Source: an uncultured Clostridia bacterium (GTDB lineage: Bacteria > Bacillota > Clostridia > TANB77 > CAG-508). From it: DNA of 64,000 bases. Below, piece by piece: positions 1 to 64,000 of the stretch. Location: assembly GCA_934168305.1 (NCBI GenBank), contig CAKPNF010000001.1, positions 143,480 through 207,479 of the forward strand, written 5' to 3'. Positions within the stretch are counted from its first letter, which is position 1; each line of letters starts with the position of its first letter. The position numbers were made by a program, and so were the translations under genes. The notes below the pieces were generated by a model. That model worked only from the letters and a program-made list of their open reading frames with translations, did no database searches and was not told where the DNA came from.

Positions 1-70
1 TTAACTGTTGTTCTACAATATCTTTTATAGATTTTTTTATCTCATAAAAGTCTTGTCTTTCACTATTCAT
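1..70 (-). CDS. 5' end of an unidentified CDS that runs off the left edge (MNSERQDFYEIKKSIKDIVEQQL...)
   Basis: ATG (rc of 68-70) sits 8 nt downstream of GGAGGA (rc of 79-84). The frame stays open to position 1. Confidence 0.4.
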   Translation of the reverse strand, partial: MNSERQDFYEIKKSIKDIVEQQL

Positions 71-318
71 TGTTATAATCCTCCTTGATATTAATTAAAC
101 TGCATCATTAATAATATCACAGATTAATCATAAAGTCAATTTTTTAAAGAAAGCTCAGTTAACAATTAATGTAAAACAAAAGTTGAAGATTATTAAAATT
201 TATGCTATTAAAAATATGAGAAATACTTGTACTTTTTTTTATTTAATGGTATTATAATTACGGAAAAAAGATAGATATAATAATTATACTATTTTAAAGA
301 TAATTAAAAGAAAGAAGG

Positions 319-1191
319 ATGAAAATGAAAATTTTAATAACAGGAGCAAATGGAATGCTTGCAAAAGAAGTAAGAGAAAAATTTGCAAAAGGAAATGAAC
401 TTACAATAACAGATGTTGCAGAATTAGACATAACAGACGAAAAAGCAGTTTTATATTTTGTAAACAATTTAAAACCTGATTATATTATAAATTGTGCAGC
501 ATTTACTGCAGTTGATAAGGCTGAAAACTGTTATGAATTAGCAGATAAAATAAATGGAGATGGTCCAACAAATCTTGCAAAAGCTGCAAAAAATGTAGGG
601 GCAAAACTAGTACATATTTCAACAGACTATGTATTTGGAGGAGACCTAGATATCTCTAAAGATTACAAGGAAGATGATGAGAAAAATCCAGTAACTGTAT
701 ATGGTAAAACAAAATTACACGGTGAACAAGGTATCGAAAATAATATGGATGAATATTATATATTCAGAACTGCTTGGTTATACGGAATTGGTGGAAATAA
801 TTTTGTAAAAACAATGACAAAATTAGGTTCAACAAGAGATGAAATAAGTGTTGTATCAGACCAACATGGAAGTCCAACTTATGCAAAAGATTTAACTGAA
901 ATAATATATCAAGCAATAGAAAAGAAAATACCTTATGGAATATATCATGCAACAAATCAAGGATATACAACATGGTATGATTTCACAAAGGAAATATTAG
1001 AAGAACAAAATATACAATGCAAAGTAAATCCTGTAACAACAGAAGAATATATAGAAATGATGAAAATAACACAGGCAAAAAGACCATTCAATTCACAACT
1101 ATCAAAAAATAAATTAATAGAACAAGGTATAGATGTACCAGAGTGGAAAGACGCGTTAAAAAGATATCTAAAAGAAGAAAACTGTCAATAG
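319..1191 (+). CDS. rfbD: dTDP-4-dehydrorhamnose reductase
   Basis: N-terminal Rossmann motif ILITGANGMLA and the STDYVF / YGKTK catalytic region. First gene of an rfbD-A-C-B cluster. Ends in TAG. True start may be the second ATG at 325. Confidence 0.9.
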   Translation: MKMKILITGANGMLAKEVREKFAKGNELTITDVAELDITDEKAVLYFVNNLKPDYIINCAAFTAVDKAENCYELADKINGDGPTNLAKAAKNVGAKLVHISTDYVFGGDLDISKDYKEDDEKNPVTVYGKTKLHGEQGIENNMDEYYIFRTAWLYGIGGNNFVKTMTKLGSTRDEISVVSDQHGSPTYAKDLTEIIYQAIEKKIPYGIYHATNQGYTTWYDFTKEILEEQNIQCKVNPVTTEEYIEMMKITQAKRPFNSQLSKNKLIEQGIDVPEWKDALKRYLKEENCQ

Positions 1192-1226
1192 GTCAATAGA
1201 GGACCAACTTTAAGGAGGAAGTAAAA

Positions 1227-2105
1227 ATGAAAAATAGAAAAGGAATAATTTTAGCAGGTGGAAGCGGTACAAGATTATACCCATTAACACACGCAATATC
1301 AAAACAAATAATGCCAGTATATGATAAACCAATGATTTACTATCCATTATCTGTATTAATGGAATCTGGTATAAGAGAAGTATTAATTATAACAACACCA
1401 AGAGACCTAGAAACATTTAGAACACTTTTAGATGATGGATCACAATGGGGAATGAAATTCGAATATAAAATTCAAGACAAACCAAATGGTTTAGCAGAAG
1501 CCTTTATAATAGGTGAAGATTTTATTGGTAATGATAATGTGGCAATGATATTAGGAGACAATATGTTCTATGGTTCTCATTTACCAGAAATGTTAAGAAA
1601 AGCAAATGAAAGAGAAAACGAATCAACAATATTTGGATATCAAGTAAAAGACCCAAGAGCATATGGTGTAGTAGAAATCGACGAAACAGGTAAAGCTATA
1701 TCAATAGAAGAAAAACCAGAAAATCCAAAATCAAATTACGCAGTACCAGGTTTATATTTCTATACAAATGATGTTATAGAAATTGCTAAAAATGTAAAAC
1801 CATCTGCAAGAGGGGAATTAGAAATAACATCAGTTAATGAAGAATATATGAAAAGAAATCAACTATATGTAGAAACATTTGGAAGAGGAATGACTTGGTT
1901 TGACACAGGAACACATGATGCATTATTAGAAACAGCAAGTTTTGTCCAAACAATAGAAAAAAGACAAGGTATGCAAGTATGTTGTCCAGAAGAAATTGCT
2001 TATCAAAAAGGTTGGATAACAGATATACAATTATCAAGACTTGCTGACAAATATATGAAAACAGATTACGGAAAATATCTAAAAAATTTAATAAAAGGAG
2101 TATAG
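1227..2105 (+). CDS. rfbA: glucose-1-phosphate thymidylyltransferase
   Basis: [16 protein letters not shown] signature at the N-terminus, about 290 aa, good RBS (AAGGAGG). Confidence 0.95.
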
Positions 2106-2107
2106 TT

Positions 2108-2692
2108 ATGGGAAAATTCAAAAGAATAGATACATCAATAGATGGTGTTTGTATAATAGAGCCAACTGTTTTTGGTGATAACAGAGGTTATTTTATGGAA
2201 ACATATAGCAAAGCCGATTTTGAAGAAATTGGACTAAACTACAATTTCGTACAAGATAACCAATCAAAATCTAAGAAAGGTGTTTTAAGAGGATTACATT
2301 TTCAAAAAGAAAACACACAAGCAAAACTTGTTAGATGTATAAAAGGTGAAGTATTTGATGTTGCAGTAGATTTAAGACCAGGAAGCAAAACATATGGAAA
2401 ATGGGAAGGCGTTGTTTTAACAGAAGAAAACAAGAAAATGTTTATGATTCCAAAAGGATTTGCACATGGATTTTTAGTATTGTCAGAAGAAGCAGAATTT
2501 GCATATAAATGCGACGATATATACAATCATGGAGCAGAAGGCGGACTAAAATGGAATGACCCTGATGTTGGAATAGATTGGCCAATGGGAAATTTAAAAG
2601 TTGAAGACTTAATAACATCTGAAAAAGATGGAAAATGGCCTTCATTAAAAGAATTAAAAGAAACAGATTTATTTAAAAACTTAAGGGATTAA
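2108..2692 (+). CDS. rfbC: dTDP-4-dehydrorhamnose 3,5-epimerase
   Basis: F.D.RG.F.E...., RGLHFQ and KLVRC..G.VFDVAVDLR motifs typical of RmlC cupins. Confidence 0.95.
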   Translation: MGKFKRIDTSIDGVCIIEPTVFGDNRGYFMETYSKADFEEIGLNYNFVQDNQSKSKKGVLRGLHFQKENTQAKLVRCIKGEVFDVAVDLRPGSKTYGKWEGVVLTEENKKMFMIPKGFAHGFLVLSEEAEFAYKCDDIYNHGAEGGLKWNDPDVGIDWPMGNLKVEDLITSEKDGKWPSLKELKETDLFKNLRD

Positions 2693-2751
2693 GGGGCCAC
2701 CACACAAAATCCCTTAAAAATAATAATAGAAAAAGAAAGAGGTATTTTAAA

Positions 2752-3720
2752 ATGAGTAAAAATGTATTAGTAACAGGAGCAGCAGGATTTATAGGAGCCA
2801 ACTTTGCAGAATATTTTGTAAATAAACACCCAGATTACAAAGTAATAGTATTAGATAAATTAACGTATGCAGGAAATTTAGACAATTTGAAAAAAGTAAT
2901 GGATAAAATAACATTTGTACAAGGAGATATATGTGATTTTGATTTTGTATTAGATTTATTCAAAAAATATGATATAAATGGTGTAATTCACTTTGCTGCA
3001 GAATCACATGTTGACAATAGTATTAAAAATCCATTTGTATTTACACATACAAATGTAATAGGAACACACACTTTATTAGAAGCAGCTAAACAAGTATGGG
3101 GAGAAGGTAGTCCAAATAAATTTGTACACATTTCAACTGATGAAGTTTATGGTTCACTAAAAGAAGATGGATACTTTACTGAAACATCTCCAATAAAACC
3201 AAGCAGTCCATATTCAGCTTCAAAAGCAAGTTCAGATTTAATTGCATTAGCATATAAAGAAACATTTAAAATGAATGTAAATGTAACAAACTGTTCAAAT
3301 AACTATGGACCATACCAACATAATGAAAAATTAATTCCTCACATGATAAAATTAGCTTTAAACGATGAAAAATTACCAGTATATGGTGAAGGATTAAACA
3401 TTAGAGATTGGTTATATGTTGAAGACCACTGTGAAGCAATCGATTTAGTATTCCACAAAGGTGTTTCTGGAGAAAGATATAATATTGGTGGACACAACGA
3501 AAAAAGAAATATTGAAATTGTAAAATTAATATTACAAAGATTAGGAAAATCAGAAGATTTAATCGAACATGTTGAAGACAGAAAAGGTCATGATTACAGA
3601 TATGCAATTGACCCAACTAAAATTAAAAATGAACTTGGTTGGTACCCAAAAACAAAATTTGAAGATGGTATTGTTAAAACTATTGATTGGTATTTAGCAA
3701 ACCCTGAATGGTTAAAATAA
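2752..3720 (+). CDS. rfbB: dTDP-glucose 4,6-dehydratase
   Basis: VTGAAGFIGANF Rossmann motif, YSASKASSD catalytic YxxxK, RYAID C-terminal motif. Confidence 0.95.
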   Translation: MSKNVLVTGAAGFIGANFAEYFVNKHPDYKVIVLDKLTYAGNLDNLKKVMDKITFVQGDICDFDFVLDLFKKYDINGVIHFAAESHVDNSIKNPFVFTHTNVIGTHTLLEAAKQVWGEGSPNKFVHISTDEVYGSLKEDGYFTETSPIKPSSPYSASKASSDLIALAYKETFKMNVNVTNCSNNYGPYQHNEKLIPHMIKLALNDEKLPVYGEGLNIRDWLYVEDHCEAIDLVFHKGVSGERYNIGGHNEKRNIEIVKLILQRLGKSEDLIEHVEDRKGHDYRYAIDPTKIKNELGWYPKTKFEDGIVKTIDWYLANPEWLK

Positions 3721-3740
3721 TTTGAATAAGGATTAAAAAC

Positions 3741-4385
3741 ATGAACAATATTGACCCTAGAATATTAGAAGAATACTTCTATTATGGAATTGATAATATA
3801 CCTGAATTGTTAGAAGGTATTGTATATTTTTCAACTAAAGAAATGCATAAATTATATCCAAGCTTGTCAGAACAGTATAAAACATCAAATAATATACAAT
3901 TATCACAAATAAAAGATTTTGCATATAAATATGGTTTACAATATTATAGATTTATTGAATTAACTCAAAAACCAAACCAATTAGTAAATTATAAAACAAA
4001 AAATGAATTAGATAACGTAAAACATAAAATGGATACAACAATAAAAAATGTCATTGATAAAAAATCTTTACTAGAATATAATATAGGATATTATTATTCA
4101 GCTGGAGAAGAAAGTAAATTCTCATCAATATATCAAAAAAATTATCAGACAAGAAAATTTTGGACAACTGAAATATCAGAACAATTGAAACAACTATCAA
4201 TTCAAGAAAAAGAAAATCCTATAGAATATTATAAAACTTGGATTAATGTAAGATTAAAAACTGCAGAATCAAGAAAACAAAAAAACAACTCTGAAATCAA
4301 ATTATTACAAAATGTGAAAAAACAGCTTGATAAAAAATGCAATCAGTTTGAAAATTCAAAAAAAGATAATGATTTAGTAAAATAA
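3741..4385 (+). CDS. hypothetical protein (214 aa, lysine/asparagine rich)
   Basis: Long ORF directly downstream of the rfb genes. No motif recognised. Confidence 0.45.
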   Translation: MNNIDPRILEEYFYYGIDNIPELLEGIVYFSTKEMHKLYPSLSEQYKTSNNIQLSQIKDFAYKYGLQYYRFIELTQKPNQLVNYKTKNELDNVKHKMDTTIKNVIDKKSLLEYNIGYYYSAGEESKFSSIYQKNYQTRKFWTTEISEQLKQLSIQEKENPIEYYKTWINVRLKTAESRKQKNNSEIKLLQNVKKQLDKKCNQFENSKKDNDLVK

Positions 4386-4411
4386 TAAATAAAAAGTAGT
4401 TAAAAAATTAA

Positions 4412-5923
4412 CTACTTTTTTATATTACCTAAAAATCTATTACTTAAGTAAAAAATAAAAGAATAAATAGATACAAATAAAATAATATTAAATATTAAAT
4501 TATATATCAAATTAACAAAGTCAAACCTAAATATACATACAAAACAATATGAAATCAAACTACATAGCAAAGGAATAAGAATCCAATCAATAAAATTAAG
4601 TTTCAACTTAGAATATTTAACCATCTGAAAAAGACTAACACTAAAATTCAACAACTCACTAATAAAAATAGAAACTATATAACCATCAATACCAATTACA
4701 GGAAGTAAAAAATAAATAAAACAAGTAGTAACACTTAAATCCAAAATATTACAGCACATAACACCAAATTGTTTATTTAACCCTTTTAATATACAATCAA
4801 TAATGTTATCCATATACATAAAAAATATTAAAGGTGCAAATATTTTAAAATAAAATCCAGTTTCTAAATTATTATAAATAGCCAATCCCAATTCATTTGA
4901 AAAAAATAAAAAAATACTACATATACAAACAGAAAAAGCACATGTGATTTTAAAAATTTTATTACTAATATAATTAATAGCCTTATAATTTTTTTGAGCA
5001 ACATATGTTGAAAATTCTGGAATTAAAAGCATACTATAAGAATTTATCAAAACAGTAGGAAAAACAATAACAGGCAAAACCATCCCATTTATAATTCCAT
5101 ATTTAGAAAGAGCACTATTACAAGAAAGACCAGATTTTTCAAGTTGTGTTGGAATAATCAACTGTTTTAAAGTCGAAAGACCTGAACGTATGTAAGAAGT
5201 AACCGCTACTGGAAGAGCAATCTTTAATATATTTAATCTTTGACCAAACGAACGAACGTCATTTAATTTTTTAAATCTAATATCAATAATATACAATATA
5301 AAAATCAAAGTAAAAGAACATATCTCAGAAATTACATCAGCTAAAATTAATGCAATGCAAATATATTCTACACCTTTTGAAATATTAATTTTTAGCAATA
5401 TAAAAGTTGCAATCATTTTAATAGTAAATTCAAAAACTTGAGTTATAGCATTTTTATACGCTTTTCTAACAGAAGTAAAATAACTATTTATACAAGATGA
5501 CATTGCTATAAACGGAAGACCAATCGCAATATAAAACAAAGGCTTTGAAGAAACCATATTATGCAAACATTTTTCTGTTATAAAACCAGAGAAAAGTAAA
5601 ATTAATAAACCAGCAACTATTCCTAACAACAAACTGAAGAATATACATGTTCTTATAGCCTTAATGGCAATTCGATTCTTATTTACTGCAAACTTTTCGG
5701 AAACAATAACAGTTACAGCAATATTCAATCCAGATGTAGCAACTGTTATAAAAAACAAATATACAGCCATTACCAAGCTAAAAACTCCAACCGCTTCTGA
5801 ACCAATCTGATTTGATATATATATATTAAAAACAAGTACAGCAAATCTCATTAACAAACTAGTAATAGTCAAAATTGAACCATTTATAAAAAACAACTTA
5901 CTCTTTTTTCTCACAACTTTCAC
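4412..5923 (-). CDS. spoVB: MOP-superfamily polysaccharide/lipid II flippase, SpoVB-like
   Basis: 503 aa and polytopic. The N-terminus (KLFFINGSILTITSLLMR...SNQIGSEAVGVF) resembles SpoVB/MurJ-type flippases. Confidence 0.6.
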   Translation of the reverse strand: MKVVRKKSKLFFINGSILTITSLLMRFAVLVFNIYISNQIGSEAVGVFSLVMAVYLFFITVATSGLNIAVTVIVSEKFAVNKNRIAIKAIRTCIFFSLLLGIVAGLLILLFSGFITEKCLHNMVSSKPLFYIAIGLPFIAMSSCINSYFTSVRKAYKNAITQVFEFTIKMIATFILLKINISKGVEYICIALILADVISEICSFTLIFILYIIDIRFKKLNDVRSFGQRLNILKIALPVAVTSYIRSGLSTLKQLIIPTQLEKSGLSCNSALSKYGIINGMVLPVIVFPTVLINSYSMLLIPEFSTYVAQKNYKAINYISNKIFKITCAFSVCICSIFLFFSNELGLAIYNNLETGFYFKIFAPLIFFMYMDNIIDCILKGLNKQFGVMCCNILDLSVTTCFIYFLLPVIGIDGYIVSIFISELLNFSVSLFQMVKYSKLKLNFIDWILIPLLCSLISYCFVCIFRFDFVNLIYNLIFNIILFVSIYSFIFYLSNRFLGNIKK

Positions 5924-6076
5924 CTTTTTAAGAATATTATAAAATTAATAATTTATGAATAACATCACTTAAAAAACTGACCAATAAGACTAATGACATT
6001 TTAATCAAAATGATGTATTATAATAAAGATGATTAATATAGTCTAATCGTCTATTTTATTTTGTAGGAGATTATAT

Positions 6077-7795
6077 ATGAAAAAAGAAAAAAACGTAAAA
6101 GAATTTAATAATATTAAAGAAATAATTTACAATTCAGCAAATATATATGCTGATGATATTGCCTTTATAATAAAACATCAAGAAGGAAAAAATAAAACAT
6201 ACGAAAATATAACTTATAAATCACTTTTGGAGCAAATAAATTCCTTGGGTACTAAATTATTTGATATGGGATTTAAAAATAAAAGAATAGCCGTTTTAGG
6301 GCGAAATAGATATGAATGGGTATTAGGCCATTTAACAAACTTGTTAGGAGGAATAATAACAATACCTTTAGACAAAGATTTACAAATAGACGAATTAGAA
6401 AACTCATTAATAAGAAGTAAAGCAGACGCTATATACTTTGATGAAAAATATATAGAAAAAATAGAAGAAATAAAATCTAGAAATAATACAAACATAAAAA
6501 ATTATATATGTATGTCAAAACTAACAGGATATGATGACATTCATACATTAAAAGAAGAAGGAAAAAAATTATTAGAAGAAGGAAATAAAGAATATATATC
6601 AACTAAAATAGATAAAAACGCAATGAACATATTATTATTTACATCAGGAACAACATCAAAATCGAAAGCTGTAATGTTATCACAAGAAAACATAGCATCA
6701 AACATATATGCAATGCAAAAAGTTGAAGATATAAGAAGTACAGATTCAAACTTAGCATTTTTGCCAATGCATCATATTTTTGGATCAACATGCTTAATAA
6801 TGATGCTGGCATGTGGCGTAAAAACATCATTTCCAGACGGATTAAGATATGTATCCCAAAACTTAAAAGAATATGAAGTGTCTGTATTTGTTGGAGTACC
6901 ATTATTAGTTGAAGCAATTTACAATAAAATAGTAAAAGAAATAGACAAACAAGGAAAAACAAAACTTATAAAAATAGCAATAAAAATAAGTAACTTTTTA
7001 CTAAAATTCCATATTGATATTAGAAGAAAATTATTTAAACAAATAATAGACCAATTAGGAGGTAAAATGAGATTTGTAATTTCAGGTGGAGCTCCATTAG
7101 ATCCAAAAGTACAAAAAGGCTTTATTGACCTTGGAATAGATATGGTACAAGGATATGGACTAACAGAAACATCACCAGTTATTGCCGCAGAAAACAAATT
7201 TAAGGCTAGAAACGGTTCTATAGGTGTACCAATGGAAAATGTAACAATTGAAATTGCAAATAAAGATGAAAATAACATAGGAGAACTAAGAGTAAAAGGA
7301 CCAAATGTAATGCTTGGATATTATGAAAACGAAGAAGAAACAAGCAAAGTTCTTAAAGATGGTTGGTTCTATACTGGCGACTTAGGATATATTGATAAAG
7401 ATGGATTTATCTTTATAACAGGTAGACAAAAAAATATGATTGTACTTAAAAATGGTAAAAAAATCTTCCCAGAAGAAATAGAAACTTTAGTAAATAGAAT
7501 AAACTTAGTAGAAGAATGCATGGTTTTCGGTATGCCTGATGAAGTTAATAAAGATGATGTTAAACTTTCTGTGAAAGTTGTATATAATAAAGACGAAGTT
7601 AAACAACAATACGGAGACATATCTTTTGACGAAATTAGAGATATTATTTGGGACAGAATTAAGAATGAAGTTAATACTACTGTTCCTAGATATAAACATA
7701 TTATGAATATGATTTTGACTGATAAAGAACTTATTAAGACTACTACTAAAAAAGTTAAAAGAAATGAAGAGCTAAAGGAAATTATGAGACATTAG
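6077..7795 (+). CDS. AMP-dependent synthetase / long-chain acyl-CoA ligase-like
   Basis: AMP-binding motifs LFTSGTTSKSKAV, GYGLTETS, YTGDLGYIDKDGFIFITGRQKNMIVLKNGKKI. Confidence 0.85.
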   Translation: MKKEKNVKEFNNIKEIIYNSANIYADDIAFIIKHQEGKNKTYENITYKSLLEQINSLGTKLFDMGFKNKRIAVLGRNRYEWVLGHLTNLLGGIITIPLDKDLQIDELENSLIRSKADAIYFDEKYIEKIEEIKSRNNTNIKNYICMSKLTGYDDIHTLKEEGKKLLEEGNKEYISTKIDKNAMNILLFTSGTTSKSKAVMLSQENIASNIYAMQKVEDIRSTDSNLAFLPMHHIFGSTCLIMMLACGVKTSFPDGLRYVSQNLKEYEVSVFVGVPLLVEAIYNKIVKEIDKQGKTKLIKIAIKISNFLLKFHIDIRRKLFKQIIDQLGGKMRFVISGGAPLDPKVQKGFIDLGIDMVQGYGLTETSPVIAAENKFKARNGSIGVPMENVTIEIANKDENNIGELRVKGPNVMLGYYENEEETSKVLKDGWFYTGDLGYIDKDGFIFITGRQKNMIVLKNGKKIFPEEIETLVNRINLVEECMVFGMPDEVNKDDVKLSVKVVYNKDEVKQQYGDISFDEIRDIIWDRIKNEVNTTVPRYKHIMNMILTDKELIKTTTKKVKRNEELKEIMRH

Positions 7796-7900
7796 GGACG
7801 GACAAATAATGTCTCAAGATTTTGTAGAATTTTATCAAAAGTAGAGAAATAAAAACACACGATTTTTTCCAACTAAATAGAGAAAACTTCCGACATTTAA

Positions 7901-7936
7901 AAGAACTGGTATATCAAATCCAGTTCTTTATTTTTT
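7901..7936. terminator. bidirectional intrinsic terminator between the acyl-CoA ligase gene and dpaB
   Basis: AAGAACTGG-N10-CCAGTTCTT stem followed by TATTTTTT. Confidence 0.6.
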
Positions 7937-7956
7937 AGTTATGAAAGATTTATTTT

Positions 7957-8545
7957 TTAAAGTAATATAGGCTGTATTTGTTTACCATCCAAAGCAAACT
8001 CAATAGTTTTAATAAGATAATCAAAATCAAAAACAACAGAACGTGGTTTAGTAATAGGATTATCTTGTCTAAAAGGAACAAAATAATAATTTTTTCTATT
8101 AAGTAAATCTGCTATACTAGAAGCATTGCCGACTCAAAGCATTATTAGTAGAAGGAGCAATAACAACAGGCAAATTATTTCTTAAATGAGATTTAACAGC
8201 CATAGTTGCAGGTGTATCAACAATATCATTAGCTAACTTCGACATAGTATTACCAGAACAAGGAGCAACAACCATAATATCAGTCAAATGTTTTGGACCA
8301 ATTGGTTCAGCACCTTGAATAGTATGAATAATTTTTTGTCCCGTAATTTCTTCAATTTCATTTATAAAATCTTCAGCTTTTCCAAATTTAGTATCCAAAT
8401 TATATGCATTATAAGACATAATAGGAATAACTTCAGAACCCATTTTCACTAATTCTTTAATTTTAGGAATTGTTTTACTAAAGGTACAAAAAGAACCAGT
8501 TAAAACAAATCCTATTTTTTTATGTTCTAATTCCAAGATTGACAA
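7957..8545 (-). pseudogene. dpaB: dipicolinate synthase subunit B (SpoVFB-like flavoprotein), frame-broken as assembled
   Basis: The 8117-8545 ORF matches DpaB (IGFVLTGSFCT, AEPIGPK, APCSGNTMSKLAN, STNNAL) but stops early. The conserved C-terminus (GNASSIADLLNRKNYYFVPFRQDNPITKPRS...QPILL*) continues in the +1 frame from the in-frame CGG at 8131-8129 down to 7957. Confidence 0.75.
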
Positions 8546-8670
8546 AACCTCCTTTCTTTCGACATTTATATATTATATGAAAATTATATATTTTTTGTTG
8601 ATAAAACTGTTCAATTTGTAATTAATATGATACAATCCAAACAATAAAACAAAAGAAAGGATGATAAATA

Positions 8671-10434
8671 ATGGAAGAAAAATATAATTGGAAATTACAA
8701 GACATATTTGAAAATGAAGAACAATTTATAAAAGAAAAGAATGAAACTTTAGAATTATTCAAAAAAATAAAATATTATCAAGGAAAACTTTGCGAGACAT
8801 CAGATAATTTATATAATTGCTATAAGATATATGAGCAAGCATTAGAAAAATTTGAGAAAGTATATGCATATGGAATGCTAACATATCATTTGGATATGTC
8901 AAATCAAGAAAGAATAAAACTATTTAAAGAAGTAGAAACATTAGGAACAGAATTCGGTGTATCAACATCTTTTATAACACCAGAAATAACATATGCGGAT
9001 GAACAAACTGTTAAAAATTATATAAAAGAAGACAGATTTAAAGAGTATTATAGGGACATTAATGATATTTTGAAAGAGAAAAAACATATATTAAGTAAAG
9101 AGGAAGAAAATTTACTTGAGAACTATTCAGAAATATTTTCTGCACCTGAAAACACATTTGATATATTAACAAATACAGAATTTAAATTTGGAAAATTGAT
9201 TAATGAAAATGGAGAAGAAGTAGAGCTTACAGATAGCACATATACATTATATTTAAAAAATCAAAACCAAAATGTAAGGAAACAAGCTTTTAATTTAATG
9301 TATAAAAAATATAGTGAATTTATTAATACAATAACAGAGATGTATATAGCAAATGTAAAAACAAAATCAAAAACAGCAAAATTAAGGAAATATAATTCAA
9401 GTTTAGAAAAAGCAGTAGAAAATGATGATGCAAGTATTAAAGTATACAATAGTTTAATAGAAGCAATCAATGAAAACATTTCATCAAATTATGAATTTTT
9501 AAAGTTAAAAAAGAAAATGTTAAATATTTCAGAAATGCATATGTACGATTTATATGTAAATCCATGTGAACAAGGCAAAGATGAGATAACATTCGAAGAA
9601 GCAAAAAAAGAAGTTTTAAATGCACTACAAGTATTAGGCAAACAGTATGCGAACAAATTAAAAGAAGCTTTTGATAACAATTGGATAGATGTATATGCAA
9701 AACCAAATAAAAGAGGTGGTGCATATAGTATGGGAGTATATGGTATACATCCATTTGTATTAACTAATTTTGTAAATAGTAAAAGAGATGTAAGTACAAT
9801 TGCTCATGAGTTAGGACATAGCATGCATTCTTATTATTCAAATAATAATCAAGGAATAATAAATAGTAACTATACAATAATGGTAGCAGAAGTTGCTTCA
9901 ACAGTAAATGAAATTTTGTTAAGTGATTATCAAATTAAGAATGAAAAAGATAAAAATAAAAAGGCTGAATTATTATACGAATTATTAGAAATGATTAGAG
10001 CAACATTTTTCAGGCAAGCTATGTTTGCAGAATTTGAAAAAATAGTCCATGAAAAAATTGAAAATGATATAATGCTTTCATCAGATGATTTAAATAATAT
10101 TTATTATGAGTTGAATCAAAAATATTTTGGAGAAGCGGTTAAAATTGATAATCAAATAAAATATGAATGGGCAAGAATTCCTCATTTTTATAGTGATTTT
10201 TATGTGTATAAATATGCAACAGGAGTATCTGCTGCAATAGCTATTGCAACAAAAATACTAAACAAAGAACCTGAATATAAAGAAAAATATATTGAAATGT
10301 TAAAACAGGGTTGTAGTAAGAAATCTATAGATTTATTGAAGATGGTTGATGTAGATTTAGAAAGTAAAGATACATATAAAGCAACAATTGAATTTTATAA
10401 TAAAAAAATTAATGAATTAAAAGAACTCATATAA
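8671..10434 (+). CDS. pepF: oligoendopeptidase F (M3B)
   Basis: 587 aa with the HELGHSMH zinc motif and typical PepF length and C-terminal region. Confidence 0.9.
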   Translation: MEEKYNWKLQDIFENEEQFIKEKNETLELFKKIKYYQGKLCETSDNLYNCYKIYEQALEKFEKVYAYGMLTYHLDMSNQERIKLFKEVETLGTEFGVSTSFITPEITYADEQTVKNYIKEDRFKEYYRDINDILKEKKHILSKEEENLLENYSEIFSAPENTFDILTNTEFKFGKLINENGEEVELTDSTYTLYLKNQNQNVRKQAFNLMYKKYSEFINTITEMYIANVKTKSKTAKLRKYNSSLEKAVENDDASIKVYNSLIEAINENISSNYEFLKLKKKMLNISEMHMYDLYVNPCEQGKDEITFEEAKKEVLNALQVLGKQYANKLKEAFDNNWIDVYAKPNKRGGAYSMGVYGIHPFVLTNFVNSKRDVSTIAHELGHSMHSYYSNNNQGIINSNYTIMVAEVASTVNEILLSDYQIKNEKDKNKKAELLYELLEMIRATFFRQAMFAEFEKIVHEKIENDIMLSSDDLNNIYYELNQKYFGEAVKIDNQIKYEWARIPHFYSDFYVYKYATGVSAAIAIATKILNKEPEYKEKYIEMLKQGCSKKSIDLLKMVDVDLESKDTYKATIEFYNKKINELKELI

Positions 10435-10495
10435 AATTAATAATCTTAAAATATAAATTTAACAATTAAATTATATAATTAAGGAGGAAACTTAT

Positions 10496-11377
10496 ATGGC
10501 AAAAAACGTAACAAAAGTTAAAGAAACAAATGAAATAGATGAAGCAAAAACCAAACAAAAAATAGAAGTGGAAAGTACAAACAAAAATAAAAGATTTACA
10601 ATTATGGGGTTATCCATATATAGAATATTAGCATATTTCATAATTTACAGTATAGTAGGGTATATTATCGAAACAGTATTTGGAATTGTAACAAAAGGAA
10701 GATGGGAAAGTAGACAAAGCTTTTTATACGGTCCATTTTGTTCTATATATGGATTAGGAGCATGCATAATGATAATATTCTTACATAAATATTCAAAAAA
10801 ATACAATGCATTATTTTTAGGAGGCTTTATATTAGGATCAATAGTAGAATACTTAGTTAGTTGGATAGGTGAATTAATGTTAGGAGTAAAATGGTGGGAT
10901 TACTCCGATATGCCACTTAATATAAATGGAAGAATATGTGTATTCTTCTCACTATTTTGGGGATTTTTAGCACTATATCTAATAGCATCATTTAATCCCA
11001 AAATAGACAAACTTATAAACTGGATAAAAGCTAAATTTTCATTAAAAACCCTAAAAACATTAACTGTATCTTTAACTATAATACTGTTTATAGATTGCAT
11101 AACAACAGGAATAGCAATGTCTTATTTCTTAATCAGGATGGTAGCACAAAACAATCTAAATGTACCAAAAAAAGAAATTATTATCCAAAAATATGAAGAT
11201 ATATATAATAATGAAAAATTATCCAATTTTATATATAAATATTGGGGAGATAAAAAAATGATAAAAACCTTTCCAAATATCAAAATTGAGGATGTTGATG
11301 GCGATATGATTTATATTGATAGTTTATTAAAAGATATTCAACCATATTATTTCAAATTCCATGAACCAAAAACATAA
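10496..11377 (+). CDS. polytopic membrane protein (resembles the 'putative ABC-transporter type IV'/DUF1113 family)
   Basis: AAGGAGG RBS. Motif YFIIYSIVGYIIETVF...RQSFLYGPFCSIYGLGA and several TM segments. Confidence 0.55.
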   Translation: MAKNVTKVKETNEIDEAKTKQKIEVESTNKNKRFTIMGLSIYRILAYFIIYSIVGYIIETVFGIVTKGRWESRQSFLYGPFCSIYGLGACIMIIFLHKYSKKYNALFLGGFILGSIVEYLVSWIGELMLGVKWWDYSDMPLNINGRICVFFSLFWGFLALYLIASFNPKIDKLINWIKAKFSLKTLKTLTVSLTIILFIDCITTGIAMSYFLIRMVAQNNLNVPKKEIIIQKYEDIYNNEKLSNFIYKYWGDKKMIKTFPNIKIEDVDGDMIYIDSLLKDIQPYYFKFHEPKT

Positions 11378-11433
11378 GCTTTAAATTTAATCACAAATAA
11401 AAATAGAAAAACGAACATTTTTTTGAAAAAGTA

Positions 11434-11462
11434 TTGACAAAGAATAAATGTTCGTTTATAAT
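11434..11462 (+). promoter_or_regulatory. sigmaA-type promoter with an overlapping imperfect LexA (Cheo-like) box
   Basis: TTGACA (11434-11439), 17-nt spacer, TATAAT (11457-11462). The spacer contains AGAATAAATGTTCG (GAAT-N4-GTTC). A second half-site, CGAAC, lies at 11411-11415. Confidence 0.35.
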
Positions 11463-11515
11463 TATCTCATAAAGCAAACAAATATTCTTTAAATAGAGAA
11501 GCGGAGGTAATTATA

Positions 11516-11812
11516 ATGAAAATAGTAAACAAAGCAAAATTTATCAGAACAATTAGTATATTAATAATACTTATATGTATAATAACAATTTTTTCAAAAA
11601 ATACATATTCAAATGTAGAAACAAGTTATAAAGAAGATTATATTTACACTGGAGATACATTATGGAGCATTGCAAAAAGAGAGATAGAAAACAATAAATA
11701 TTTTGAAAACAAAGATATTAGAACTGTAGTAAATGAATTAAAAAATGTAAATAACTTTACAAATTGTGAATTATACCAAGGACAAAAAATAAAAATTCCT
11801 ATCTATAAATAA
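11516..11812 (+). CDS. small TM + LysM protein, YneA-like architecture (possible SOS cell-division inhibitor)
   Basis: 98 aa with an N-terminal TM (ISILIILICIITIF) and a C-terminal LysM (YTGDTLWSIAKREI...GQKIKIP). GGAGG RBS. Confidence 0.55.
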   Translation: MKIVNKAKFIRTISILIILICIITIFSKNTYSNVETSYKEDYIYTGDTLWSIAKREIENNKYFENKDIRTVVNELKNVNNFTNCELYQGQKIKIPIYK

Positions 11813-11855
11813 TAATACGAAAGATTTCTGCATCATTATTTAATGCAGAAATCCT

Positions 11856-12875
11856 TTATATATCAGCCAATGGGTTATTTTCAATAGCATCACGAGCTTG
11901 TTCGTTCGAAACATGAGTATAAATTTCAGTAGTAGAAATGCTCTCATGTCCTAAAACTTCTTGTAATGCTCTAATATCAACATTTCCATATTGATACATT
12001 AAAGTAGCAGCAGTGTGTCTCAACTTATGTGTAGAATACTTCTTAGTATCTAATCCTGCAGCCAAAAGTTCTCTATCCACAATATGCTGAACTGTTCTAC
12101 GACTAATTCTTTCTTTTCTCTCACTTAAAAACAATGCATTTTTCGAATTAAGTTTATCTGTTCTAATACCTTCTTTAGGACGTACATTTAAATAGTCATT
12201 TATTGCATTAATACAAGCTTTATTTAAATAAACTGTTCTCTCTTTATTTCCCTTACCAATAACATTCATCTTATTTTCTGAAAAATCAATATCATTAATA
12301 TTTATTCCAACCAATTCAGCTAAACGCATACCACAATTTAAAAATAAAGTAATTATTGCATAATCTCTTTTAGAATTTCTATTATCATCATTTGCCGTAA
12401 CACTTAATAATTTTTTACTATCCTCTAAACTTAGATATTTAGGAAGCCTTCTATCTAGTTTAGGAGTTTCAAGATTTTGTGCAGGATTTATTTCAATTAA
12501 ATTAGCTTTTGCACATAAATAATTAAAGAATACTCTTATACTAGACGCTTTTCTTGCACGAGTTGCAGCTTTACTATTATAATTTGTAGTTAAAAAACTT
12601 AAAAAAGCATGTATATCATCTAATTTAATTTTTTTTATGGTACTAAGTGGAATATCGTTAATAGTTATACTTGAAAAATTTTCTTCGTTTGTCATATTAA
12701 ATCTTATCTTAATAAATCTTAAAAACATTGTTAAATCATAATTATATTCTTTAATTGTATTAGGTGATTTATTTAATATAGTTACTGTATAATCCAAAAA
12801 AGAATTTAAATATTCCGGATTTTCTTCATGATTTATCATATATTTCACACTCCAATTTTTTACATTATATAACAA
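11856..12875 (-). CDS. tyrosine recombinase, XerC/XerD family
   Basis: R...HxxR...Y catalytic pattern (GMRLAEL, HKLRHTAAT, LGHESISTTEIYTHV). The likely start is the internal M at 12839 (MINHEEN). Confidence 0.85.
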   Translation of the reverse strand: MLYNVKNWSVKYMINHEENPEYLNSFLDYTVTILNKSPNTIKEYNYDLTMFLRFIKIRFNMTNEENFSSITINDIPLSTIKKIKLDDIHAFLSFLTTNYNSKAATRARKASSIRVFFNYLCAKANLIEINPAQNLETPKLDRRLPKYLSLEDSKKLLSVTANDDNRNSKRDYAIITLFLNCGMRLAELVGININDIDFSENKMNVIGKGNKERTVYLNKACINAINDYLNVRPKEGIRTDKLNSKNALFLSERKERISRRTVQHIVDRELLAAGLDTKKYSTHKLRHTAATLMYQYGNVDIRALQEVLGHESISTTEIYTHVSNEQARDAIENNPLADI

Positions 12876-13225
12876 AAATATAAAAAATAAAACAAAAATA
12901 ATAAAGTTTATACAAATTTATTTATATACAAAAGATTGAAAAAGATATGGTCACACTACAGCCATATCTTTTAAAAATTAAATAAAAATCTTTAATCAGA
13001 AACACTTGCATTAACTTAATAGGTTCTGTTGAACCATAACTAAGCAAAGCAAATGTTAGTCTTACACTAAAAAAAATTGATTTTGCTTGTTCTCTATGCA
13101 AATTTTTTCTTAATTATACTTAAATTTTACATCAAAAATGGCACTTTTTCAAGATATTTACCTCAAAAAAGTACTTATTTTTTCATATTAATCTTACAAT
13201 TTATTTTAGTTTTACAAACCCAACA

Positions 13226-13524
13226 ATGACAAGAGTATTAGTAATGATAGATACAAAATGGTTGGAGTTAAGCATAGTAGGAATAGTACAAAGTTTAATA
13301 AAAGAAAAAAGCAAACAGATAATGTTTGATGGAAAAGCAAAAAGATCAACAGATGCAATAAAATCAATAAAAAAAATGATAAATATAGTAACAGCATATA
13401 AAGATACAGGAATATCATTATTACATATAAAACTAATGGAATACCAACAGTTCAAGAGTTAATAGATATGCTTGATGTAGAAGGATTAATAATAATAGCA
13501 GATACAACGCATTGCCAAAAAAAG
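13226..13524 (+). pseudogene. ISAs1-family (H-repeat-type) transposase remnant, truncated and frameshifted
   Basis: Translation fragments ...MFDGKAKRS...NIVTAYKDTGISLL and, in another frame, KTNGIPTVQELIDMLDVEGLIIIADTTHCQKK resemble the DDE core of ISAs1 transposases. Both ends are missing. Confidence 0.5.
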
Positions 13525-13577
13525 CAAAATTTTAAAATATATCTTGTATAATTTATAATAAAAGTGTTATACTATGG

Positions 13578-13614
13578 TTGAACGATTGAACGATATTTTG
13601 AACGATTGAACGAT
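13578..13614. repeat. four copies of TTGAACGAT arranged as two overlapping pairs
   Basis: Exact copies at 13578-13586, 13586-13594, 13598-13606 and 13606-13614. Confidence 0.85.
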
Positions 13615-13634
13615 TAAAAATGGAAGTAAGTAAC

Positions 13635-14089
13635 ATGAATGAGAATGAATCAATAGAATTTAAAGAAAATTATACAGAAAAAGTATATAAAGAGATGCAG
13701 GTCTATCAACTTCAAGAAATCCTTACTTACAATCTATTTTTATGAGAATAAAGAGGGTAGAAGCAATAGGAAGTGGCTTAAGAAGAGTAAAATCATATTA
13801 TAATAAAATTGGATTAAATTTCGAGATAGATGTATTACCGTCATCATTTGTTGTAAAATTACCTAAAATATCATTGAATAATGTTGCTATACAAAATAAT
13901 AGTAAAGGTGATATGGATATAATTATAAAATATATTGAAAAAAATGGCTCTATAACAAGGATTAATGCTCAAGCACTAATTAATAAAGAAAAGACAACTA
14001 CCTCAACAATATTAAATAAATTAGTTGAAAATGGTGTTTTGGTTAAAATTGGAAACGGACCAAGTACAAGATATGAAATAAATAAATAA
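13635..14089 (+). pseudogene. remnant of an AlbA_2/Schlafen-type ATP-binding transcriptional regulator (internal deletion)
   Basis: N-terminal NESIEFKENYTEK (AlbA_2-like) is joined out of frame to a C-terminal GSGLRRV...wHTH segment (IIKYIEKNGSITRINAQALI...STRYEINK). The central ~300 aa expected for the family is absent. Confidence 0.45.
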
Positions 14090-14238
14090 TAACTTAAAAG
14101 CGAACTTTGCTTTATTAATATGTAGGAATAAAAAATGGCTGACAATAAAAAATAGACTAACTATATGAATGTCAATAGTTAGTCTCGTATAATGGACAAC
14201 ATGTTCATTATACGAGTAATTTGTAGGGAGATGTTAGT

Positions 14239-15159
14239 ATGAAAATATTATCTTTACTATTAAGTATGGTAATTGGTATTTTATTTATGATAATACAATT
14301 TGTAAGTTTTTATTTTTTTATAAAACATTCAGCTAATAAAGCTAGAAAAGAAAATATGAGTAAAATTGATTTTTCCAGAGATAAAGGATACTATCGCACA
14401 ATTTTAAAAACATATAGTCCTGCCGAACTAAGTTATATAGATGATTTTAAAGTAAATTATAAAAGAGAGATTGTTGCAACTGTTTTAAGTCTGGAATTAA
14501 AGGGAAAAGTAAAAATCGAAAATGATGGTATCAGTATATTGGATAATCACGATGAGAATTTAAGAAAAACAGAAAGATTTATTTTAAAAAGTATAGATAA
14601 TAGAAAAGTAAAAATAACTGACTCAGGTTATATTGATTCATATGCTCAAGATGAAGCGATTGAAGATGAACTTATAATAAAAAATACAGACCAAATTGGA
14701 AGAAAACGAGTAATAAAAGAAATATTATGTCAGCTAACACTGTGTTTAATATCAATTTTAATATTTGCTGTTTTTTGTAATAATTGTGAAAAATTGAATG
14801 ACGCAAATACCGTTATTAAGGTAATGAGTATGATTTTAAGTTTTATTGCATTTTTTATTATTTGGATAGAAATAGGATATGGAACAATAGGAATTTTTAT
14901 TTACTATATAATGCAAATAAATTCGTATAGAAGAACAGAAAAAGGCGAGGAGATAAATAAAAATATTGAAGGATTAAAGCAATATATAAAAGACTATAGT
15001 TTATTAAAAGATAAGGATAAAGAAACATTAACGGTTTGGGAGGAATACTTAATTTATTCGGTAATTTTTGATATTAACGATGCAAAGATAGTGCAAAAAA
15101 TATTTGATTTTGTAGAAATTGAATTTGAAAGAGGAAAAATATATTTTCAAAAGGTATAA
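14239..15159 (+). CDS. predicted membrane protein (306 aa)
   Basis: N-terminal and central TM segments, RBS GGGAG. Family uncertain (DUF2207-like tail W.EYLIYSVIF). Confidence 0.45.
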   Translation: MKILSLLLSMVIGILFMIIQFVSFYFFIKHSANKARKENMSKIDFSRDKGYYRTILKTYSPAELSYIDDFKVNYKREIVATVLSLELKGKVKIENDGISILDNHDENLRKTERFILKSIDNRKVKITDSGYIDSYAQDEAIEDELIIKNTDQIGRKRVIKEILCQLTLCLISILIFAVFCNNCEKLNDANTVIKVMSMILSFIAFFIIWIEIGYGTIGIFIYYIMQINSYRRTEKGEEINKNIEGLKQYIKDYSLLKDKDKETLTVWEEYLIYSVIFDINDAKIVQKIFDFVEIEFERGKIYFQKV

Positions 15160-15338
15160 AAGAAAATCCAACTGATAGTACAATAAAATAATATCAATGT
15201 GAGCGACAACTTACAAGTTATCGCATAAATTATAACAATTCAACTAATCGTTGATAAAGAAAAATACCACACTCAACGATTAGTATGTGTACTTTTTTTA
15301 GATAATAATTTACACTTAAATTGAAGGAGGTAAAAGAT

Positions 15339-15944
15339 ATGAATCAGATTAAAATAGGAAAATTTATAGCTGAATGTAGAAAAAAGAATAATTTAACTCA
15401 AATGCAACTTGCAGAAAAATTAAACATTACAGATAGAGCTATATCTAAATGGGAAAATGGGAAAGGAATGCCTGATTCATCATTAATGCTTGATTTATGT
15501 CATGAACTCAAAATAAGTGTAAATGAATTATTATGTGGGGAGTTGATTGAAATGAATAATTATAATGAAGTAGCAGAAAAAACATTATTAGAAATGGCAC
15601 GAAAGGAAGAAATGCAAAATAAAAAATTAATGATGTATGAAAATGTGATTGGATTTAGTTCGACAATATCTTTCTTAATACTAATTTTTGTTACATCATT
15701 TTTAGTGGAGAATAATATAGCAAAAATTATATTGTTTATATTAGCATTTGTTCTTTTAATAATAGGTGTTTCATTTGCATTAAAAATAGAAACAGAAACT
15801 GGTTATTATGAATGTCAAAAATGTCATAATAAATATGTACCAAAATATAGCCAAGTATATTTTGCAATGCACTCTGGAACTACACGATATATGAAATGTC
15901 CAAAATGTAACAAGAAAAGTTGGCAAAGAAAGACTTTAAGTTAG
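15339..15944 (+). CDS. XRE-family HTH regulator with TM segments and a C-terminal zinc-ribbon
   Basis: IKIGKFIAECRKKNNLTQMQLAEKLNITDRAISKWENG HTH, two TM helices, then CQKC...CPKC. The ATG at 15339 follows GGAGG. Confidence 0.8.
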   Translation: MNQIKIGKFIAECRKKNNLTQMQLAEKLNITDRAISKWENGKGMPDSSLMLDLCHELKISVNELLCGELIEMNNYNEVAEKTLLEMARKEEMQNKKLMMYENVIGFSSTISFLILIFVTSFLVENNIAKIILFILAFVLLIIGVSFALKIETETGYYECQKCHNKYVPKYSQVYFAMHSGTTRYMKCPKCNKKSWQRKTLS

Positions 15945-16065
15945 AAGGATAGTAAGCCATAAAGTAGTTAAAAATAAAAGAATTTAAAATTTTATTGAAA
16001 AATTTAATAAAAAATGATATACTTTTTTCAGTTAAATATTTTATTAAACGATTGGAGAATAAACA

Positions 16066-17184
16066 ATGGATAATAGAAATGAAAAACTTACACACAATCT
16101 TATATATAATTCTATTTCTTTAAATGAAAATGAAAATATATTAGTAGAGGTAATTGGAGAAGATGGCTTAGAGCTTGCAAATGAAATTATAAAACAAGCT
16201 AAAATAATAAACGCAAAGCCACATCTAAATATAATAAATTACGAAGATTTAAGGAATTTTTTAATAAATGCAACTAAGGAAGATATAATTGAATATGGAA
16301 AAAAAGATTATGAAATAATGAAAAAAATGCAAGCATATATAGGAATAAGTGCACCAACATCAGATAAATCTTTAAATGGCGTATCTCAAGAAAAATTAGA
16401 ATTATATAACAAATATTATACTGCTTTAGTACATTTAGAACAAAGAGTTAAACATACAAAATGGTGTATTTTAAGATATCCAAACGAATATTTTGCAAAA
16501 AAAAGTAATATGACACTAAATGAATTTAAAGACTTTTATTACAATGTTTGTAATGTTGATTATAATAAAATGAAGATTGCAATGGAACCTTTGAAAGAAT
16601 TAATGAATAGAACTGACAAAGTGCATATTGTGGCACCTGGAACTGATTTAACATTTAGTATAAATGGAATTCCTGCAGAAAAATATTATGGAACATTTAA
16701 TATACCAGATGGTGAAGTTGCAACATGTCCAGTAAAAAATAGTGTTAATGGTTACATTACTTATAATACTAAAACAAAATATAATGATATTATATTTGAA
16801 GATATAAAATTTGATTTTATAAATGGAAAAATAGTAAAAGCAACAGCTAAGGAAAACTCTAAAGAACTAAATGAAATTCTTGATACAGATGATGGAGCTA
16901 GATATATTGGAGAATTTGCATTTGGACTAAACCCATATGTTAATAATACAATGTGTGATACATTGTTTGATGAAAAAATAAATGGAAGTTTTCATTTAAC
17001 TCCAGGAATGGCACTAGAAGAAAGTGATAACGGAAATAGGTCAGCAATTCATTGGGATATAGTTAAAATTCTTAGAAAAGAATTTGGTGGTGGCGAAATT
17101 TATTTTGATGATATACTAATAATGAAAGATGGGAAATTTATATTAGAAGAGCTCAAAGAATTAAACGCTGAAAATTTAAAATAA
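16066..17184 (+). CDS. aminopeptidase, M29 (AmpS/PepS) family
   Basis: GEFAFGLNP...DEKINGSFHLTPG...SAIHWDIV motifs characteristic of M29. Confidence 0.85.
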   Translation: MDNRNEKLTHNLIYNSISLNENENILVEVIGEDGLELANEIIKQAKIINAKPHLNIINYEDLRNFLINATKEDIIEYGKKDYEIMKKMQAYIGISAPTSDKSLNGVSQEKLELYNKYYTALVHLEQRVKHTKWCILRYPNEYFAKKSNMTLNEFKDFYYNVCNVDYNKMKIAMEPLKELMNRTDKVHIVAPGTDLTFSINGIPAEKYYGTFNIPDGEVATCPVKNSVNGYITYNTKTKYNDIIFEDIKFDFINGKIVKATAKENSKELNEILDTDDGARYIGEFAFGLNPYVNNTMCDTLFDEKINGSFHLTPGMALEESDNGNRSAIHWDIVKILRKEFGGGEIYFDDILIMKDGKFILEELKELNAENLK

Positions 17185-17191
17185 ACATTGA

Positions 17192-17222
17192 AACAGAGTT
17201 TTATGATTAGAACTCTGTTTTA
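17192..17222 (+). terminator. intrinsic terminator of the aminopeptidase gene
   Basis: AACAGAGTT-N10-AACTCTGTT followed by a T-run. Confidence 0.7.
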
Positions 17223-17290
17223 TCATTTAAAAATAAATCATCATAGTTTGAATAGCTAATTTTGAAAGGGAGGTACTTGAAGCAGGTACT

Positions 17291-17340
17291 TTATATTTTA
17301 CTCCTATCTCTTATTGCACAAAACTTTGATGCCACAACAA
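17291..17340 (+). repeat. R0: isolated 3'-terminal module of the R repeat family, fused to a truncated rhuM
   Basis: TTATATTTTACTCCTATCTCTTATTGCACAAAACTTTGATGCCACAACAA is near-identical to the last 50 nt of R1 and R2. Confidence 0.85.
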
Positions 17341-17660
17341 ACTTAAAAGATGAAACGGTGTGGCTTACACAAGAGCAAATGTCAAAATTGTTTGGAAAGG
17401 CAAAATCTACTATTAATGAGCATATTAAAAATGTATATAAAGAAGGTGAATTAATAGAAAAAGAAACTATGACTAAATTCGAAAATTCCGAATTTGCTGA
17501 TAAACCAACTAATTATTATAATCTAGATATGATAATTTCTGTTGGGTATCGTGTAAAATCACAAAATGGTATTTTATTTAGAAAATGGGCTACTAGGTAT
17601 TAAAAGATTACATGCTAAAAGGTTATGCAGTAAATCAAAAAAGATTAGAATATTTGGAAA
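17341..17660 (+). pseudogene. 5'-truncated, frameshifted paralog of the RhuM N-terminal domain
   Basis: NLKDETVWLTQEQMSKLFGK...YYNLDMIISVGYRVKSQNGILFRKWAT parallels residues ~20-125 of the 23745 ORF. The frame is lost after RKWAT, and the apparent start of track ORF 17262 lies inside the repeat. Confidence 0.8.
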
Positions 17661-17673
17661 TTTATTAAAATTA

Positions 17674-17703
17674 TTGACAAAATAACATATTTCATGCTAT
17701 TAT
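17674..17703 (+). promoter_or_regulatory. sigmaA-type promoter
   Basis: TTGACA (17674-17679), 18-nt spacer, TATTAT (17698-17703). Confidence 0.45.
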
Positions 17704-17739
17704 GAATATAATAATTAAGAACATCGTTGTTTTTAATAA

Positions 17740-18034
17740 ATGTGTTTGTCGCCGCCTCTTTGGGCGACTAACAAATTAGAGAGTGTATAAATTTTCGTGG
17801 CTTACCAGAAATGGTAGGCCTTTGATAATATAAGGAGAAATAGCATTTAATTGTGCAAATACAAGAAAAAGGTTATTATCAAATAACAGTTTGCAATAAA
17901 TAATGAAAGATTAAGAAAAAGAGGTCTAGTATTCCTACTAGACCAATATGAGAAAGTTCATATTTAATATAAATTGCACCGCCACTTGCAAGAACCGCTT
18001 GAGTGGTGGTGCAAGAGTGGAAAAACACACTAAA
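17740..18034 (+). ncRNA. ORF-less promoter-proximal segment with four GC-rich hairpins (candidate structured RNA or decayed cassette)
   Basis: Hairpins GTCGCC-N9-GGCGAC (17756-17776), GGCTTACC-N6-GGTAGGCC (17807-17828), GGTCTAGTA-TTCC-TACTAGACC (17920-17941) and GCACCGCCACT-N14-AGTGGTGGTGC (17976-18011). No ORF of 60 aa or more with an RBS. Confidence 0.3.
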
Positions 18035-18614
18035 ATTAATTTGAATAAAATTGAGTAGAGTAGGGAAGGATATCCATTTTTTTAATGTTGTAGATTTATA
18101 TTTAATATAATAAAAAAGACATAGAAAAATTTTGTGTAAAGTTTTGCAATTAATATATATTTAATTATTATAATTTAAACTTACGAAAATCAATTTTAAG
18201 CCAATTACAATATTGCAATATTAAGTTTGTTGTTGGTAAAATACGGCAAATATAGAGAAATAGACATTTTGAAGCTTTTAGATAAAATTTAGATAGAAGA
18301 TCAGAAATTATAAAAAATTATTGAAAAAAATTTATAATTAAAGATAAAAATTATTTGAACATTAAATTATATAGATAAAATATTTAAATAGCTTAAAATT
18401 GATTTTAAAGCGTTATTAAAATAAGATTATATAAGTAATTGGATAACATTAAATAATATTAAATATGCAAAGTAAAATAATTATATAATAAGTAAATACA
18501 TTCAAGCCAAAGGCTTGAATGTACTGAAATAACTGGGTAGGACTATAATCATAGTCTATATATTTTACTCCTATCTCTTATTGCACAAAACTTTGATGCC
18601 GCGACAGTTTTTTA
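18035..18614 (+). repeat. R1: long AT-rich non-coding repeat (580 bp)
   Basis: Shares its 5' ~110 nt (ATTAATTTGAATAAAATTGAGTAGAGTAGGGAAGGATA...TTTTGTGTAAAGTTTTGCAA), an internal module and its 3' ~80 nt with R2. Stops occur in all frames. Confidence 0.9.
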
Positions 18615-18710
18615 TATGATCATTTGGTATCATAAAATTATTTGTATTATATATTAAAAAATAGCATATAATATTATATATAATAATTTTAGAAAATTAT
18701 TTTGTACTAG

Positions 18711-18740
18711 TTGACAATTCAAACAATAAGATGCTATAAT
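18711..18740 (+). promoter_or_regulatory. sigmaA-type promoter of the ToxN-like/ABC cassette
   Basis: TTGACA (18711-18716), 18-nt spacer, TATAAT (18735-18740). Confidence 0.55.
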
Positions 18741-18744
18741 TATT

Positions 18745-18873
18745 ATATAAATAAATACTGCCTACTAGGAGGCAAAGAGTAAAATACCCTAGACAATCGA
18801 TTAATCAGCCACCCAGTTGGCAAAGAGAAAATACACTGGTGAATAAATTTGGGAGTCTTTGTACTCCCTTTTT
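18745..18873 (+). ncRNA. leader RNA with two imperfect GGCAAAGAG(U)AAAAUAC units and a terminator (candidate type III antitoxin or riboregulator)
   Basis: GGCAAAGAGTAAAATAC at 18770 and GGCAAAGAGAAAATAC at 18819 (49-nt period), each preceded by a short hairpin. GGGAGT-CTTTGT-ACTCCC + TTTTT at 18851-18873 lies immediately before the RBS of the next ORF. Confidence 0.3.
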
Positions 18874-18890
18874 ATTATATAAGGAGTAAG

Positions 18891-19379
18891 ATGGAAATTA
18901 TAGAAGGAAAATTATATTTTATAAAAGATGAATTTATTGAAAAGTATAATCCAAAATATCATTTAATGGAAAATAAAGAAGCTGGAACAAAAAGGCCAAC
19001 TTATTTTTGTTTTAGAGATAAAATTGATAAAAATATATTGTGGTTCGTGCCTATGTCTTCTAAATATGATAAATATTTAAAATTATATAATGATATCAAA
19101 TCTAAAAAAGGAATAGAGCCAAATAACTTTGTGTTTGCAAGAAATTTAGCTGGAAAAAAAGCAGTTTTTCTAATTCAAAATATGTTTCCTACTTTAGAAA
19201 AATACATAGAACAAGAATATAAAAAAGCAGGAATATCAATTAAAGTTCCTAAAGCAGTAAAAGAAGAAATAGATAAAAAAACTAGAGATATTTTTGCACT
19301 TACAAATAGAGGAGTTATAGCTACATTTACTAATTTACCTGAATTTATAAATGATATTAAGAGCGATTATAAGAATTGA
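18891..19379 (+). CDS. ToxN/AbiQ-like type III toxin candidate (162 aa)
   Basis: AAGGAG RBS. N-terminal LYFIKDEFIEKY..., RPTYFCF....ILWFVPMSSKYDKY and FLIQNMFPT blocks resemble the ToxN/AbiQ pattern (FY.I...YI.YL; ..YLAPLTSPK; LKFMIPI). Judged by eye only. Confidence 0.45.
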   Translation: MEIIEGKLYFIKDEFIEKYNPKYHLMENKEAGTKRPTYFCFRDKIDKNILWFVPMSSKYDKYLKLYNDIKSKKGIEPNNFVFARNLAGKKAVFLIQNMFPTLEKYIEQEYKKAGISIKVPKAVKEEIDKKTRDIFALTNRGVIATFTNLPEFINDIKSDYKN

Positions 19380-19400
19380 AAGAAAACGAGGTGGTAGATA

Positions 19401-20999
19401 ATGAAAGAATTGTTAAAAGTAATATCTAAAAAATTATTGTTATGGTCTATTTTTTTTAACACAATATATTCTATAGCAGATTATGGTGAAGCTTTTGCAT
19501 TATCATATTTTGGGACTAGCCCTTTAACACTAGATAAAATAATAAAACTTACTGTTGCAGTTGTAATTGCCTATTTAATAATGCTAATGACAAGTAAAAT
19601 AGCATCATATATAGATAATGTTAATGAAGTGAAGTCAAAAACAGCAATTCAAAAATATTATTTTGAAAAAGTACAATCTATGACAATGGAAAAAATTGCA
19701 GAAACTCATACAGGTTACATACATACATTAATATTGGAAGTTTCGGATTTATTTATGAATTTAGTTTGGCTTTTTGCAATAAGTGTATTACCATTAATTA
19801 TAGGAACAACATCTATACTTCTAATGGTTTGTAAACAATCAATTATAACAGGTATAATTTGTTTAGTAATTGGATTTTTAGCAGTATATTTAAAATATAA
19901 AATGATGAGTAAAAAACAAAAATATGATAAACAAGTTAGAAAAGAAAAATCAAGATACAATGCAACATTTATAGATTTTGTTCAAAATATTATAACAGTA
20001 AGAAAATTAAACATAAATGAATTTTGCAAAAATAAAATAGGTGAAAATAGTGAGCAATATTTAAAAACAACAAAGGTGAACGAAATAAAAAGATCTTATA
20101 TGAATGCAGTATTTACAGGATTAATGAATTTATTATATGTTGTTGTATTAATTAGTACAATAATTATGGTAAAGAATGGTGAAGATGGTTTACCTTATTT
20201 ATTATTTTATATGGCTGCATTAGGAAAATTATATATAGAACTTAATAATATTGTAAAATTAATTGATATTACAGTTAGATTTAAAGGAGCAAAAGAGCAA
20301 TTAGATAACTATTTTAAAGGTAGTACAAAAGTTGAATTAATAGATAAATATAATAATGTTAAACTTACAAATGTTATTTTTTCATATACAAAAGATTCAA
20401 CGAAAATTAAAATACCAGAATTCATTTTAAATAAAGGTGATAAAATTAGCATTATGGGTGAATCCGGTCAAGGAAAAACAACGACAATGAATATTTTAGC
20501 TGGTTTATTTCCTTTATCAGAAGGAGAATTAAAAATAGATGGTAAAACTGTAAAGAATAAAAGACTTGATCTAGTATTTGTATCACAGGAAGTTGACTTG
20601 TTTGATTTAAGCATAAGAGATAATTTATGTTTAGGAAAAGAAATTTCAGAAGAAAAAATAATGCAGTTACTTGATGAAGCAGGATTGATGAATTGGTATA
20701 AAGAATTGCCAAATGGACTTGAAACAATGGTGGGAGAAAAAGGAATAAAATTATCAGCAGGTCAAAAACAAAGATTAAATTTAATTAGAGGAATATTAAT
20801 AGATAAAGAATTATATTTTTTTGATGAGCCTACATCTAATTTAGATGCTTTATCTGAAGAAAAGATAACAAATATGATTGAAAAGTATTTAAAAGATAAA
20901 ACATATGTGATTGTAACACATAGACAAAAATTGAAAGAATTATGTAATAAGCATTATTTATTTGATAATCATATGATGAAAGAGATAATAGCAGTATAA
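19401..20999 (+). CDS. fused permease/ATPase ABC exporter
   Basis: N-terminal 6-TM domain, Walker A GESGQGKTT, signature LSAGQKQR, Walker B LYFFDEPTS. Confidence 0.85.
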   Translation: MKELLKVISKKLLLWSIFFNTIYSIADYGEAFALSYFGTSPLTLDKIIKLTVAVVIAYLIMLMTSKIASYIDNVNEVKSKTAIQKYYFEKVQSMTMEKIAETHTGYIHTLILEVSDLFMNLVWLFAISVLPLIIGTTSILLMVCKQSIITGIICLVIGFLAVYLKYKMMSKKQKYDKQVRKEKSRYNATFIDFVQNIITVRKLNINEFCKNKIGENSEQYLKTTKVNEIKRSYMNAVFTGLMNLLYVVVLISTIIMVKNGEDGLPYLLFYMAALGKLYIELNNIVKLIDITVRFKGAKEQLDNYFKGSTKVELIDKYNNVKLTNVIFSYTKDSTKIKIPEFILNKGDKISIMGESGQGKTTTMNILAGLFPLSEGELKIDGKTVKNKRLDLVFVSQEVDLFDLSIRDNLCLGKEISEEKIMQLLDEAGLMNWYKELPNGLETMVGEKGIKLSAGQKQRLNLIRGILIDKELYFFDEPTSNLDALSEEKITNMIEKYLKDKTYVIVTHRQKLKELCNKHYLFDNHMMKEIIAV

Positions 21000-21111
21000 T
21001 TAATATATACAACAATTTAAAGATCAATATAATTAAGGAAAAGTACATGAAGAAGTGAGAAATAATGTTAAGTCCTAAACAAAATATAAAAAACAAATAG
21101 GAGTTGAAAAT

Positions 21112-22101
21112 ATGAATAGTGATATAAAAATAAGAAAAGTAAATCAAACAGATGCCACTAAATGGTTTAAATTTGTTAATAAGGTATGGAGAAGTGCATA
21201 TATAAATATTTTTCCAGAAGAGGTTTTCTTAGAAAAAGAAAAAAATGTTGAAGAGAAAGAAAAAAATTTTAATAAAAAAATATTTAATGACAACAGAAAT
21301 ATTGCACTAGTTGCAGAATATAAAGGAGAAATTATTGGAATAATGCGTGGTTCAATTAATTCAAATTATGAACATTTTAATGTAAAATATGCAGATTTAA
21401 TTGGATTATATATAGATCCTGATTTTCAAGGAAAAGGAATAGGTAGTAGCTTTAAGAGAATGTTTGAAGAATGGGCAATAAAAAATGGCGCAACTAAATA
21501 TGTGATTGGAGTATTAAAAGACAATCATAAAGCAAGAACTATATATGAAAAATGGGGTGGTAAATTATCAACTTATGAAGAGGATTTTTATAAATTAGGT
21601 GTTGCTTATAAAGAAGTATTTTATACATATGATTTATTTGATGATATAAAATATAAAAATGGAAATTTTAATTTTGCATACAGAGTGTCTGCAATTATGT
21701 ATAATGAAGATGAAACAAGAATTCTTTTATTTTATGGAGATGACATGGAATTCTATATGTTGCCTGGTGGAAAGGTTAAGGAACAAGAAAAAAGCATAGA
21801 TGCAATTAAAAGGGAAATTTATGAAGAATTAGGATATAAAAATTTAGAATTTAAATTTGCAGGAGTAAGTGAAGAATTAATTTCTGAAAAAGATAAGTTC
21901 ATTCAAGAAATAACTATAACATACAAATGCAAATATAATGGCGATATCAAAGAAAAATCTTTTAAAAGTAAAGAATCAGATTGGATTAACTTTAAATGGG
22001 TAGAAATAAATAAGTTAGATGAATTTAATATCTACCCTAGTAAAATTTCATCAATTGTAAATAAAAGTAGTAATCATATAGTAGAAGAAAAAAATAAATA
22101 G
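21112..22101 (+). CDS. GNAT N-acetyltransferase fused to a NUDIX hydrolase domain
   Basis: GNAT motif A (LYIDPDFQGKGIGSS) in the N-terminal half. Nudix box GGKVKEQEKSIDAIKREIYEELGY in the C-terminal half. Confidence 0.8.
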   Translation: MNSDIKIRKVNQTDATKWFKFVNKVWRSAYINIFPEEVFLEKEKNVEEKEKNFNKKIFNDNRNIALVAEYKGEIIGIMRGSINSNYEHFNVKYADLIGLYIDPDFQGKGIGSSFKRMFEEWAIKNGATKYVIGVLKDNHKARTIYEKWGGKLSTYEEDFYKLGVAYKEVFYTYDLFDDIKYKNGNFNFAYRVSAIMYNEDETRILLFYGDDMEFYMLPGGKVKEQEKSIDAIKREIYEELGYKNLEFKFAGVSEELISEKDKFIQEITITYKCKYNGDIKEKSFKSKESDWINFKWVEINKLDEFNIYPSKISSIVNKSSNHIVEEKNK

Positions 22102-22258
22102 TTTTACGATTACTCGTAACAATACTATAATATATGACTGAAATTAAAATACTCCAACAGAAAAAAGACAAAGTAGGAAGGAAAACTCTATTTCAAAACA
22201 GAGCATTTTACAATTTAATAATAACTCGAAAATCAATTAGTTAAGGAGGAAATTCAAT

Positions 22259-22528
22259 ATGGCAGATTACACAATTTATTCAAATGGAATTTGGAAACTG
22301 ATGTTAGAAAAGTACCCAGATTTAAGAGAAGTAGCTATTGAATGTGGATGTGAGAACGACCCACAAAAAGTACAGAAAATAAGACAACAATTTAGCCGTT
22401 CTTGTGAAATTGAAGTATTATCTGAGACAGAAAGAAAATTAGCTAGTAAATTGGTAAGTATAGAATTCTGTGAAATATTCTTTTTAAAGCATATTACATT
22501 TTTTATTAATTTGAATAAAATTGAGTAG
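22259..22528 (+). CDS. hypothetical protein whose 3' end runs into repeat R2 (probably truncated)
   Basis: AAGGAGG RBS. The last 8 codons (INLNKIE*) are encoded by the conserved 5' end of the R repeat, identical to the sequence at 18035-18058. Confidence 0.4.
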   Translation: MADYTIYSNGIWKLMLEKYPDLREVAIECGCENDPQKVQKIRQQFSRSCEIEVLSETERKLASKLVSIEFCEIFFLKHITFFINLNKIE

Positions 22529-23589
22529 AGTAGGGAAGGATAGCCATTTTTTTTAATGTTGTAGATTTATATTTAATATAATAAAAAAGACATAGAAAAA
22601 TTTTGTGCAAAGTTTTACAAAATAAAATTTATTTAATATTTATAATTAAAAGTTTTTAAAATTTGAAAAATAAAATTAAAAAAATATTGCATTTGAAATT
22701 TTAAAATTTTAAGAATTGTAAATTAAAGATTTTAAAATTATAGAATTTTTAAAGCGAACATTTGTTAATTGCCAATTTTAATGTTTGATTTTTAATTTAT
22801 ATGTATTTTAATTATTCTAATTTAAACTTACGAAAATCAATTTTAAGCCAATTACAATATTGCAATATTGATAAATCTAAATATTAAATTTAGATTTATT
22901 TAAGTTGTTTATTGTATAAATATACGATTTTTGTAATTATCTGCAAATACTAAAATAATCTCTAAAAAGCCTGAAATAACAGCTTACGAGAATCAATTTT
23001 AAGGCATTTTAATATTTAAGCCATATAACTTGTTGTTTAGTATTTGGGCAAAATATTGATAATTCTGAGTTTGAGAGATTTTAGATAAAAAATGACCAAA
23101 TTTTTTATACTTATATAGGTATATAAAAAAATGTAAAAATACCTCAAAAAAGCGACGCACGAGAATCGATTTTAAGCCGTTTTTATTTTTAAGGCTTATA
23201 GTTTGTTGTTGGCAAAATACGGCAAATATAGAGAAATAGGCATTTTAAAGATTTTTGTAAAATTTATATAAATATAATATGAAATAAAAATTATTAAGTA
23301 ATAAAATTAAATTTTAAATAGAAAAATTATTTAGATGTAAAATTATAAGGATAAATTATAAAACAGATTTAAAATTGATTTTAGAAATAAATATCTTGGA
23401 CTAGACTAACATTATTACAAGTAATAAATTATAAAGTAATAATGTTAGTCAAACGATAGCTAATAAATAGCTAGTAAAGCTGATAAGGCTAGTAGTTACA
23501 AGAACTTGTGGGTAGGACTCTGAAAGGAGTTCTATTATTTTGCTCCTATCTCTTATTGCGCAAAACTTTGATGCCGCGACAGTTTTTTA
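22505..23589 (+). repeat. R2: long AT-rich non-coding repeat (1085 bp)
   Basis: Full-length family member with three internal ACGAGAATCGATTTTAAGCC-type modules (22.83, 22.99, 23.16 kb), a 14-bp perfect hairpin at 23404-23450 and a conserved 3' module ending GATGCCGCGACAG. Confidence 0.9.
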
Positions 23590-23623
23590 CAAAAACATAA
23601 AAATAAATAATTTAAAAAAGGTA

Positions 23624-23652
23624 TAGACAAATATTTGTTCTTGTTGTAAAAT
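23624..23652 (+). promoter_or_regulatory. putative promoter of the RhuM-Fic cassette
   Basis: TAGACA, 17-nt spacer, TAAAAT. Confidence 0.35.
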
Positions 23653-23744
23653 ATATTCAATAGTTCAAAAATACTAGAAAGTTAAAACATATAAGTACCA
23701 ATAGATATACTAAGAACTAAATTTTATATAAAGGATGTGTTCTT

Positions 23745-24699
23745 ATGGACGAAAAAAGAAATGAAATTATTTTATTTGAAAACCAAGGAGTAAAATTAGA
23801 AGTAAACTTAAAAGATGAAACTGTGTGGCTTACACAAAAACAAATGGCAGAATTATTTGGGAAGGATAGAAGAACAATCACTCGTCATATTCAAAATATT
23901 TATAAAGATGAAGAATTAGTAGAAAGTTCAGTATGCTCATTTTTTGAGCATACTGCTGAAGATGGCAAAAAATATAATGTACAATATTACAATTTAGATA
24001 TGATTATTTCTATTGGATATAGAGTAAATAGCAAACAAGGTATTTTGTTTAGAAAATGGGCAACAAACATACTAAAAGACTACATGATAAAAGGATATGC
24101 TGTAAATCAAAAAAGACTAGAGTACTTAGAAAAAACTATAAAACTTATAGATATTGCAAACCGCATTGATGAAAGACTCGAAGGAAATGATGCAAAAGAA
24201 ATATTAAAAGTAATTGGAGGATATTCAAAAGCATTAGACTTATTAGATGATTATGATCATAGAACTTTAAAGAAAATTGAAGGAAATATAGACGATAGGA
24301 AAATTAAATACCAAGAATGTATAAATATAATTAATAAGTTAAGATTTAATGAAGAAAGTTCGCTTTTTGCAGTTGAAAGAGATAAAGGATTAGAATCAAT
24401 TATTGGTAACATTTATCAAAGCTTTGCACGGACAAGATATTTACAAGAGTATAGAAGAAAAAGGAGCAAATTTCTTATATTTAATAGTAAAAAATCATGT
24501 ATTTGCAGATGGCAATAAAAGAATTGCAGCAACTTTGTTTATATATTTTCTAAATTTTTACGGAATATTATATAAAAATGGTAAACAAGTAATTGATAAT
24601 AATACATTAACGGCTCTTACTTTATTAATTGCTGAATCGAATCCAAAGGAAAAAGAAGTAATTATAGATTTAGTGATGAATTTTTTGAATAATGAATAA
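23745..24699 (+). pseudogene. RhuM-family N-domain fused to a Fic/DOC domain, frame-broken as assembled
   Basis: ORF 23745-24518 carries the RhuM-like region. The overlapping +1 frame from 24430 gives GQDIYKSIEEKGANFLYLIVKNHVFADGNKRIAATLF (Fic motif HxFxDGNKR). The break is at the in-frame CGG at 24429-24431. Confidence 0.7.
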
Positions 24700-24716
24700 A
24701 ATTGGAGGTAAACAAT

Positions 24717-24863
24717 ATGTTAAATTATGAGTATACTCCAGAAAATGTAATAATTAGAGATAAAAATGATTTGAAAAGCAAGTTGCAACAAGGTTTAGAT
24801 GATATGAAATCAAATAAAACATATTCTTTAGATGAAGTTTTTAAGCATATTGATAATTTATAA
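24717..24863 (+). CDS. small ORF (48 aa), possible antitoxin-like partner
   Basis: Strong RBS (GGAGGTAAACAATATG). It is not in the supplied track because it is under 60 aa. The track's antisense ORF 24725-24925 overlaps it. Confidence 0.4.
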   Translation: MLNYEYTPENVIIRDKNDLKSKLQQGLDDMKSNKTYSLDEVFKHIDNL

Positions 24864-24879
24864 ATAGGAGTGAAATATA

Positions 24880-25404
24880 ATGAAAGTATATATAATAAGA
24901 CATGGAGAAGTCCCACATAACGCATTAAAACAATATAATAATGAAAATGAAGATTTAACTAAAAAAGGTATAAAACAGGCTGAAGAATTAAGAGAAAAAA
25001 TAAAAATAATTGATTATGATATTATAATTTGTTCTCCTTTAATTAGAGCAAAGCATACAGCTAAAATTATAAATGTTAAAGAAAAAGAAATACTTATTGA
25101 TAATAGATTAGAAGAAAGAAATCCCGGTAGTTTGTCTGGACAATCTCTAGATGTAACAAATAGAGACGAATACTGGAACTATTATACTGAAATACAATAT
25201 GGAACAAGTGAAAATATACAAGAATTCTTTAAAAGAATATATAACTTTTTAGATGAATTAAAAATAAAAGACTATAAAAATGTTCTAGTAGTAGCTCACA
25301 GTGGAGTATCAAAAGCATTTGATGGTTATTTTGAAGGTATAAAAAATGGTTTGTTCTTAGATAGAGGATTAAAAAATTGTGAAATAAAAAAATATGAATT
25401 CTAA
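24880..25404 (+). CDS. histidine phosphatase (phosphoglycerate mutase-like) family protein
   Basis: RHGE motif (IIRHGEVPHN) and a downstream catalytic His (VVAHSG). Confidence 0.85.
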   Translation: MKVYIIRHGEVPHNALKQYNNENEDLTKKGIKQAEELREKIKIIDYDIIICSPLIRAKHTAKIINVKEKEILIDNRLEERNPGSLSGQSLDVTNRDEYWNYYTEIQYGTSENIQEFFKRIYNFLDELKIKDYKNVLVVAHSGVSKAFDGYFEGIKNGLFLDRGLKNCEIKKYEF

Positions 25405-25410
25405 AAAATC

Positions 25411-25890
25411 AGTAGAGTAGGGGGATAGCACTTTTTTTGATGCTGTAAATTTATATTTAATATAAATATTATATATATATAAAACAAAAAAGATATAGAA
25501 AAATTTGGCGCAAAGTTTTTACAAAATAAAAATCTGATTTCTAATTTATAATTTTTTAAATAAAAAAATAAAACTAGAAAAAATATTGAATTTGAAATTT
25601 TAAAAATTATAAATTAAAGATTTTAAATTTATAGATTTTTTTTAAATCGAACATTTGTTAATTGCAAATTTTAATGTTTGGTTTTTAATTTATATGTATT
25701 TTTATTATTATAATTTAAACTTACGAAAATTAATTTTAAGCTAATTATAATATTTCAATATTAAATTTATTCATCCAAATATTAAATTTAGATTTATTTA
25801 AGTTGTTTATAAAAATTTTAGTTATATAGTTTGTTGTTGGTAAAATACGGCAAATATAGAGAAATAGGCATTTTTTGATAAAAAATTAAT
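25411..25890 (+). repeat. R3: 3'-truncated member of the R repeat family (~480 bp)
   Basis: Begins AGTAGAGTAGGGGGATAGCAC and shares the AAATCGAACATTTGTTAATTGC and TAGTTTGTTGTTGGTAAAATACGGCAAATATAGAGAAATAGGCATTTT blocks. It lacks the terminal CTCCTATCTC...GATGCC module. Confidence 0.85.
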
Positions 25891-25935
25891 AATTTAATAT
25901 AGAATAATTATAGATTTAGAAGGAGAAAAAATGTT

Positions 25936-26414
25936 ATGGATTTAAAAATTAAAACAGAAAAAGAAGAATTTCACGGGAGAACCTGTGGAATAATTAAGCA
26001 AGAAAATAATTTTTTAATCATGAGAGTAAATCAATCATCTTATTATCATATACCAGGTGGGCATATAGAAATTGGAGAAGATTCAGAACAAGCTATTATC
26101 CGTGAAATAAAAGAAGAAATTGATTGCGATGTTCAAGAAACAGATTTGTTTGCAATACAAGAGAATTTTTGGACAAGAAATAATAAAAAATGTCATGGAA
26201 TAGAATTTTATTATATAATAAAACCTAAGCAACAATTGCAAATAAAAGACTATCAAAGAATTGAAAATGATAAGAGTGAAAAAAACTATTAGATTTTAAA
26301 TGGGTTACTCCAGAAGAACTAAAAGATATAGATTTAAGACCTAGTAATATTAAAGATATGATAATAAATGGAGAATATCTTAAAGGTTTGTCACATATTG
26401 TAAAAAGAGGATGA
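25936..26414 (+). pseudogene. NUDIX hydrolase, frame-broken at an A7 run as assembled
   Basis: Nudix box PGGHIEIGEDSEQAIIREIKEEIDC. The ORF stops at 26292, but LLDFKWVTPEELKDIDLRPSNIKDMIING... continues in the -1 frame from the A7 run at 26279-26285. Confidence 0.7.
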
Positions 26415-26452
26415 ATGAATATAGTAAAGCGATGAAATTACATTTATATATA

Positions 26453-26481
26453 TTGAAAGTTATGTAAATATATGATATAAT
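26453..26481 (+). promoter_or_regulatory. sigmaA-type promoter
   Basis: TTGAAA (26453-26458), 17-nt spacer, TATAAT (26476-26481). Confidence 0.5.
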
Positions 26482-26583
26482 TAAAGTGTTTTTAGCCAAT
26501 AAGCTAATTAATTTTTATAATCTCCTTTACGGAGTAGACATATATAACCCAAAACAACGTTTTATAAAAAGGAGAGTGATATA

Positions 26584-27249
26584 ATGCAGTTATTGACAAA
26601 CGTCACATTAAAGGCAGAGCCTTTTATCAACGAAAACGAAGCTACATTCAATGCAGAATGCAAAGCAATTAGAACAAAATGCGATTTGCAATTAGAATAC
26701 GATGGAAGAGATGTTTTAGTTACTTTTCCACCATATTCTCAGATTGAAATAACTAAATGGTGTCAATTAATCTTAGGTCTATTTCACGAACAATCTAATT
26801 TTAAACAGCTTTTATTTAAAACATTCTCAAGTCTACGGTGCAAGACAAAGCTTGAATGCATTTTCTTTGAAGCAAATGGTGTTATAATTTGTGTTAAGAA
26901 AGATTCTAATCCCTATGAGCTTATGAGAGGTTATTTTTGTGAACAAGGTTATGTAGTTTTAGATAATGATACTGAACAGCAAATTAATAATAGAAATGAA
27001 AAACTTCTAAAATTACGTATGTTCGTTTATCAAATATTTATTCAGGAAAGTAAAAACTCTGATCTTAAAGCTAAAAGGAAACACATTTTTTTCTTATCAG
27101 ATGAAGAAGAACAAGCTTACAACCTGAAAGAATATAAAATCTATAATAAGAGATTCGAAGAGTACCTCCAAGATTTTGAATTAGATTCTGAATCTTCAGC
27201 AGAAAGCAAAGAATTGCTTAATCTGCTAAAAAAACAATTACTGCATTAA
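26584..27249 (+). CDS. hypothetical protein (221 aa), noticeably less AT-rich than its surroundings
   Basis: AAGGAGAG RBS and a long ORF followed by a strong terminator. No recognised motif. Confidence 0.55.
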   Translation: MQLLTNVTLKAEPFINENEATFNAECKAIRTKCDLQLEYDGRDVLVTFPPYSQIEITKWCQLILGLFHEQSNFKQLLFKTFSSLRCKTKLECIFFEANGVIICVKKDSNPYELMRGYFCEQGYVVLDNDTEQQINNRNEKLLKLRMFVYQIFIQESKNSDLKAKRKHIFFLSDEEEQAYNLKEYKIYNKRFEEYLQDFELDSESSAESKELLNLLKKQLLH

Positions 27250-27254
27250 AAACA

Positions 27255-27290
27255 AAAAACTGATTTACTATTCTTGTAAATCAGTTTTTT
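27255..27290 (+). terminator. intrinsic terminator
   Basis: AAAAACTGATTTAC-TATTCTT-GTAAATCAGTTTTT. Confidence 0.8.
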
Positions 27291-27319
27291 ACTATAAAAT
27301 GAATTTGAAGGAGATTATT

Positions 27320-28400
27320 GAAGAAAGTAGGGGGGAAGAACCCTATTTCCAAGAATATGTAATTTTAATAAAATTAAAAAAATTTAAAATAAAAAAAGAA
27401 ATAGGTAGTAAAATATTTTGTGCAATGTTCTTAAATTATTTTTAGAAAAAATATAAAATATATAATTTAATAAAATAATTTTAATTTAAATTTTAAATTA
27501 AAATTAAAAAAATTACAAATTAAAGATTTTAAAATTTTGTTTGGTAAAAAATCTTAAAACGAACATTTGATTATTACAAATTGATTTATAAATTTTAATT
27601 ATAATCTTAGATTTTAAATTATATTTATAAAGTCTGAAAATCAATTATAATTAATTTAAATTATTAACTAATAATTATCTGTTTATGATTTTAAAAATTA
27701 ATTTTGATGCTTTAAACTTATAGTATGCAATTTAAATTTGCAGATTTTAATTAAACTTATGGAATTATAATTATATGTAAGATCTTTTGAAATTAGTTAA
27801 AATAATGACTTGTGTGAATCGTTTTTAAGGTATTTTAATAAAACAGTCATATAGTTTGTTGTCTGGTATTTTAGCAAAATAATGATAATTCTAAGATTTA
27901 GCAATTTTTAGTAGTAAATTGTTTGACTTTATAGATATACAATAATAATCAAAAATACCTCAAAAAAGCGACGCACGAGAATCGATTTTAAGCCGTTCCT
28001 AAAAATTAGGCATATAGTTTGTTACCTGCAAAATACGGCAAATATGGAGATTCTGGGGTTTTGAGGATTTTTGATAAAAATTTGAGATAGGATCAGAAAT
28101 TATAAAAAATAATTAAAGTATAAAATTAAAATTTAAAGATTAGAAATAATTAAACATCAAATTATATAGATAAAATATTTAAGGAGCTAAAAAAAGATTT
28201 TAAAGCGATATAAAATTAAAGTAATATAAGTTGCCAAAATAAAACAAAATAATTGTATAATAAGTAAGTACATATAAAGCTAAAGGCTTGATAGTGCTGA
28301 ATTTGCTAGGAGGGACTTGGAACATAGTTCTAATATTTTACCCCTATACCTTTTTGCACAAAACTTTGATTTTGTGCAATGTTTGATGCTGTATTTTATA
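27320..28400 (+). repeat. R4: long AT-rich non-coding repeat (~1080 bp), most diverged member
   Basis: Shares a 47-nt identical block with R2 (AAAAATACCTCAAAAAAGCGACGCACGAGAATCGATTTTAAGCCGTT; 27951-27997 vs 23137-23183), the internal modules, and a variant 3' module that ends in a perfect TTGCACAAAA-CTTTGA-TTTTGTGCAA hairpin. Confidence 0.85.
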
Positions 28401-28555
28401 TTGTATTTCAGTTCTTTCCTATACTAACATTTGCTTTCACCCGTTTCCTCCGAACTTCTGTAATTGAATCATCTATTATATTTGTATCTAAAATAAAACC
28501 ATAAATACATTCTTCTATCATACTCTAAAGAGAATTCTTTTTATTTATATTTAGT

Positions 28556-29356
28556 TTATTTTTTTATTTTTTCTATATATTTAATATGCTCTTTTTTTGT
28601 ATCATCATTTGTAAACATATATTTTGTTAATTTATCACTAAAATTTCTAATCTGACTATTTGAAAAAACAATTCCATATTTTTTATAATCTTCATTTAAA
28701 GTATTTTGAAGTTGATGGCGTTTTATAACTCTTACATTTGGTTTACTTACAGTTATATTTTTTAATTCACAACGTTCACTAAATACAATATATGATCTAA
28801 AAATATTTACATCTTTTATTTCAAGAATACTAGCTAAAGCTTTAATATGATTCCTATTTTGAATAATTGGATTGTAAAAACCATTCTTACTTTTATATAT
28901 AACTTGTTTCCAATTTTTTTGAGTTTCATTTCCAAAAATCCAGCCACTATATCCTTTAGACTCTATAACAAAAATACCATATTTGTTTATTAGCACTGAA
29001 TCTATTTCACTTGTATTATACTCGTTTGGGATATATAAATTTATTAAAACCTTTTTGTATTCAGCTTGATCATTTAAAATCTTCCATGTTAAGTATTCCG
29101 CAATATAGCCTTTATTAAAAAGTATTGAAAAGTAAGATTTCTTTGTTATTAATTTATAAAAAGTTTTATCATATTCTTTTTTTCCAGATACTGTTTCTAT
29201 TATTATCCCAAGCATAAAACCTATTATCATAAGTGGAAAAGTTATTGGAAATAATACAATTATTAATAATAGTGTTACAAGTTTTATTTTGTGATAATTT
29301 TTTAGATTATACCATTCTGATTTCAAATATCTTTTTAATTCATTAAAAAAACCCAT
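28556..29356 (-). CDS. membrane-anchored NERD (nuclease-related domain) protein
   Basis: N-terminal TM pair followed by EIDSVLINKYGIFVIESKGYSGWIFG...KNWKQ, the NERD core pattern. Confidence 0.75.
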   Translation of the reverse strand: MGFFNELKRYLKSEWYNLKNYHKIKLVTLLLIIVLFPITFPLMIIGFMLGIIIETVSGKKEYDKTFYKLITKKSYFSILFNKGYIAEYLTWKILNDQAEYKKVLINLYIPNEYNTSEIDSVLINKYGIFVIESKGYSGWIFGNETQKNWKQVIYKSKNGFYNPIIQNRNHIKALASILEIKDVNIFRSYIVFSERCELKNITVSKPNVRVIKRHQLQNTLNEDYKKYGIVFSNSQIRNFSDKLTKYMFTNDDTKKEHIKYIEKIKK

Positions 29357-29567
29357 ATTATATAATTCCCTTACATATTTTATATTATCTTTTGTTTGTT
29401 ATAGTATATCATATTATTAACAAATTTTGTCAATAAAAATGTAGTAATTTATTTAAATTTAGTGCTAAAATTATATAAAATATTACATTTTTTCATACAA
29501 ATAATGTGAATGGTATCAAAAACAAAGCACTGCAATATTGCAGTACTTTGCCATAGTGATAATTTAA

Positions 29568-31541
29568 TTATTCAGAAAATAACTTATCCAAGTCACTTTC
29601 ATCCAAAATACCTTTTTCTAATAATGCATCAACCAATTTGTCTAATAACACTTTGTTACTATTCAAAATATTTTTTGCATATTCAGAAGCTTCTTGCAAA
29701 AGCTCTTTTCTTTTTTGATTGATCATATCAATTGTTTTTTCATTCATCATATGATAATTACTATTTTCAATATATGTTGAATAGTCATTATCATTATTCA
29801 TTGCGTAATTGCAAATCATAGCATATGCTTCTTTATTAACATACTCTAAATCTGAACTTGCACCTGAATTAATGTCAGAAGTAAATAATTCCTCAGCTAT
29901 TCTTCCAGCTAATGATCCAGCAAAAGACGCAATAAGATATTCACGATTTGAATTAATGGTTATTTCATCAGACAAATCATCGAATACAGTTACTCCTAAA
30001 TATCCTTCTGCAGGCATGATAGATACTGCAATACCTTTTGTATCTTTTAAAATATTTGAAGATAATTTCCAAACCAAATAATGTCCTGCTTCATGATAAG
30101 CAGTAGCTTTTTTTGAGTTATCATCCATATTATTGTATTTTTGAAAATTTATATCAAAATTTTCAAGAATACATTCTCTGGTAACTTCTTTAAGTCCTTT
30201 TTCTTTGGCAATTACCATTGCAGTATCAATAAGATCATTGGTTCGATCTGGGTTTTTTGTGGTTTTATTAAAACAGCTAGATATTAATATTGCATATTCA
30301 ACCATCTCTTTGCTTATTGTTACACCATGAAATTTTTCATGTGCTTTTATGGCATTTTTAAGCATAGGATATACTTCTTTTGATTTTGGCTCTTTTACAA
30401 CCACCTTTTTAAATCTTCGCTTAAAGGCAGAATCTCTTGAAATGATTCTTTCATATTCTTCTTCTGTAGTTGCTCCGATAACCTTAGCTTTTGGACTAGC
30501 AAGAAATGGTTTTAATGCATTCGACATATCATTTTCTCCTTTTGAAGAAACCTCTCCTGCACCAATTACCATGTGTAATTCATCAATAAAAAGAATTACA
30601 TTTTCGTGCTTTTCAAGATATTCAACTAAAAGCTTGAAACGTTCTTCTGCCATTCCTCGATACATTGTTCCTGCTACGGAAGAATTAACATTAAGCTGAA
30701 GTACAATATTTTCTTTTAAATCTTCTGGACAGTTTCCATTTGCAATATCATATGCAATTTTTTCTGCAATTGATGATTTTCCTACTCCTGCTTCTCCAAC
30801 AAGAACAACGTTTTTTTTGCTTCTTTTCTGTAATGTTCTCATTATGTCTCTACATTCTTTATCTCTTCCAAGAATTTCACACTCAGGAACACCTTTATAT
30901 TTGCTGCTGAGAACAGAAACAAAATCAGAAAGTGCTTTTGGAATTTTTTCAAAATTGTCTGAAACTTCATTTTCGTCACTTTCAACTTCGTCAATTCCAT
31001 ATATTTGATTTAAAAGATCTACATACTCAAAAAGACCATCCAAGTATACACCATTATTTTTTAGTATTGTAAGCGGTTCTTTTGGCATATCATCAGCAAA
31101 GCTTAATAAGATATCCTCTGAATAAACAGGAATTTCAATATTATCATTGTTCTCTTCATTTTGCTCCATTGATATTAAATCAATAATTGTCTTTACCAAA
31201 ATATCATAAACTTCTTCCGTAAGAACCGTTTTAATTGGTTCTTGATCATCTGGTAAATTAATCTGGAAATTTTTTTCTGTTCCATCAAGAACATCTGTAT
31301 TTTTTAACCGTTTAAGTTCTCTGTCACAATCCTGTATTATATTTTTATATGGATTCTGTCCAATTATTGTTGCACATAAGAAATCATACAAAATACTGTT
31401 TTTTTCTTCTAAAAGTGCTTTTAGCAAGATAATGGAATTAATCCGTTTTAATCCAAATTTTTCTTGGATACTGTTCATATCTAAAAATAAATCTTGCATT
31501 GTTTCATCGAAATATGTTTCATATCTTGGTTCTTTACTCAT
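29568..31541 (-). CDS. Clp-type AAA+ (D1-like) ATPase fused to a C-terminal FtsH-like M41 zinc protease domain, no TM segment
   Basis: Clp_N-like N-terminus. Walker A VLVGEAGVGKSS, Walker B ILFIDELH, ClpA/B-type sensor region (AFKRRF). C-terminal HEAGHYLV plus GASSDLEYVN, as in peptidase M41. Confidence 0.8.
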   Translation of the reverse strand: MSKEPRYETYFDETMQDLFLDMNSIQEKFGLKRINSIILLKALLEEKNSILYDFLCATIIGQNPYKNIIQDCDRELKRLKNTDVLDGTEKNFQINLPDDQEPIKTVLTEEVYDILVKTIIDLISMEQNEENNDNIEIPVYSEDILLSFADDMPKEPLTILKNNGVYLDGLFEYVDLLNQIYGIDEVESDENEVSDNFEKIPKALSDFVSVLSSKYKGVPECEILGRDKECRDIMRTLQKRSKKNVVLVGEAGVGKSSIAEKIAYDIANGNCPEDLKENIVLQLNVNSSVAGTMYRGMAEERFKLLVEYLEKHENVILFIDELHMVIGAGEVSSKGENDMSNALKPFLASPKAKVIGATTEEEYERIISRDSAFKRRFKKVVVKEPKSKEVYPMLKNAIKAHEKFHGVTISKEMVEYAILISSCFNKTTKNPDRTNDLIDTAMVIAKEKGLKEVTRECILENFDINFQKYNNMDDNSKKATAYHEAGHYLVWKLSSNILKDTKGIAVSIMPAEGYLGVTVFDDLSDEITINSNREYLIASFAGSLAGRIAEELFTSDINSGASSDLEYVNKEAYAMICNYAMNNDNDYSTYIENSNYHMMNEKTIDMINQKRKELLQEASEYAKNILNSNKVLLDKLVDALLEKGILDESDLDKLFSE

Positions 31542-31795
31542 ATTGTGTTCCTCCTTTAAATGCTGAATGTTTAATTGAATTTGTTACTATTTTTTGTTTT
31601 TTAATCTCCTTTCATTAAATTATCAAACTATTAATTAATATTTTATAAATAATAAAATATTGATACTTTTTATGTTAATATTCTATCACATATTTTGCTA
31701 CATTTCAATTATTTAAGAATAATTTTATAAAAAACAACTAAACTTTGTAATATTTTAGTTGTTTTTTTATTTTTTTTTTAATTTTTATAAATTTG

Positions 31796-33124
31796 TTATT
31801 TAAATCTTCTAATATAATCATCAATATTTTCAAGAAACTCTTGATTGTTTTTAGTCTTAACCATCATAGAAATAACCTGTTCAGTAACATCTGCAACTGG
31901 CATACTATTCATAGCCTTACGTAAAGCAAAAACCGTTTCTTTTTCTTTTGGAGTAAGCAATAAATCTTCACGTCTAGTACCAGATTTATTAATATCAATA
32001 GCTGGAAAGATACGTTTTTCAGACAATTTTCTATCTAAGTGAACCTCCATATTACCTGTACCTTTAAATTCCTCAAATATTACGTCATCCATTCTACTTC
32101 CTGTATCAATTAAAGCTGTTGCTAAAATAGTTAAACTTCCACCATGCTCAATATTTCTAGCAGCACCAAAGAATTTTTTTGGTTTATGTAAAGCTGCTGG
32201 ATCCAAACCTCCAGACAACGTCCTTCCTGATGATGGAATTGTTAAGTTGTATGCTCTTGCAAGTCTTGTTATACTATCTAAAAGAATAACAACATCTTTA
32301 CCTTGTTCGACTAATCTTTTTGCTCTTTCAAGTACCATCTCTGCTACTTTTACATGATGTTCTGGCAATTCGTCAAATGTTGAGTATATTACTTCACCAT
32401 TTATTGAACGTTTCATATCTGTAACTTCTTCTGGTCTTTCATCTATTAACAATACAATTAATTTTTCTTCCGGATTATTTTTTGATATGCTATTTGCTAT
32501 TTTCTTTAATAACGTAGTTTTACCAACTTTAGGTGGTGCAACTATCATTCCTCTTTGCCCTTTTCCTATTGGTGACATTAAGTCAATCATTCTCATCGCA
32601 TATTCTTTACTATCAGTTTCTAATCTGATTCTTTCATCTGGGTATATTGGTGTTAGTTCATCAAATCTTTTTCTTCTTGCAGCTTTTTCTGGTGATTCTC
32701 CATTTACTTCTCCTACAAATATTAATGATGGGAATTTTTCACCTTCTTTAAATCTTGATATCCCTTTTATTATATCTCCAGTATCTAATTTAAATCTTCT
32801 TATTTGAACAACTGATATATATACATCTTTTGGACTTGATAGATAATTTTCACCTCTTAAAAAGCCATATCCATCGGGTAATATATCCAGTATTCCTTCA
32901 ACAATTTCATCACCTTCATTCGTAAGTTTATATCCTGATAATTCTTGCCCATTATTTTCTGATACTGTATTATTATCAACATATGAAATTATATTGTCAC
33001 CATTTAATACTTTATTTAACACATCAATTAAATCTTCTTTCTTTAATTTAGAAATGTTTTTTATATTATTTTCTTTTGCTAATTCTTTTAATTCACTTAA
33101 TGTTTTTTCCTCTAAATTTATCAT
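31796..33124 (-). CDS. rho: transcription termination factor Rho
   Basis: N-terminal Rho_N ([25 protein letters not shown]), RNA-binding domain, Walker [10 protein letters not shown] and the C-terminal ATPase. The ATG at 33124 follows GGAGG. Confidence 0.95.
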
Positions 33125-33304
33125 AATTCCTCCTAAAATATTATTTAAATTATATTTCAAATATTATATTTGATATTTCAATTATTATTTTGTTTTTGGT
33201 GGGATTTTTTTCGAATAAAATAAAATATATTTATATTATAACATATTTTTCCAAAAAAAGGAAGTCTTTTTTCAAAAAAGAAAAAGCGCTATATGCGCTA
33301 TTTA

Positions 33305-33577
33305 TTACATTCCTTTATCTATATAAACCTTTTCATTTGGATAATACATCTCTAGCTTTTCTCTAGCCATTTGTTCAATAAATTCTTTTGAATCTACATT
33401 TTCTTTTTCGCTAACTAGTTCACCATTATATGTTTTTTGCTCTTCTATTTTACTTGCAAGTTCTTTACTATTTTTACTATATTGATTTAATACTTTTTGT
33501 TGGTTTGTTAAAGTAAATATTGCATATACCAATACTAATATTGTTAATAATCTTTTATACAATTTTTTCTTTTTCAT
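33305..33577 (-). CDS. divIC: septum formation initiator (FtsB/DivIC family)
   Basis: 90 aa: TM, coiled coil, then C-terminal FIEQMAREKLEMYYPNEKVY. Conserved position downstream of yabP-yabQ. Confidence 0.75.
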   Translation of the reverse strand: MKKKKLYKRLLTILVLVYAIFTLTNQQKVLNQYSKNSKELASKIEEQKTYNGELVSEKENVDSKEFIEQMAREKLEMYYPNEKVYIDKGM

Positions 33578-33666
33578 AAGTATCTCTCCAGTCTAAATAA
33601 CGTATACTATATATTTCTACTTTTTTTTCAAAAATCCTTCTTATTTTTTGAAAAAATTGTATTTTT

Positions 33667-34155
33667 TTACGTTTGTGTTTTACTTTTTTGTAATTTTAAT
33701 ACATTTTTTATCTTTTTTTGACAACTTGATTTTGATTTTTTTATGTTTATAGTTATAAAGTTTATTGGTTTAAAAAATATTTTTTTCATGAGTTTTATAA
33801 TCATGTTTATAGGAAATATTATTATTGATATTATTTTTATAATTATCTTTTTTAAAGTTAGAATTACTTTTACATTTATATTAATAAAATATTTACTAAA
33901 TAATAGCATATATATTAAACATCCCAAAAAAACTCCAAGAAACATATAAAAACGAATTTCACCATTACTAAAGGCAAATATTGAATACAATAAAATAAAT
34001 CCCGTTAAAATCCAAAATAAAATGTCCTGTACATATGTTATAATATCAGATGTCTTAAAACTTTTTCTTAATATTCTAAAAATATCAAACAATAATCCTA
34101 TAACTATTCCATTTATTATAAATATCAAAAATAAATATGCTTGGTTTTCGACCAT
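33667..34155 (-). CDS. yabQ: spore cortex biosynthesis protein YabQ
   Basis: Membrane protein with the GLLFDIFRILRK motif, immediately downstream of yabP. Confidence 0.65.
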   Translation of the reverse strand: MVENQAYLFLIFIINGIVIGLLFDIFRILRKSFKTSDIITYVQDILFWILTGFILLYSIFAFSNGEIRFYMFLGVFLGCLIYMLLFSKYFININVKVILTLKKIIIKIISIIIFPINMIIKLMKKIFFKPINFITINIKKSKSSCQKKIKNVLKLQKSKTQT

Positions 34156-34173
34156 AATTCCTCAATCCTTTGT

Positions 34174-34470
34174 TTATTTAAAAATTTTGCTAATTAAATT
34201 TCCTTTGTTTTTTTCTAATTCTTTATCACTGTATGCTAGATATGATATATCACCTTCTATTATTACTTCTGATGTATCTATGCTTAATTTATTAATTCTT
34301 ATATTCTCACCTTTAACTGTAAGTAAACCTAATTCTGTTTCTACCATTACTACCTGATCATCAAAACTTAATACATCATTTACTCCCGAAATACTTAATT
34401 TTCCTCTATTTTCTAATATTAAATTTTGAATTACTCCTGTATTTATACTTTTTCTTTCATCAATGGTCAT
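34174..34470 (-). CDS. yabP: sporulation protein YabP
   Basis: LILENRGKLSISGVNDVLSFDDQVVMVETELGLLTVKGENIRINKLS matches the YabP pattern. Confidence 0.85.
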   Translation of the reverse strand: MTIDERKSINTGVIQNLILENRGKLSISGVNDVLSFDDQVVMVETELGLLTVKGENIRINKLSIDTSEVIIEGDISYLAYSDKELEKNKGNLISKIFK

Positions 34471-34615
34471 AATAGCATTCTTCCTTTCTTTGTTTTCTCT
34501 GATATTTATATATATTCACAGGTTGTCTTTTTTAGAACAAAAATTTTTCTTAACATAAAAAAGGTACCTGCAATTGCATTGTACCTTTAAAGTTTAAATC
34601 TAATAATAATTTGTT

Positions 34616-35023
34616 TTAAGAAAAGTTATCACAACTAATCACGAGAAATGAACTTTGATTCTCATCTAAATTTATTACTTCAGCTCCTTCTTCTATAAAA
34701 GGATATTTTTCAATTTTCTTATTTAATCCATAATCTCCTACTTTTAAGCACTTTTTTGGATAGCAGTTTTTGCATTCACCACATAAGTGTTTTTGTAATT
34801 TTTTATTATACAAATTAAATTTTATTTTTAACTCTGTATAATAATACTTTTTTTCTTTCTTCAAAATAAAAATTGTTTTTTCTTTATTTCTTAGTTTTTC
34901 CATTTCTTCCTCATCAATTTGTTTTAATTGATGAATAATCTCTTTTGGCTTTTCTTCTTCACCAATATAGACTATAGTCCGTAACTCCTGAGTTCCATTT
35001 AAAATTAGATTAACTTTTTCCAT
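34616..35023 (-). CDS. hypothetical Cys-rich protein (135 aa)
   Basis: GGAGG RBS. Cluster CGECKNCYPKKC. Divergent from the beta-CASP pair. Confidence 0.5.
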   Translation of the reverse strand: MEKVNLILNGTQELRTIVYIGEEEKPKEIIHQLKQIDEEEMEKLRNKEKTIFILKKEKKYYYTELKIKFNLYNKKLQKHLCGECKNCYPKKCLKVGDYGLNKKIEKYPFIEEGAEVINLDENQSSFLVISCDNFS

Positions 35024-35253
35024 GAAAATTTCCTCCTTTATTTTTGTAATACATATTTTACTATATCATATTATGTTAATCTTATCAAGTTTTTTATATT
35101 TTTTTCTTATAAATCTAAGTATTCTTAAATTTTCCAGTATTTTCCTTGTGTAATTTATAATTTTATTGTATAATAATTTTATGGAAACTATTATATGTAA
35201 TAGATTATCAAAATAACTATTTTGATATAGAATTTTAAAGGAGTGAATAAAAA

Positions 35254-36705
35254 ATGAAAATTGGAAAAACACACAAATTTTATGTGGATGTATTTGCACG
35301 GCATTCAGGCGTAACTGGATCTTGTTTTTTAAATTCAATTCATTGGCCTGACGGAAATAATTTACGGTTTTTAATAGACGCTGGAACCGCACAAGGAAAT
35401 GACAATAATGGCTTTTTTAATTGCTTTTTTCCTTTTAATACAGATAAGATTAATTTTATAGTTCTTACACATGGTCATCAAGATCATCAAGGAATGTTGC
35501 CAGTTGTAGTAAGACAAGGATTTAAAGGAAAAATTTATACAAGTTATGCAACTAGTAAGTTAATTAATTTGTCTTTATTTGATAACTGCAAAATTACTGA
35601 CCCATATCTTGAAACACCTTTAGCTACTCAAAATGAAGTAGAAAGAACGCTTGATTTAATTATTGGTTGTTCTAATAAAAGAGTCATAAAACCTCATAAA
35701 AATGTCAGTATTGTATTTTACTCAAATGGACATCTTTTGGGTGCTATTGTAACTTTAATTATTATCAGCTGTCCGGGCGAAGATGATATAACTCTTGTTT
35801 ACACAGGAGATTATAAAAATAATAATATTTTCTTTGATGTTGATAAAATTCCTCAGCAAGTAAGAAAATTACAAATATCTTCAATCTTTTGTGAATCAAC
35901 ATATGGTAATGTGGATTCAACGGATAGCCAATTCTCAAAATGTTTAGCATCTAATACGGAAAAAGCTTTAAAAGAAGGAAAGACTGTTATCTACCCTACA
36001 TTTGCTCAGGGTCGATGTCAAGAAACTTTATATTGTATTAAATCTTGGAAAGATGCAAATCTTATTCCAAAAAACATTCCAGTATATCTGGATGGTACAG
36101 CATCTCAAAACTTTACAAGAAGTTATCTATATGATAGCCTTGGTATTAAACATTCAATGAAAAAGTTTTTGCCTGAAAATGTAAAATTTGTTCCACAAGC
36201 ACGAGACAGAATGATTTATAGAAGAAAAATTATGGATAATACATCTCCAAAAATCATTTTATCTTCAGGTGGTATGGCATCATATGGTGCTATAACAAAC
36301 TATATTAAAAACTATTTATCACAAGATGATGCTTTAATACATTTTCTAGGATATTGTTCTCCAAATTCTGATGCATTTAGATTATTAAATACAAAGGATG
36401 GAGAAACGATTAGATACAAGGATTGTGAATTTACCAAGAGATGTCAGATAAAAAAGACTTCAGAACTTTCCTCTCATGCAAAAAGAGATGAATTGTTATG
36501 GTTTATCAATAATTTTCCTAACGTAAAATCTGTAGTAATTAATCATGGAGATGTCTTAATTAAAAAACAGTTTAGAGAATATTTGTTAGAAAATTTAAAT
36601 CTTCCTGAAGAACAAATCAAAATTGCTAATTCTGAAATTGCATTTCGTATAGAATCAAACGGAATTTCAGATGTGTTTAAAACAAATTTTAGTTCAATTC
36701 TTTAA
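35254..36705 (+). CDS. metallo-beta-lactamase / beta-CASP family protein, RNA-type (paralog 1)
   Basis: HGHQDHQG (HxHxDH), ESTYG (motif A), IHFLGY (motif B), SSHA (motif C with His). Confidence 0.8.
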   Translation: MKIGKTHKFYVDVFARHSGVTGSCFLNSIHWPDGNNLRFLIDAGTAQGNDNNGFFNCFFPFNTDKINFIVLTHGHQDHQGMLPVVVRQGFKGKIYTSYATSKLINLSLFDNCKITDPYLETPLATQNEVERTLDLIIGCSNKRVIKPHKNVSIVFYSNGHLLGAIVTLIIISCPGEDDITLVYTGDYKNNNIFFDVDKIPQQVRKLQISSIFCESTYGNVDSTDSQFSKCLASNTEKALKEGKTVIYPTFAQGRCQETLYCIKSWKDANLIPKNIPVYLDGTASQNFTRSYLYDSLGIKHSMKKFLPENVKFVPQARDRMIYRRKIMDNTSPKIILSSGGMASYGAITNYIKNYLSQDDALIHFLGYCSPNSDAFRLLNTKDGETIRYKDCEFTKRCQIKKTSELSSHAKRDELLWFINNFPNVKSVVINHGDVLIKKQFREYLLENLNLPEEQIKIANSEIAFRIESNGISDVFKTNFSSIL

Positions 36706-36759
36706 TAGTCCAACAGAATTGCTTTATAAGTAATTCATAAAAAGAAAGGAGTGCTTTTT

Positions 36760-38193
36760 ATGGCCAAAGGAGTTCGGACAAAATGGTATGCAGATATTAG
36801 AGGATACCATAGTAAAGTAACAGGATCATGTATACGAAACACTATACACTTTTCCGATGGAGAAAAATTCCGTTTTTTAGTTGATTACGGTGTTTATCAA
36901 GGTGAAAGAGAAACTACAGACGAAGTGCTAACTTACAATGATAGTGTTAACCCAGAAAAGATTGGTGCTGTTCTCCTGACGCATACTCACCTTGATCATG
37001 ATGGTGCATTACCAATGTTTGTTCGGAATGGATATTCAAGAAATATTTATATGTCTATTCCAACATCAATATTGTTACCAGTAAGCCTCGAAGATAGTTT
37101 TAATGTTATGAAAAACATTTGTAAAACTAAAAAACAGCCTATGTTATTTAAAGAAGAACATATTTTTCAAACATTAAAACATGTGTGTGCAGTTAATTAT
37201 GAAGAAACTATCTCTATTCACCCTAATATTAATGTAACTTTTTTCAATAACGGCCATCTAACAGGTAGTTCAATAATTTTGGTTCAAATTTTTGATCCAT
37301 GTGGCGAAAGAATCAATCTTCTTTTTACTGGAGATTATAAGAAAGACAATATATTTTTAGATTTAAAGCCTTTGCCAGATTGGGTTTTAAAATTAGACAA
37401 TTTGACAATTATTACTGAATCAACTTATGGAGATACAGACTCTAAAGATGTTGAAAAAGTTTGGGCAGATAATATTAAGGAAGCTTGTAAGAATGACTCT
37501 ATAATTGTTATTCCTGTCTTTGCACAAGGAAGAATGCAAGAAATTATGTATAATGTAAAACTTCTTCAAAAAGAAGGCATTATCCCTGACAATTATATTA
37601 TTGAAATTGCTGGGAAAACAGGAATAAAGTACAATTCCGTTTATATGAGCCGTTTTAGAGACTTGTGCATCAAAGAAGAAATGGCATCATTTATTCCAAA
37701 TAATATTCACATTGTTGATTCAAAGAGTTCCATGTCTATCAGATGTGATAATAAAAAACCTAGAATTATTATAACAACATCTGGAATGGGAAATTTTGGA
37801 CCAGCAAATAGTTATATTCCTGAGGTATTACCAAATCCAAATGCAGTTATACACTTTACAGGATATATGGCAGAAGGCACTTTAGGAAGAAAACTACAGG
37901 AAACTAGACTTGGAGAAAGTGTTACTATTAAAGGCCGTATGGAAATTCCTAGAAGAGCTAAAATTTTTAGCACCAGTGAATTTTCTTCTCATGCAAAAGC
38001 TGATGAACTTATCGATTTTATTAATAAATTTAATCCTAGAGCTGTTTTAGTAAATCATGGTGAACATGAAGTTAAATCTATATTTGCTAAAAGAGTTGCA
38101 GAAAATACTTCTGCAAGAAAAGTTGGTATATTAGGAGAAGGATTTGTATATAGAATAGATCCATATGGGATTGTAAAACCAGTTAAAAAGTAA
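36760..38193 (+). CDS. metallo-beta-lactamase / beta-CASP family protein, RNA-type (paralog 2)
   Basis: HTHLDHDG, ESTYGD, IHFTGY, SSHA. Colinear with paralog 1. The ATG at 36760 follows AAAGGAG. Confidence 0.8.
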   Translation: MAKGVRTKWYADIRGYHSKVTGSCIRNTIHFSDGEKFRFLVDYGVYQGERETTDEVLTYNDSVNPEKIGAVLLTHTHLDHDGALPMFVRNGYSRNIYMSIPTSILLPVSLEDSFNVMKNICKTKKQPMLFKEEHIFQTLKHVCAVNYEETISIHPNINVTFFNNGHLTGSSIILVQIFDPCGERINLLFTGDYKKDNIFLDLKPLPDWVLKLDNLTIITESTYGDTDSKDVEKVWADNIKEACKNDSIIVIPVFAQGRMQEIMYNVKLLQKEGIIPDNYIIEIAGKTGIKYNSVYMSRFRDLCIKEEMASFIPNNIHIVDSKSSMSIRCDNKKPRIIITTSGMGNFGPANSYIPEVLPNPNAVIHFTGYMAEGTLGRKLQETRLGESVTIKGRMEIPRRAKIFSTSEFSSHAKADELIDFINKFNPRAVLVNHGEHEVKSIFAKRVAENTSARKVGILGEGFVYRIDPYGIVKPVKK

Positions 38194-38212
38194 AACTTCA
38201 AAGAGGTAAGCT

Positions 38213-39223
38213 TTAATTGCTTACCTCTAATATTTTTGAGTGAGTTTTCTCTAATATTTCATCACTAACAACATTTTTAAATTCAATAGAAATTTTAGAT
38301 TCAGAAACATTAAATTCTAACATTTCCAATTTTTCATCCTGAATCACATCAATAACTTTCTTTATAAAATCCACATTCCTAATTATGCCATTACCAATAA
38401 AAGAAATTCTTGAAACATCTTTTTTTACAACACTCTTAATAGTATTTTCTTCAATAATATCAGTAATAATAGTACCAGCCTTATTGTTAAAAGTAGACTT
38501 TGTAATAATAGGAATTTTAAACTTATCTCCTATCTCAGCACATCTATTATGAAGAACTTTTGCACCCTCACTTGAAATTTCCATCATTTCACTATACGAA
38601 AGAGCAGATAATTTTTTAGCATTTTCAACCTTATTAGGATCTGCTGTATATACACCATCAACATCAGAAAAAATATAACACTCCTTAGCATTTAAAGCTG
38701 CAGCTATTGCAATAGCACTTGTATCAGAGCCACCTCTTCCCAATGTTGTAATATCCATATTTTCATTAAAGCCCTGAAAACCGGCTACTATAACAATTTT
38801 TCTGTCTCCTAGTTCCTTTAAAATTCTTGTTGTATCAATATTTTTTATGATAGCATTCTGATTTGTATTATCAGTAAGTATGCCTGCTTGCATACCCGTC
38901 AAAGAAATTGACTTATACCCCATTCCGTTTAATAATATACTCAATTTTGCAATTGATATCTGTTCACCTGAACTAAGTAACATATCCATTTCTCTAAAAT
39001 ACTGGGATTGTGGGGCCACCACACCAAATCCCTCTTTTTTGTAAAGTTTTGATGCCTCATTTATTAATTTGTCCGTTGTTTTTCCTTGTGCGGACAATAC
39101 TACAACTATATTTTTTTCCTTATTATACATATCTATAATCTTTTGTGCTACAATTCTAAGCTTTTCGTCATCTGCTACCGAACTTCCTCCAAATTTCATA
39201 ACAATTGTGTCCATTTGGACCAC
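38213..39223 (-). CDS. aspartate kinase (short, monofunctional type)
   Basis: MKFGGSSV N-terminal motif, LGRGGSDTSA, C-terminal ACT-like region. The exact start (39214 or 39199) is uncertain. Confidence 0.85.
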   Translation of the reverse strand: MVQMDTIVMKFGGSSVADDEKLRIVAQKIIDMYNKEKNIVVVLSAQGKTTDKLINEASKLYKKEGFGVVAPQSQYFREMDMLLSSGEQISIAKLSILLNGMGYKSISLTGMQAGILTDNTNQNAIIKNIDTTRILKELGDRKIVIVAGFQGFNENMDITTLGRGGSDTSAIAIAAALNAKECYIFSDVDGVYTADPNKVENAKKLSALSYSEMMEISSEGAKVLHNRCAEIGDKFKIPIITKSTFNNKAGTIITDIIEENTIKSVVKKDVSRISFIGNGIIRNVDFIKKVIDVIQDEKLEMLEFNVSESKISIEFKNVVSDEILEKTHSKILEVSN

Positions 39224-39317
39224 CTCTTTAAAATAAATATATAGAGCCGTATTTTATTTAAAATATGACTCTATATAGTATATGTTTCTTTTTATGATTT
39301 TGCTATTTATTTAGAAA

Positions 39318-40437
39318 TTAAGTTTTTTGACTCGTTCCCAAATCTTCTTTTAAAAAACTTTCCATGAATCCATCTAAATCGCCATCCATAACACCTTGCA
39401 CATTTCCTACTTCATAATTAGTTCTGTGGTCTTTTACCATAGTATATGGGCAAAATACATATGAACGTATCTGGCTTCCCCATGCTATATCTCTTTGTTC
39501 TCCTTTTAAGTCTTCAATTTTTTCTTTATGTTCTTGTTCTTTTAAATCAAATAGTTTGGATTTAAGCATTTTCATAGCAGTTTCTCTATTTTGAATTTGT
39601 GAACGTTCTGATTGACATGCTACAACAGTGTTTGTTGGAATATGTGTAATTCTTACTGCTGAAGATGTTTTATTTATGTGTTGTCCTCCAGCTCCTGATG
39701 CTCTGTATGTGTCAATTCTTAAATCGTCTGGATTTATATTTATTTCTATATCTTCTGTTATTTCCGGTAATACTTCTACTGATGCAAATGATGTATGTCT
39801 TCTTCCTCCACTGTCAAATGGCGAAATCCTTACTAATCTATGAACACCTTTTTCAGATTTCATGTATCCATAAGCATTTTGACCAATTATTTCAAATGTT
39901 ACACTTTTTATCCCTGCTTCTTCTCCTTCCAGATAATCAAGCTCTTTTACTTCATACTCGTTTTTTGTAGCCCATCTTGTGTACATTCTGTATAGCATCT
40001 CTGCCCAATCCTGTGATTCTGTTCCTCCTGCTCCTGGATGAATTGTAACTATTGCGTTATTTGCATCATATTTGCCAGATAATAATGTTTCTAGTTCTAA
40101 TTTTTCAATATTCTTTTGCTCTTTTTTAGTATTTTTCACTATATCTTTTGCTATTTCTTCATCAAATTCCAATTGAACTAACTCTGATAATTCTAATAAA
40201 TTGTTTATTTCTTTTTCTAATTTTTTATATTTTACATATTTACTTTTTATTCTTTTTATTTCTGATAATACTTTTGTTGTATTTTCTGTATCTTCCCAAA
40301 ATTCTTGTTTTGTTGTTTTTTCTTCTAATTCATTCAATTTTTTTTCTAAACTAGGTATGTCAAAGAGACTCACCCAAGCTTTTTAATTTTTCTTTTAATT
40401 CGTTAAGTATCTTGATTGTTTCTTCAAGTTCTAACAT
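39318..40437 (-). CDS. prfB: peptide chain release factor 2, with programmed +1 frameshift
   Basis: A 25-codon leader ORF (MLELEETIKILNELKEKLKSLGESL*) ends in CTT TGA C. The +1 frame continues as the 351-aa RF2 body with SPF and GGQ (SGAGGQHINK) motifs. Confidence 0.9.
40359..40365 (-). promoter_or_regulatory. RF2 autoregulatory +1 frameshift site CUU UGA C
   Basis: The rc of 40359-40365 reads CTTTGAC, preceded by a purine-rich GGGTGAG SD-like element. Confidence 0.85.
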
Positions 40438-40484
40438 AAAATCACCCCTTATAATAGAAAAAGTAAAGGGAGATAAATCTCCCC

Positions 40485-40730
40485 CTATAAAAGTCCTTCA
40501 AATTCCATAATTAATTTATTTATTTTCTCTATATTTTCAGCCCTAAAGTTAAAAACCAAAATTTCTTGTAATTCTACTTTATAAAAAGTTAAAATACAAT
40601 CATTTTTTGCTGATAGCAAACAAAATAAATCAAAAGATATTTTATTTCTTAATCTCAACGGTATTGTAATTGTTACCTCCCGTTCTCCTCCTCTTGTTAT
40701 TTTTCCCTCCTGCAACAAAATAATATCCAT
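40485..40730 (-). CDS. hypothetical protein (81 aa)
   Basis: ORF followed by the GGGAGA-TTTA-TCTCCC terminator (40463-40478). No motif. Confidence 0.35.
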   Translation of the reverse strand: MDIILLQEGKITRGGEREVTITIPLRLRNKISFDLFCLLSAKNDCILTFYKVELQEILVFNFRAENIEKINKLIMEFEGLL

Positions 40731-40893
40731 TTTTAGGACTCCTTTCTATGTTTTTTAATATATTATCACAAATAACATAATTTTTCAAGAATTTTACATA
40801 TTTTTTTGATTAGCTACGCGATTAAAATATTTATATACTGTAAACATAGAAAAGAGGAGATAATTAAAATTATTCTCCACTTTCATTTATTGG

Positions 40894-41142
40894 TTATAAC
40901 TTTTTTGAAAAATTTTCTAATTTTTTCCAATCATCAGATGAGATTAAAAAAAATCTAAGTCTTCTATCGCTATCAATACTAAAATAGCAATTGAAGCCCT
41001 CCTTTCTACAGTTATAAACAATTTTTTTTACTTTTTCATAATCCTTAGATACATCATCTAATGGATATGAAATATAAATTTTTCGTGTTTTTTTTATTAA
41101 TGTCTTTTTTGTTGAACCATTCATAAGTGTCTCTCCTTTCAT
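40894..41142 (-). CDS. hypothetical protein (82 aa)
   Basis: ORF with an AGGAGAG RBS. No motif. Confidence 0.35.
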   Translation of the reverse strand: MKGETLMNGSTKKTLIKKTRKIYISYPLDDVSKDYEKVKKIVYNCRKEGFNCYFSIDSDRRLRFFLISSDDWKKLENFSKKL

Positions 41143-41304
41143 TTTGCCTTGACACGATTCTAAAAACTATATTTACATAATAACATAAAATATGATAATA
41201 TTCAAGTCTTATATAATTAAAAACTTATTACATTAGATATTTTCTGGCTTTAAGTAGTAAACAAAAAGAAAGTTAACATATTATAGCTATGTTAACTCTC
41301 TTTA

Positions 41305-41365
41305 TTACTAATTTTTGCCACAGCAGTTTTTATATTTTTTTCCAGAACCGCATGTTCTAGCACCT
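41305..41365 (-). pseudogene. displaced, degenerate copy of the secA 3' end (SEC-C zinc motif)
   Basis: The rc translates to ...[16 protein letters not shown], compared with the secA C-terminus [20 protein letters not shown] identity is ~75% over the first ~50 nt from the stop. A terminator hairpin, GTTAACATA-N7-TATGTTAAC, follows at 41270-41294. Confidence 0.75.
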
Positions 41366-41636
41366 CGAATATTATTAGTATTTATTGTATTTATCATATT
41401 ATTTGTATTCGTTGGTGTTACTAGACAATGCACATTTGGTATATTGTATTTTTAGTATATATAATATTTATATACCGATGTCAAATCGCTGTCATTGACA
41501 TCCTACTAATATATCAAATAATTGGCTCTTTCTTAAACAATTTATATATTTAACTTTTATTTACTTACTTCTAATATTATAATAAAAAGGAAGAAAAAAA
41601 TCAACGTTTTAAAGAGGATTTTCTGTAATTTGTATA

Positions 41637-42113
41637 TCAATATTTGTAATTTGAAATTTTATCTATAATGTCAGAATGAATTACTTTTTCAAAAATATCA
41701 TTTGCTTCTTTCCTAGATTCATCAGAACTAGATATATAATAATTTTCTGTTGTTTCAATATTTTTATGACCTAAAATATCAGCAACATCTCTTATTTCTA
41801 CTCCATTTTTTAATATTCTTGTTGCATAACTTCCTCTTAGATCATAAAATCTGCAATTTTTAATTCCTAGTTTTGGAGTTAATTTATCAATTGCTCTTTT
41901 TAATTTTTCATAATCTCTTTTAAGGTTTTCAAATGGGTTATTATCATTTTTATCTTGAATTTTGGACCATTCTACATAATTTATTTTTTCTTCTCGCTTT
42001 TTAATAACTTCAAGATGTTTCTCATAATCAAGTTTTTTATGTAATAATGCTATTTGCATATAATTTAAGAATCTAGCAAATACTACATCATCCTCTAACT
42101 CAATATCAAACAT
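41637..42113 (-). pseudogene. tyrosine integrase C-terminal fragment
   Basis: YDLRGSYATRILKNGVEIRDVADILGHKNIETTENYY covers only the HxxR...Y catalytic end. The N-terminal half is unrelated sequence. Confidence 0.7.
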
Positions 42114-42838
42114 AAATAAAACCTCCTACATACTCAAAATTTGCAAATTTTTGAGTATGAGGAGGTCCCCTACATCTTTGTGCTAAAAAGCAAACAAGGA
42201 CAAACTTACCCCTAAAAATAAGCTTGTCCTCATCTACATATTTAATTGATTTTTGCACATAAATAATAACAATTCTCACAACCACACTTCCTAATGCATA
42301 GATGTAAAAATCAGCATAAACTCACCTAAATCTACGCCAAATTTTCTTTCAAAAATTTATCCTTTGGTTCGTTTATGCTGTATAGTGTTTTAAATGGAAG
42401 TGTCTGTATATAAGAAAAATACACCCAATTACCCCATAATAAAGTTATTGTGTGCATTTGTAATTCTATTCTTATATGCAATAAAAAAATCCATCTTATC
42501 CCTCCTAATCTTTACAAAATCTCTTTTGTCTATTGATGGATTTATCTTTTGCTTTACCAGCGACATCTTATCATATTTTTTATGCGAAATCTGTCAAATT
42601 TTGCGAAAAAGTAAAAAAAGTTTACAAAAAATGTATTTTTCGGTTCCATACAACAATTTTCGCTCTTTTGTATAATATTTTGTAACAAATAAGAATAATT
42701 TTAATGGTATTTTATGATAGAAAATGATATTTTTAGAAAAAAGCAAAAAATATAGTATCTCTGCTATAAAAATATCTAAATATTCAAAGGCTTCTCGATT
42801 AAAAAGTGAAAAAAATAAAGCACCTTTATATCGGCACT

Positions 42839-44393
42839 TTATCTACTCACATCCTCGATTGAAGTATCTCTGTTAACTAAATGTAATTGTTCTAATTGTC
42901 TTTCGGTAATATTTATAACTTTACCACAACATGGATTAAAGTCTTTATTTCCATATACTAGCCAAATAACATTTTCCCTTTTTAAATCTTCCTTTGGCAT
43001 TGTACCAGGGCAAGGATAACCATCAGTAAATACTATTTTGTTGATTTCTCTCTTTTTAGTAAAACTTCTTACTGCTAAATCCCAATCCTCAGTCCATGCA
43101 GAATCTCCTCTAGCTCCTCTAGGTATTGTAAAATTGTCTATATCTCTTGCACTTTTAATATCTACAAGTCCCCAAAATTTTTCGTTAAAGCATCCAACTT
43201 TTAATTTTGATTGCTTTAATATTGGCTTTATTTGTCTTAAAAATGCTTTTACTAAATCTAAATCTACTGATCCAGAAACATCTATCATAATTTCTGTTTC
43301 AGCCTCATCTTCTATATCATTTTCTTCTAGTCTATAGGCATAATTATTTTCTGCAATAGAGCGTCTTTGGCTCCAAATTGTTTCTGTTTTTTCTACTTCC
43401 CTTCGTAGCAAAACTTTCCAATCAATAGTTTCTTTACTATCACCTATGCTACCAAGTTCTATTGTTCCTTCCTGTGTTCCTCTTATGTCGTGTTCTGTTT
43501 TTTCACGCCTTGCTTTAAATCTTTTTCTTTTTTCTTGTCTATTATCTTCAAATTCACTTCTCTCATCAAAGTCCATTTGTGGTTGTTCATCAATAGCTTT
43601 CTGTTTTTCTGCTCCTTCACTTTTTTGTTTTTGTCCTTGCTGTTGTTGATTTCTAAATGCTTCTTCCCATAAACTATGGTCATCTCCTTGGTGTGATGGT
43701 TGTTGTTTTCCTTCTCCTTCTCCTTCTTTTTCGCCTTTGCTTTCTCCATCACCTTGATTTCCATCCTGTTCTTGTTCCCCTTCTTGATTACCTTTTTGTT
43801 TATTTTGCTCGCCTACATCATTTTGACTACCATCTTTATTTTCACCATCTTGGCTTTGTCCACCACTATCACCTTGATTTTGTTCTTGATTTCCTTGTCC
43901 GTTTTTGTTCTTGTTCTTTTTGTTGCTTTTCTTTTTCTTGTAATAAAATTTGATAAAATTCTTCTGCCGAATAATTTAATGCTTCTGGCATATTTACATA
44001 TCCTTCTTTAATTGTAAATCCATCTCTCTCTAAATTAGCATTTATAATAGCATCAGTTGCAATATTCCACAATTCTGGATCTCTTTTTTTACCTTCTTTA
44101 TCTGTTAATCTATACATGTGCATAAATTTAATGTGCATTATTTCGTGTGCTATTGTAAACAATCTATCGCTTTCACTTAAATTTCCAAAATAATTAGGAT
44201 CAACATATATATTTTTCCCATCTGTTGCTGCGGTATGAAAAGGTAAATCATCTTTAAACTCAATATTTGCAACTGCAATTTCGCTACCAAATCTAGGATA
44301 TTTTGCCAACATTTTTCTTTTTACATCATAAATCATATCTACATTAGCATCCATCCGTTGCACTTCCCTTCTACCTAAAATGCAACCACGCAA
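42839..44393 (-). pseudogene. DUF2201-type protein: N-terminal HExxH metallopeptidase domain, Q/E/G/N-rich linker, C-terminal vWA domain. Frame-broken as assembled.
   Basis: HEIMH in ORF 43869-44393 and the MIDAS motif DVSGS in ORF 42839-43576. The vWA frame is open without stops from 43900 down to 43576 and joins the first ORF at the in-frame CGG at 43901-43899. Confidence 0.7.
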
Positions 44394-44743
44394 AGATTAT
44401 GAAGTTCTGATGATATATTTTTTAATCTATCTTTATTTTCAACGGTTAAAACTATAACAACATCCTCTGGTAATAAAATTCCATTAAATTCTCTATCTTT
44501 CACTATTTGATAAAATTTATCTTGTTTGTCTAGTTCTAATTTATCAATTTCTTCTATTACAAGAAATTCAAATTTCTCATCTGCTTTAGATATTTTTTCT
44601 TTAAAGATTTTAAGTAATTCATTATCTTTACATTTTGAATTGATTAAAATCTTTGAATTAAGTTTTTCTATATCTTCGTTTTGAATTATAGCACAAGTAG
44701 CTTTACATCCTTTTTGCAATTCAATTAAATCTATATTCATCAT
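44375..44743 (-). CDS. hypothetical protein (122 aa)
   Basis: ORF tightly packed between the 162-aa ORF and the DUF2201 gene. No motif. Confidence 0.5.
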   Translation of the reverse strand: MMNIDLIELQKGCKATCAIIQNEDIEKLNSKILINSKCKDNELLKIFKEKISKADEKFEFLVIEEIDKLELDKQDKFYQIVKDREFNGILLPEDVVIVLTVENKDRLKNISSELHNLCVVAF

Positions 44744-44748
44744 TATTT

Positions 44749-45237
44749 TTAGCCCCTTTCCTTTTTATTTATAAAGAAACTTAATATTTTATTTAAAAAC
44801 TTTTTAAATAAACCTTCTTCTTTATATTCAATTATAGAGGTTTCTTTTTCAGTTACATTTTCAGTAATTGTATTTGTTTTTGCTTCTTTTTTATTCTTAA
44901 ATATGTCATCTATATCATAATTGTCCATTTTTTCCGTTTTCTCTGTCTTTGAATTATTAGCATGTATTATATTTTTATAATTGTTTCTATCTTTATCATT
45001 GCACCACCAAGTAATATAAATAAATCCTAAAAGTTCTCTAGTCTGCTTTCTTAAATTAAGTCCACTAATTGGCCCATTATGATTAAAGTTTGCTTTGTAA
45101 TTCTTATTTGCGATTTCTGTTAGAAATTTTATAAAACTTTGTGGTATTTTTCTTACATCTTCTTGATTTGTATAATTTAATATATCTAAAACTTCAACTG
45201 CTGCCTCGCTATACTCAACTTCTCTCATTATCTTCAC
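44749..45237 (-). CDS. hypothetical protein (162 aa)
   Basis: Overlaps the end of the DGR target by 23 nt, consistent with translational coupling. No motif. Confidence 0.5.
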   Translation of the reverse strand: MKIMREVEYSEAAVEVLDILNYTNQEDVRKIPQSFIKFLTEIANKNYKANFNHNGPISGLNLRKQTRELLGFIYITWWCNDKDRNNYKNIIHANNSKTEKTEKMDNYDIDDIFKNKKEAKTNTITENVTEKETSIIEYKEEGLFKKFLNKILSFFINKKERG

Positions 45238-47470
45238 CTCTCATTTCTTTAGTATCTCTGCCTAAATAACTGCTATACATTTGTCCTATGCCTGTATATG
45301 CAGTTGCACCATCTTGTGCAAATTGTTCGGCTTCCATTCTAGTATGTAAAGATAATGCCTGCTCTTGCAATTCTGCAATTCTTTCCATCTTTCTTTCATC
45401 ATTTCCAGCCCAATATATATCGTAAATTGATAAATATTCTGGATCACAATGTTTTCTTATAAAATCTCTACAAGCTTCAACTTGTTTTTCATCCGCCGTT
45501 ATTAAAGCAGTCATATAAGCAAATCTCTCACTTATATCTCTAGGTAAATCTGCTTGTGTATATCCTTTTCCCATACCTTGTGTTACTTCTTCTGGTGTTA
45601 ATGTAGGTAAATTATAAAAATCAAAGAATTCACTAGCCCATTCCATACGAAGTTTTGATTCTATTGACCTTTGAATTATATCCTCAACATCTTTTCCTTC
45701 ATATCTTCCTGCTTCTAAATTTCTTTCAAAATTATATAATGTATTTGAAATTGAAGTCCATCCACGAGGATCATTTGTTCTTCCTTTGCATCCATTAGCG
45801 TCTAAATGTTGTTCTCCAACATCTGGCTCCTCATAAAAATATCCAATATCTTGTATAGCTTCACTTTTACCAGAATTGTTGTATTTTGATAGCATATATC
45901 CTATTACTGCTGGATGAATTTTATGTGGTATTGCATATTCTGTAATCCATTCTCCAACTTTAGGCTCCATATCTAAAATATGGTCGAATCTCTTTTCTAG
46001 TGGCTCTGCCAAATCTTCTGCTACACTTGAATATTTCTTTTGATTTCCTGTTGCTACTACAACCACATTATCTGGTAGTTTAAGTCCTTTGCCTATCTCT
46101 ACCATTCTATTTAATACCAAAGTATATACTAAACTTTGAACTGCTGGTTTAACATTCAAAAGCTCATCTAGCATAATTACAACTTTTTTATCACTCTCTT
46201 TTGACCTTTCATAAACTGTATCTGCTATATCAAATATACTTTGTATATTTTCTTCCACCATTTTTCTTTCTTCTTCCGTTGCTTCTTGCATAATAGCAGT
46301 CTTTGCAAAATCTGGTGGTATGCTTTGTCCTGTTTGCAAATTAACTGATCCCACTACTTTTTCTGGGAACATATTATTTGTTAATTTCATATATATTAAA
46401 TCTGGATATAATGATTTAATTCTTTCCGTTTTTCCTATTCCAGATGGACCTCTTAATAATACTGATTCTCCTGCTTCAATCCAATTCTGTATTATTTCTG
46501 TATCGGTCATTCTTACTCTACTAGCTTGTTTAGTCTTATCTGGATTTAATTTTTGTAATCTTGATTTTCTAGGCTGAATTTCTGGTATTTCTTCACTTTG
46601 TTCTCCTAGTTCTATTGTTCCTCTTGACTGTTCTAATTCTTTAGATAAATATTTATCCATAAATGTTTTAATGTCTGTTCTGTCAAAATCTTTTGTATGA
46701 TAATCTCTTGTATGTTTAAATTGAACTCCAGCAAAAATCAACTTATCTGTAAGCATCATCTTTGCCCTTTCATCAACTAACCATTTTACCGGAGCAACTT
46801 CTACCCATACAGAATCGCCATCTCTATAACTCTCTCCATTTGAAAGTTTAAATTCACCACCATCAAAGCAAGAATTTGCTTCTACTCTCACATATCTCTT
46901 TCCATCTAATTGAAATTCCTCGTGTTGTTTTGGCGAAAACACTTCATCGTATTCATCATATTTTCTTGAATCTGTTGTATATTTCTTTCCAGTTCTTGAT
47001 AAACTTCTTCTTTCAAAAGCTCTTTCTAGTTTTTCTTGCATATCTCTTGATACAGCTTTTTGTGGATAGTATCCATACTCTACCTCTAAAACACCATCTC
47101 TTGCTCTTTTTGGTGCCCCACTCACTCCGTTCGTGGGGATGCTAGAGATTGATGAGAACGGTAAAGCTGGGCGAGCCCCACCATGGCGTGAGTCAACATT
47201 GTCGAGGAAACCAACACCATCGACATCGACCACGAGCGCGTCATTATCTCCATAATCTGATTTAGTCCAATAATATCCAGTTCTTCCCTCTAATGAGTCA
47301 TCACCATCTATATGACAATAATCTCTATCTCTATCAACCCATCCTCCTAGTAATATAGAAAAATCTGTTATTACTGCTTCTTTTCCTCTTTTTTGTAATA
47401 TATCTAATGTTTCACTTTCAAAACACTGCTCTTGTGTCAAAAAAGTTAGATTACTCATAATAAAATTCAC
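45215..47470 (-). CDS. DGR target protein: N-terminal variable ligand-binding-like domain fused to a MoxR/AAA_5-like ATPase
   Basis: The VR encodes residues ~76-101 (…GYYWTKSDYGDNDALVVDVDGVGFLDNVDSRHGGARPALPF). Walker A LLRGPSGIGKT, Walker B VVIMLDELLN. 751 aa. Confidence 0.8.
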   Translation of the reverse strand: MNFIMSNLTFLTQEQCFESETLDILQKRGKEAVITDFSILLGGWVDRDRDYCHIDGDDSLEGRTGYYWTKSDYGDNDALVVDVDGVGFLDNVDSRHGGARPALPFSSISSIPTNGVSGAPKRARDGVLEVEYGYYPQKAVSRDMQEKLERAFERRSLSRTGKKYTTDSRKYDEYDEVFSPKQHEEFQLDGKRYVRVEANSCFDGGEFKLSNGESYRDGDSVWVEVAPVKWLVDERAKMMLTDKLIFAGVQFKHTRDYHTKDFDRTDIKTFMDKYLSKELEQSRGTIELGEQSEEIPEIQPRKSRLQKLNPDKTKQASRVRMTDTEIIQNWIEAGESVLLRGPSGIGKTERIKSLYPDLIYMKLTNNMFPEKVVGSVNLQTGQSIPPDFAKTAIMQEATEEERKMVEENIQSIFDIADTVYERSKESDKKVVIMLDELLNVKPAVQSLVYTLVLNRMVEIGKGLKLPDNVVVVATGNQKKYSSVAEDLAEPLEKRFDHILDMEPKVGEWITEYAIPHKIHPAVIGYMLSKYNNSGKSEAIQDIGYFYEEPDVGEQHLDANGCKGRTNDPRGWTSISNTLYNFERNLEAGRYEGKDVEDIIQRSIESKLRMEWASEFFDFYNLPTLTPEEVTQGMGKGYTQADLPRDISERFAYMTALITADEKQVEACRDFIRKHCDPEYLSIYDIYWAGNDERKMERIAELQEQALSLHTRMEAEQFAQDGATAYTGIGQMYSSYLGRDTKEMRGEDNERS
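47116..47138 (-). other. GC hairpin 28 nt downstream of the VR (DGR-type cruciform/hairpin element)
   Basis: CCCCAC (47116-47121) and GTGGGG (47133-47138) with an 11-nt loop, lying inside the coding sequence. Confidence 0.6.
47167..47244 (-). repeat. DGR variable region (VR)
   Basis: 78 nt aligned to the TR without gaps, with 18 mismatches, 16 of them at TR adenines. About 59% GC. Confidence 0.9.
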
Positions 47471-47572
47471 TCCCTAAATTACAATATTTATCTTCAATAA
47501 ATATCAAAAATACTTTTCTAAAAATATTTTATCATAACAACATTTTTTTGACAATGTATTTGCAAATATTTT

Positions 47573-48597
47573 TTAACTTTTTTTAGGGAATGAATCTTCT
47601 TTTAATTTTTTATTTTCTTTTGTATCTTTTATATGATTATAAAAAGCATTTTTTCTAATGTAAACATAGTTATCATCTACTATATCTTTATCTCGTAATT
47701 TTTTTAAAGTCTTTAAATGCCTTTTCAACCTCTGTTTAGATGAAGCTCTTAATTTTCTTGTTATACTGCCATTCTTGTTCAGGATATGTCTATATCCCAA
47801 AAAATCTATACCATTTCTTACTACACCTATTTGAGTTTTCTGATTAAGTGATAATTTCAAGTCTGTCTTACACTTGTTTTCTATTTCCTTAAGGCTGTTT
47901 TGTAAATATCCTTTATCTCTATGAATTAAGATCATATCATCCATATATCGAATGTACCCTTTTACTCTCAATACTTCCTTAATAAATCTATCAATAACAT
48001 TTAAGTATAATAGTGCAAACCATTGGCTAGATTGATTTCCTAGTGGCAATCCTATATTAGCTTCATTAGGTTGTTCTTTTATAAGTTTTTCAATCATCCA
48101 CATTTCATCTTCTGAAAAGTCGATTTTCTTTAATAAATTTAATAAAATTTTGTGATCTATGCTAGGGAAATATTTTGTAATATCACATTTTAAATAATAA
48201 ATATTGTTATTGTTTTCTTTTCTATATTCATCCTTTAAAAACTTTTCCAATCTTTTAATAGCAAAAGTTGTTCCTTTTTCTTTTCTACAGGCTGCGTTAT
48301 CATATATGAGTTTTCTTTCAATCTTATCTCTTAATACTACATCACAAAAACATTTAATAACTACCCTGTCTTTAAAGGGTAATGCCTCTATTACTCGCTT
48401 TTTAGGCTCATATATAAAAAAATTCTGTATTCCCCTAGTTTGTATTTTTTTGAAATAATATCATTCATAAGATTTGTTATATTTACTGAAAGATTAGCTT
48501 CAAATCTTATTACTTCTCCCTTATGTTGTTTAGATCTTCTGCATCCTTTATATGCTTCATATAAATTTTCAAATGTAAAAATTTCTTCAATTTTCAT
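47573..48597 (-). CDS. DGR reverse transcriptase (two frames joined at a U UUU UUA heptamer)
   Basis: N-terminal FENLYEAYKGCRRSKQHK, IGLPLGNQSSQWFALLYLN (DGR-type motif 4) and YIRYMDDMILI (YMDD). The frames join at 48415-48421. Confidence 0.85.
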
Positions 48598-48819
48598 ATC
48601 TTTTTTCCCCCTAAAAAAAGAACGCCTCTCAAAACTTGCAAAAAATAGTTAATCTATTCGTTGCTCGTGTAAGCGTTCATTTATTCTTCCACCGCACTAT
48701 ATATAGCGGTTAGAAAAGAGAAAAATTCCTTCACTTTAAAATACTGGTATATTTTACCTAAAATATACTTCTCTGATTTGTTTTTTAATCCACTTTTATA
48801 GGATTTATCAAAAGTGAAT

Positions 48820-48897
48820 CTGGGCGAGCCCCACCATTGCGTTTGTTAACATTGTTGTTGTTCCTATTACCATTTTCATTGACCACGCGCGCGTCAT
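48820..48897 (-). repeat. DGR template repeat (TR)
   Basis: Lies between avd and the RT. The coding-sense strand is rich in AAY (…AAT GAA AAT GGT AAT AGG AAC AAC AAC AAT GTT AAC AAA CGC AAT…). The 3' 18 nt, ATGGTGGGGCTCGCCCAG, are identical to the VR. Confidence 0.9.
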
Positions 48898-48940
48898 AGA
48901 GTAAGGGGCAAAAAAAGAAAACCCTAAATAAATTTTTCCC

Positions 48941-49549
48941 TTAATTAAAAACCTTTCGGCTTAAAATCCTAACTTCTTTTTCTCCATCTATCATCATCAC
49001 TTTTTTCCATGCTACTGTTAAATTTATTGCCTCTGCTAGTTGGATGGAAATCTGTTTATATTGTTTATTTAAAATACCCCCTGAACTTTCTGCAACCATA
49101 GATACATATCCCAGTAGTTTTAACTTTACTACTGCCTCTTTTTGTAATTCTTCTCTTTTGGTCTTTTTTTCTGGAGCATCCATTCTAATAAAATTTGCTT
49201 CCAATAAGCACTCCAGAGTATCTAGGCAATAATTTTGCATCCTATTAACAAATACTCCTCTAAATTTTTTTGGTGATTTTTCTGTAACTGCTATTGTGTA
49301 TGCTGCCAGCTTTTTAACTACAGTAATTACCATTAAATCGTTTGCATTAAATGGTATCTTATTTACTTGTTCTAGCTCTTTATCATCCTCAATTTTTTCT
49401 ATTTCGGATTTTTTATTAAACTTTTTATTATTGGCAGTAGCAATAGACTGCTTTACTGCCAATTTATCTTCAATATTATTTTCTACTCCATTAGCATCTT
49501 CTAATTTTTTAGGTATTTTTAAATTACTATCTCGACTTACTTGTAACAT
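48941..49549 (-). CDS. avd: Avd-like accessory variability determinant (four-helix-bundle type)
   Basis: The C-terminal ~130 aa (SPKKFRGVFVNRMQNYCLDTLECLLEANFI...NKQYKQISIQLAEAINLTVAWKK) fits the Avd / 23S-IVS four-helix-bundle pattern. An internal start at 49333 would give a canonical ~130-aa protein. Confidence 0.65.
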   Translation of the reverse strand: MLQVSRDSNLKIPKKLEDANGVENNIEDKLAVKQSIATANNKKFNKKSEIEKIEDDKELEQVNKIPFNANDLMVITVVKKLAAYTIAVTEKSPKKFRGVFVNRMQNYCLDTLECLLEANFIRMDAPEKKTKREELQKEAVVKLKLLGYVSMVAESSGGILNKQYKQISIQLAEAINLTVAWKKVMMIDGEKEVRILSRKVFN

Positions 49550-49616
49550 TTTACTCCTCCTACTACAGTTTTACATTCTAGCATAAATTCCCTAAAAAAT
49601 CCATTTGACTATCCAT

Positions 49617-49997
49617 TTAGAAGTTTTCACTTATTCTTTGTACTTTATTTAAAACTTCATTATATTCTTCCCTACTTACATTTGTTCCATCTAATGACTT
49701 TTGAAACTTCTTTTCTTCTTCTGATAAATCCATTTCTGGATCATCAATATCGCTAATTGTTTTATCTACACATTTTAATATTTCAAGCATTCTTTTTATA
49801 ATTTCTCTTACATCAATGTTACTAAATTTAAAGCATTCTTTTGCTTTATTAAATAATATTTTATATTCAAGTTTTGTTAGATCTACTATATTATTTTTTT
49901 CTAATTGTTTATACAACTGATGAACTATGTATAAATCCTCTAAATCTTCCTTTTCTTCATCAGTTAATCTATTATATTTTTCAAATATATTTATCAT
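49617..49997 (-). CDS. hypothetical protein (126 aa, acidic)
   Basis: ORF overlapping the stop of the upstream gene by 4 nt. Confidence 0.5.
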   Translation of the reverse strand: MINIFEKYNRLTDEEKEDLEDLYIVHQLYKQLEKNNIVDLTKLEYKILFNKAKECFKFSNIDVREIIKRMLEILKCVDKTISDIDDPEMDLSEEEKKFQKSLDGTNVSREEYNEVLNKVQRISENF

Positions 49998-50893
49998 ATA
50001 TCGTATCCTCCTATATCTTCAATTTCATCTTTATTAGGTACAAAAAAAGAAGGACTTTTCTTGTCCCTCGTTAATTCATTTGTAACACTTTTATAATAAT
50101 AATTTATAAAGCTCTCAATTGGATTATTCAAATCTTTGTATTCATCTTCTTTGAGTTTACAATCATTATATATTTTCAATAGTTTATCTCTACTAACTTT
50201 GTGAATTAGGTATTGTAATTTATCTCTAACCATTAAGGCTATTGCATAATCTATAACTTTTATTCTTTCAAGATTATCTCCAGTTATATATTGTAAAGAA
50301 TCTTTTGTGTATAACATTTCGTATTTCTTTAGTAGATTATATATTTCATTAAAATCCACTTTTGAAAATTCTGCTGGAAAATCCTCTTTATTATTTATAA
50401 TATAATTAAAAAATCTATCTATCTTATTAATACTTATAATATTATACTGTCCTTTTTGGGACATACCCTCTGTCCCATTTATCGAATAGGGGTATGTCCT
50501 ATTTATCGTATAGGGTGTATCATTTGGATAAATTCTTCTTTGGATAATTTCGCCTTTTTCATTTTTTATCATATCTAAACAAACAAAACCGCATTCTCTT
50601 AAATGAGAAACCCATTTTGATATTGTATGTGGTTGTGCATCTAATAAATTGCTTAAATAAGCATTTGAAGCGAAACAATAACCTTCTTTATTGGATAATA
50701 TAGTTATTATTGCATATAACAATTTTTCATTTGCTTTCAAATCTTTATTAAATAAAATCGTAGCTGGAATAACTGCATAATATCCTATTTTGTTTTCTTC
50801 ATTCAAATTATTTATTCCCCCTCTCTTACCTTCAACTTTTTTAGGGGTAAATAAATTGCTAGATATTATTTCAATAACAACTTTTAAGAACAC
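49994..50893 (-). CDS. wHTH replication-initiator/DnaD-like protein of mobile elements
   Basis: YYAVIPATILFNKDLKANEKLLYAIITILSNKEGYCFASNAYLSNLL...TISKWVSHLRECGFV resembles the HTH_36-type N-domain of phage/ICE replication organisers. Confidence 0.55.
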   Translation of the reverse strand: MFLKVVIEIISSNLFTPKKVEGKRGGINNLNEENKIGYYAVIPATILFNKDLKANEKLLYAIITILSNKEGYCFASNAYLSNLLDAQPHTISKWVSHLRECGFVCLDMIKNEKGEIIQRRIYPNDTPYTINRTYPYSINGTEGMSQKGQYNIISINKIDRFFNYIINNKEDFPAEFSKVDFNEIYNLLKKYEMLYTKDSLQYITGDNLERIKVIDYAIALMVRDKLQYLIHKVSRDKLLKIYNDCKLKEDEYKDLNNPIESFINYYYKSVTNELTRDKKSPSFFVPNKDEIEDIGGYDI

Positions 50894-52017
50894 AGTTCCA
50901 ACTCATTTGCAAAATCTTCAAATTTATCAACTGTATCCGTTTTCATTTTTTTAGTAACTCTTACATATATTTCATAAGTAGTTCTAATATTACTATGTCC
51001 TGATCTTTTGGCAATAGCTTTTATATCTGCTCCTGCTTCGATTAATTTTGTAGCATGTGTTTCTCTAAAATCATGGAATCTACAATTAATTCCTAATTCA
51101 TAATGAATAACTTTAAATGGATATTTACAAGTATCTGTACCTTCAAATACTCCATTATGTTTTACAAACACAAGATTAACTTCTTTTAATGCTTTAACTA
51201 GAGTATCTCCTATTTCAATTGTTCTATAAATTCCAGGTGTTTTACAAGTACCAAAATACCATACTGTTGTTGCTTTACCACTAATGTGCCTACCATGAGT
51301 TGCTCCGTTTTGATTTTTCTTTAATACATTTTTATTTACTGTTAATGTTTTATTTTCTAAATCAATATCATCCCATGTTAATGCAAAAACCTCTGCTGCT
51401 CTTAAGCCAGTACAATATGCTGTTAAAATAGCATAATACATAGCATGATTATTTTTAAATCCATCTAACATCATATTTATTTCTTCATTAGTAAATATAT
51501 GTGCTGGATTCTTTTCAGGAATATCATATTTAGGTAATGAAGCCTTTATAGCTGGATTTACTTTTATAAAACCCACTTTATCTGTTGCATATCCAAACGA
51601 TGTTTTTAATACTTTTAATATATTTTTTAAAAAGTTTTTTGAATATCCTTTTTCAAGATAAATATTATTTATAAATTCGTGTAATGTTGATGTAGTAATT
51701 TGTGTTAATCTATAAAAACCTAATCTTGGTCGAATATGATTTTTTATAATATTTGAATATGCTTGTATAGTATGATATTTAAGATTAACATGACAATAGT
51801 TTTCTAACCAATAATCAAGATAGTCACTATAAGACATTGTAGCTGGTGTAAACGAATGTCCTGTTTGCGTATATTCATTATAAGCCTTTATACCTGCTTC
51901 CTATGCTTCCTTTTTTGTTTTAAAACCTGACTTAACTTGTTGCTTTCTCTTTCCATTTACTGGTACAATTTCAAAATAATATTGATAACTCTTTCCTCTT
52001 TTTCTAACATTGACTAT
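50884..52017 (-). pseudogene. tyrosine integrase with an in-frame TAG and no canonical start
   Basis: The catalytic region is intact (HDFRETHATKLIEAGADIKAIAKRSGHSNIRTTYEIYVRV). The arm-binding N-terminus IVNVRKRGKSYQYYFEIVPVNGKRKQQVKSGFKTKKEA is in frame but separated by TAG at 51903-51901. The only codon correctly spaced after GGAGG is ATA (52017-52015). Confidence 0.7.
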
Positions 52018-52246
52018 AGTTATTACCTCCAAAAATATTAATTTGGTAAATAAAAAAGAGCTAAAACATATATAAAATGTTTAACTCTTTAACTATAATC
52101 ATTTTTGATATCGGAGCTACAATTAAGTTATATCAACGTATTCCGAGTTTTGACATCCAAAATTTTATTTTTCGATGTCAAATGGATGTCAAAATGCCTT
52201 TTTTACTATATTTAATATATTAGTTTGTGGCTTGTAACCCTTGATA

Positions 52247-55000
52247 TTACTGATTTCTTCCACAACAGTTTTTGTATTTCTTACCACTTCCACATGGACA
52301 TGGATCATTTCTACCAACTTTTGGCCCTTCGTTTACAACTGTTTGACTATATTCAGGAGTATTAATTTTCTTTCCACCATCAACACTATTGATGGCTTCT
52401 AAAGCTGCTCCTGTAATCTTAGCAGTTTCTTGTCTTTGTGCATTTCCGTTTTGTTTTCTGATATTCATAAGAATCTTAACGACATCTAATTTAATGTTTG
52501 CAATCATTTCATCAAACATATCCATACCTTCCATTCTGTATTTTACAACAGGATCTTGTTGTCCATAAGCTCTTAATCCAATACCATTTTTTAATTCATC
52601 CATACTATCAATATGATTCATCCATTTTTCATCAACAACCTTAAGCATTACAACTCTTTCAAGTTCTCTCATTTTCTCAGAAGTAATTTCATCTTCTTTA
52701 GCTTGATATTTTTCAGTTGCTTGTTTTTCTAATTCCTCTATAATTGCATTTGAATCGTCTTTATGTTCTTTAATATAGTCTAACATATCTAACCCATATA
52801 CGTTTGTTATTTCTGTATTTAAAGACTCTACGTTTACAGATTTTCCATCTTCTCCCTCAATAAACATTGAAACTGTTTCTTCTGCAATAGAATTTATCAT
52901 ATTTAATATGTTATTATGAATATCTTCTCCATCTAAAACTTCTCTTCTTTGTTTATATATGATTTCTCTTTGTGCATTCATAACATCATCATATTTTAAT
53001 ACATTTTTACGAATACTAAAGTTTCTACCTTCAACTTTCTTTTGAGCGTTTTCAACAGCTTTTGAAATCATTCTAGAAGCTATTGGCATGTTTTCGTCTG
53101 CTCCTAAAGTATTGTAAACTCTTGTTATAGCATCTCCACCAAAGATTTTCATTAAATCATCATCTAATCCTATATAGAATCTTGATTCTCCGACATCACC
53201 TTGACGTCCAGAACGACCTCTTAATTGGTTATCGATTCTTCTTGATTCATGTCTTTCTGTACCAATTATTTTTAATCCACCGGCATCAATAACTTTTTGT
53301 TTTTCTTCTTTTATTTGTTCATCGTATTTTGCAACTAATTTATTAAATTCTTCTCTTGCTCTTAATATATCTTGATCATTTGTTTCATAATATGTGTTTG
53401 ATTCTTCTATTAAGTTTGCTGGTACTTTATTTTTTCTCATTTCTTCTTTTGCTAGATATTCACTATTTCCGCCTAACATAATATCAGTACCACGTCCTGC
53501 CATGTTTGTTGCTATTGTAACTGCACCAAATTTACCAGCTTGTGCAACTATCATAGCTTCTTTTTCATGTGATTTTGCGTTTAATACTTCATGTGGTATA
53601 CGTGCTTCATTTAATAATTTACTCAATTTTTCTGATTTTTCAATTGATACTGTACCAATTAGAACTGGTTGTCCTTTTTCATGGCTTTCTTTTACGCTTT
53701 CAACAACTGCTCTGAATTTTGCTTTTTCATTTTTGTAAATTACATCATTTTCGTCTTTTCTTATCATAGGTTTGTTTGTTGGTATTTCTACGACATCTAA
53801 GTTGTAAATTTCTTCAAATTCTGATTCTTCTGTCATAGCTGTACCTGTCATACCTGATAATTTATCATACATTCTAAAGTAATTTTGGAATGTTATTGTT
53901 GCTAATGTTTTTGATTCATCTGCTATTTTTACTTTTTCTTTTGCTTCAATTGCTTGATGTAGTCCATTATTATATCTTCTTCCATACATAATACGTCCTG
54001 TAAATTCATCAACAATTAAAACTTCTCCATCTTTTACGATGTAGTCTATATCTTTTTTCATTACCCCATGTGCTCTTAATGCTTGGTTTACATGGTGTAC
54101 TAATGTAGAGTTCTCTAAATCATTGAAGTTTTCTAATCCGAAAAATTCTTCAGCTTTTTTTATACCTTTTTGTGTTAATGATGCTGATTTTGCTTTTAAG
54201 TCTACTATATAATCGTATTTTTCATTATCTTCTGCTTGCTCAAAGTCTTTTACATCTTCTTCAACTATAACTTTTGCTTCTAGTTTTCTTACGAAATCAT
54301 TTGCTTTTTTGTATAAATCTGATGATTCATTTGCTCTACCTGAAATGATAAGTGGTGTTCTTGCTTCATCTATTAAAATACTATCGATTTCATCGACTAT
54401 TGCATAGTGTAATCCTCTTTGAACTAATTGATTTTTATAAATTACCATGTTATCTCTTAAGTAATCAAATCCAAATTCATTATTTGTACCATATGTAATA
54501 TCTGCTGCATATGCTTTTTGTTTTGCTTGTGGATCCATTCCTGCAATTACCAGTCCTACTGAAAGTCCTAAGAATTTATATAATTTTCCCATCCATTCAC
54601 TATCTCTTTTTGCCAAGTAGTCATTTACTGTAATTACGTGAACTCCTTTTCCTTCTAATGCATTTAAGTATACTGGTAATGTTGCAACTAATGTTTTTCC
54701 TTCACCAGTTTTCATTTCTGCAATTCTTCCTTGGTGTAATATAATTCCACCTATTAATTGTACATCAAAATGTCTCATTCCTAAGGCTCTTTTTGATGCT
54801 TCTCTAACAACAGCAAATGCTTCTGGTAATATATCGTCTAAAGTTTTTCCTTCTGCTAATTGTTTTTTAAAGTATTCTGTTTTTCCTTTTAATTCATGGT
54901 CTGTTAATTTTTCCATTTCTGGTTCTAAACTGTTGATTTTTTCTACTATTGGCATTACCCTTTTTACTTCTTTTTCACTGTATGTTTTGAATAGTTTCAT
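52247..55000 (-). CDS. secA: preprotein translocase ATPase SecA
   Basis: 917 aa with DEAD-like motor motifs ([28 protein letters not shown]) and the C-terminal SEC-C zinc motif [14 protein letters not shown]. Confidence 0.97.
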
Positions 55001-55075
55001 AATGGTACATTCCTCCTAAGTTTATTATATTTTTACTTTGTAACTATATCACTAAAATATATTTTAATCAAGTAT

Positions 55076-55264
55076 TTACAAAAAATATATTACAATTCCA
55101 CCTATTATAGCTATAATAAAGCCTAATATTTTTAATCCTGATGAACCTTCGTTTTGGTCACCAAAACTAAAGAATTTTTTTGTTAAAATTCTGGCATCAT
55201 ATATTAGTATTACACCAATTAAAGCTATTATAAGTGCTATTATTTTTAAGATTATATTAATCAT
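55076..55264 (-). CDS. small two-TM membrane protein (62 aa)
   Basis: Hydrophobic ORF, no motif. Confidence 0.4.
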   Translation of the reverse strand: MINIILKIIALIIALIGVILIYDARILTKKFFSFGDQNEGSSGLKILGFIIAIIGGIVIYFL

Positions 55265-55360
55265 ATTATCTACATCCTTTTTTGTTTTGTAATCATATAT
55301 TAATATTTTTCTATAAAAAAGTCAAGAGGAAACAAAGTACACTTCATTTCCTCTCTAAAA

Positions 55361-55801
55361 TTAATCAACAATTTTATTGATTTTTTCAATAACTCTTGCT
55401 GCCAGTTTTTTTACTGTAGTTCCTACAATTTGTTCTGATAACCATTCTTCTGGTAAATTAGCATCATTTAATGCCATTTCTAATTGATCAAGGCATTTAT
55501 CAATGCTAACGACAACTATGTCGTTTTTACCATAGTCTTCCACATCCTTTTTTATGGCTTTTCTACTAAGTTCCTTCATCTTATTTTCATTAGGATCTTC
55601 AGTTGATAAATCCTCTCTGCCATATCTAATAGGCATCTTTTCCATAACCTTCATGGCTATTTCTCTCATATCCTCTTCAGGATGTCTGATTTTCCTTAAA
55701 ATCATCGACGCTAAAAAGATAGAATTATAACCATCTTTTAAATTTAGCTTCATTACCTCCTCTAAAATAATGTTATAAATCATTACTTTACTAACCTTCA
55801 T
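55361..55801 (-). CDS. hypothetical protein (~130-146 aa)
   Basis: ORF with several possible starts, no motif. Confidence 0.45.
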   Translation of the reverse strand: MKVSKVMIYNIILEEVMKLNLKDGYNSIFLASMILRKIRHPEEDMREIAMKVMEKMPIRYGREDLSTEDPNENKMKELSRKAIKKDVEDYGKNDIVVVSIDKCLDQLEMALNDANLPEEWLSEQIVGTTVKKLAARVIEKINKIVD

Positions 55802-56003
55802 TTTTGTCTCCTTTTCTTTTTGTGTGCCTCTAATTAGAGGGCTTATTGGTCAACAGTTACTTTTTGCTATTCAGCACTATATTTATTATAACACAATTTA
55901 CATAATTTGTCAAAAATAATATTGATTTGTACTATTTTTATTCTAAATACAAATCTTCAACATATAATTTACTAAAATTCTTATATAAAAATTGGAGGTA
56001 ACA

Positions 56004-57252
56004 ATGCAAAAATCAAGTATAAAAATTCTAATTTTATCAATCATGGTTATATTTTTTTGTAGCTACTCTTTTGCCTATGATACGACAAGTTCATACATAT
56101 GGTCCGTTGATTCAGATACCATAGCAACGAGTTCTTCAGACGAAGAAAAAATCAATTCAGAAACCGAAAACAATAACTCCTTAAATTTAGAAAGCGGAGC
56201 AGCAATTTTAATTGAACAATCTACTGGTCAAGTATTATATTCTCATAATGCACACGAACAATTAAGACCAGCATCAGTAACAAAAGTAATGAGTATCTTA
56301 TTAATAATGGAACAAATAGACAATGGAACTCTATCATATTCTGACACAATTAGTTGTTCTGAAACAGCTCGTTCAATGGGTGGTTCTCAAATATGGTTAG
56401 ACCCCAGAGAAACATTAACGGTTGATGAAATGTTAAAAGCAATTTGTGTCGTATCAGCCAATGATTGTGTTGTTGCAATGGCTGAGCATATAGCAGGTTC
56501 AGAAGAAGCATTTGTTCAAATGATGAACGATAAAGCAAAAGAACTTGGAATGAATGATACAACATTCAAAAATTGTCATGGCATTGATGAAGATGGTCAT
56601 GTAACATCAGCATATGATATTGCTTTAATGTCTCGTGAACTTTTAACCAAACATCCTAATATTACAAAATACACAACAATTTGGATGGATTCTTTAAGAG
56701 ATGGAAAATCTCAATTAGTAAATACAAATAAATTAATAAAAACTTATAAAGGAATCACTGGGTTAAAAACAGGTTCGACTTCCCTTGCATTATATAATTT
56801 ATCTGCAAGTGCAACACGAGATGACTTATCATTAATTGCAGTAATTATGAAAGCACCATCTACAAAATTAAGATTTGCAGAAGCTCAAAAATTATTGGAT
56901 TATGGTTTCAACAAATTTTCATTTAAAAGCTTTGGAAATAAAAACGACGTGATTCAGTCTGTTTCTGTTAATAAAGGTGTTAAACATAGCATTGATGCAA
57001 TTTTAGAAAGTTCAGCTGGTACACTAATAGAAAAAGGAAAAGAAAATCAAATTTCACAATCTGTTGAAATTAATAATAATATAGAAGCGCCTATTAAACA
57101 AGGTGATGTTCTTCGGCAAAGTTGTATTTTCTTTAGATGGAAAAGAACTTTCAAGTGTCAACTTGATTGCTTCCTCTACTGTTGATAGAATTAATTTATT
57201 TACTATGTCAAAAAAAATTATTTATAGTTGGATTGATTTATTGAGGTGCTAA
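56004..57252 (+). pseudogene. D-alanyl-D-alanine carboxypeptidase (S11, DacB/DacF-like), frame-broken as assembled
   Basis: SVTK (SxxK), SAND (SxN) and KTGST (KTG). The C-terminal domain continues as GKVVFSLDGKELSSVNLIASSTVDRINLF...* in the +1 frame after the in-frame CGG at 57114-57116. Confidence 0.75.
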
Positions 57253-57261
57253 ATTATTTTA

Positions 57262-57296
57262 GGGTCAGAAGAGACATCACTTCTGACCCATTTTTA
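57262..57296. terminator. bidirectional terminator between the carboxypeptidase gene and valS
   Basis: GGGTCAGAAG-N8-CTTCTGACCC flanked by T/A runs. Confidence 0.8.
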
Positions 57297-59981
57297 TTTT
57301 GACAATCTTTCTTCAACTTTTTGAAGCATATCTTTGTATTTTTCTAATTTATCTTTTTCTTCTTGAATTTTCTTTTCAGGTGCTTTGCTTACGAAACCTG
57401 GATTAGATAGCATCTTTTCACATCTTGCAACTTCCGCTTCTAACTTAGCTTTTTCTTCTTTTAGTCTTTTTCTTTCTTCTTCCATATCTACTAAATCTTC
57501 AAGTGGCATATATAGTTCAATCCCGTCTTTTAGGATACTTATTGCATTTTCTGGTATTCCAGCTTTGTCTTTTTGAACTACTATTTTTTCTCCAAGTCCT
57601 AGTTTTAAAATGAAGTCTTTTGCTTCCCAGATTTCATTTTCATATTTTTTTGTTACAAATATTAATTCTGATTTCTTTGATGGATGTATGTTCATGTTTG
57701 CTCTTACGTTTCTTATTTCTGTGATAATTTCTTTTATTTTTTCAACTGTTTGTTCTTCTTCATCAAAAACAAATTTTTCTCTTATTCTTGGCCATTTTGA
57801 TACTATTAAATCTGCTTCATTGTATTTTACTAGTTTGTCATAAATTTCTGATGTTACAAATGGCATAAATGGATGCAATAATTTTAATGATGTTCCAAAT
57901 ACATGGTTTAGTATATCACTTACAGCGACCTTTGTTTCTTCATTTTCACTATAAATTCTTGTTTTAACCATTTCAATATACCAATCGCAGAATTCGTTCC
58001 AAATGAAGTTATAAATTTTGTCAATTGCAATTCCTAAATCATAATTTTCAATATTTCTTGTGATGTCTGCTACTAATTTGTCTAATTTGTTTAGTATCCA
58101 TTTATCTTCTATTGTTAATAAATCTGGGTTATATGTTTTTGTTTCATGGTTATATACTTTGTGACAAAATTCTTTTACTTTATCTTCGTCTGGTGTATTC
58201 ATTATTATGAATTTAGCCGCATTCCAAATTTTGTTTGCAAAATTTGATGCTTGCTCTAGCTTTTCTGGCATATATCTAATGTCATTTCCCATTGTTGTTC
58301 CTGAAAGTACTGAAAATCTTAAGCTATCCGCACCATATTGGTCTATTATTTCAATTGGATCAATTCCATTCCCTAATGATTTTGACATTTTTCTACCTTG
58401 AGAGTCTCTTACAATTCCATGAACTACAACATCTTTGAATGGATTTTTGTCAGTTAATTCTAGTCCTTGTGTCATCATTCTTGATACCCAGAATGTTATG
58501 ATATCATATCCTGTTACCAATACATTTGTTGGATAGAATGTTTTGTAGTCTTCTGATTCTGTGTTTGGCCAACCTAATGTTGAGAATGGCCATAATGCAG
58601 AACTGAACCATGTATCTAGTGAATCTTCATCTTGATGTAATTTGCTAGAACCACATTTTTCACATTTTTCTGGCATTTGTTTTGCCGCATGTATATGTCC
58701 GCATTCGTCACAATAGTATACTGGTATTCTGTGTCCCCACCATAGTTGTCTTGATATACACCAGTCTTGGATATTATCTAACCAGTTAAAATACATTTTT
58801 TCATATCTTTTTGGTACGAATTTTACTTCGCCATTTCTAACTGCATCTGCTGCTCTTTTTGCTAAGTTTTTCATAGATACAAACCATTGTTCTGATATTC
58901 TTGGTTCTATTGTATTATGACATCTGTAGCACTTTCCAACATTATGTGTATAATCTTCTATTTTTACTAAGTTTCCTAATTCTTGTAGTTTTTCAACAAT
59001 TAATTTTCTTGCTTCAATTGCTGGCATTCCTTTATATTCTGGAACTAAATCTCCCATAATTGAACTATCATCAAATACCTCTATAATTTCCAAGTTATTT
59101 CTTAATCCTGCTTGATAATCATTTGGATCATGTGCTGGTGTAATTTTAACACATCCTGTTCCAAATTCTTTTTCAACAAATTCGTCTGCAATTATTGGAA
59201 TTTCTTTATTCATTATTGGAAGAATACATTTTTTACCTACTAAATCTTTGTATCTTTCATCATCTGGATGTACTGCAACTGCTGTATCTCCTAGCATTGT
59301 TTCAGGTCTTGTTGTTGCAACTATAATATATCTATCTGGTTCACCTGCAATTTGATATTTGATATGCCATAAATGTGATGGTTCATCTTCATATTCAACT
59401 TCTGCATCAGAAATTGTTGTATGACATGATGGACACCAGTTTATCATTTTTTTACCTTTATAGATTAGACCTTTATTATATAAACTTATGAATTGTTCTA
59501 GAACCGCTTCTGATAAACCTTCATCCATAGTAAATCTGTTTCTGTCCCAGTCACAAGAACATCCTAATCTTCTTTGTTGCTTTTGAATTGTACCACCATA
59601 CTCTTTAGTCCAAGCCCACGCTCTTTCTAAGAATTGTTCTCTTGTGATGTCAGCTTTTGTTAAGCCCTCTTCTTCTTTCATTTTTGCAACAACTTTTACC
59701 TCTGTTGCAATTGCTGCATGGTCTGAACCTGGAAGCCATAATGTGTTATATCCTTGCATTCTTTTAAATCTTATTAAAATATCTTGTATTGTGTAATCCA
59801 ATGCATGTCCCATGTGTAATTTTCCTGTTACATTTGGTGGTGGCATCATTATGCAGTAACTTTCTTTTGTCTTGTCCATATTTGGTTTAAAGTATCCTTT
59901 TTCTTCCCATTCTTGATATAGTTTTTCTTCAAAATCTTGTGGGTTGTATTTTTCATTTAATTTTTTATCTTTCATCTTCAT
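57294..59981 (-). CDS. valS: valyl-tRNA synthetase
   Basis: HMGH (HIGH-type) and KMSKS motifs, C-terminal coiled coil, ~890 aa. The start is at 59981 or 59975, after AAAGGAG. Confidence 0.95.
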   Translation of the reverse strand: MKMKDKKLNEKYNPQDFEEKLYQEWEEKGYFKPNMDKTKESYCIMMPPPNVTGKLHMGHALDYTIQDILIRFKRMQGYNTLWLPGSDHAAIATEVKVVAKMKEEEGLTKADITREQFLERAWAWTKEYGGTIQKQQRRLGCSCDWDRNRFTMDEGLSEAVLEQFISLYNKGLIYKGKKMINWCPSCHTTISDAEVEYEDEPSHLWHIKYQIAGEPDRYIIVATTRPETMLGDTAVAVHPDDERYKDLVGKKCILPIMNKEIPIIADEFVEKEFGTGCVKITPAHDPNDYQAGLRNNLEIIEVFDDSSIMGDLVPEYKGMPAIEARKLIVEKLQELGNLVKIEDYTHNVGKCYRCHNTIEPRISEQWFVSMKNLAKRAADAVRNGEVKFVPKRYEKMYFNWLDNIQDWCISRQLWWGHRIPVYYCDECGHIHAAKQMPEKCEKCGSSKLHQDEDSLDTWFSSALWPFSTLGWPNTESEDYKTFYPTNVLVTGYDIITFWVSRMMTQGLELTDKNPFKDVVVHGIVRDSQGRKMSKSLGNGIDPIEIIDQYGADSLRFSVLSGTTMGNDIRYMPEKLEQASNFANKIWNAAKFIIMNTPDEDKVKEFCHKVYNHETKTYNPDLLTIEDKWILNKLDKLVADITRNIENYDLGIAIDKIYNFIWNEFCDWYIEMVKTRIYSENEETKVAVSDILNHVFGTSLKLLHPFMPFVTSEIYDKLVKYNEADLIVSKWPRIREKFVFDEEEQTVEKIKEIITEIRNVRANMNIHPSKKSELIFVTKKYENEIWEAKDFILKLGLGEKIVVQKDKAGIPENAISILKDGIELYMPLEDLVDMEEERKRLKEEKAKLEAEVARCEKMLSNPGFVSKAPEKKIQEEKDKLEKYKDMLQKVEERLSK

Positions 59982-60136
59982 CAATCTCCTTTTCAAATTT
60001 TTCATTTCTTAAAACTCCATATTTTCCAATTACTTCTGGAGTTAACTCTGTTTTTTTAGGTAATTTATATGCTAATACTGGCAAGTCTCCTTGCTTTTTT
60101 TGTACTTTTCTTTGAATTTTTGTTTAAAGCTATTCA

Positions 60137-61000
60137 TTATTTACCTCCCAAAAATTTAATTGAATATTTACATTCAAATTCCTTATCCTGTAATAATTCA
60201 ATAATATTTTCTTTTTCTTTATAAATCTGTGTACTGTCAATTCTATCTGCTGTATTTTGCCAAGGTTCAATACAGACAAATGGTGCTCCCTTCTTTGACC
60301 ACAGTACTAAATATGGAAAACCAGTAAAATCAAATTCTAATATCTTTTGATTCGTTTTATAATTTTGTAAAATAACTTTATTTGATTTTAGATTTTTCAT
60401 AATTACTGCATCATTATCAAAAGTGTTTTCTTTCAAATAAATTTTATTATCTTGTAAAATATTTTCCGCCTTTTCCACATCTATTAAACCATCTTTTAAT
60501 TTTAAAAATTCAACATTTTTCTCTTTTTGATTAAAGACTATTTCATATTCTTCATTACTATAATCACAATTAAATGCAGGGTGCCCACCTAATCCAAAGT
60601 ATATTGTTTTGTCATCTATATTTTTTATTTGGTATGTTACTGTTAAAGTGTTTTCTATTATTTCATATATAACATGTAATTCAAATTTATATGGATATTT
60701 CTTTAATGTTTCTTCACTATATTTTAACATATAGTGGTGTTCGTTTTCTGTTTTTAATATTCCTTCAAATTCCATATCTCGTGCAAATCCATGTTGTGAC
60801 ATTTCGTATATTTCTCCATCTATTTGAGTTTGAGAATTTTTAAGTTGACCTACTATTGGAAACAATATTGGTGCCTGTCTTTTCCAATATATATTGCCAT
60901 TACTGTCTAATACTTGTGCTCCTTGAAACAACATTTCTTTGCCATTATGCTGTATACTTGTTAATTCTGCTCCTAATTTTTTTGATTGAATTTTTAACAT
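60137..61000 (-). CDS. aldose 1-epimerase (galactose mutarotase-like, LacX-type) family protein
   Basis: 287 aa. PILFPIVGQLK, HGFAR and GGHPAF motifs typical of the family. AAAGGAGG RBS. Confidence 0.75.
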   Translation of the reverse strand: MLKIQSKKLGAELTSIQHNGKEMLFQGAQVLDSNGNIYWKRQAPILFPIVGQLKNSQTQIDGEIYEMSQHGFARDMEFEGILKTENEHHYMLKYSEETLKKYPYKFELHVIYEIIENTLTVTYQIKNIDDKTIYFGLGGHPAFNCDYSNEEYEIVFNQKEKNVEFLKLKDGLIDVEKAENILQDNKIYLKENTFDNDAVIMKNLKSNKVILQNYKTNQKILEFDFTGFPYLVLWSKKGAPFVCIEPWQNTADRIDSTQIYKEKENIIELLQDKEFECKYSIKFLGGK

Positions 61001-61074
61001 TTCGAACCTCCTTTTATAATTTTAAAAAAACGGGATTAGTGGGCCAGGACTTAAAATCCCTCTTTTTTATGCAA

Positions 61075-61320
61075 AAAGCTCGCCAATATGCTATTTTTAG
61101 CATAAGGGCGAGCTTATATCTCACGGTACCACCTTAATTATTATCTATTTTTATTGTAGTATTCTTTTCTTTAATAATAAATAATTTCTCTTTTTACTTT
61201 AACGCAGTATTACGGATAATCTTGAGTTTATTTTCGGATTATCAACTCCAAAGTTACTTTCCATTTATCTTTATTTTAGAAGCTTACAGCCTTTGACTTC
61301 TATTCTCTTTAAATTAGTTT
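61075..61320 (-). promoter_or_regulatory. T-box riboswitch leader
   Basis: The rc of 61122-61139 reads AATTAAGGTGGTACCGTG (T-box motif). A terminator, GCTCGCC-N22-GGCGAGC + TTTTT (61078-61113), has a 5' arm that can alternatively pair with the T-box. AGAGA (GA motif) lies near the 5' end. Confidence 0.75.
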
Positions 61321-61421
61321 TAAATGTACTTCTCTTTTTCTTTGTTTTTATTATGTTATTGATTTGTAATATGTTTTTATTATATATCTTTTTGTGATTT
61401 TTGTCTAGTAATTTCGTAAAT

Positions 61422-61757
61422 TTAATACCAATATGCTAACTTCAAAAATGAATTTACTAATTTTGTTTGTTCTTCAAGTTCTTCTTCTTTTGACACACCA
61501 TATTTTTGTGCCTTTATATTCCTTGAATCCAATGTCCATAAAAATGCTTTTAATTTAGGAAATCTTTCAATATTATTTTTCATAAATTCCATTAAATCAC
61601 ATAATTTTTTATATAATTCACTTTGTTTTTTTTGTTCTTTATTGTATTTATCTATATCTACTATTAATTCAAATGGTTTTGAAATTTGTAATCTATAATT
61701 ATCTTCATCCATTAATTTTATAAAATTTTCATAACTTTCACAAAAAATTCTATACAT
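61422..61757 (-). CDS. hypothetical protein (111 aa)
   Basis: Overlaps the upstream ORF by 8 nt, suggesting a two-gene module. Confidence 0.45.
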   Translation of the reverse strand: MYRIFCESYENFIKLMDEDNYRLQISKPFELIVDIDKYNKEQKKQSELYKKLCDLMEFMKNNIERFPKLKAFLWTLDSRNIKAQKYGVSKEEELEEQTKLVNSFLKLAYWY

Positions 61758-62256
61758 TGTATTTCTCCCTAAAAATTTTTAATTTTTTTACAAATTCATT
61801 TCTTTTACTATCAAATAAATCTTCCCTATTTAAAACTTCACCTATAACATCGTTTAAAACTTTTTTATCACATTTTGGTATTATTTGATTTAAATCTTCA
61901 ATATCTTTTTCTGCTAATCTTATTATTTTGCTAACCGCTACATCTTCTTTTGATAAAATATAAACATTTATATATTTAAATTCTTCTAATTTTATTGCTC
62001 TTTCTTTATAATTTGGTGAAAGAATTGTACTTTGATATTCTAACATGTCATAATCTCTTAATAAGACGAATACTTTTCCATATTTTGCTGGATAACCCAA
62101 ATCAACAAAATCTATATCAAGTGTTGCCCTTGTTGTATATTCTCCAAGTATACATGCTCCTCCACCAATTAAATATATATCAAATGGTTCTAATTTAAAT
62201 AACTTTGTAACTTCTTCCATTTCATGTAATACTTCCAATAAATTATCTTTTATCAT
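61750..62256 (-). CDS. nucleotidyltransferase-fold protein (DUF6036-like), possible toxin-antitoxin-type module with the 111-aa ORF
   Basis: LIGGGACILGEYTTRATLDIDFVD resembles a minimal NTase G[GS]...D.D motif. Confidence 0.4.
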   Translation of the reverse strand: MIKDNLLEVLHEMEEVTKLFKLEPFDIYLIGGGACILGEYTTRATLDIDFVDLGYPAKYGKVFVLLRDYDMLEYQSTILSPNYKERAIKLEEFKYINVYILSKEDVAVSKIIRLAEKDIEDLNQIIPKCDKKVLNDVIGEVLNREDLFDSKRNEFVKKLKIFREKYNV

Positions 62257-62401
62257 AAAAGTTCCTCTCTTTCAATTGGTATTATACACTCTAAGTATAT
62301 TTTTATCAAGAATTTTTGACTTTTTATATATTTCATGTTATAATAAATTATAAAATTTTTTAACTTAAAAACAATAATTTGTATTAAGAGGAGGTTTCTA
62401 T

Positions 62402-62647
62402 ATGCCACTAAGAAAAGAAAACTACAGGGATATGGAGAAATTTACCAAAACAAGGAATAGCCAGCGGAATAGATATTATAGAAAAACCGCAATTTACCCA
62501 CCAAATTCCTGGACTTCTGAACAGGATGAAAAAGTATTAAAACATGATATTCCAGATTCAGAATTATCTGCAATAATACATCATTCTGTAAAAGCAATAC
62601 AAATAAGGCGGAGTAGGCTAAAAAATGAACTAAGAAATGAACAGTAA
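62402..62647 (+). CDS. small Myb/SANT-like HTH protein (81 aa)
   Basis: GAGGAGG RBS. WTSEQDEKVLKHDIPDSELSAIIHHSVKAIQIRRSRL fits the W..eeD...L....s...iA...gRs..a...R pattern. Confidence 0.5.
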   Translation: MPLRKENYRDMEKFTKTRNSQRNRYYRKTAIYPPNSWTSEQDEKVLKHDIPDSELSAIIHHSVKAIQIRRSRLKNELRNEQ

Positions 62648-62690
62648 GTCAAAAATCATAACAATCGTTTTATAGATTGTTATGATTTTT

Positions 62691-64000
62691 CTATTCCAAA
62701 TATTTTTTCAAAAACTTACCTGTATAACTTTGTTCATTCTTGCAAATCTGTTCTGGTGTACCAACAGCAACAACCTGTCCTCCACCTTCTCCACCTTCTG
62801 GGCCTAAATCAATAATATGGTCGCAAGTTTTTATTAAATCCAAATTATGTTCAATAACTATAATTGTATTTCCAGTATCAACTAGTCTTTGTAAAATATC
62901 AACTAATCTATGAACATCTGCAATATGAAGGCCTGTAGTTGGTTCATCCAAAATATATAAAGTTTTTCCTGTTGCTCTTTTTGAAAGTTCTGTTGCAAGT
63001 TTAACTCTTTGAGCCTCACCACCAGATAATGTTGTTGATGGTTGTCCTAGCTTGATATATCCTAAGCCTACATCATATAAAGTTTGAATTTTTTGTTTTA
63101 TTTTTGGTATTTTATCAAAAAATTCTAATGCTTCTTCAACTGTCATGTCAAGCACATCTGCTATGTTTTTACCTTTATATTTAACCTCTAGTGTCTCTCT
63201 GTTATATCTTTTTCCTTTACATACTTCGCATGGTACATATACATCTGGCAAGAAGTGCATTTCTATTTTGTGAACTCCGTCACCATTACAACTTTCGCAT
63301 CTTCCGCCTGCTACATTGAAACTGAATCTTCCTTTTTCAAATCCACGTAGTTTGGCTTCATTTGTTCCTGCAAATATGTCTCTAATTAAGTCAAATACTC
63401 CTGTATATGTTGCTGGGTTTGAACGTGGTGTTCTTCCTATTGGTGACTGGTCTATATTAATTATTTTGTCTATATTTTCTAATCCTTTTACCTCTTTGCA
63501 TTTTCCTGGTTTTTCTGATGCTCCATTAAGTTCTTTTGCTATTGTTTTATATAATACTTCATTTACAAGTGTTGATTTTCCTGAACCTGAAACTCCTGTA
63601 ACACATGTAAATACTCCAAGTGGAAATTTTACACTTATATTTTTCAAGTTGTTTTCTGTTGCATTTTTCACTTCAATAGCTTTTGATTTTACAACTTTTC
63701 TTCTTTTTTTAGGAACTTCTATTCTCTTTCTTCCACTTAAATATTGACCTGTAACAGAATCTTTTACTAATTTTACTTCATCTGCTGTACCTTGTGCCAT
63801 AACATTTCCACCATGTACACCAGCTCCTGGACCAATATCAATAATTTGGTCTGCTGCATACATTGTGTCTTCGTCATGTTCTACAATTAATAATGTATTT
63901 CCTAAATCTCTTAATTTCTTAAGTGTTGCAATTAATTTATCATTATCTCTTTGATGTAGTCCAATACTTGGTTCGTCCAAAATATACATAACGCCTGTAA
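62691..64000 (-). CDS. uvrA: excinuclease ABC subunit A, C-terminal ~435 aa (5' part outside the window)
   Basis: [11 protein letters not shown], zinc finger CESCNGDG...CEVCKGKRY, second ABC signature [12 protein letters not shown] and [11 protein letters not shown]. The frame is open to the window edge (…[10 protein letters not shown]). Confidence 0.95.

Follow-up and report, generated by a model that had tools for sequence, protein, structure and literature searches.

Long non-coding repeats as probable attachment arms of integrase-less cassettes stacked at a dif-like terminus site in an uncultured Clostridia bacterium

The window, i.e. the whole 64-kb stretch of DNA analysed here, carries an array of small accessory gene cassettes that alternate with long AT-rich non-coding blocks (R) and is closed at the replication terminus by a perfect palindrome. 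By comparison of sequences, we consider it probable that the cassettes are integrase-less integrative units arranged in tandem at a dif-like site of a single recombinase, with R serving as attachment arm. The features are as follows.

11856–12875, − strand: Xer-like tyrosine recombinase of 339 aa, the candidate enzyme for the site
17270–17340, + strand: R0, attL-like junction
17339–18034, + strand: cassette 1, decayed; RhuM fragment followed by a promoter and four GC-rich hairpins
18035–18596, + strand: R1, with terminal left arm and spacer at 18581–18596
18597–22504, + strand: cassette 2, opening with the degenerate right arm TGCCGCGACAG
22505–23571, + strand: R2, with left arm and spacer at 23556–23571
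23572–25410, + strand: cassette 3; right arm TGCCGCGACAG, RhuM-Fic, 53-aa ORF, histidine phosphatase
25411–25890, + strand: R3, truncated
25891–27319, + strand: cassette 4; NUDIX (25936–26292) and a 221-aa protein (26584–27249)
27320–28353, + strand: R4; arm half-site 27416–27425, LexA-box-like motif 27560, A-block 27977, hairpin
28354–28379, no strand: perfect palindrome TTGCACAAAA-CTTTGA-TTTTGTGCAA, dif-like core and attR-like array end
28556–31541, − strand: NERD nuclease-like and AAA/M41 FtsH-like proteins, between palindrome and rho

The four R blocks and the R0 remnant lay where a preliminary description of this DNA had placed them, and their common sequences occurred far above expectation: the 3′ module TTGCACAAAACTTTGATG was found in four copies with at most one mismatch (17314, 18581, 23556 and 28354, all on the + strand; 0.31 expected), and the 5′ motif AAATTTTGTGCAAAGTTTT also in four (18127, 22598, 25501 and 27413; 0.40 expected). 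The 47-nt identity reported between R2 and R4 proved to be the A-block GAGAATCGATTTTAAGCC, which has five copies in the window, every one within R (0.18 expected). The blocks were indeed extremely AT-rich and non-coding (GC 15–21%, no ORF of at least 50 aa on the + strand). R2 contains an arm half-site (22601–22610), a LexA-box-like motif (22755–22766), A-blocks at 22832, 22988 and 23161, and a hairpin (23511–23536). Some borders needed revision. R0 had been started at 17291, and really begins at about 17270 with a hairpin (17270–17292), followed by left context, left arm and spacer (17314–17329) and a degenerate right arm TGCCACAACA. TGCCGCGACAG, which had been taken as the tail of R, is the degenerate right arm opening the next cassette, and the functional end of R is the core (18596, 23571 and 28379). 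The 3′ module, described as common to all blocks, is present in R0, R1, R2 and R4; R3 keeps the 5′ module, a LexA-box-like motif (25648) and a degenerate A-block, and lacks both 3′ module and core, so that cassettes 3 and 4 are fused. A full-length counterpart of R3 was found in L046 and L186. The repeats had also been thought to replace gene ends because two ORFs end in the same INLNKIE-stop; since these 19 nt are also found in R2-family copies of other species, such replacement is not indicated.

R0, R1, R2 and R4 all end in TTGCACAAAA-CTTTGA, which is the left arm and spacer of the palindrome (26 bp, 10-6-10: two 10-bp arms around a 6-bp spacer). The perfect right arm continues only at R4; at the internal junctions it is degenerate, giving a hybrid site (left arm-spacer-TGCCGCGACA) as against the palindrome. 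The junctions are identical exactly over left arm and spacer and then differ, and within the 64 kb the exact arm 10-mers occur only at R ends and in the palindrome. The palindrome stands at the switch of GC skew and gene orientation, with the cumulative GC skew peaking and genes converging at ~28.4 kb. Skew was positive on the left and negative on the right in 15 of 16 species loci ending in the palindrome, and stayed positive in all 10 loci ending in a hybrid site. The site was present in about 116 loci of low-GC Clostridia MAGs, in most as the full palindrome, and the degenerate right arms fell into recurrent classes. Overall, low-GC gut Clostridia MAGs from more than 100 species conserve the palindrome, flanked on one of its sides by ~0.9 kb of R-like DNA; its arms are constant and the spacer differs by lineage (CTTTGA, GTTCCA, GTTTCA, CTATCA). 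No canonical XerC/XerD or Bacillus-type dif was detected within the 64-kb window, nor was the palindrome sequence found in the literature searched. We regard the palindrome as the putative dif site, at which chromosome dimers would be resolved.

The product of 11856–12875, the sole recombinase gene of the window, matched Pfam Phage_integrase (9e-42) plus SAM-like N-domains, and its nearest PDB entry was XerD (1a0p, 1.4e-39), to which its catalytic motifs align. Its NCBIfam scores for XerC, XerD and XerA (235, 219 and 205 bits, respectively) were each below the cut-off, as was that for XerS, and the integron integrase model gave 110 bits against a cut-off of 265. The gene lies 4.4 kb upstream of R0, and the array itself contains no recombinase gene. 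In L081, L071, L229, L242, L244, L245, L247 and L248, orthologues (60–88% identity) are located 0.13–3.2 kb from the palindrome, upstream of the site and divergent from it (129 nt in L081, 1.3–3.2 kb in six other loci), pointing to this enzyme as the one that may act on the palindrome. Where the genome is uncluttered, the distance is 0.13–3 kb. Many xer-anchored metagenome loci had no site within 10 kb, for which long arrays or diverged cores could be responsible. The preliminary description, whose observation is confirmed and whose interpretation is partly supported, had overlooked the recombination core, the palindrome at the array end, the location at the terminus and the recombinase gene.

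On the other side of the site, rho (31796–33160 in the window) lies downstream in 45 species loci, and ends ~100–200 nt from the site in the inspected loci L158, L168, L169 and L146. The genes at 28556–31541 are a possible right-side island; mirror-type hybrid sites occur on the rho side in L239, L244 and L247, and no site remnant was found in this region of the window.

Regarding the cargo, the RhuM fragment of cassette 1 is 5′-truncated (17339–17660), and L188 has an intact version with 98.8% identity across it. Cassette 2 encodes a type III toxin-antitoxin system (repeat RNA region ~18740–18870; CptIN toxin 18891–19379, 2e-38), an ABC transporter (19401–20999), a GNAT-NUDIX protein (21112–22101) and an 89-aa ORF (22259–22528), and also adjoins hybrid sites in L070, L187 and L188. 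Cassette 3, with a frameshifted RhuM-Fic (23745–24699) and a histidine phosphatase (24880–25404), has copies of 88–95% identity in L186, L185, L187, L188 and L144, and the cassette of the 221-aa protein has a different position in L174 and L187. The proposal that most cassettes carry promoters of their own held for strong promoter-like sites at 17674, 18711, 23624 and 26453; overall, such sites were not enriched (105 vs 101.9 in shuffles).

The impression of a cassette array with very long separators was borne out by other genomes. The xer regions of L174 and L185–L188 are 75–80% identical to that of the window, their cassettes are 84–98% identical, and cassette order and number differ. A same-species contig, L099, has a 99% identical flank, R and palindrome with zero cassettes; near-identical strains from other samples kept the array unchanged, so strain comparison gave an empty allele and no sight of ongoing movement. 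As L099 has a full 885-nt R and the window's R0 just ~70 nt, simple insertion into an allele like that of L099 does not account for the array. Nine further species loci have a hybrid site with the palindrome 1.2–3.2 kb downstream, L070 has two hybrid sites, and the cargo at hybrid-site loci includes ToxN, CptIN, RhuM, Schlafen and deaminase genes. Phages use the site as well: in L031 a phage attP carries the same arm, the order being int, p93, promoter, A-block, hairpin, left arm, spacer and degenerate arm, flanked by phage genes on either side. Another phage, in L046/L067, makes use of the site from its opposite side and has no A-block, indicating that R is not required by every element.

We propose that small cassettes were inserted successively into the dif-like terminus site by site-specific recombination, in which the two 10-bp arms would bind recombinase and the 6-bp spacer would be the crossover region. 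The likely enzyme is the single Xer-like recombinase, possibly assisted or substituted in trans by phage-encoded paralogues. A circular unit would carry an attP-like site (R, left arm, spacer and degenerate right arm) and recombine with the chromosomal palindrome, after which the xer side would have a hybrid site of left arm, spacer and degenerate arm, and the rho side a rebuilt perfect palindrome, now preceded by the unit's own R. Repeated insertions would yield R0, cassette, R1, cassette, R2, cassette, R3 (core lost), cassette and R4-palindrome, a scheme that would make R the attachment arm of each unit. R consists, in this order, of a G-rich box that resembles a terminator, the recombinase arm in inverted copy, a LexA-box-like motif, one to three A-blocks and a T-tract hairpin. 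In keeping with this scheme, the blocks have fixed positions and orientations relative to the core across species, the LexA-box-like motif being oriented 65 vs 3 at a median of 633 nt upstream. Most likely R is a cis-acting accessory and insulating region that binds accessory proteins and halts cassette transcription ahead of the core.

The closest known frame for the array is tandem IMEX integration at dif, as in CTX/TLC/VGJ of Vibrio cholerae, GGI of Neisseria and EludIMEX-1 of Enterobacter, where attP keeps one arm and the central region and the other arm is divergent (PMC5357621). As in IMEX arrays, elements without their own integrase stand in tandem at a terminus site, one arm plus central region is kept with the other degenerate, and a single intact site is restored at one end. 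On the other hand, the arms here form a perfect palindrome, implying a single recombinase in place of the XerC–XerD pair; unit size is 1.2–5 kb with one to four genes, unlike IMEX phages and large islands; each unit has a conserved 0.4–1.1 kb non-coding arm of ordered motifs, for which we know of no counterpart among IMEX; and the host belongs to an uncultured Clostridia lineage. Single-recombinase Xer/dif systems (XerS/difSL, XerH/difH, XerA and XerL/dif; PMC1914069, PMC5241119, PMC2958812, PMC9765430) share one Xer-family recombinase with an inverted-arm site at the terminus, and linkage of the gene to the site is seen for xerS. When LME-1 integrates at the dif site of XerL, a second, modified site is left behind (PMC9765430), and the elements here likewise exploit the site with a modified second site remaining. 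However, our site is unrelated in sequence to those of XerS, XerH, XerA and XerL, and neither a long conserved flank nor multi-cassette arrays have been described for such systems. Acinetobacter pdif modules are plasmid-borne, with full, inverted XerC/D sites at their boundaries (PMC6449649, PMC11705084); they are similarly small accessory modules, including toxin-antitoxin genes, shuffled among replicons between Xer-type sites, whereas the sites here are direct, hybrid, chromosomal and terminus-located, each with a long non-coding arm. The one-sided accessory DNA beside the Xer core of cer/psi plasmid resolution sites is a possible analogue of polar R, although the sequences are not similar. 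These accessory regions, of about 180 bp, bind PepA with ArgR or ArcA and are needed in cis.

The strongest of the other readings, which we nevertheless consider unlikely, is that R is a + strand non-coding RNA gene ending at the hairpin and T-tract, whose 3′ end is targeted and reconstituted by mobile elements, as happens at tRNA and tmRNA genes. Nearly every core is preceded by a hairpin and then TATATTTT; the hairpin stem varies with pairing kept (mean MFE −9.1 vs −5.5 for shuffles), three L064 hairpins show compensatory changes, and in L248 a hairpin sits inserted within the A-block. In addition, a strong promoter (TTGACA-18-TATAGT) leads into the R-like arm of phage L031, the LexA-box-like motif could serve as operator, the elements duplicate at least 60 nt of left context, and R1 folds better than shuffles (z = −4.1). 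However, plain terminators explain the hairpins equally well, R varies from 0.13 to 1.1 kb across copies at 79–85% A+T, and no conserved promoter was found in it. As the preliminary description had suggested, no known RNA class was matched (Rfam, up to E of 1). RNAalifold gave no consensus structure for the A-block (69 sequences) or the 3′ module (107 sequences), the covariation term for the R2 family was unfavourable (+4.94, double changes in just 5 of 165 pairs), and the one promising long-range pairing was free of covariation. No convincing RNA covariation was seen in R.

R might also be read as a chromosomal terminus element, for example a set of polar sites next to dif that bind a replication-termination, segregation or translocase-loading protein, which cassettes would merely copy as the flank of their target. 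We regard this as quite improbable. In its favour, R-like DNA stands ahead of the palindrome in nearly all species, cassette-free loci included, the ORF-free gap there having a median of 905 nt, the minimal host version (L081, xer to site) retains the A-block, the blocks show strict polarity with respect to the site, and the 5′ box is G-rich (GAGTAGGGAAGG, GTAGGAGAGAGGGG), presumably resembling FtsK/SpoIIIE orienting motifs. Yet the A-blocks are one-sided (154 in the same orientation vs 7 inverted, 140 of 146 within 1.3 kb upstream of the core), whereas mirrored copies would be expected of a fork trap or translocase guide; host flank should not enter an element if site-specific integration and excision are precise, yet the phage L031 attP has the A-block; and R lineages travel between species together with cassettes.

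Single-stranded folded substrates are used at integron attC sites and the attP of CTX phage, and R as a giant attC, with inverted arm copies pairing in single-stranded DNA, was also weighed and judged very unlikely. An inverted arm copy does lie 0.6–1.0 kb upstream of the left arm at 34 of 80 cores and never in the other orientation, the two R ends pair in the single-stranded MFE structure of R1 and in RNAalifold of the R2 family, and, as in integrons, the recombinase gene is next to and divergent from co-oriented accessory cassettes with related recombination sites between them. Cassettes common to several species in different order, and a LexA-box-like motif that may link to the SOS response, are further likenesses. 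On the other hand, the separators are 0.5–1.1 kb vs 57–141 bp and nothing indicates that they fold, pairing past the 10-nt arm is poor to judge from the sequence, the 5′ half-site is absent from the phage L031 attP and from L081, the IntI-specific signature is missing, and every junction has a double-stranded core whose right arm is degenerate, which is enough for an IMEX-type model. A strict integron was rejected, since IntI-type integrase and attC-type site are both absent, the cassettes have their own promoters and the primary site is a dif-like palindrome at the terminus.

Least credible, and already largely refuted, is local tandem duplication with homologous recombination among R copies, the palindrome being a mere convergent-gene terminator and site-specific mobility absent: the palindrome gets a terminator-like score, unequal crossing-over has plenty of homology to act on in R, remnants of decayed R are frequent (L062) and identical arrays occur in other samples, but a terminator stem would covary while these arms stay invariant and only spacers change, exact junction matches stop at the spacer, the core is common to phage attP, cassettes are far more alike between species than core genes, the R family is widespread among the species searched rather than unique to this locus, and R2 and R4 (67.5% identity) are nearer to other-species copies (R2 91–92% to L155 and L069; R4 to L054, 79.6%, and L163) than to each other, which rules local duplication out.

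In our reading, small cassettes of toxin-antitoxin and defence genes have accumulated in succession at the terminus in this uncultured gut Clostridia lineage, beside a Xer-type recombinase gene.

The window has a G+C content of about 25% and is located on a 307-kb metagenome-assembled scaffold (ENA ERZ28615578 scaffold_19), with pepF, rho, yabPQ/divIC, prfB, secA and valS as flanking housekeeping genes. The relevant features are as follows.

11856–12875, minus strand: xer, gene of a 339-aa Xer-like tyrosine recombinase
about 17270–17340: R0, a short remnant of a non-coding block
from 18035, 22505, 25411 and 27320: R1, R2, R3 and R4, long AT-rich non-coding blocks between cassettes
26584–27249: gene of the 221-aa protein p221
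28354–28379: 26-bp palindrome
31796–33160: rho

The preliminary description had placed four non-coding blocks and a short remnant (R0, from 17291) at these positions, which was borne out; the blocks are 480–1085 nt long with 15–21% G+C. The common 5′ motif, internal blocks and 3′ module ascribed to them were far above chance when counts in the window were compared with expectation (5′ motif: 4 copies vs 0.40; conserved internal segment, or A-block: 5 vs 0.18; 3′ module: 4 vs 0.31), and the 47-nt segment shared without mismatch by R2 and R4 was confirmed. R3 has no 3′ module. Strong promoter-like sites were located at 17674, 18711, 23624 and 26453, indicating that cassettes have their own promoters. 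R0 and R2 each carry a terminator-like hairpin at their 3′ end; R4 has one in its 5′ box, on the minus strand only.

The ends of R0, R1 and R2 consist of TTGC(A/G)CAAAA-CTTTGA and then TGCC(G/A)C(G/A)ACA. At these three junctions, TTGCACAAAA-CTTTGA is followed by TGCCGCGACA or TGCCACAACA, i.e. one arm and the centre are kept and the other arm is degenerate (hybrid site). At the end of R4, the same 16 nt are followed by TTTTGTGCAA, giving a perfect palindrome in which 10-bp arms flank a spacer of 6 bp. This core, which had been missed in the first reading, is the classic layout of a tyrosine-recombinase core. Exact copies of the arm 10-mers in the 64 kb were confined to the R ends, the palindrome and the 5′ modules of R2 and R4, and the full palindrome occurs once in the window. 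The cumulative GC skew reaches its maximum at the palindrome and gene orientation switches there from plus to minus, which is the signature of a replication terminus, and we infer that the palindrome is a chromosome-dimer resolution site. The window contained no Bacillus-type dif, no tRNA or tmRNA gene was found as an integration target, and a search of the available literature library for the site sequence returned no paper containing it. When k-mer strand skew in the window was searched for KOPS/SRS-like motifs, coding-strand bias dominated.

The product of xer is the only recombinase of the window; its gene is divergent from the array and its catalytic motifs are intact. Judged by its scores (XerS profile, 161 bits against a cut-off of 267; XerA, 205 against 220; XerH structure match, 7.7e-15) it is not an orthologue of XerS, XerH or XerA, and integron-integrase profiles gave 110 bits for TIGR02249 (cut-off 265) and 69 for PRK15417 (cut-off 435). 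No integrase domain or homologue was found between 17291 and 28400, so that the array has no recombinase of its own. In other genomes, xer orthologues likewise lie upstream of the site and divergent from it, at a distance of 129 nt in locus L081 and of 1.3–3.2 kb in L071, L229, L242, L244, L245, L247 and L248; many xer-anchored metagenome loci had no recognisable site within 10 kb. A yneA-like SOS cell-division inhibitor gene adjoins xer tail-to-tail.

By scanning one genome per species with the left context, left arm and spacer as query, at least about 116 loci with the site were retrieved from MAGs of gut 'Clostridia bacterium' or 'Clostridium sp. CAG' with 21–30% G+C. Among the matches listed, the full palindrome was present in most loci and hybrid sites in about one-third, the right arms of the latter falling into a few recurrent degenerate classes, and the ORF-free, R-like gap before the palindrome had a median length of 905 nt. 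Also among the matches listed, GC skew switched from positive (left) to negative (right) in 15 of 16 palindrome-ended loci with enough flank, whereas it remained positive in all 10 hybrid-ended loci. Downstream of the site, rho was encoded on the opposite strand in at least 45 loci, ending about 100–200 nt from the site in those inspected. The spacer varied by lineage (CTTTGA, GTTCCA, GTTTCA, CTATCA) and the arms were constant, which fits protein-bound arms flanking a crossover region and not a terminator stem. At least 10 loci carried two sites 1.2–3.2 kb apart, with the hybrid site first and the palindrome last in 9 of them and two hybrid sites in L070. The cargo of such two-site units in other species comprised ToxN (twice), CptIN, RhuM, a Schlafen/AlbA_2 ATPase, a deaminase, a DUF4143 ATPase and RibD_C, and that of the window a CptIN type III toxin-antitoxin pair, an ABC transporter, GNAT-NUDIX, RhuM-Fic, a histidine phosphatase and a NUDIX protein.

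The best-supported model of the array is tandem integration of the IMEX type. A circular unit made up of R, left arm, spacer and degenerate arm would recombine with the chromosomal palindrome; the insertion would leave a hybrid site on the xer side and restore the perfect palindrome on the rho side, now behind the unit's own R, and the degenerate arm would stabilise the insert. Stabilisation of this kind has been demonstrated for LME-1, which integrates at the XerL dif site (PMC9765430), and was proposed in the case of GGI and TLC (PMC5357621). In locus L099, the M29 peptidase gene of the flank and its terminator are 99% identical to those of the window and are followed by an R of 885 nt, belonging to the R4 family, and then by the palindrome, with zero cassettes; R0 is far shorter than the R of this same-species empty allele. 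Within the window array, cassettes 3 and 4 have been fused through loss of the R3 core, and cassette 1 has decayed. In human-gut contigs the xer region was merely 75–80% identical to that of the window, whereas the window cassettes were 84–98% identical and occurred in other arrangements.

Arrangement of window cassettes in other contigs
L186: RhuM-Fic-HisPhos only
L188: intact RhuM cassette, then CptIN-ABC
L187: truncated CptIN, then RhuM-Fic-HisPhos, p221 and the palindrome
L174: p221 upstream of an R4-like hybrid site and RhuM

Identity between R2 and R4 is 67.5%. R2 matches the copies in L155 and L069 at 91–92%, and R4 matches the one in L054 at 80%. Since these cross-species identities exceed that between R2 and R4, the R copies represent separate travelling lineages and not a local duplication. 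Strain-level gain, loss or movement was not seen: exact-protein look-ups with the M29 peptidase, CptIN and p221 gave only the same array, in a few samples and often broken at R. BLAST searches of cultured phages (INPHARED) and plasmids (PLSDB) with R2 gave zero matches.

The anatomy of R was determined from an alignment of 108 copies and from motif counts. First in order is a G-rich, terminator-like box with a T-run, and about 60 nt past it an inverted copy of the arm, TTTTGTGCAA(A/T)GTT, which was found 0.6–1.0 kb upstream of 34 of 80 cores and of none in the opposite orientation. The motif CGAACATTTGTT (65 occurrences in plus vs 3 in minus orientation) has a median position 633 nt upstream of the core. 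One to three A-blocks per R, AAAAAACGACGCACGAGAATCGATTTTAAGCCGTTTTTAT...CATATAGTTTGTTGTC, show the same orientation bias (154 vs 7), with modes at 300–400 and 100–150 nt upstream; a hairpin whose stem varies with pairing kept, then TATATTTTACTCCTATCTCTT and then the left arm complete the module. At no more than one mismatch, CGAACATTTGTT matched the window 5 times against 0.56 expected. Motifs of this type were located in R2 (22755), R3 (25648) and R4 (27560), and elsewhere only at 11405–11460, where two sites bracket the −35 element of the yneA-like gene promoter. Their confinement to R2–R4 and this promoter suggests an SOS link for R, and as a lead from sequence resemblance, CGAACATTTGTT may correspond to the Firmicute LexA (Cheo) box. 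A reading of R as a graveyard of decayed sites was also considered, as L071 and L062 hold degenerate site-like pieces; block order and spacing are fixed across species, which argues for a functional module instead. Apparent R remnants between xer and R0, or to the right of the palindrome, were just low-complexity noise.

Whether R might match an already described ncRNA family had been raised in the preliminary description, and the Rfam search found none in R. Covariance models of Rfam 15 gave zero hits in the 64 kb at the gathering threshold; with E relaxed to 1, the stretch 17000–28700 yielded only a chance-level RefA9 match (E 0.28, 27225–27288), which lies outside R in the terminator region 3′ of the p221 gene. 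RNAalifold yielded no consensus fold for the A-block (69 sequences) or the 3′ module (107 sequences), and the covariation term was unfavourable for the nine members of the R2 family; L064 shows compensatory changes in three short hairpins within the last 150 nt of this family. Pairing of the A-block extension (ATAGAGAAATAGG) with the left context (CCTATCTCT), which looked complementary and was predicted by RNAalifold, failed the covariation test (matched pairs 7.45 vs mismatched 7.46, permutation 1113/2000). As single-stranded DNA, R1 folds better than its shuffles (z = −4.1), and its two arm copies pair. We read the conserved blocks as putative protein-binding sites at the DNA level and the hairpins as probable terminators shielding the core from cassette transcription; R would act in cis, and might also give rise to a transcript. 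Two rearrangements were observed within R. In L186 (raw minus strand; alignment A1 columns 962–978), the 17-nt loop of a 15-bp hairpin, GACTAACATTATTAC...GTAATAATGTTAGTC, is inverted relative to eight relatives, which is a small inversion between inverted repeats. In L248 (12120–12180), the A-block, elsewhere highly conserved, is interrupted between CGACGCAC and AGAATCAATTTTAAG by some 60 nt of inserted sequence that contain a hairpin.

Several cassettes are themselves of note. At 17661–18034, a strong promoter-like TTGACA-18-TATTAT (17674–17703) is followed by four GC-rich hairpins (e.g. 17738–17760, 17790–17815, 17923–17944, 17968–18008) with neither an ORF nor an Rfam hit; this region may be a small RNA, or what is left of a type III antitoxin or another RNA gene in the decayed cassette 1. 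At 18740–18870, a perfect promoter (18711–18740) and the CptIN toxin gene enclose a pair of ~45-nt repeats, GGCAAAGAG(T/A)AAAATAC, together with a terminator (18851–18868), which is the layout expected of a putative type III toxin-antitoxin RNA antitoxin. RhuM-Fic (23745–24699) is split by a frameshift into two overlapping ORFs, with intact fused homologues in L085, L150 and others, and the NUDIX ORF (25936–26420) is broken by a stop and apparently runs on to about 26415; both look like pseudogenes. At 13500–14089, the first ~20 codons (13636 onward) of a Schlafen/AlbA_2-HATPase_c_4 gene, intact as a 428-aa cassette gene in L131, are joined to its last 115 codons. This remnant shows that the interval between xer and R0, where R and core are absent, also holds decayed cassette cargo.

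Phages use the site as well. The attP of the phage on viral contig L031 comprises an integrase, a 93-aa protein, a strong promoter, an A-block, a hairpin, the left arm, the spacer and a degenerate arm, and is bordered by phage genes on both sides. In at least about 20 species loci, R and the palindrome are immediately preceded by one or two integrase paralogues and a small protein. This module, consisting of one or two tandem Xer paralogues and a conserved protein of about 90 aa adjoining R and core on the upstream side, was observed in L090, L125, L159, L072 (about 3 kb upstream of the palindrome) and L031 (6853–8158); the ~90-aa protein had zero Pfam or PHROG matches and could be a candidate directionality or Xer-activation factor. 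It is probably the neighbouring Xer-like enzyme, rather than the phage paralogues, that moves the cassettes. On the rho side, mirror-image hybrid sites (degenerate arm, spacer, right arm) and a phage (L046/L067) were found, indicating that the site is used from both sides, by elements of opposite polarity too. Mirror hybrids with a diverged left arm, CTTTGA and a perfect right arm lie 5–6 kb rho-ward of the palindrome in L239, L244 and L247. In the window, the interval between palindrome and rho encodes a NERD-domain protein and an AAA+/M41 FtsH-like protein with weak STAND/NACHT-like hits (28556–31541), and may represent a defence island that entered from the right; no hybrid-site or second-site remnants were found near rho.

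Among known systems, the array resembles IMEX in sitting at a terminus dif-like site without a recombinase and with an attachment site that mimics dif. It shares with single-recombinase Xer/dif systems an intact Xer-family recombinase and a site whose arms are kept and whose centre varies between lineages, although by score the enzyme is not orthologous to XerS, XerH or XerA. In an Acinetobacter-type dif (pdif) module two full Xer sites are inverted, whereas the window junctions are direct repeats of left arm and spacer and the inverted element within R is a lone half-site. The array looks like an integron, but the window has no IntI-type signature. Integron attC sites are imperfect palindromes of 57–141 bp that recombine as folded single strands, whereas R is 480–1085 nt long with no consensus fold, and only a 10-nt inverted arm copy joins its two ends; integron cassettes are mostly promoterless and share a common Pc promoter, whereas the window cassettes have their own promoter-like sites.

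We propose tentatively, and consider rather unlikely in its entirety, that in this uncultured low-GC gut Clostridia clade a single undescribed Xer-type recombinase and a palindromic dif resolve chromosome dimers, and that the site also serves as an integron-like platform capturing defence and toxin-antitoxin cassettes, with the ~1-kb R obligatory in cis (half-site, LexA operator, A-block accessory sites) and rendering cassette integration and excision SOS-responsive and independent of the cell-division control of dif. We rate as new here the putative dif/Xer pair of a large uncultured gut clade, the proposed integron-like exchange platform for defence cassettes at the terminus, and the long, ordered, non-coding attachment arm. 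If the reading of the array is right, a new Xer/dif pair of the single-recombinase type could be assigned to a large, uncultured and abundant group of gut Firmicutes, and the array would be the first integron-like cassette platform in Firmicutes, built on a dimer-resolution site; Firmicutes were reportedly found by Cury et al. in 2016 to be without integrons. The core TTGCRCAAAA-N6-TTTTGYGCAA offers a simple handle for finding the terminus and for mining thousands of MAGs for cassettes, and the ordered R blocks, chiefly the 47-nt A-block and the LexA-box-like motif, are targets in the search for new accessory factors of tyrosine recombination. The site would then be a hotspot for the exchange of defence-type genes between gut species, among them type III toxin-antitoxin, RhuM/Fic, Schlafen and NUDIX genes.

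Follow-up and report, generated by a model that had tools for sequence, protein, structure and literature searches.

A DGR-targeted N-terminal module on a MoxR-class AAA+ ATPase encoded with a protease-vWA partner in gut Clostridia

DGR-diversified C-lectin domains have been described computationally in MoxR-vWA and STAND NTPase conflict systems (Kaur 2020, PMC7159879; Doré 2024, PMC10907252), with the lectin domain located at the C-terminus of the vWA or STAND protein (PMC7159879; PMC10907252). The locus reported here resembles those DGR vWA-MoxR (VMAP/iSTAND) ternary systems in having a DGR-diversified C-lectin-type domain within a cytoplasmic MoxR AAA+/vWA/peptidase gene set, in the proposed logic of a hypervariable sensor acting through an NTPase switch and an effector, and in that duplicated targets are common. 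It differs from them in the placement of the module, since their FGS/C-lectin domain follows a 'strict syntax', at the C-terminus of the vWA protein or of a different target, STAND or other, while here the MoxR ATPase itself bears the module at its N-terminus, or a separate gene directly upstream encodes it. Moreover, the vWA partner carries an N-terminal DUF2201_N zincin instead of C-terminal effectors, no VMAP component was found here, the lectin-like module is related to DUF6273 and not TvpA/FGE-like, and the hosts are unicellular gut Clostridia and not multicellular cyanobacteria or gammaproteobacteria.

DUF6273, a C-lectin-like domain, is an established DGR target, and tentaclins provide known examples of 5′-proximal VRs in this domain (PMC10743442). 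Such targets (PMC10743442; PMC11792537; bioRxiv 10.1101/2024.10.15.618418) share with the present one a VR that ends the C-lectin-like unit and forms a beta-hairpin plus loops, the gut Firmicutes habitat, and the persistence of targets in genomes that have lost their former DGR. However, they are virion or receptor-binding proteins with DUF6273 alone or before Ig-like domains, whereas here the domain order appears permuted, with a ~100-aa insertion, and the module is part of an AAA+ ATPase whose operon is cytoplasmic and lies on a non-phage island. The ATPase part is structurally closest to the pairs NorQ-NorD and CbbQ-CbbO (PMC13036017; PMC9976466; PDB 9QH4/9QHD, 6L1Q), which also have a same-operon vWA/MIDAS partner, laid out here as in NorD (N-domain, linker, vWA); but in those pairs the ATPase has neither a DGR nor a hypervariable N-terminal module, the partner has no zincin and the client is a defined metalloenzyme (cNOR, Rubisco), and the present ATPase has an extra C-terminal helical region of ~250 aa. 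Antiviral STAND NTPases (Avs, bNACHT) and DGR-diversified STAND sensors also fuse a variable ligand sensor to an NTPase, recognition activating an effector; here, in contrast, the NTPase is of the MoxR AAA+ class, the sensor is N-terminal and the effector would be a separate zincin-vWA protein. The first-pass annotation of this DNA had stated that no characterised example was known. Given the precedents in MoxR-vWA/STAND systems and in tentaclins, the concept is not new, and only the architecture is.

The window (the whole 64,000-nucleotide stretch analysed) contains a DGR, composed of Avd, TR and RT, upstream of its single target gene; these and the other features located below are on the minus strand. 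The target gene (45215..47458), delimited from the ORF list, Pfam and full-length single-ORF homologues, encodes an N-terminal variable module followed by a MoxR-class AAA+ ATPase. The ORF (45215-47470) has 751 aa counted from the GTG at 47470, or 747 aa if the ATG at 47458 is the start. The variable repeat (VR, 47161..47244, core 47167-47240) forms an 84-nt repeat with TR and encodes aa ~72-99 in ATG numbering, codons 76-103 in GTG numbering. VR and TR show 20 mismatches over the 84 nt, with 17/20 at TR adenines. The 3′ end of VR is the GC-rich, IMH-like sequence ATGGTGGGGCTCGCCCAG (47167..47184), which is the same in TR and beyond which both repeats diverge; this 18-nt sequence occurs exactly twice within the window, with 0 occurrences expected. 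The ORF and its VR were thus found where the first-pass annotation had located them.

The Avd accessory gene (48941..49549) encodes an N-terminally extended protein of 202 aa, assigned by PHROG 3206 ('Avd protein of DGR', E 8e-16), the matches to Pfam bAvd (E 1.7e-3) and NCBIfam DivGenRetAVD (E 4.5e-6) being under the curated cut-offs. The template repeat (TR, 48814..48897, 74-nt core 48820-48893), found by a repeat search of the window through its pairing with VR, has A at 29/84 nt and abundant AAY codons. Between loci, TRs are 90-95% identical, while VR-to-TR identity is just ~70-80%. The reverse transcriptase (RT, 47573..48597) is broken by a 1-nt deletion into ORFs 48391-48597 (68 aa) and 47573-48250 (225 aa) in different frames. 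Alignment with intact RTs places the lesion in a homopolymer (T8 to T7) at 48416-48422, where the intact relatives and locus L041 have one base more. The frame-corrected RT of 341 aa matches RVT_1 (E 8e-17) and has the motifs LGNQSSQ and YMDD.

The DGR writes adenine-directed variation into the N-terminal module (N-module), and it is active in close relatives. In 32 VR copies compared with 5 TRs, entropy was 1.63 at the columns of TR adenines versus 0.71 elsewhere (p = 5e-10), and in 100 full-length proteins it was 1.71 in the VR versus 0.36 outside it, some pairs of proteins being 100% identical outside the VR with 8-10 VR residues changed. Two loci with intact RT from two samples (L046 and L047) differ at 15 positions over 16,220 nt, and 13/15 of these differences are within 39 nt of one VR, every one at a TR adenine. 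L041 is 98.9% identical to the window, yet it has 18 mismatches inside 51 nt of VR. A natural control is provided by the P0289 lineage, where the 10 kb upstream of the target consist of IS fragments with no avd/RT, and the VR is static over ~40 protein clusters on hundreds of contigs. Related genomes therefore display the VR diversification that the first-pass reading called for, and it is adenine-specific.

Concerning the fold of the N-module (aa 1-281, 46616..47458), AF2 predicts one compact domain (pLDDT 93.3, pTM 0.92) of ~280 aa in total, with a C-lectin-like half (the first ~100 residues, containing the VR) and then a beta-rich half. The VR corresponds in this model to strands 73-77 and 83-87 and the loop after them. 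The family comprises 2365 representative clusters. In the tandem N-modules of P0122 and P0135, matches to DUF6273 straddle the module junction, and DUF6273 proteins were 2/4 of the top matches, non-significant, in a BFVD structure search; the DUF6273 search with the window's target protein gave no match, and Foldseek with the N-module gave no significant C-lectin match. The N-module looks like a circular permutation of DUF6273.

Beyond the N-module, the target protein is a MoxR-class AAA+ ATPase of the NorQ/CbbQ class. The AAA+ module (aa ~316-665, 45464..46513) matches Pfam AAA_5 (27.5 bits, cut-off 22) and PHROG 1297 (ATPase, E 4e-33), with Walker A GPSGIGKT at 46427-46450 and Walker B IMLDELL at 46157-46177. 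The AF2 model of this part (pLDDT 70) has NorQ as the best Foldseek match (E 1e-8, TMt 0.60-0.65), with CbbQ and McrB after it, in agreement with the earlier view that the small N-terminal module bearing the VR belongs to a MoxR-class ATPase. Downstream, a conserved 162-aa ORF (44749..45237), syntenic in most loci, overlaps the end of the target gene and received no assignment by Pfam, PHROG, PADLOC or NCBIfam. A conserved 122-aa ORF (44375..44743), identified from synteny and BLASTP, is an AAA+-like fragment: it is 26% identical to the target over 66 aa (E 0.002) and resembles the segment from Walker B to sensor 1, without a P-loop. Then comes an ORF for a DUF2201_N zincin peptidase with the motif HEIMH (43869..44354; Pfam DUF2201_N E 5e-26 on the corrected protein), weakly similar to the minimal zincin MJ1213, and finally the ORF of a vWA domain with MIDAS motif DVSGS (42839..43576; Pfam DUF2201 vWA-like E 1.6e-3, under the cut-off), the frame of which runs upstream through a Q/E/G/N-rich linker to ~43880. 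Both small ORFs and all four motifs had been read correctly from the start. The DUF2201 gene had been described as one unit with a ~100-aa linker; its peptidase and vWA domains are present, but a frameshift in the low-complexity linker (~43870-43910), evident in three-frame translation, separates the peptidase from linker and vWA, and the linker measures ~170 aa. In relatives the gene is intact (479-511 aa), in the order zincin peptidase, long low-complexity linker and vWA/MIDAS domain.

The block formed by the ATPase, the 162-aa and 122-aa ORFs and the zincin-vWA gene is kept in dozens of gut Clostridia loci, which answers the neighbourhood check suggested in the first-pass annotation. The fusion of N-module and ATPase is no assembly artefact, as >20 related loci and about 100 database proteins have both parts in a single ORF. 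In one abundant lineage, N-module and ATPase are separate, overlapping, adjacent genes within the same operon, which supports a functional link and does not refute it. The context is always a mobile or variable island with recombinases and toxin-antitoxin genes, and tandem target paralogues with different VRs occur. Diversification is not obligatory, since most operon-bearing loci lack an adjacent DGR. The arrangement of a DGR-targeted module on a MoxR ATPase with a protease-vWA partner is real and widespread, and it is mutating in close relatives.

As to function, the interpretation that we favour, by a little more than even chances, is that the operon is a diversifiable cytoplasmic conflict sensor/effector in which an ATPase-vWA-zincin device is coupled to hypervariable recognition. 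A hexamer of the ATPase would present six hypervariable modules, whose ligand in the cytoplasm would most probably be a protein from a phage or another mobile element invading the cell, and tandem paralogues would broaden the repertoire. In NorQ-NorD, the vWA domain inserts a finger into the pore of the ring, and the linker of NorD is remodelled by the ATPase (PMC13036017). By analogy, the ring would engage the DUF2201 partner by its vWA domain and linker, and this action would switch or position the zincin peptidase, linking recognition to proteolysis. Of the interpretation in the first-pass annotation, the DGR, the placement of the VR and the conservation of the operon are borne out, while defence is a proposed role; the operon matches no known defence model in PADLOC, and the window's own copy is probably frozen.

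This last point leads to the most probable of the alternatives, to which we give a real but less than even chance: that the window's locus is a non-functional relic, with a dead DGR, a split effector gene and no working system. The locus belongs to an integrative island of ~11 kb, inserted at the secA 3′ end (secA stop 52247), its far boundary marked by a remnant copy of that end (41308..41353, 47/62 nt identical). The island backbone (49617..51837) comprises a 126-aa ORF (49617-49997), an HTH_36 replication-initiator-like gene (49994-50893; Pfam, PHROG) and a tyrosine integrase (50884-51837; Pfam, PHROG), whose N-terminal arm-binding-like region is interrupted by an in-frame TAG (51901-51903); in L012, a related island is located between secA and prfB. 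The independent Logan assembly L032, 100% identical over 10 kb, carries the RT and DUF2201 frameshifts too, so that the window's copy is a decaying instance; the RT split recurs in L031 as well. The RT deletion, the DUF2201 frameshift and the integrase stop together indicate that the VR is probably frozen, that this copy probably no longer diversifies, and that the coupling of ATPase and peptidase has probably been lost or altered. The sister lineage L041 has its own, different inactivating RT lesions (TAA at codon 24 and a ~220-nt deletion). Against a mere relic, no damage is seen in the 747-aa target, Avd or the two small ORFs, and the DUF2201 split is within the linker, so both domains could still be made separately. 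Besides, the split is common to the window and L041 although their VRs differ, which is compatible with diversification after the split.

Leaving aside the state of this copy, the conflict reading has to be compared with an unlikely one in which the module serves the mobile element and not the host, either as a retargetable AAA+/zincin machine by which host defence proteins are remodelled or degraded, or in satellite-like sensing of a helper phage. The small island with integrase and replication initiator, without structural genes, would suit this, as would the relative found beside lysin-, holin- and tail-fibre-like ORFs in an IMG/VR contig and the frequency of MoxR- and DUF2201-like genes in phages, lytic ones included. 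On the other hand, the operon often lacks the island backbone and sits at stable chromosomal sites, the P0289 lineage being on hundreds of contigs, and no relative of the N-module was confirmed when 2.9 M viral contigs were scanned by pattern.

To our knowledge, the characterised MoxR-vWA pairs are maturation chaperones and not immune effectors. An ordinary chaperone of the NorQD, CbbQO or RavA-ViaA type, with the N-module as substrate adaptor, the DGR as a lineage-specific add-on and no immune role, would fit the nearest structures, the vWA partner in the same operon and the many loci without adjacent DGR. We consider it improbable: no candidate client enzyme is conserved nearby, the operon is found on mobile or variable islands that also carry toxin-antitoxin genes and recombinases, alleles that are otherwise identical differ by turnover of their VRs, and a single fixed client is at odds with a hypervariable binding surface, with tandem paralogues of differing VRs and with a zincin-bearing vWA partner. 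Finally, that the module is an extracellular or phage-type receptor-binding domain like those of tentaclins and Mtd-like proteins, only incidentally fused to the ATPase, is very hard to believe even though DUF6273-type domains are DGR targets in gut Firmicutes phages, N-terminal in some, because covalent fusion or translational coupling ties it to a cytoplasmic AAA+ ATPase, Ig-like domains are absent after it, the viral contig collection contains almost no members of the family, and no operon component has a signal-like or transmembrane segment (maximum Kyte-Doolittle value of 1.27 over 19 residues).

A minor observation concerns the stretch directly 3′ of the VR within the coding sequence (47116..47161), where the first-pass annotation had seen a DGR hairpin. 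That hairpin found no clear support: the stretch has two alternative 6-bp stems (CCGTTC/GAACGG and CCCCAC/GTGGGG) with a fold z of -0.5, and pair counts show several mismatches beside a few compensatory changes. The stretch is a candidate DGR cis element, unproven, and its clear feature is a spike of GC3: GC3 is 0.50 in codons 91-114, the highest such window of the gene, versus 0.16 in the whole target gene.

The only long repeat of the region pairs positions 47161-47244, inside the 747-aa target gene at 45215-47458 (-), with positions 48814-48897 (-). Out of the 20 mismatches between the two copies, 17 fall at adenines of the latter, which is full of AAY codons. The pair thus constitutes the variable repeat (VR) and the template repeat (TR), respectively, of a diversity-generating retroelement (DGR), and the placement of a DGR VR in the target gene by the first-pass annotation was correct. 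The VR covers codons 76-103 counted from a GTG start, or approximately residues 72-99 counted from the ATG. Both repeats end in an identical, 18-nt, GC-rich, IMH-like block, beyond which the sequences diverge. Two copies of this block are present in the window, versus zero expected, and no further VR was found there. Concerning the proteins of the DGR, the product of the gene at 48941-49549 (-) matched the PHROG family 'Avd protein of DGR' with E = 8e-16 (Pfam and NCBIfam matches were weaker and below the cut-offs), which identifies it as the accessory protein Avd. The reverse transcriptase (RT) gene at 47573-48597 (-), after correction of its frame, matched RVT_1 with E = 8e-17 and displayed the motifs LGNQSSQ and YMDD. 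The RT adjoining the TR is intact in the related loci L004, L012, L017, L019 and L046, and is broken in the window by a 1-nt deletion.

The DGR is active in the target family. In five loci analyzed with their own TR, 11-13 mismatches between TR and VR occurred at adenines and 0-2 elsewhere. Over 32 VR copies, the entropy was 1.63 in the columns of TR adenines versus 0.71 in the other columns (p = 5e-10), with flank values of 0.43-0.50; TR identity between loci was 90-95%, and VR-to-TR identity was about 70-80%. The same was seen in 100 full-length target proteins, with an entropy of 1.71 in the VR versus 0.36 elsewhere, and several protein pairs showed 8-10 differences in the VR and none across the approximately 720 residues outside it. 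Proteins P0376, P0377 and P0386 are distinguished from one another by the VR alone. The clearest case was the comparison of loci L046 and L047, stretches of 16,220 nt from two samples, ERZ28615524 and ERZ827460, in which Avd is intact, the RT has 340 aa, there are two targets, and the DUF2201 gene encodes 507 aa. In total, 15 positions differ between these loci, 13 of them within 39 nt of the VR of the second target, and all these 13 at TR adenines. A natural control is provided by the most prevalent lineage, P0289, which carries IS fragments in place of the DGR and the VR of which is essentially invariant in about 40 protein clusters, on hundreds of contigs. Mutagenic retrohoming was thus evidenced in relatives but not for the window copy, as the VRs of loci L031 and L032 are the same as the window VR. 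For finding the ligand, the natural locus pairs that differ almost solely in the VR could be used directly.

The window copy itself is a degenerate, decaying instance of the family; the accessions of the window strain are ERZ28615578 and ERR7738938. The RT is broken into ORFs of 68 aa and 225 aa by the shortening of a T8 run to T7 at 48416-48422 (-), the extra T being kept in intact homologues and in the sister locus L041. The DUF2201 gene at 42839-44354 (-) undergoes a frame change inside its low-complexity linker, at about 43870-43910. An assembly artefact as the cause of both frameshifts was rejected: the window sequence recurs with 100% identity in an ENA scaffold of 307 kb and in an independent Logan assembly, both of which show the RT and DUF2201 genes split in the same way, so neither frameshift is a random assembly error, and the sister lineage has T8 at the RT site. 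In locus L041, which is 98.9% identical to the window, the DUF2201 gene is split as well, while the RT bears other lesions, namely a TAA at codon 24 and an internal deletion of about 220 nt. As L041 keeps the T8 run and yet has lesions of its own, RT loss was repeated and independent. The two loci show 18 differences within 51 nt of the VR, compared to about one per 130 nt elsewhere. This VR divergence, together with the differing RT lesions, indicates recent diversification in the lineage, followed by more than one loss of the RT. Besides the frameshift, the linker region at about 43600-43910 (-) contains 6-nt and 21-nt indels relative to L041, indicating that this Q/E/G/N-coding stretch is prone to slippage.

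The fusion of the variable N-module (residues 1-281) to the ATPase is real and is conserved. A tblastn search with the island proteins against 24 related loci gave full-length, single-frame homologues with 40-89% identity, most of them followed by the genes of 162 aa and 122 aa and by an intact DUF2201 gene, so the gene block pointed out in the first-pass annotation keeps the order ATPase/162/122/DUF2201 in most of these loci. Many loci contain two or three target paralogues in tandem. About 100 additional full-length proteins were found with an ATPase part 89-100% identical. MAGs of uncultured Clostridia from the gut of Hadza humans, rabbit, mouse and sheep are the source of the related loci. 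An apparently split arrangement also exists: in the abundant P0049 lineage, with over 120 contigs, two genes of the same operon that overlap by 17 nt encode the N-module (283 aa) and the ATPase (466 aa), and loci L025-L030 show this overlapping pair (10001-10852 and 10836-12236 in L025). The occurrence of fused and apparently split forms in the same operon indicates that N-module and motor form a functional pair, which is sometimes fused. In loci L033-L035, stand-alone, tandem N-module genes (10001-10768 and 10809-11648) adjoin ToxN-like and HTH genes, with no ATPase, vWA gene or RT nearby, indicating that the module works also outside the MoxR operon.

The N-module was modeled with AlphaFold2, from an alignment of 84 sequences, as a single compact domain (pLDDT 93.3, pTM 0.92), with the VR predicted to occupy a β-hairpin (strands 73-77 and 83-87) plus the next loop. 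Its affiliation was not apparent from direct searches. In Pfam, no significant family was obtained with the N-terminal 108 aa, the N-terminal 290 aa, the family consensus or artificially permuted sequences, only weak Fib_succ_major and AgI_II_C2 noise being recorded. DUF6273 (PF19789) gave no match at E ≤ 10 with the window N-module, the family consensus or the artificially permuted versions. A profile search of PDB sequences returned no match at E ≤ 10, and Foldseek found nothing significant for the model in PDB or BFVD, so a direct assignment to the C-lectin or FGE folds is not claimed. The first and fourth BFVD matches were DUF6273 domain-containing proteins (E about 0.15, TM 0.26). When 1.84 billion representatives were searched with a profile, an N-module family of 2,365 clusters (955 at E < 1e-30) was delineated, with modules that are stand-alone, in tandem, or fused to AAA_5, ankyrin, DUF4116, nSTAND3, LRR or DUF2201. 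In tandem-module relatives, the DUF6273 model straddles the junction of two modules, covering the end of the first and the VR half of the second. Thus, in protein P0122 it matches residues 214-375, the second module being at 277-588, with 26.3 bits versus a cut-off of 23.5; protein P0135 shows the same pattern (E = 3e-4). DUF6273 has been described as a C-lectin-like DGR target of gut Firmicutes phages, with the VR at the C-terminal end of the domain. The comparisons support a permuted, divergent relative of DUF6273 rather than DUF6273 membership, and the N-module is most simply read as a divergent form of that domain related to it by circular permutation, with the lectin-like VR half first and an insertion of about 100 aa. 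In this family of more than 2,300 clusters, the module is combined with ATPase, ankyrin, STAND and vWA domains.

The position of the VR departs from the near-universal C-terminal placement, which Roux et al. attributed to the need for intergenic cis elements. With an N-terminal VR, such elements must be encoded within the reading frame, and a sign of this is visible as a spike of GC3: it reaches 0.50, the gene maximum, in the 24-codon window that starts at codon 91 and includes the IMH and the sequence downstream, compared to 0.16 gene-wide. The spike is consistent with a nucleic-acid constraint. Candidate hairpin stems 3′ of the VR were weak, with a folding z of −0.5, no better than shuffles, and with mixed covariation.

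Concerning the motor, the ATPase part of the target matched AAA_5 (27.5 bits versus a cut-off of 22), with Walker A GPSGIGKT and Walker B IMLDELL, and PHROG 1297 (E = 4e-33), while no relative was found in PDB at the sequence level. A model of moderate quality was obtained with AF2 (pLDDT 70). The top 18 matches of this model in Foldseek were NorQ and CbbQ structures (E from 1e-8 to 1e-6, TMt 0.5-0.65), followed by McrB; the NorQ structures, alone and complexed with the vWA domain of NorD, matched with E = 1e-8 and TMt 0.60-0.65. The predicted structure is thus nearer to MoxR members than to other AAA+ clades. The vWA partner, with a MIDAS motif, is provided by the DUF2201 gene, in the same operon across loci. 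Its product is composed of DUF2201_N (PF13203, E = 5e-26, with the motif HEIMH), a Q/E/G/N-rich linker of about 170 aa, and a vWA part (PF09967) that matched below the cut-off (E = 1.6e-3) and contains the DxSGS motif, as DVSGS. It belongs to the DUF2201 zincin-vWA family, although the window gene is split by the frameshift. The two small ORFs located between the target and the DUF2201 gene on the (-) strand (162 aa and 122 aa) had no family match in Pfam, PHROG, PADLOC or NCBIfam. The 122-aa ORF (44375-44743 (-)), which lacks a P-loop, showed 26% identity over 66 aa to the Walker-B-to-sensor-1 segment of the target AAA+ domain (pairwise E = 0.002). One possibility is a degenerate AAA+ fragment with a role as partner or regulator of the ring.

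The function proposed in the first-pass annotation, a DGR-diversified sensor, can be upheld in part: the underlying observation stands with corrections, and the sensor function is what we infer from the architecture. No transmembrane-like segment was found in any protein of the system, so this would be cytoplasmic. We lean towards a cytoplasmic, diversifiable sensor coupled to a zincin under the control of the MoxR/vWA pair. The ring would act on the zincin via the vWA domain and the linker of the DUF2201 partner, by the precedent of NorQD, in which a finger of the vWA domain inserts into the pore of the ring and the linker of NorD is remodelled by the ATPase (PMC13036017). A bolder idea, which we regard as rather improbable, is that the operon encodes a DGR-programmable AAA+ protease or remodeller, which would give unicellular Firmicutes of the gut a proteolytic immune effector that is both anticipatory and retargetable. 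The MoxR hexamer would then have six lectin-like, hypervariable receptors attached to the motor itself, capture a protein of an invader or rival element, and deploy the zincin via the vWA finger and linker. Were it true, this programmable protease would differ from the sensors linked until now to multicellular bacteria, which are borne on vWA or STAND proteins.

The concept of a DGR-diversified lectin in MoxR-vWA systems is already known, and it is the architecture of this family that is new. Kaur et al. and Doré et al. described DGR-diversified FGS/C-lectin domains in MoxR-vWA (VMAP, iSTAND) and STAND systems, mainly of multicellular cyanobacteria and gammaproteobacteria, where the lectin domain is invariably located at the C-terminus, either of the vWA component or of a separate target. 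In contrast, in the window family the VR module is N-terminal, is carried by the MoxR ATPase and is related to DUF6273 in permuted form; the partner is a DUF2201 zincin-vWA protein, and the hosts are gut Clostridia, where the system occurs in small islands with recombinases and toxin-antitoxin genes. The VMAP layout (Kaur 2020) was not found, as the vWA protein has the zincin at the N-terminus and nothing at the C-terminus, and the small ORFs matched no family of Pfam, PHROG, PADLOC or NCBIfam. The family differs also from tentaclins, since the module is followed by an AAA+ ATPase rather than by Ig-like/Fn3 domains and is encoded in a non-phage island rather than belonging to a virion. No description of this target or operon family was found in the literature searched, NCBIfam gave no system-level assignment for the operon, and no defence-system model of PADLOC was matched: the sole match was a fragmentary DolB (21 bits), and the five remaining proteins of the scan, among them the DUF2201 protein and the two small ORFs, matched nothing. 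The window family extends the DGR-diversified NTPase conflict systems, described in multicellular cyanobacteria and gammaproteobacteria, to unicellular Clostridia that are abundant in the gut.

A prophage origin of the block was rejected, since a profile-pattern scan of viral contigs did not find the N-module, and the TR/VR junction occurs in a single IMG/VR contig, L045 (IMGVR_UViG_3300006217_003178, 3-2824). There, an avd-RT-target cassette adjoins lysin-, holin- and tail-fibre-like ORFs, and the target, which runs off the stored stretch, has an N-module merely 43% identical; L045 may be a phage-borne relative. Phage homologues of the ATPase and peptidase are distant (23-40% identity), and the three phage neighbourhoods inspected were uninformative. 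The uncharacterised pair of MoxR and DUF2201 zincin-vWA proteins, common in phages too, gains a testable role.

The block belongs to an insertion of about 11 kb, with all its genes on the (-) strand, located between secA (stop at 52247) and prfB, in DNA with a GC content of about 27%, like a Clostridia genome. The sequence for the SEC-C tail of secA is doubled (41308-41353 (-) and 52247-52300 (-), as a 62-nt copy with 47/62 nt identical), and its presence at both ends indicates integration of the island into the 3′ end of secA. A related island, in L012, is likewise located between secA and prfB. The first gene of the series encodes a tyrosine integrase (50884-51837 (-)), the N-terminal region of which is interrupted by an in-frame TAG at 51901-51903 (-) that cuts off an N-terminus of arm-binding-like type (VRKRGKSYQYYFEI...KTKKEA), so that the integrase encoded by the remaining ORF is probably a truncated one. 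An HTH_36 replication-initiator-like gene and a 126-aa ORF, both (-), lie between the integrase and Avd genes. A second recombinase inside the island, a 158-aa, C-terminal-only tyrosine-recombinase fragment at 41637-42113 (-), suggests an older nested or decayed element. The neighbouring prfB has a canonical +1 programmed frameshift site, CTT TGA C, at about 40360-40375 (-), between a short leader ORF and the main ORF (39318-40373), which is ordinary. Just outside the island there are also two tandem beta-CASP/RMMBL (RNase J-like) genes, one at 36751-38193 (+) and its upstream neighbour, seen in L031 at 19266-22205; this pair is unrelated to the DGR finding.

Follow-up and report, generated by a model that had tools for sequence, protein, structure and literature searches.

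Comparison with described systems

Diversity-generating retroelements (DGRs) in which avd (accessory variability determinant), the template repeat (TR), the reverse transcriptase (RT) gene and the target gene follow one another in this order, and in which the variable region (VR) is situated N-terminally in the target, have already been described for gut phages with DUF6273 targets (PMC10743442; bioRxiv 10.1101/2024.10.15.618418). They include the 'tentaclins' of phages nd4 and nd12 (PMC10743442), the DGRs of Faecalibacterium prophages (PMC11792537), and those of Toutatisvirus (bioRxiv 10.1101/2024.10.15.618418). The locus studied here is located on the minus strand of a stretch of 64,000 nt from an uncultured Clostridia bacterium (GCA_934168305.1, CAKPNF010000001.1:143480-207479; in the following: the window). 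Its gene order is that of the gut-phage elements, and the VR, too, is placed as in these: a longer protein opens with a DUF6273- or C-lec-like domain, and the VR makes up the C-terminal end of this domain. The DGR RTs of gut phages are also the group most similar to the RT of the window and its nearest phage matches (42.8% identity in phage nd12), and target genes that outlived the loss of their DGR are reported for them, too. However, the targets of the gut phages are virion proteins (DUF6273 together with Ig/Fn3 domains), whereas the domain in the window is fused to a predicted cytoplasmic MoxR-like AAA+ ATPase encoded on a non-phage island. No Ig/Fn3 domain was detected in the window target, the AAA+ ATPase being found in its place, and it is not situated in a phage context, so that it does not correspond to a tentaclin.

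DGR-diversified MoxR/vWA 'ternary' conflict systems have been proposed for cyanobacteria and gammaproteobacteria (Kaur et al. 2020, PMC7159879; Dore et al. 2024, PMC10907252). In these systems, as in the window, the DGR diversifies a lectin-fold ligand-binding domain, the setting is presumably cytoplasmic, and a MoxR-type ATPase and a peptidase occur together with a vWA protein, or in the window with a VWA-like domain that scores under the Pfam cut-off. In the ternary systems of multicellular bacteria, the VR occupies a CLec/FGS domain at the C-terminal end, which in most cases is joined to the vWA component, with MoxR as a protein of its own and with a VMAP protein. The VR domain of the window, by contrast, is DUF6273-like, stands at the N-terminus, and forms one protein with the ATPase. 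Its partner is a DUF2201 metallopeptidase-VWA protein, a VMAP domain was not detected, and the cassette travels on mobile elements in gut Clostridia whose genomes are small. A MoxR-type AAA+ domain, as in vWA-MoxR (VMAP) systems, is present in the window target (AAA_5, E = 3.5e-6, above the cut-off); we do not file the locus as a member of that system and compare the two by analogy only.

The window and the prototype DGR of BPP-1 (Avd, TR, bRT, Mtd) share a homologous RT, an Avd, and the adenine-specific transfer from TR to VR; in both, the repeats have a common GC-rich 3' end, the VR is followed by a hairpin, and the spacer RNA is structured. In BPP-1 the target is situated upstream, and its product, a tail-fibre CLec protein, carries the VR C-terminally, whereas in the window the target follows the RT and its VR domain is N-terminal. 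Further differences in the window concern the hairpin, whose loop comprises 11 nt and which is separated from the IMH-like end by 28 nt, the Avd with an N-terminal extension of 70 aa, and the frameshifts in RT and avd. The locus represents an element of a known kind, and its target architecture, in which a VR domain fronts an intracellular ATPase, is probably new. On the whole, we consider it rather probable that the window carries a DGR of the gut-Firmicutes lineage on an island, with an ATPase sensor as its target and a diversifier that is now most likely dead.

Template repeat, variable region and associated RNA

The TR (48820..48897, minus strand) has a length of 78 nt and is rich in AAY; it aligns without gaps to the VR (47167..47244, minus strand; codons 76-101 of a 751-codon ORF), with 18 mismatches in the pairwise alignment. 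TR adenines account for 16 of these mismatch sites (hypergeometric p = 8e-8 for at least 16 of 18), such that 16 of the 27 adenines of the TR are substituted, whereas the two remaining mismatches are G->T. In a repeat search, the pair ranked first among the direct repeats of the region, with a length of 84 nt. The last 18 nt, ATGGTGGGGCTCGCCCAG, are identical in both repeats and form the IMH-like constant end of the VR (47167-47184, minus strand); this 18-mer occurs in exactly two copies in the window, compared with a chance expectation of 0. The GC content of the VR amounts to 59%, against 26.7% in the entire window. All of this agrees with the sequence-only reading, which had described an ungapped 78-nt pair with 18 differences (16 at TR adenines, two G->T), an identical IMH-like 3' end of 18 nt, a VR of about 59% GC in a genome of roughly a quarter GC, and the order avd, TR, RT, and target on the minus strand; all four ORFs were recovered at the positions given there.

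Over six lineages, the TR is conserved at 90-99%, although the RT proteins of these lineages are only about 80% identical. Within the target gene, third codon positions of the IMH are conserved at 0.93, compared with 0.75-0.84 in the flanks. Concerning the non-adenine mismatches, one of the two sites reads AGA (with A) in the TRs of other lineages and G in the window TR; three relatives in which the cognate TR is present (L009, L034, L043) exhibit none at all.

Another element noticed earlier, the inverted repeat CCCCAC-N11-GTGGGG 28 nt 3' of the VR, was located at 47116..47138 (minus strand). It is contained in the MFE fold, with an unexceptional energy (z = -0.25), and its third codon positions are conserved at 0.94 among 29 distinct loci, some of them from relatives whose protein is about 40% identical. 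We regard it as a candidate hairpin for target recognition.

The spacer between TR and RT (48598..48819, minus strand) shows a mean column identity of 90% over six lineages and begins, immediately after the TR, with a conserved CACTTTT...AAAAGTG hairpin, followed by further helices; the 3' end of avd is predicted to pair with the spacer over a long distance. RNAalifold yielded 101 pairs for this spacer, 4 of them with compensatory changes (e.g., ACCGC/GCGGT to ATCGC/GCGAT). By analogy to the BPP-1 DGR RNA, it is presumed to constitute the 3' part of the DGR RNA.

Reverse transcriptase and avd

The RT gene (47573..48597, minus strand) spans 341 codons, and its reading frame is broken by a -1 frameshift. 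Its top match in the PDB is the RT of the Bordetella phage DGR (bRT, 8ub7; E = 3.3e-36, 128 bits), far ahead of group II RTs (E = 2e-7, 34 bits) and retron-type RTs (28 bits) in the same comparison. The match to RVT_1 has E = 7.8e-17. The window motif IGLPLGNQSSQ aligns to IGIPIGSLTSQ of bRT, and both the SQ-type motif 4 and YMDD are situated where the sequence-only reading, with its assignment of LPLGNQSSQ and YMDD to a DGR-type RT, had placed them. By its motifs, [I/L/V]GxxxSQ in motif 4 and YxDD, the enzyme is to be classified as DGR-type, and the database comparison proposed along with that assignment bears it out.

The ORF adjoining the TR (48941..49549, minus strand; 202 aa as read here) had been taken for an Avd-like gene, and model searches confirmed this: it matches the PHROG family phrog_3206 ('Avd protein of DGR') with E = 8.4e-16 as well as, near full model length but in both cases under the curated cut-offs, the NCBIfam model DivGenRetAVD (E = 4.5e-6) and the Pfam model bAvd (E = 0.0017). 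With a DGR-type RT, an Avd and adenine-specific TR/VR mismatches, the locus is a real diversity-generating retroelement.

Target protein, cassette and island

The target gene (45215..47458, minus strand) most likely starts at ATG 47458 and encodes 747 aa, which matches the homologues; the earlier description of a 751-aa ORF was right in placing the VR in frame, but its start was probably set too far upstream. The protein starts with a DUF6273-like VR domain (aa ~1-125), continues with a middle part rich in beta structure and with an AAA+ domain (aa 337-495), and is helical in its C-terminal region. The ATPase matches PHROG phrog_1297 (E = 4.5e-33), and phage homologues of this part are annotated as MoxR ATPase. 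Neither a signal peptide nor a membrane segment was found in the target protein, which by its sequence features is a cytoplasmic MoxR-like AAA+ ATPase with a diversified N-terminal domain. The structural model of the N-terminus (pLDDT 87) has DUF6273 phage proteins as its top structural matches, and DUF6273 is matched in 6 of 93 members of the target family; the assignment of this part as a DUF6273-like, C-type-lectin-like VR domain is weak but consistent.

The target cassette begins with a promoter-like site (TTGTCA-17-TAAAAT with extended TG; 47526..47554, minus strand) and ends with a terminator-like hairpin (42813..42844, minus strand), and homology to cassette copies without DGR starts at the former and stops at the latter. 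Downstream of the target, the cassette contains gene 2 (44749..45237, minus strand; 162 aa), which always follows the target gene, and gene 3 (44375..44743, minus strand; 122 aa), both recognized by synteny and without confident match in Pfam, NCBIfam, or PADLOC. Gene 4 (42839..44354, minus strand) combines a DUF2201_N metallopeptidase (HEIMH; E = 3.1e-22) with a DUF2201 VWA-like domain (E = 2.5e-4; 21.6 bits, under the Pfam cut-off of 26.4). Relatives possess one undivided gene of 456-512 aa, in which the metallopeptidase is fused to the VWA-like domain, whereas two ORFs are found here. No PADLOC system matched the cassette.

The cassette is borne on mobile elements of gut Clostridia. In the low-GC genome of the window, it is part of an island that measures about 11 kb and lies inserted between prfB and secA, and whose backbone comprises an HTH_36 replication-initiator-like gene (49994-50893, minus strand; profile match) and a tyrosine integrase (50884-52032, minus strand). 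There are no structural phage genes in the island, and IMG/VR contained no relative.

Following the established DGR mechanism, the avd-TR-spacer RNA would be reverse-transcribed by an RT-Avd complex that misincorporates opposite template adenines, and the cDNA would replace the VR, guided by the shared GC-rich 3' end and probably also by the downstream hairpin. In this way, around 12 surface codons of the small DUF6273-like, C-type-lectin-like domain would be rewritten, in a gene that heads a cassette of ATPase, two small proteins, and a metallopeptidase plus VWA protein. Judging from domain content and from analogy, the most likely role is that of an intracellular sensor for ligands, open to diversification and linked to an ATPase/VWA-protease module that mobile elements carry.

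Variation among relatives

A sister element is represented in two samples (L044 and L045) by copies that are identical over their first 5,222 nt, covering the flank, avd, TR, and RT, yet their VRs differ at 33 sites, 31 of which correspond to TR adenines (p = 1e-16). The DGR family is therefore active. The check for population variation confined to adenine-templated positions, which had been suggested together with the original description, is thereby answered positively for the sister elements. Among 120 homologues, an entropy of about 3 bits is reached in the VR only at codons with an A in the TR codon, and G85, V92, and R95 are invariant. Several pairs of proteins are identical outside the VR and differ in 9-10 VR residues. 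The DGR is missing from most relatives or species genomes, and many relatives possess an adenine-patterned VR with no DGR alongside.

Probable inactivation of the window copy

In the window copy, the RT frame is broken into an ORF of 68 aa (48597-48391) and a second ORF (48250-47573) by a -1 frameshift: the coding strand contains T7 at 48416-48422, whereas intact relatives, among them L043 with an RT about 94% identical, have T8. A -1 frameshift is likewise found in avd, with A6 at 49001-49006 instead of the A7 of relatives (called against L007, L043, L044, L019, and L027), which replaces the conserved C-terminal WKKSDDERWRKRS by an unrelated tail of 22 residues. In the integrase, the frame is interrupted by an in-frame TAG (51901-51903), and gene 4 is split by an insertion of one A (about 43897-43901) in a low-complexity linker, its VWA half retaining an ATG of its own at 43576. 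The target gene is still intact.

Because of the two -1 frameshifts, the window copy has no intact coding capacity for mutagenic retrohoming and, as far as its sequence tells, is a degenerate member of the DGRs, not a non-member. Its diversifier is thus probably dead, and probably since recently, and the VR would then represent a frozen record of past adenine mutagenesis. Compared with the closest relative, L046 (98.3% identical), 14 of 18 VR differences are situated at TR adenines, so that mutagenesis was still running until very recently and the inactivation, if real, would be young. The designation as a complete DGR in the sequence-only reading does not hold in view of the frameshifts in RT and avd, the stop codon in the integrase, and the two non-adenine VR mismatches; the fossil DGR which it mentioned as an alternative fits the window copy better.

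The RT lesions of close relatives are independent of those in the window: L007 has a nonsense codon in the RT and L046 a deletion of 240 nt within it, while L016 and L022 retain RT remnants.

It might be argued that the DGR of this strain has remained intact and active, with the VR still being rewritten, and that the frameshifts in RT and avd are homopolymer errors of sequencing or assembly or are bypassed by slippage. Both lesions are indeed -1 changes in A/T runs, all three frameshifts including that of gene 4 are single-base homopolymer changes (the commonest kind of sequencing error), and transcriptional or ribosomal slippage on T7 could provide some full-length RT; furthermore, TR, spacer RNA, IMH, and target are intact and near-identical to those of the active sisters, and the largely adenine-templated VR differences from L046 would be expected as well. 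However, the long housekeeping ORFs of the window outside the island contain 48 A/T runs of 7 nt or more and are intact, and the frameshift in gene 4 (DUF2201) recurs in the independent sample L046, which argues for a real mutation there and shows that real indels accumulate; for these two reasons assembly noise is an unlikely source of the RT and avd lesions. Moreover, the nonsense codon of the integrase is not a homopolymer error, the sister lineages possess independent RT lesions outside homopolymers, and two non-adenine TR/VR mismatches stand against none in L009, L034, and L043. An intact and active copy therefore appears unlikely to us, albeit worth considering, and we retain the reading of a DGR whose own diversifier is most likely dead.

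Practically negligible is the notion that the locus is not a DGR, i.e., that the repeat is a decayed duplication and the RT of retron, group II intron, or defence type. It could draw on the top NCBIfam match of the RT, a group II RT/maturase (E = 3.8e-24), which lies far under the curated cut-off in a library without DGR RT model, and on PADLOC matches to generic RT and DRT models, which carry no cut-offs and likewise do not include a DGR RT. It is refuted by the adenine bias of the TR/VR pair, the similarity to bRT (in bits, far above group II and retron-type RTs), and the VR variation between samples at TR adenines, together with the SQ-type motif 4 and the Avd; intron RNA domains and Rfam matches were not found either. 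A dead cis RT with a TR/VR pair that is serviced in trans, by another intact RT-Avd elsewhere in the genome, is quite improbable, too. Remote targets are known for DGRs, with the TR 'elsewhere in the genome' (Kaur et al. 2020, PMC7159879), TR and flanking RNA are intact in the window copy, and the relatives with adenine-patterned VRs lacking an adjacent DGR would fit such servicing; no second RT or Avd exists, however, within the 64 kb of the window. In the P0021 clade, which has no DGR, the VR is invariant (0 differences over many samples), and the clades without DGR exhibit a greater non-adenine drift in the VR, which argues against routine servicing in trans.

Organization of the locus

On the minus strand, the diversity-generating retroelement (DGR) begins with an avd ORF (49549-48941), followed by the template repeat (TR, 48897-48820), a spacer of 222 nt, the reverse transcriptase gene (RT, 48597-47573), whose reading frame is interrupted, and a long ORF encoding the target (47470-45215), inside which the variable region (VR) is situated at 47244-47167. 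The gap-free alignment of TR and VR spans 78 nt and contains 18 mismatches, 16 of them at adenines of the TR (16 of its 27 adenines) and two of them G->T changes; a bias towards adenines of this strength (at least 16 of 18) has a chance probability of 8e-8. A repeat search ranks the pair first among the direct repeats of the region, and the 18-mer at the 3' end common to both (IMH-like) occurs at these two sites only in the 64 kb, with 0 occurrences expected. The GC content of the VR is 59% vs 26.7% in the window, and a CCCCAC-N11-GTGGGG inverted repeat is found at 47138-47116 (minus strand). The alignment, the repeat search, the uniqueness of the 18-mer, the GC content and the position of the inverted repeat thus bear out all factual statements of a sequence-only reading made previously, for which the positions of ORFs, TR, VR and RT and the mismatch counts were likewise rechecked. 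Third codon positions are more conserved in this IMH-like end (0.93) and in the candidate hairpin formed by the inverted repeat (0.94) than in the flanks (0.75-0.84), also in relatives with another AAA+ as ATPase part, which indicates constraint at the DNA level, as expected of retrohoming signals.

The DGR machinery itself is conventional. Searched as frames joined across the frameshift, the RT has its best solved relative in the Bordetella phage DGR RT (bRT, PDB 8ub7; E = 3.3e-36, 128 bits), as compared with 2e-7 for group II intron RTs and 1e-5 for retron-type RTs; its motif IGLPLGNQSSQ aligns to IGIPIGSLTSQ of bRT, and the nearest phage RTs are those of gut-phage DGRs (nd12 with 42.8%, Faecalibacterium phages). 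The avd ORF matches the PHROG family 'Avd protein of DGR' (E = 8.4e-16) and, over almost the full length of these models, the NCBIfam and Pfam Avd models with scores under the cut-off; a profile search against PDB sequences gave chance-level matches only (best E = 0.3). TR and spacer are conserved far above the proteins: in six lineages, their column identity is 90%, as compared with about 80% identity among the RTs. In their consensus fold, the TR is directly followed by a hairpin, several helices contain four compensatory pairs between them, and the 3' end of avd and the spacer form a long-range duplex. This predicted fold is compatible with a structured DGR RNA, and its role is inferred; an Rfam search of the TR/spacer region gave no meaningful match.

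Target protein and VR domain

The most likely start of the target, shared with its homologues, is at 47458 (MSNLTF...). The VR occupies residues 77-101, close to the N-terminus. The first approximately 125 residues constitute a widespread N-terminal module (501 representative clusters), which is elsewhere joined to ankyrin, LRR, pentapeptide, DUF4116 or AAA+ regions, and of which 6 of 93 members match Pfam DUF6273 (best 7.8e-6). An AlphaFold2 model of the N-terminal 131 aa, built with a diverse alignment, was usable (pLDDT 87) and found its best structural matches in DUF6273 phage proteins (probability 1.0, E 5e-3 to 1e-2, TM 0.44-0.57). Published work describes DUF6273 as a domain targeted by DGRs that resembles C-type lectins and has the VR placed at the C-terminal end; in 'tentaclins', encoded downstream of avd-TR-RT, it may be the N-terminal part (PMC10743442; PMC11792537; bioRxiv 10.1101/2024.10.15.618418). 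Since Foldseek of the VR domain against the PDB yielded nothing significant (best E = 2.1), the C-type lectin assignment is based on DUF6273 similarity and published models rather than on a solved structure. PDB sequences searched with a profile of the target family gave no match. For the complete target (751 aa), with 120 close homologues as input, AlphaFold2 gave a poor model (pLDDT 47), which was discarded.

Residues 337-495 form a MoxR-like AAA+ domain (AAA_5; PHROG ATPase, E = 4.5e-33). In three relative loci (L030, L031 and L033), the N-terminal approximately 290 residues, i.e., the VR domain and a beta-rich region, are about 75-80% identical to those of the window, whereas this module is fused to a clearly different AAA+ ATPase and the whole proteins are about 40% identical, which indicates that the putative sensor module is subject to domain shuffling.

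Activity across the family

The DGR family is active. In an alignment of the best 120 of more than 1,200 target homologues (82-97% identity), entropy reaches about 3 bits at codons 82-84, 86-91, 93, 94 and 96 only, exactly those whose TR counterpart contains adenine, whereas G85, V92 and R95, whose TR codons lack A, are invariant. In relatives possessing a cognate TR, all mismatches are situated at adenines (11/11 in L009, 11/11 in L034 and 12/12 in L043). The population comparison proposed in the sequence-only reading turned out positive for the family: L044 and L045, two metagenomic samples of one sister element with an intact avd, an RT of 341 aa and two tandem ATPase targets, do not differ over their first 5,222 nt (avd, TR and RT included), while their two VRs differ at 16 and 17 positions, 31 of these 33 at TR adenines (p = 1e-16). 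Other pairs of target proteins are identical outside the VR and differ in 9-10 VR residues.

Of the 46 differences between L044 and L045, 12 are concentrated within 580 nt of the ATPase gene (6287-6869), which may be a recombination tract; all twelve are synonymous, as both proteins are identical outside the VR. In several relatives, this VR domain is found in two or three genes arranged in tandem, namely three in L017 (1306, 3673, 6013) and two each in L019, L024, L025, L026, L033 and L044. As a single TR matches both VRs in L019 and L044, one DGR there diversifies two ATPase paralogues.

Probable decay of the window copy and loss of the DGR in relatives

The element of the window had been read as complete; this does not hold for its genes. 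The RT contains T7 at 48416-48422, whereas T8 (RIFFIYEP) is found in L007, L043 and L046, the last being the closest relative. In avd, A6 at 49001-49006 stands against A7 in all five relatives compared (L007, L043, L044, L019 and L027), by which the conserved C-terminal SDDERWRKRS is replaced by unrelated residues. The integrase of the island carries an in-frame TAG, and the last gene of the cassette is split by an additional A in a low-complexity linker. The window copy should hence be annotated as degenerate, and it is a probable fossil.

Sequencing error is conceivable for the two homopolymer deletions in RT and avd, and it is for this reason that we hold a truly broken DGR to be likely rather than assured. 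Intact long ORFs outside the island contain 48 A/T runs of 7 nt or more, such that the assembly is not generally prone to indels, and the frameshift of the last cassette gene is a real mutation, since it is also present in L046, an independent sample (98.3% identical). The window VR differs from that of L046 at 18 positions, 14 of them at TR adenines, at about 1% divergence elsewhere; this concentration implies that inactivation of the DGR, if real, was recent. Two non-adenine mismatches are found in the window VR vs none in L009, L034 and L043. At one of these sites the TRs of four other lineages have A (AGA) and the window TR has G, which suggests that the window VR may be older than a point mutation of its TR.

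The RT is also lost or damaged in relatives: L007-9 exhibit a nonsense codon (CAA->TAA), L046 an in-frame deletion of 240 nt, and L016 and L022 only RT remnants. Near-identical elements, including that of the window, bear three independent RT lesions, and among the approximately 17 species genomes that are informative, a full RT is retained in only 4. In the DGR-less P0021 clade, insertion sequences occupy the place of the DGR and the VRs do not differ across many samples. Orphan VRs gather non-A changes; over all 29 VRs, TR-A sites are mismatched at a rate of 0.52 and non-A sites at a rate of 0.14. The family thereby constitutes a well-sampled natural series, from active elements with VR-only differences between samples, through freshly broken ones, to DGR-less relatives with frozen VRs, in which the persistence time of DGRs, and whether VR fixation favours loss of the mutator, could be studied.

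The cassette and its possible mobility

The cassette has a conserved order (ATPase, a protein of 159-162 aa, a protein of 122 aa, and a DUF2201_N metallopeptidase with a VWA-like part) and is flanked by its own promoter-like and terminator-like sites. Without the DGR, this unit of 4.8 kb (window 47585-42809) is found in unrelated chromosomal contexts (L010-L013 vs L014 vs L001), next to flavodoxin genes, between spoIVA and a UDP-glucose pyrophosphorylase gene, or alongside IS elements, and homology ends sharply at its promoter and terminator. On account of these contexts and boundaries, the cassette was considered as a mobile unit in itself; no terminal repeats or transposase were identified for it, and the RT remnants that persist in L016 and L022 suggest DGR deletion rather than cassette mobility. 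PADLOC recognised no defence system in the cassette. The 122-aa protein (44375-44743, minus strand) exhibits a FLVIEEIDKL stretch resembling a Walker B motif and may be a degenerate AAA+ fragment; it has no confident match in Pfam, NCBIfam or PADLOC.

Comparison with known systems and possible function

DGRs, and the order avd-TR-RT-target with an N-terminal DUF6273 VR, are already well known; less ordinary at this locus are the target and the evolutionary pattern. Cellular DGR targets are mostly surface or secreted proteins, and intracellular NTPase-linked targets are so far mainly from multicellular cyanobacteria and gammaproteobacteria. In contrast to the latter, the N-terminal DUF6273-like VR domain is here situated on the ATPase itself, accompanied by a DUF2201 partner; with this different architecture, the locus extends such targets to gut Clostridia whose genomes are small. 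A link of DGRs to MoxR/vWA systems has been described (PMC7159879, PMC10907252). In the literature, we found no description of a VR domain that forms the N-terminus of the MoxR-like ATPase itself, together with a DUF2201 partner, on clostridial mobile elements, and no paper pairing 'diversity-generating retroelement' with 'DUF2201' or 'AAA_5'.

By analogy, a sensor function might be proposed for the target. More speculatively, and with the balance of probability rather against it, the cassette might be an undescribed intracellular recognition system of gut Clostridia, borne by mobile elements, in which the DGR would reprogram a lectin-like sensor fused to a MoxR-like ATPase that works with the metallopeptidase-VWA partner. 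The DGR would then be a disposable 'specificity writer', lost or inactivated time and again after fixation of a useful VR; this would account both for the many orphan VRs in a frozen state and for RT lesions of independent origin.

Genomic context

The window is chromosomal (SecA, ValRS, and RF2 with programmed frameshift). The island (about 41.5-52.2 kb) is situated between prfB (RF2; 39318-40440, minus strand), in which the classic site of programmed +1 frameshifting (CTT TGA C) is found near 40365, and secA (52247-55000), which borders it on the opposite side. Besides DGR and cassette, it contains an integrase, an HTH_36 replication-initiator-like gene and, at its far end, a C-terminal fragment (158 aa) of a second tyrosine integrase (41637-42113, minus strand). 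A search of the island ends for att-like direct repeats yielded only the 11-nt CGATGTCAAAT at 41476 and 52173, which is not convincing; GATGTCAA/TTGACATC motifs lie close to both ends (41460-41520 and 52140-52190), and these motifs and the repeat may be att or arm sites. The relatives, from uncultured Clostridia in the gut of humans, rabbits, mice and sheep, adjoin relaxase/NikA, serine recombinase or IS genes, or constitute a bare cassette flanked by housekeeping genes. No phage or plasmid record matched the 9.2 kb region in a Megablast search, and a scan of IMG/VR found no target relatives in viral contigs.

Further pseudogene-like accessory genes are found outside the island: a RhuM/Fic-type gene (HxFxDGNKR motif; 23745-24699, plus strand), apparently split by a frameshift into ORFs of 257 and 98 aa, and a truncated paralogue of its N-terminal part (17262-17603, plus strand). 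Two tandem beta-CASP/RMMBL metallo-beta-lactamase genes (RNase J-like paralogues) are situated side by side at 35254-38193 (plus strand).
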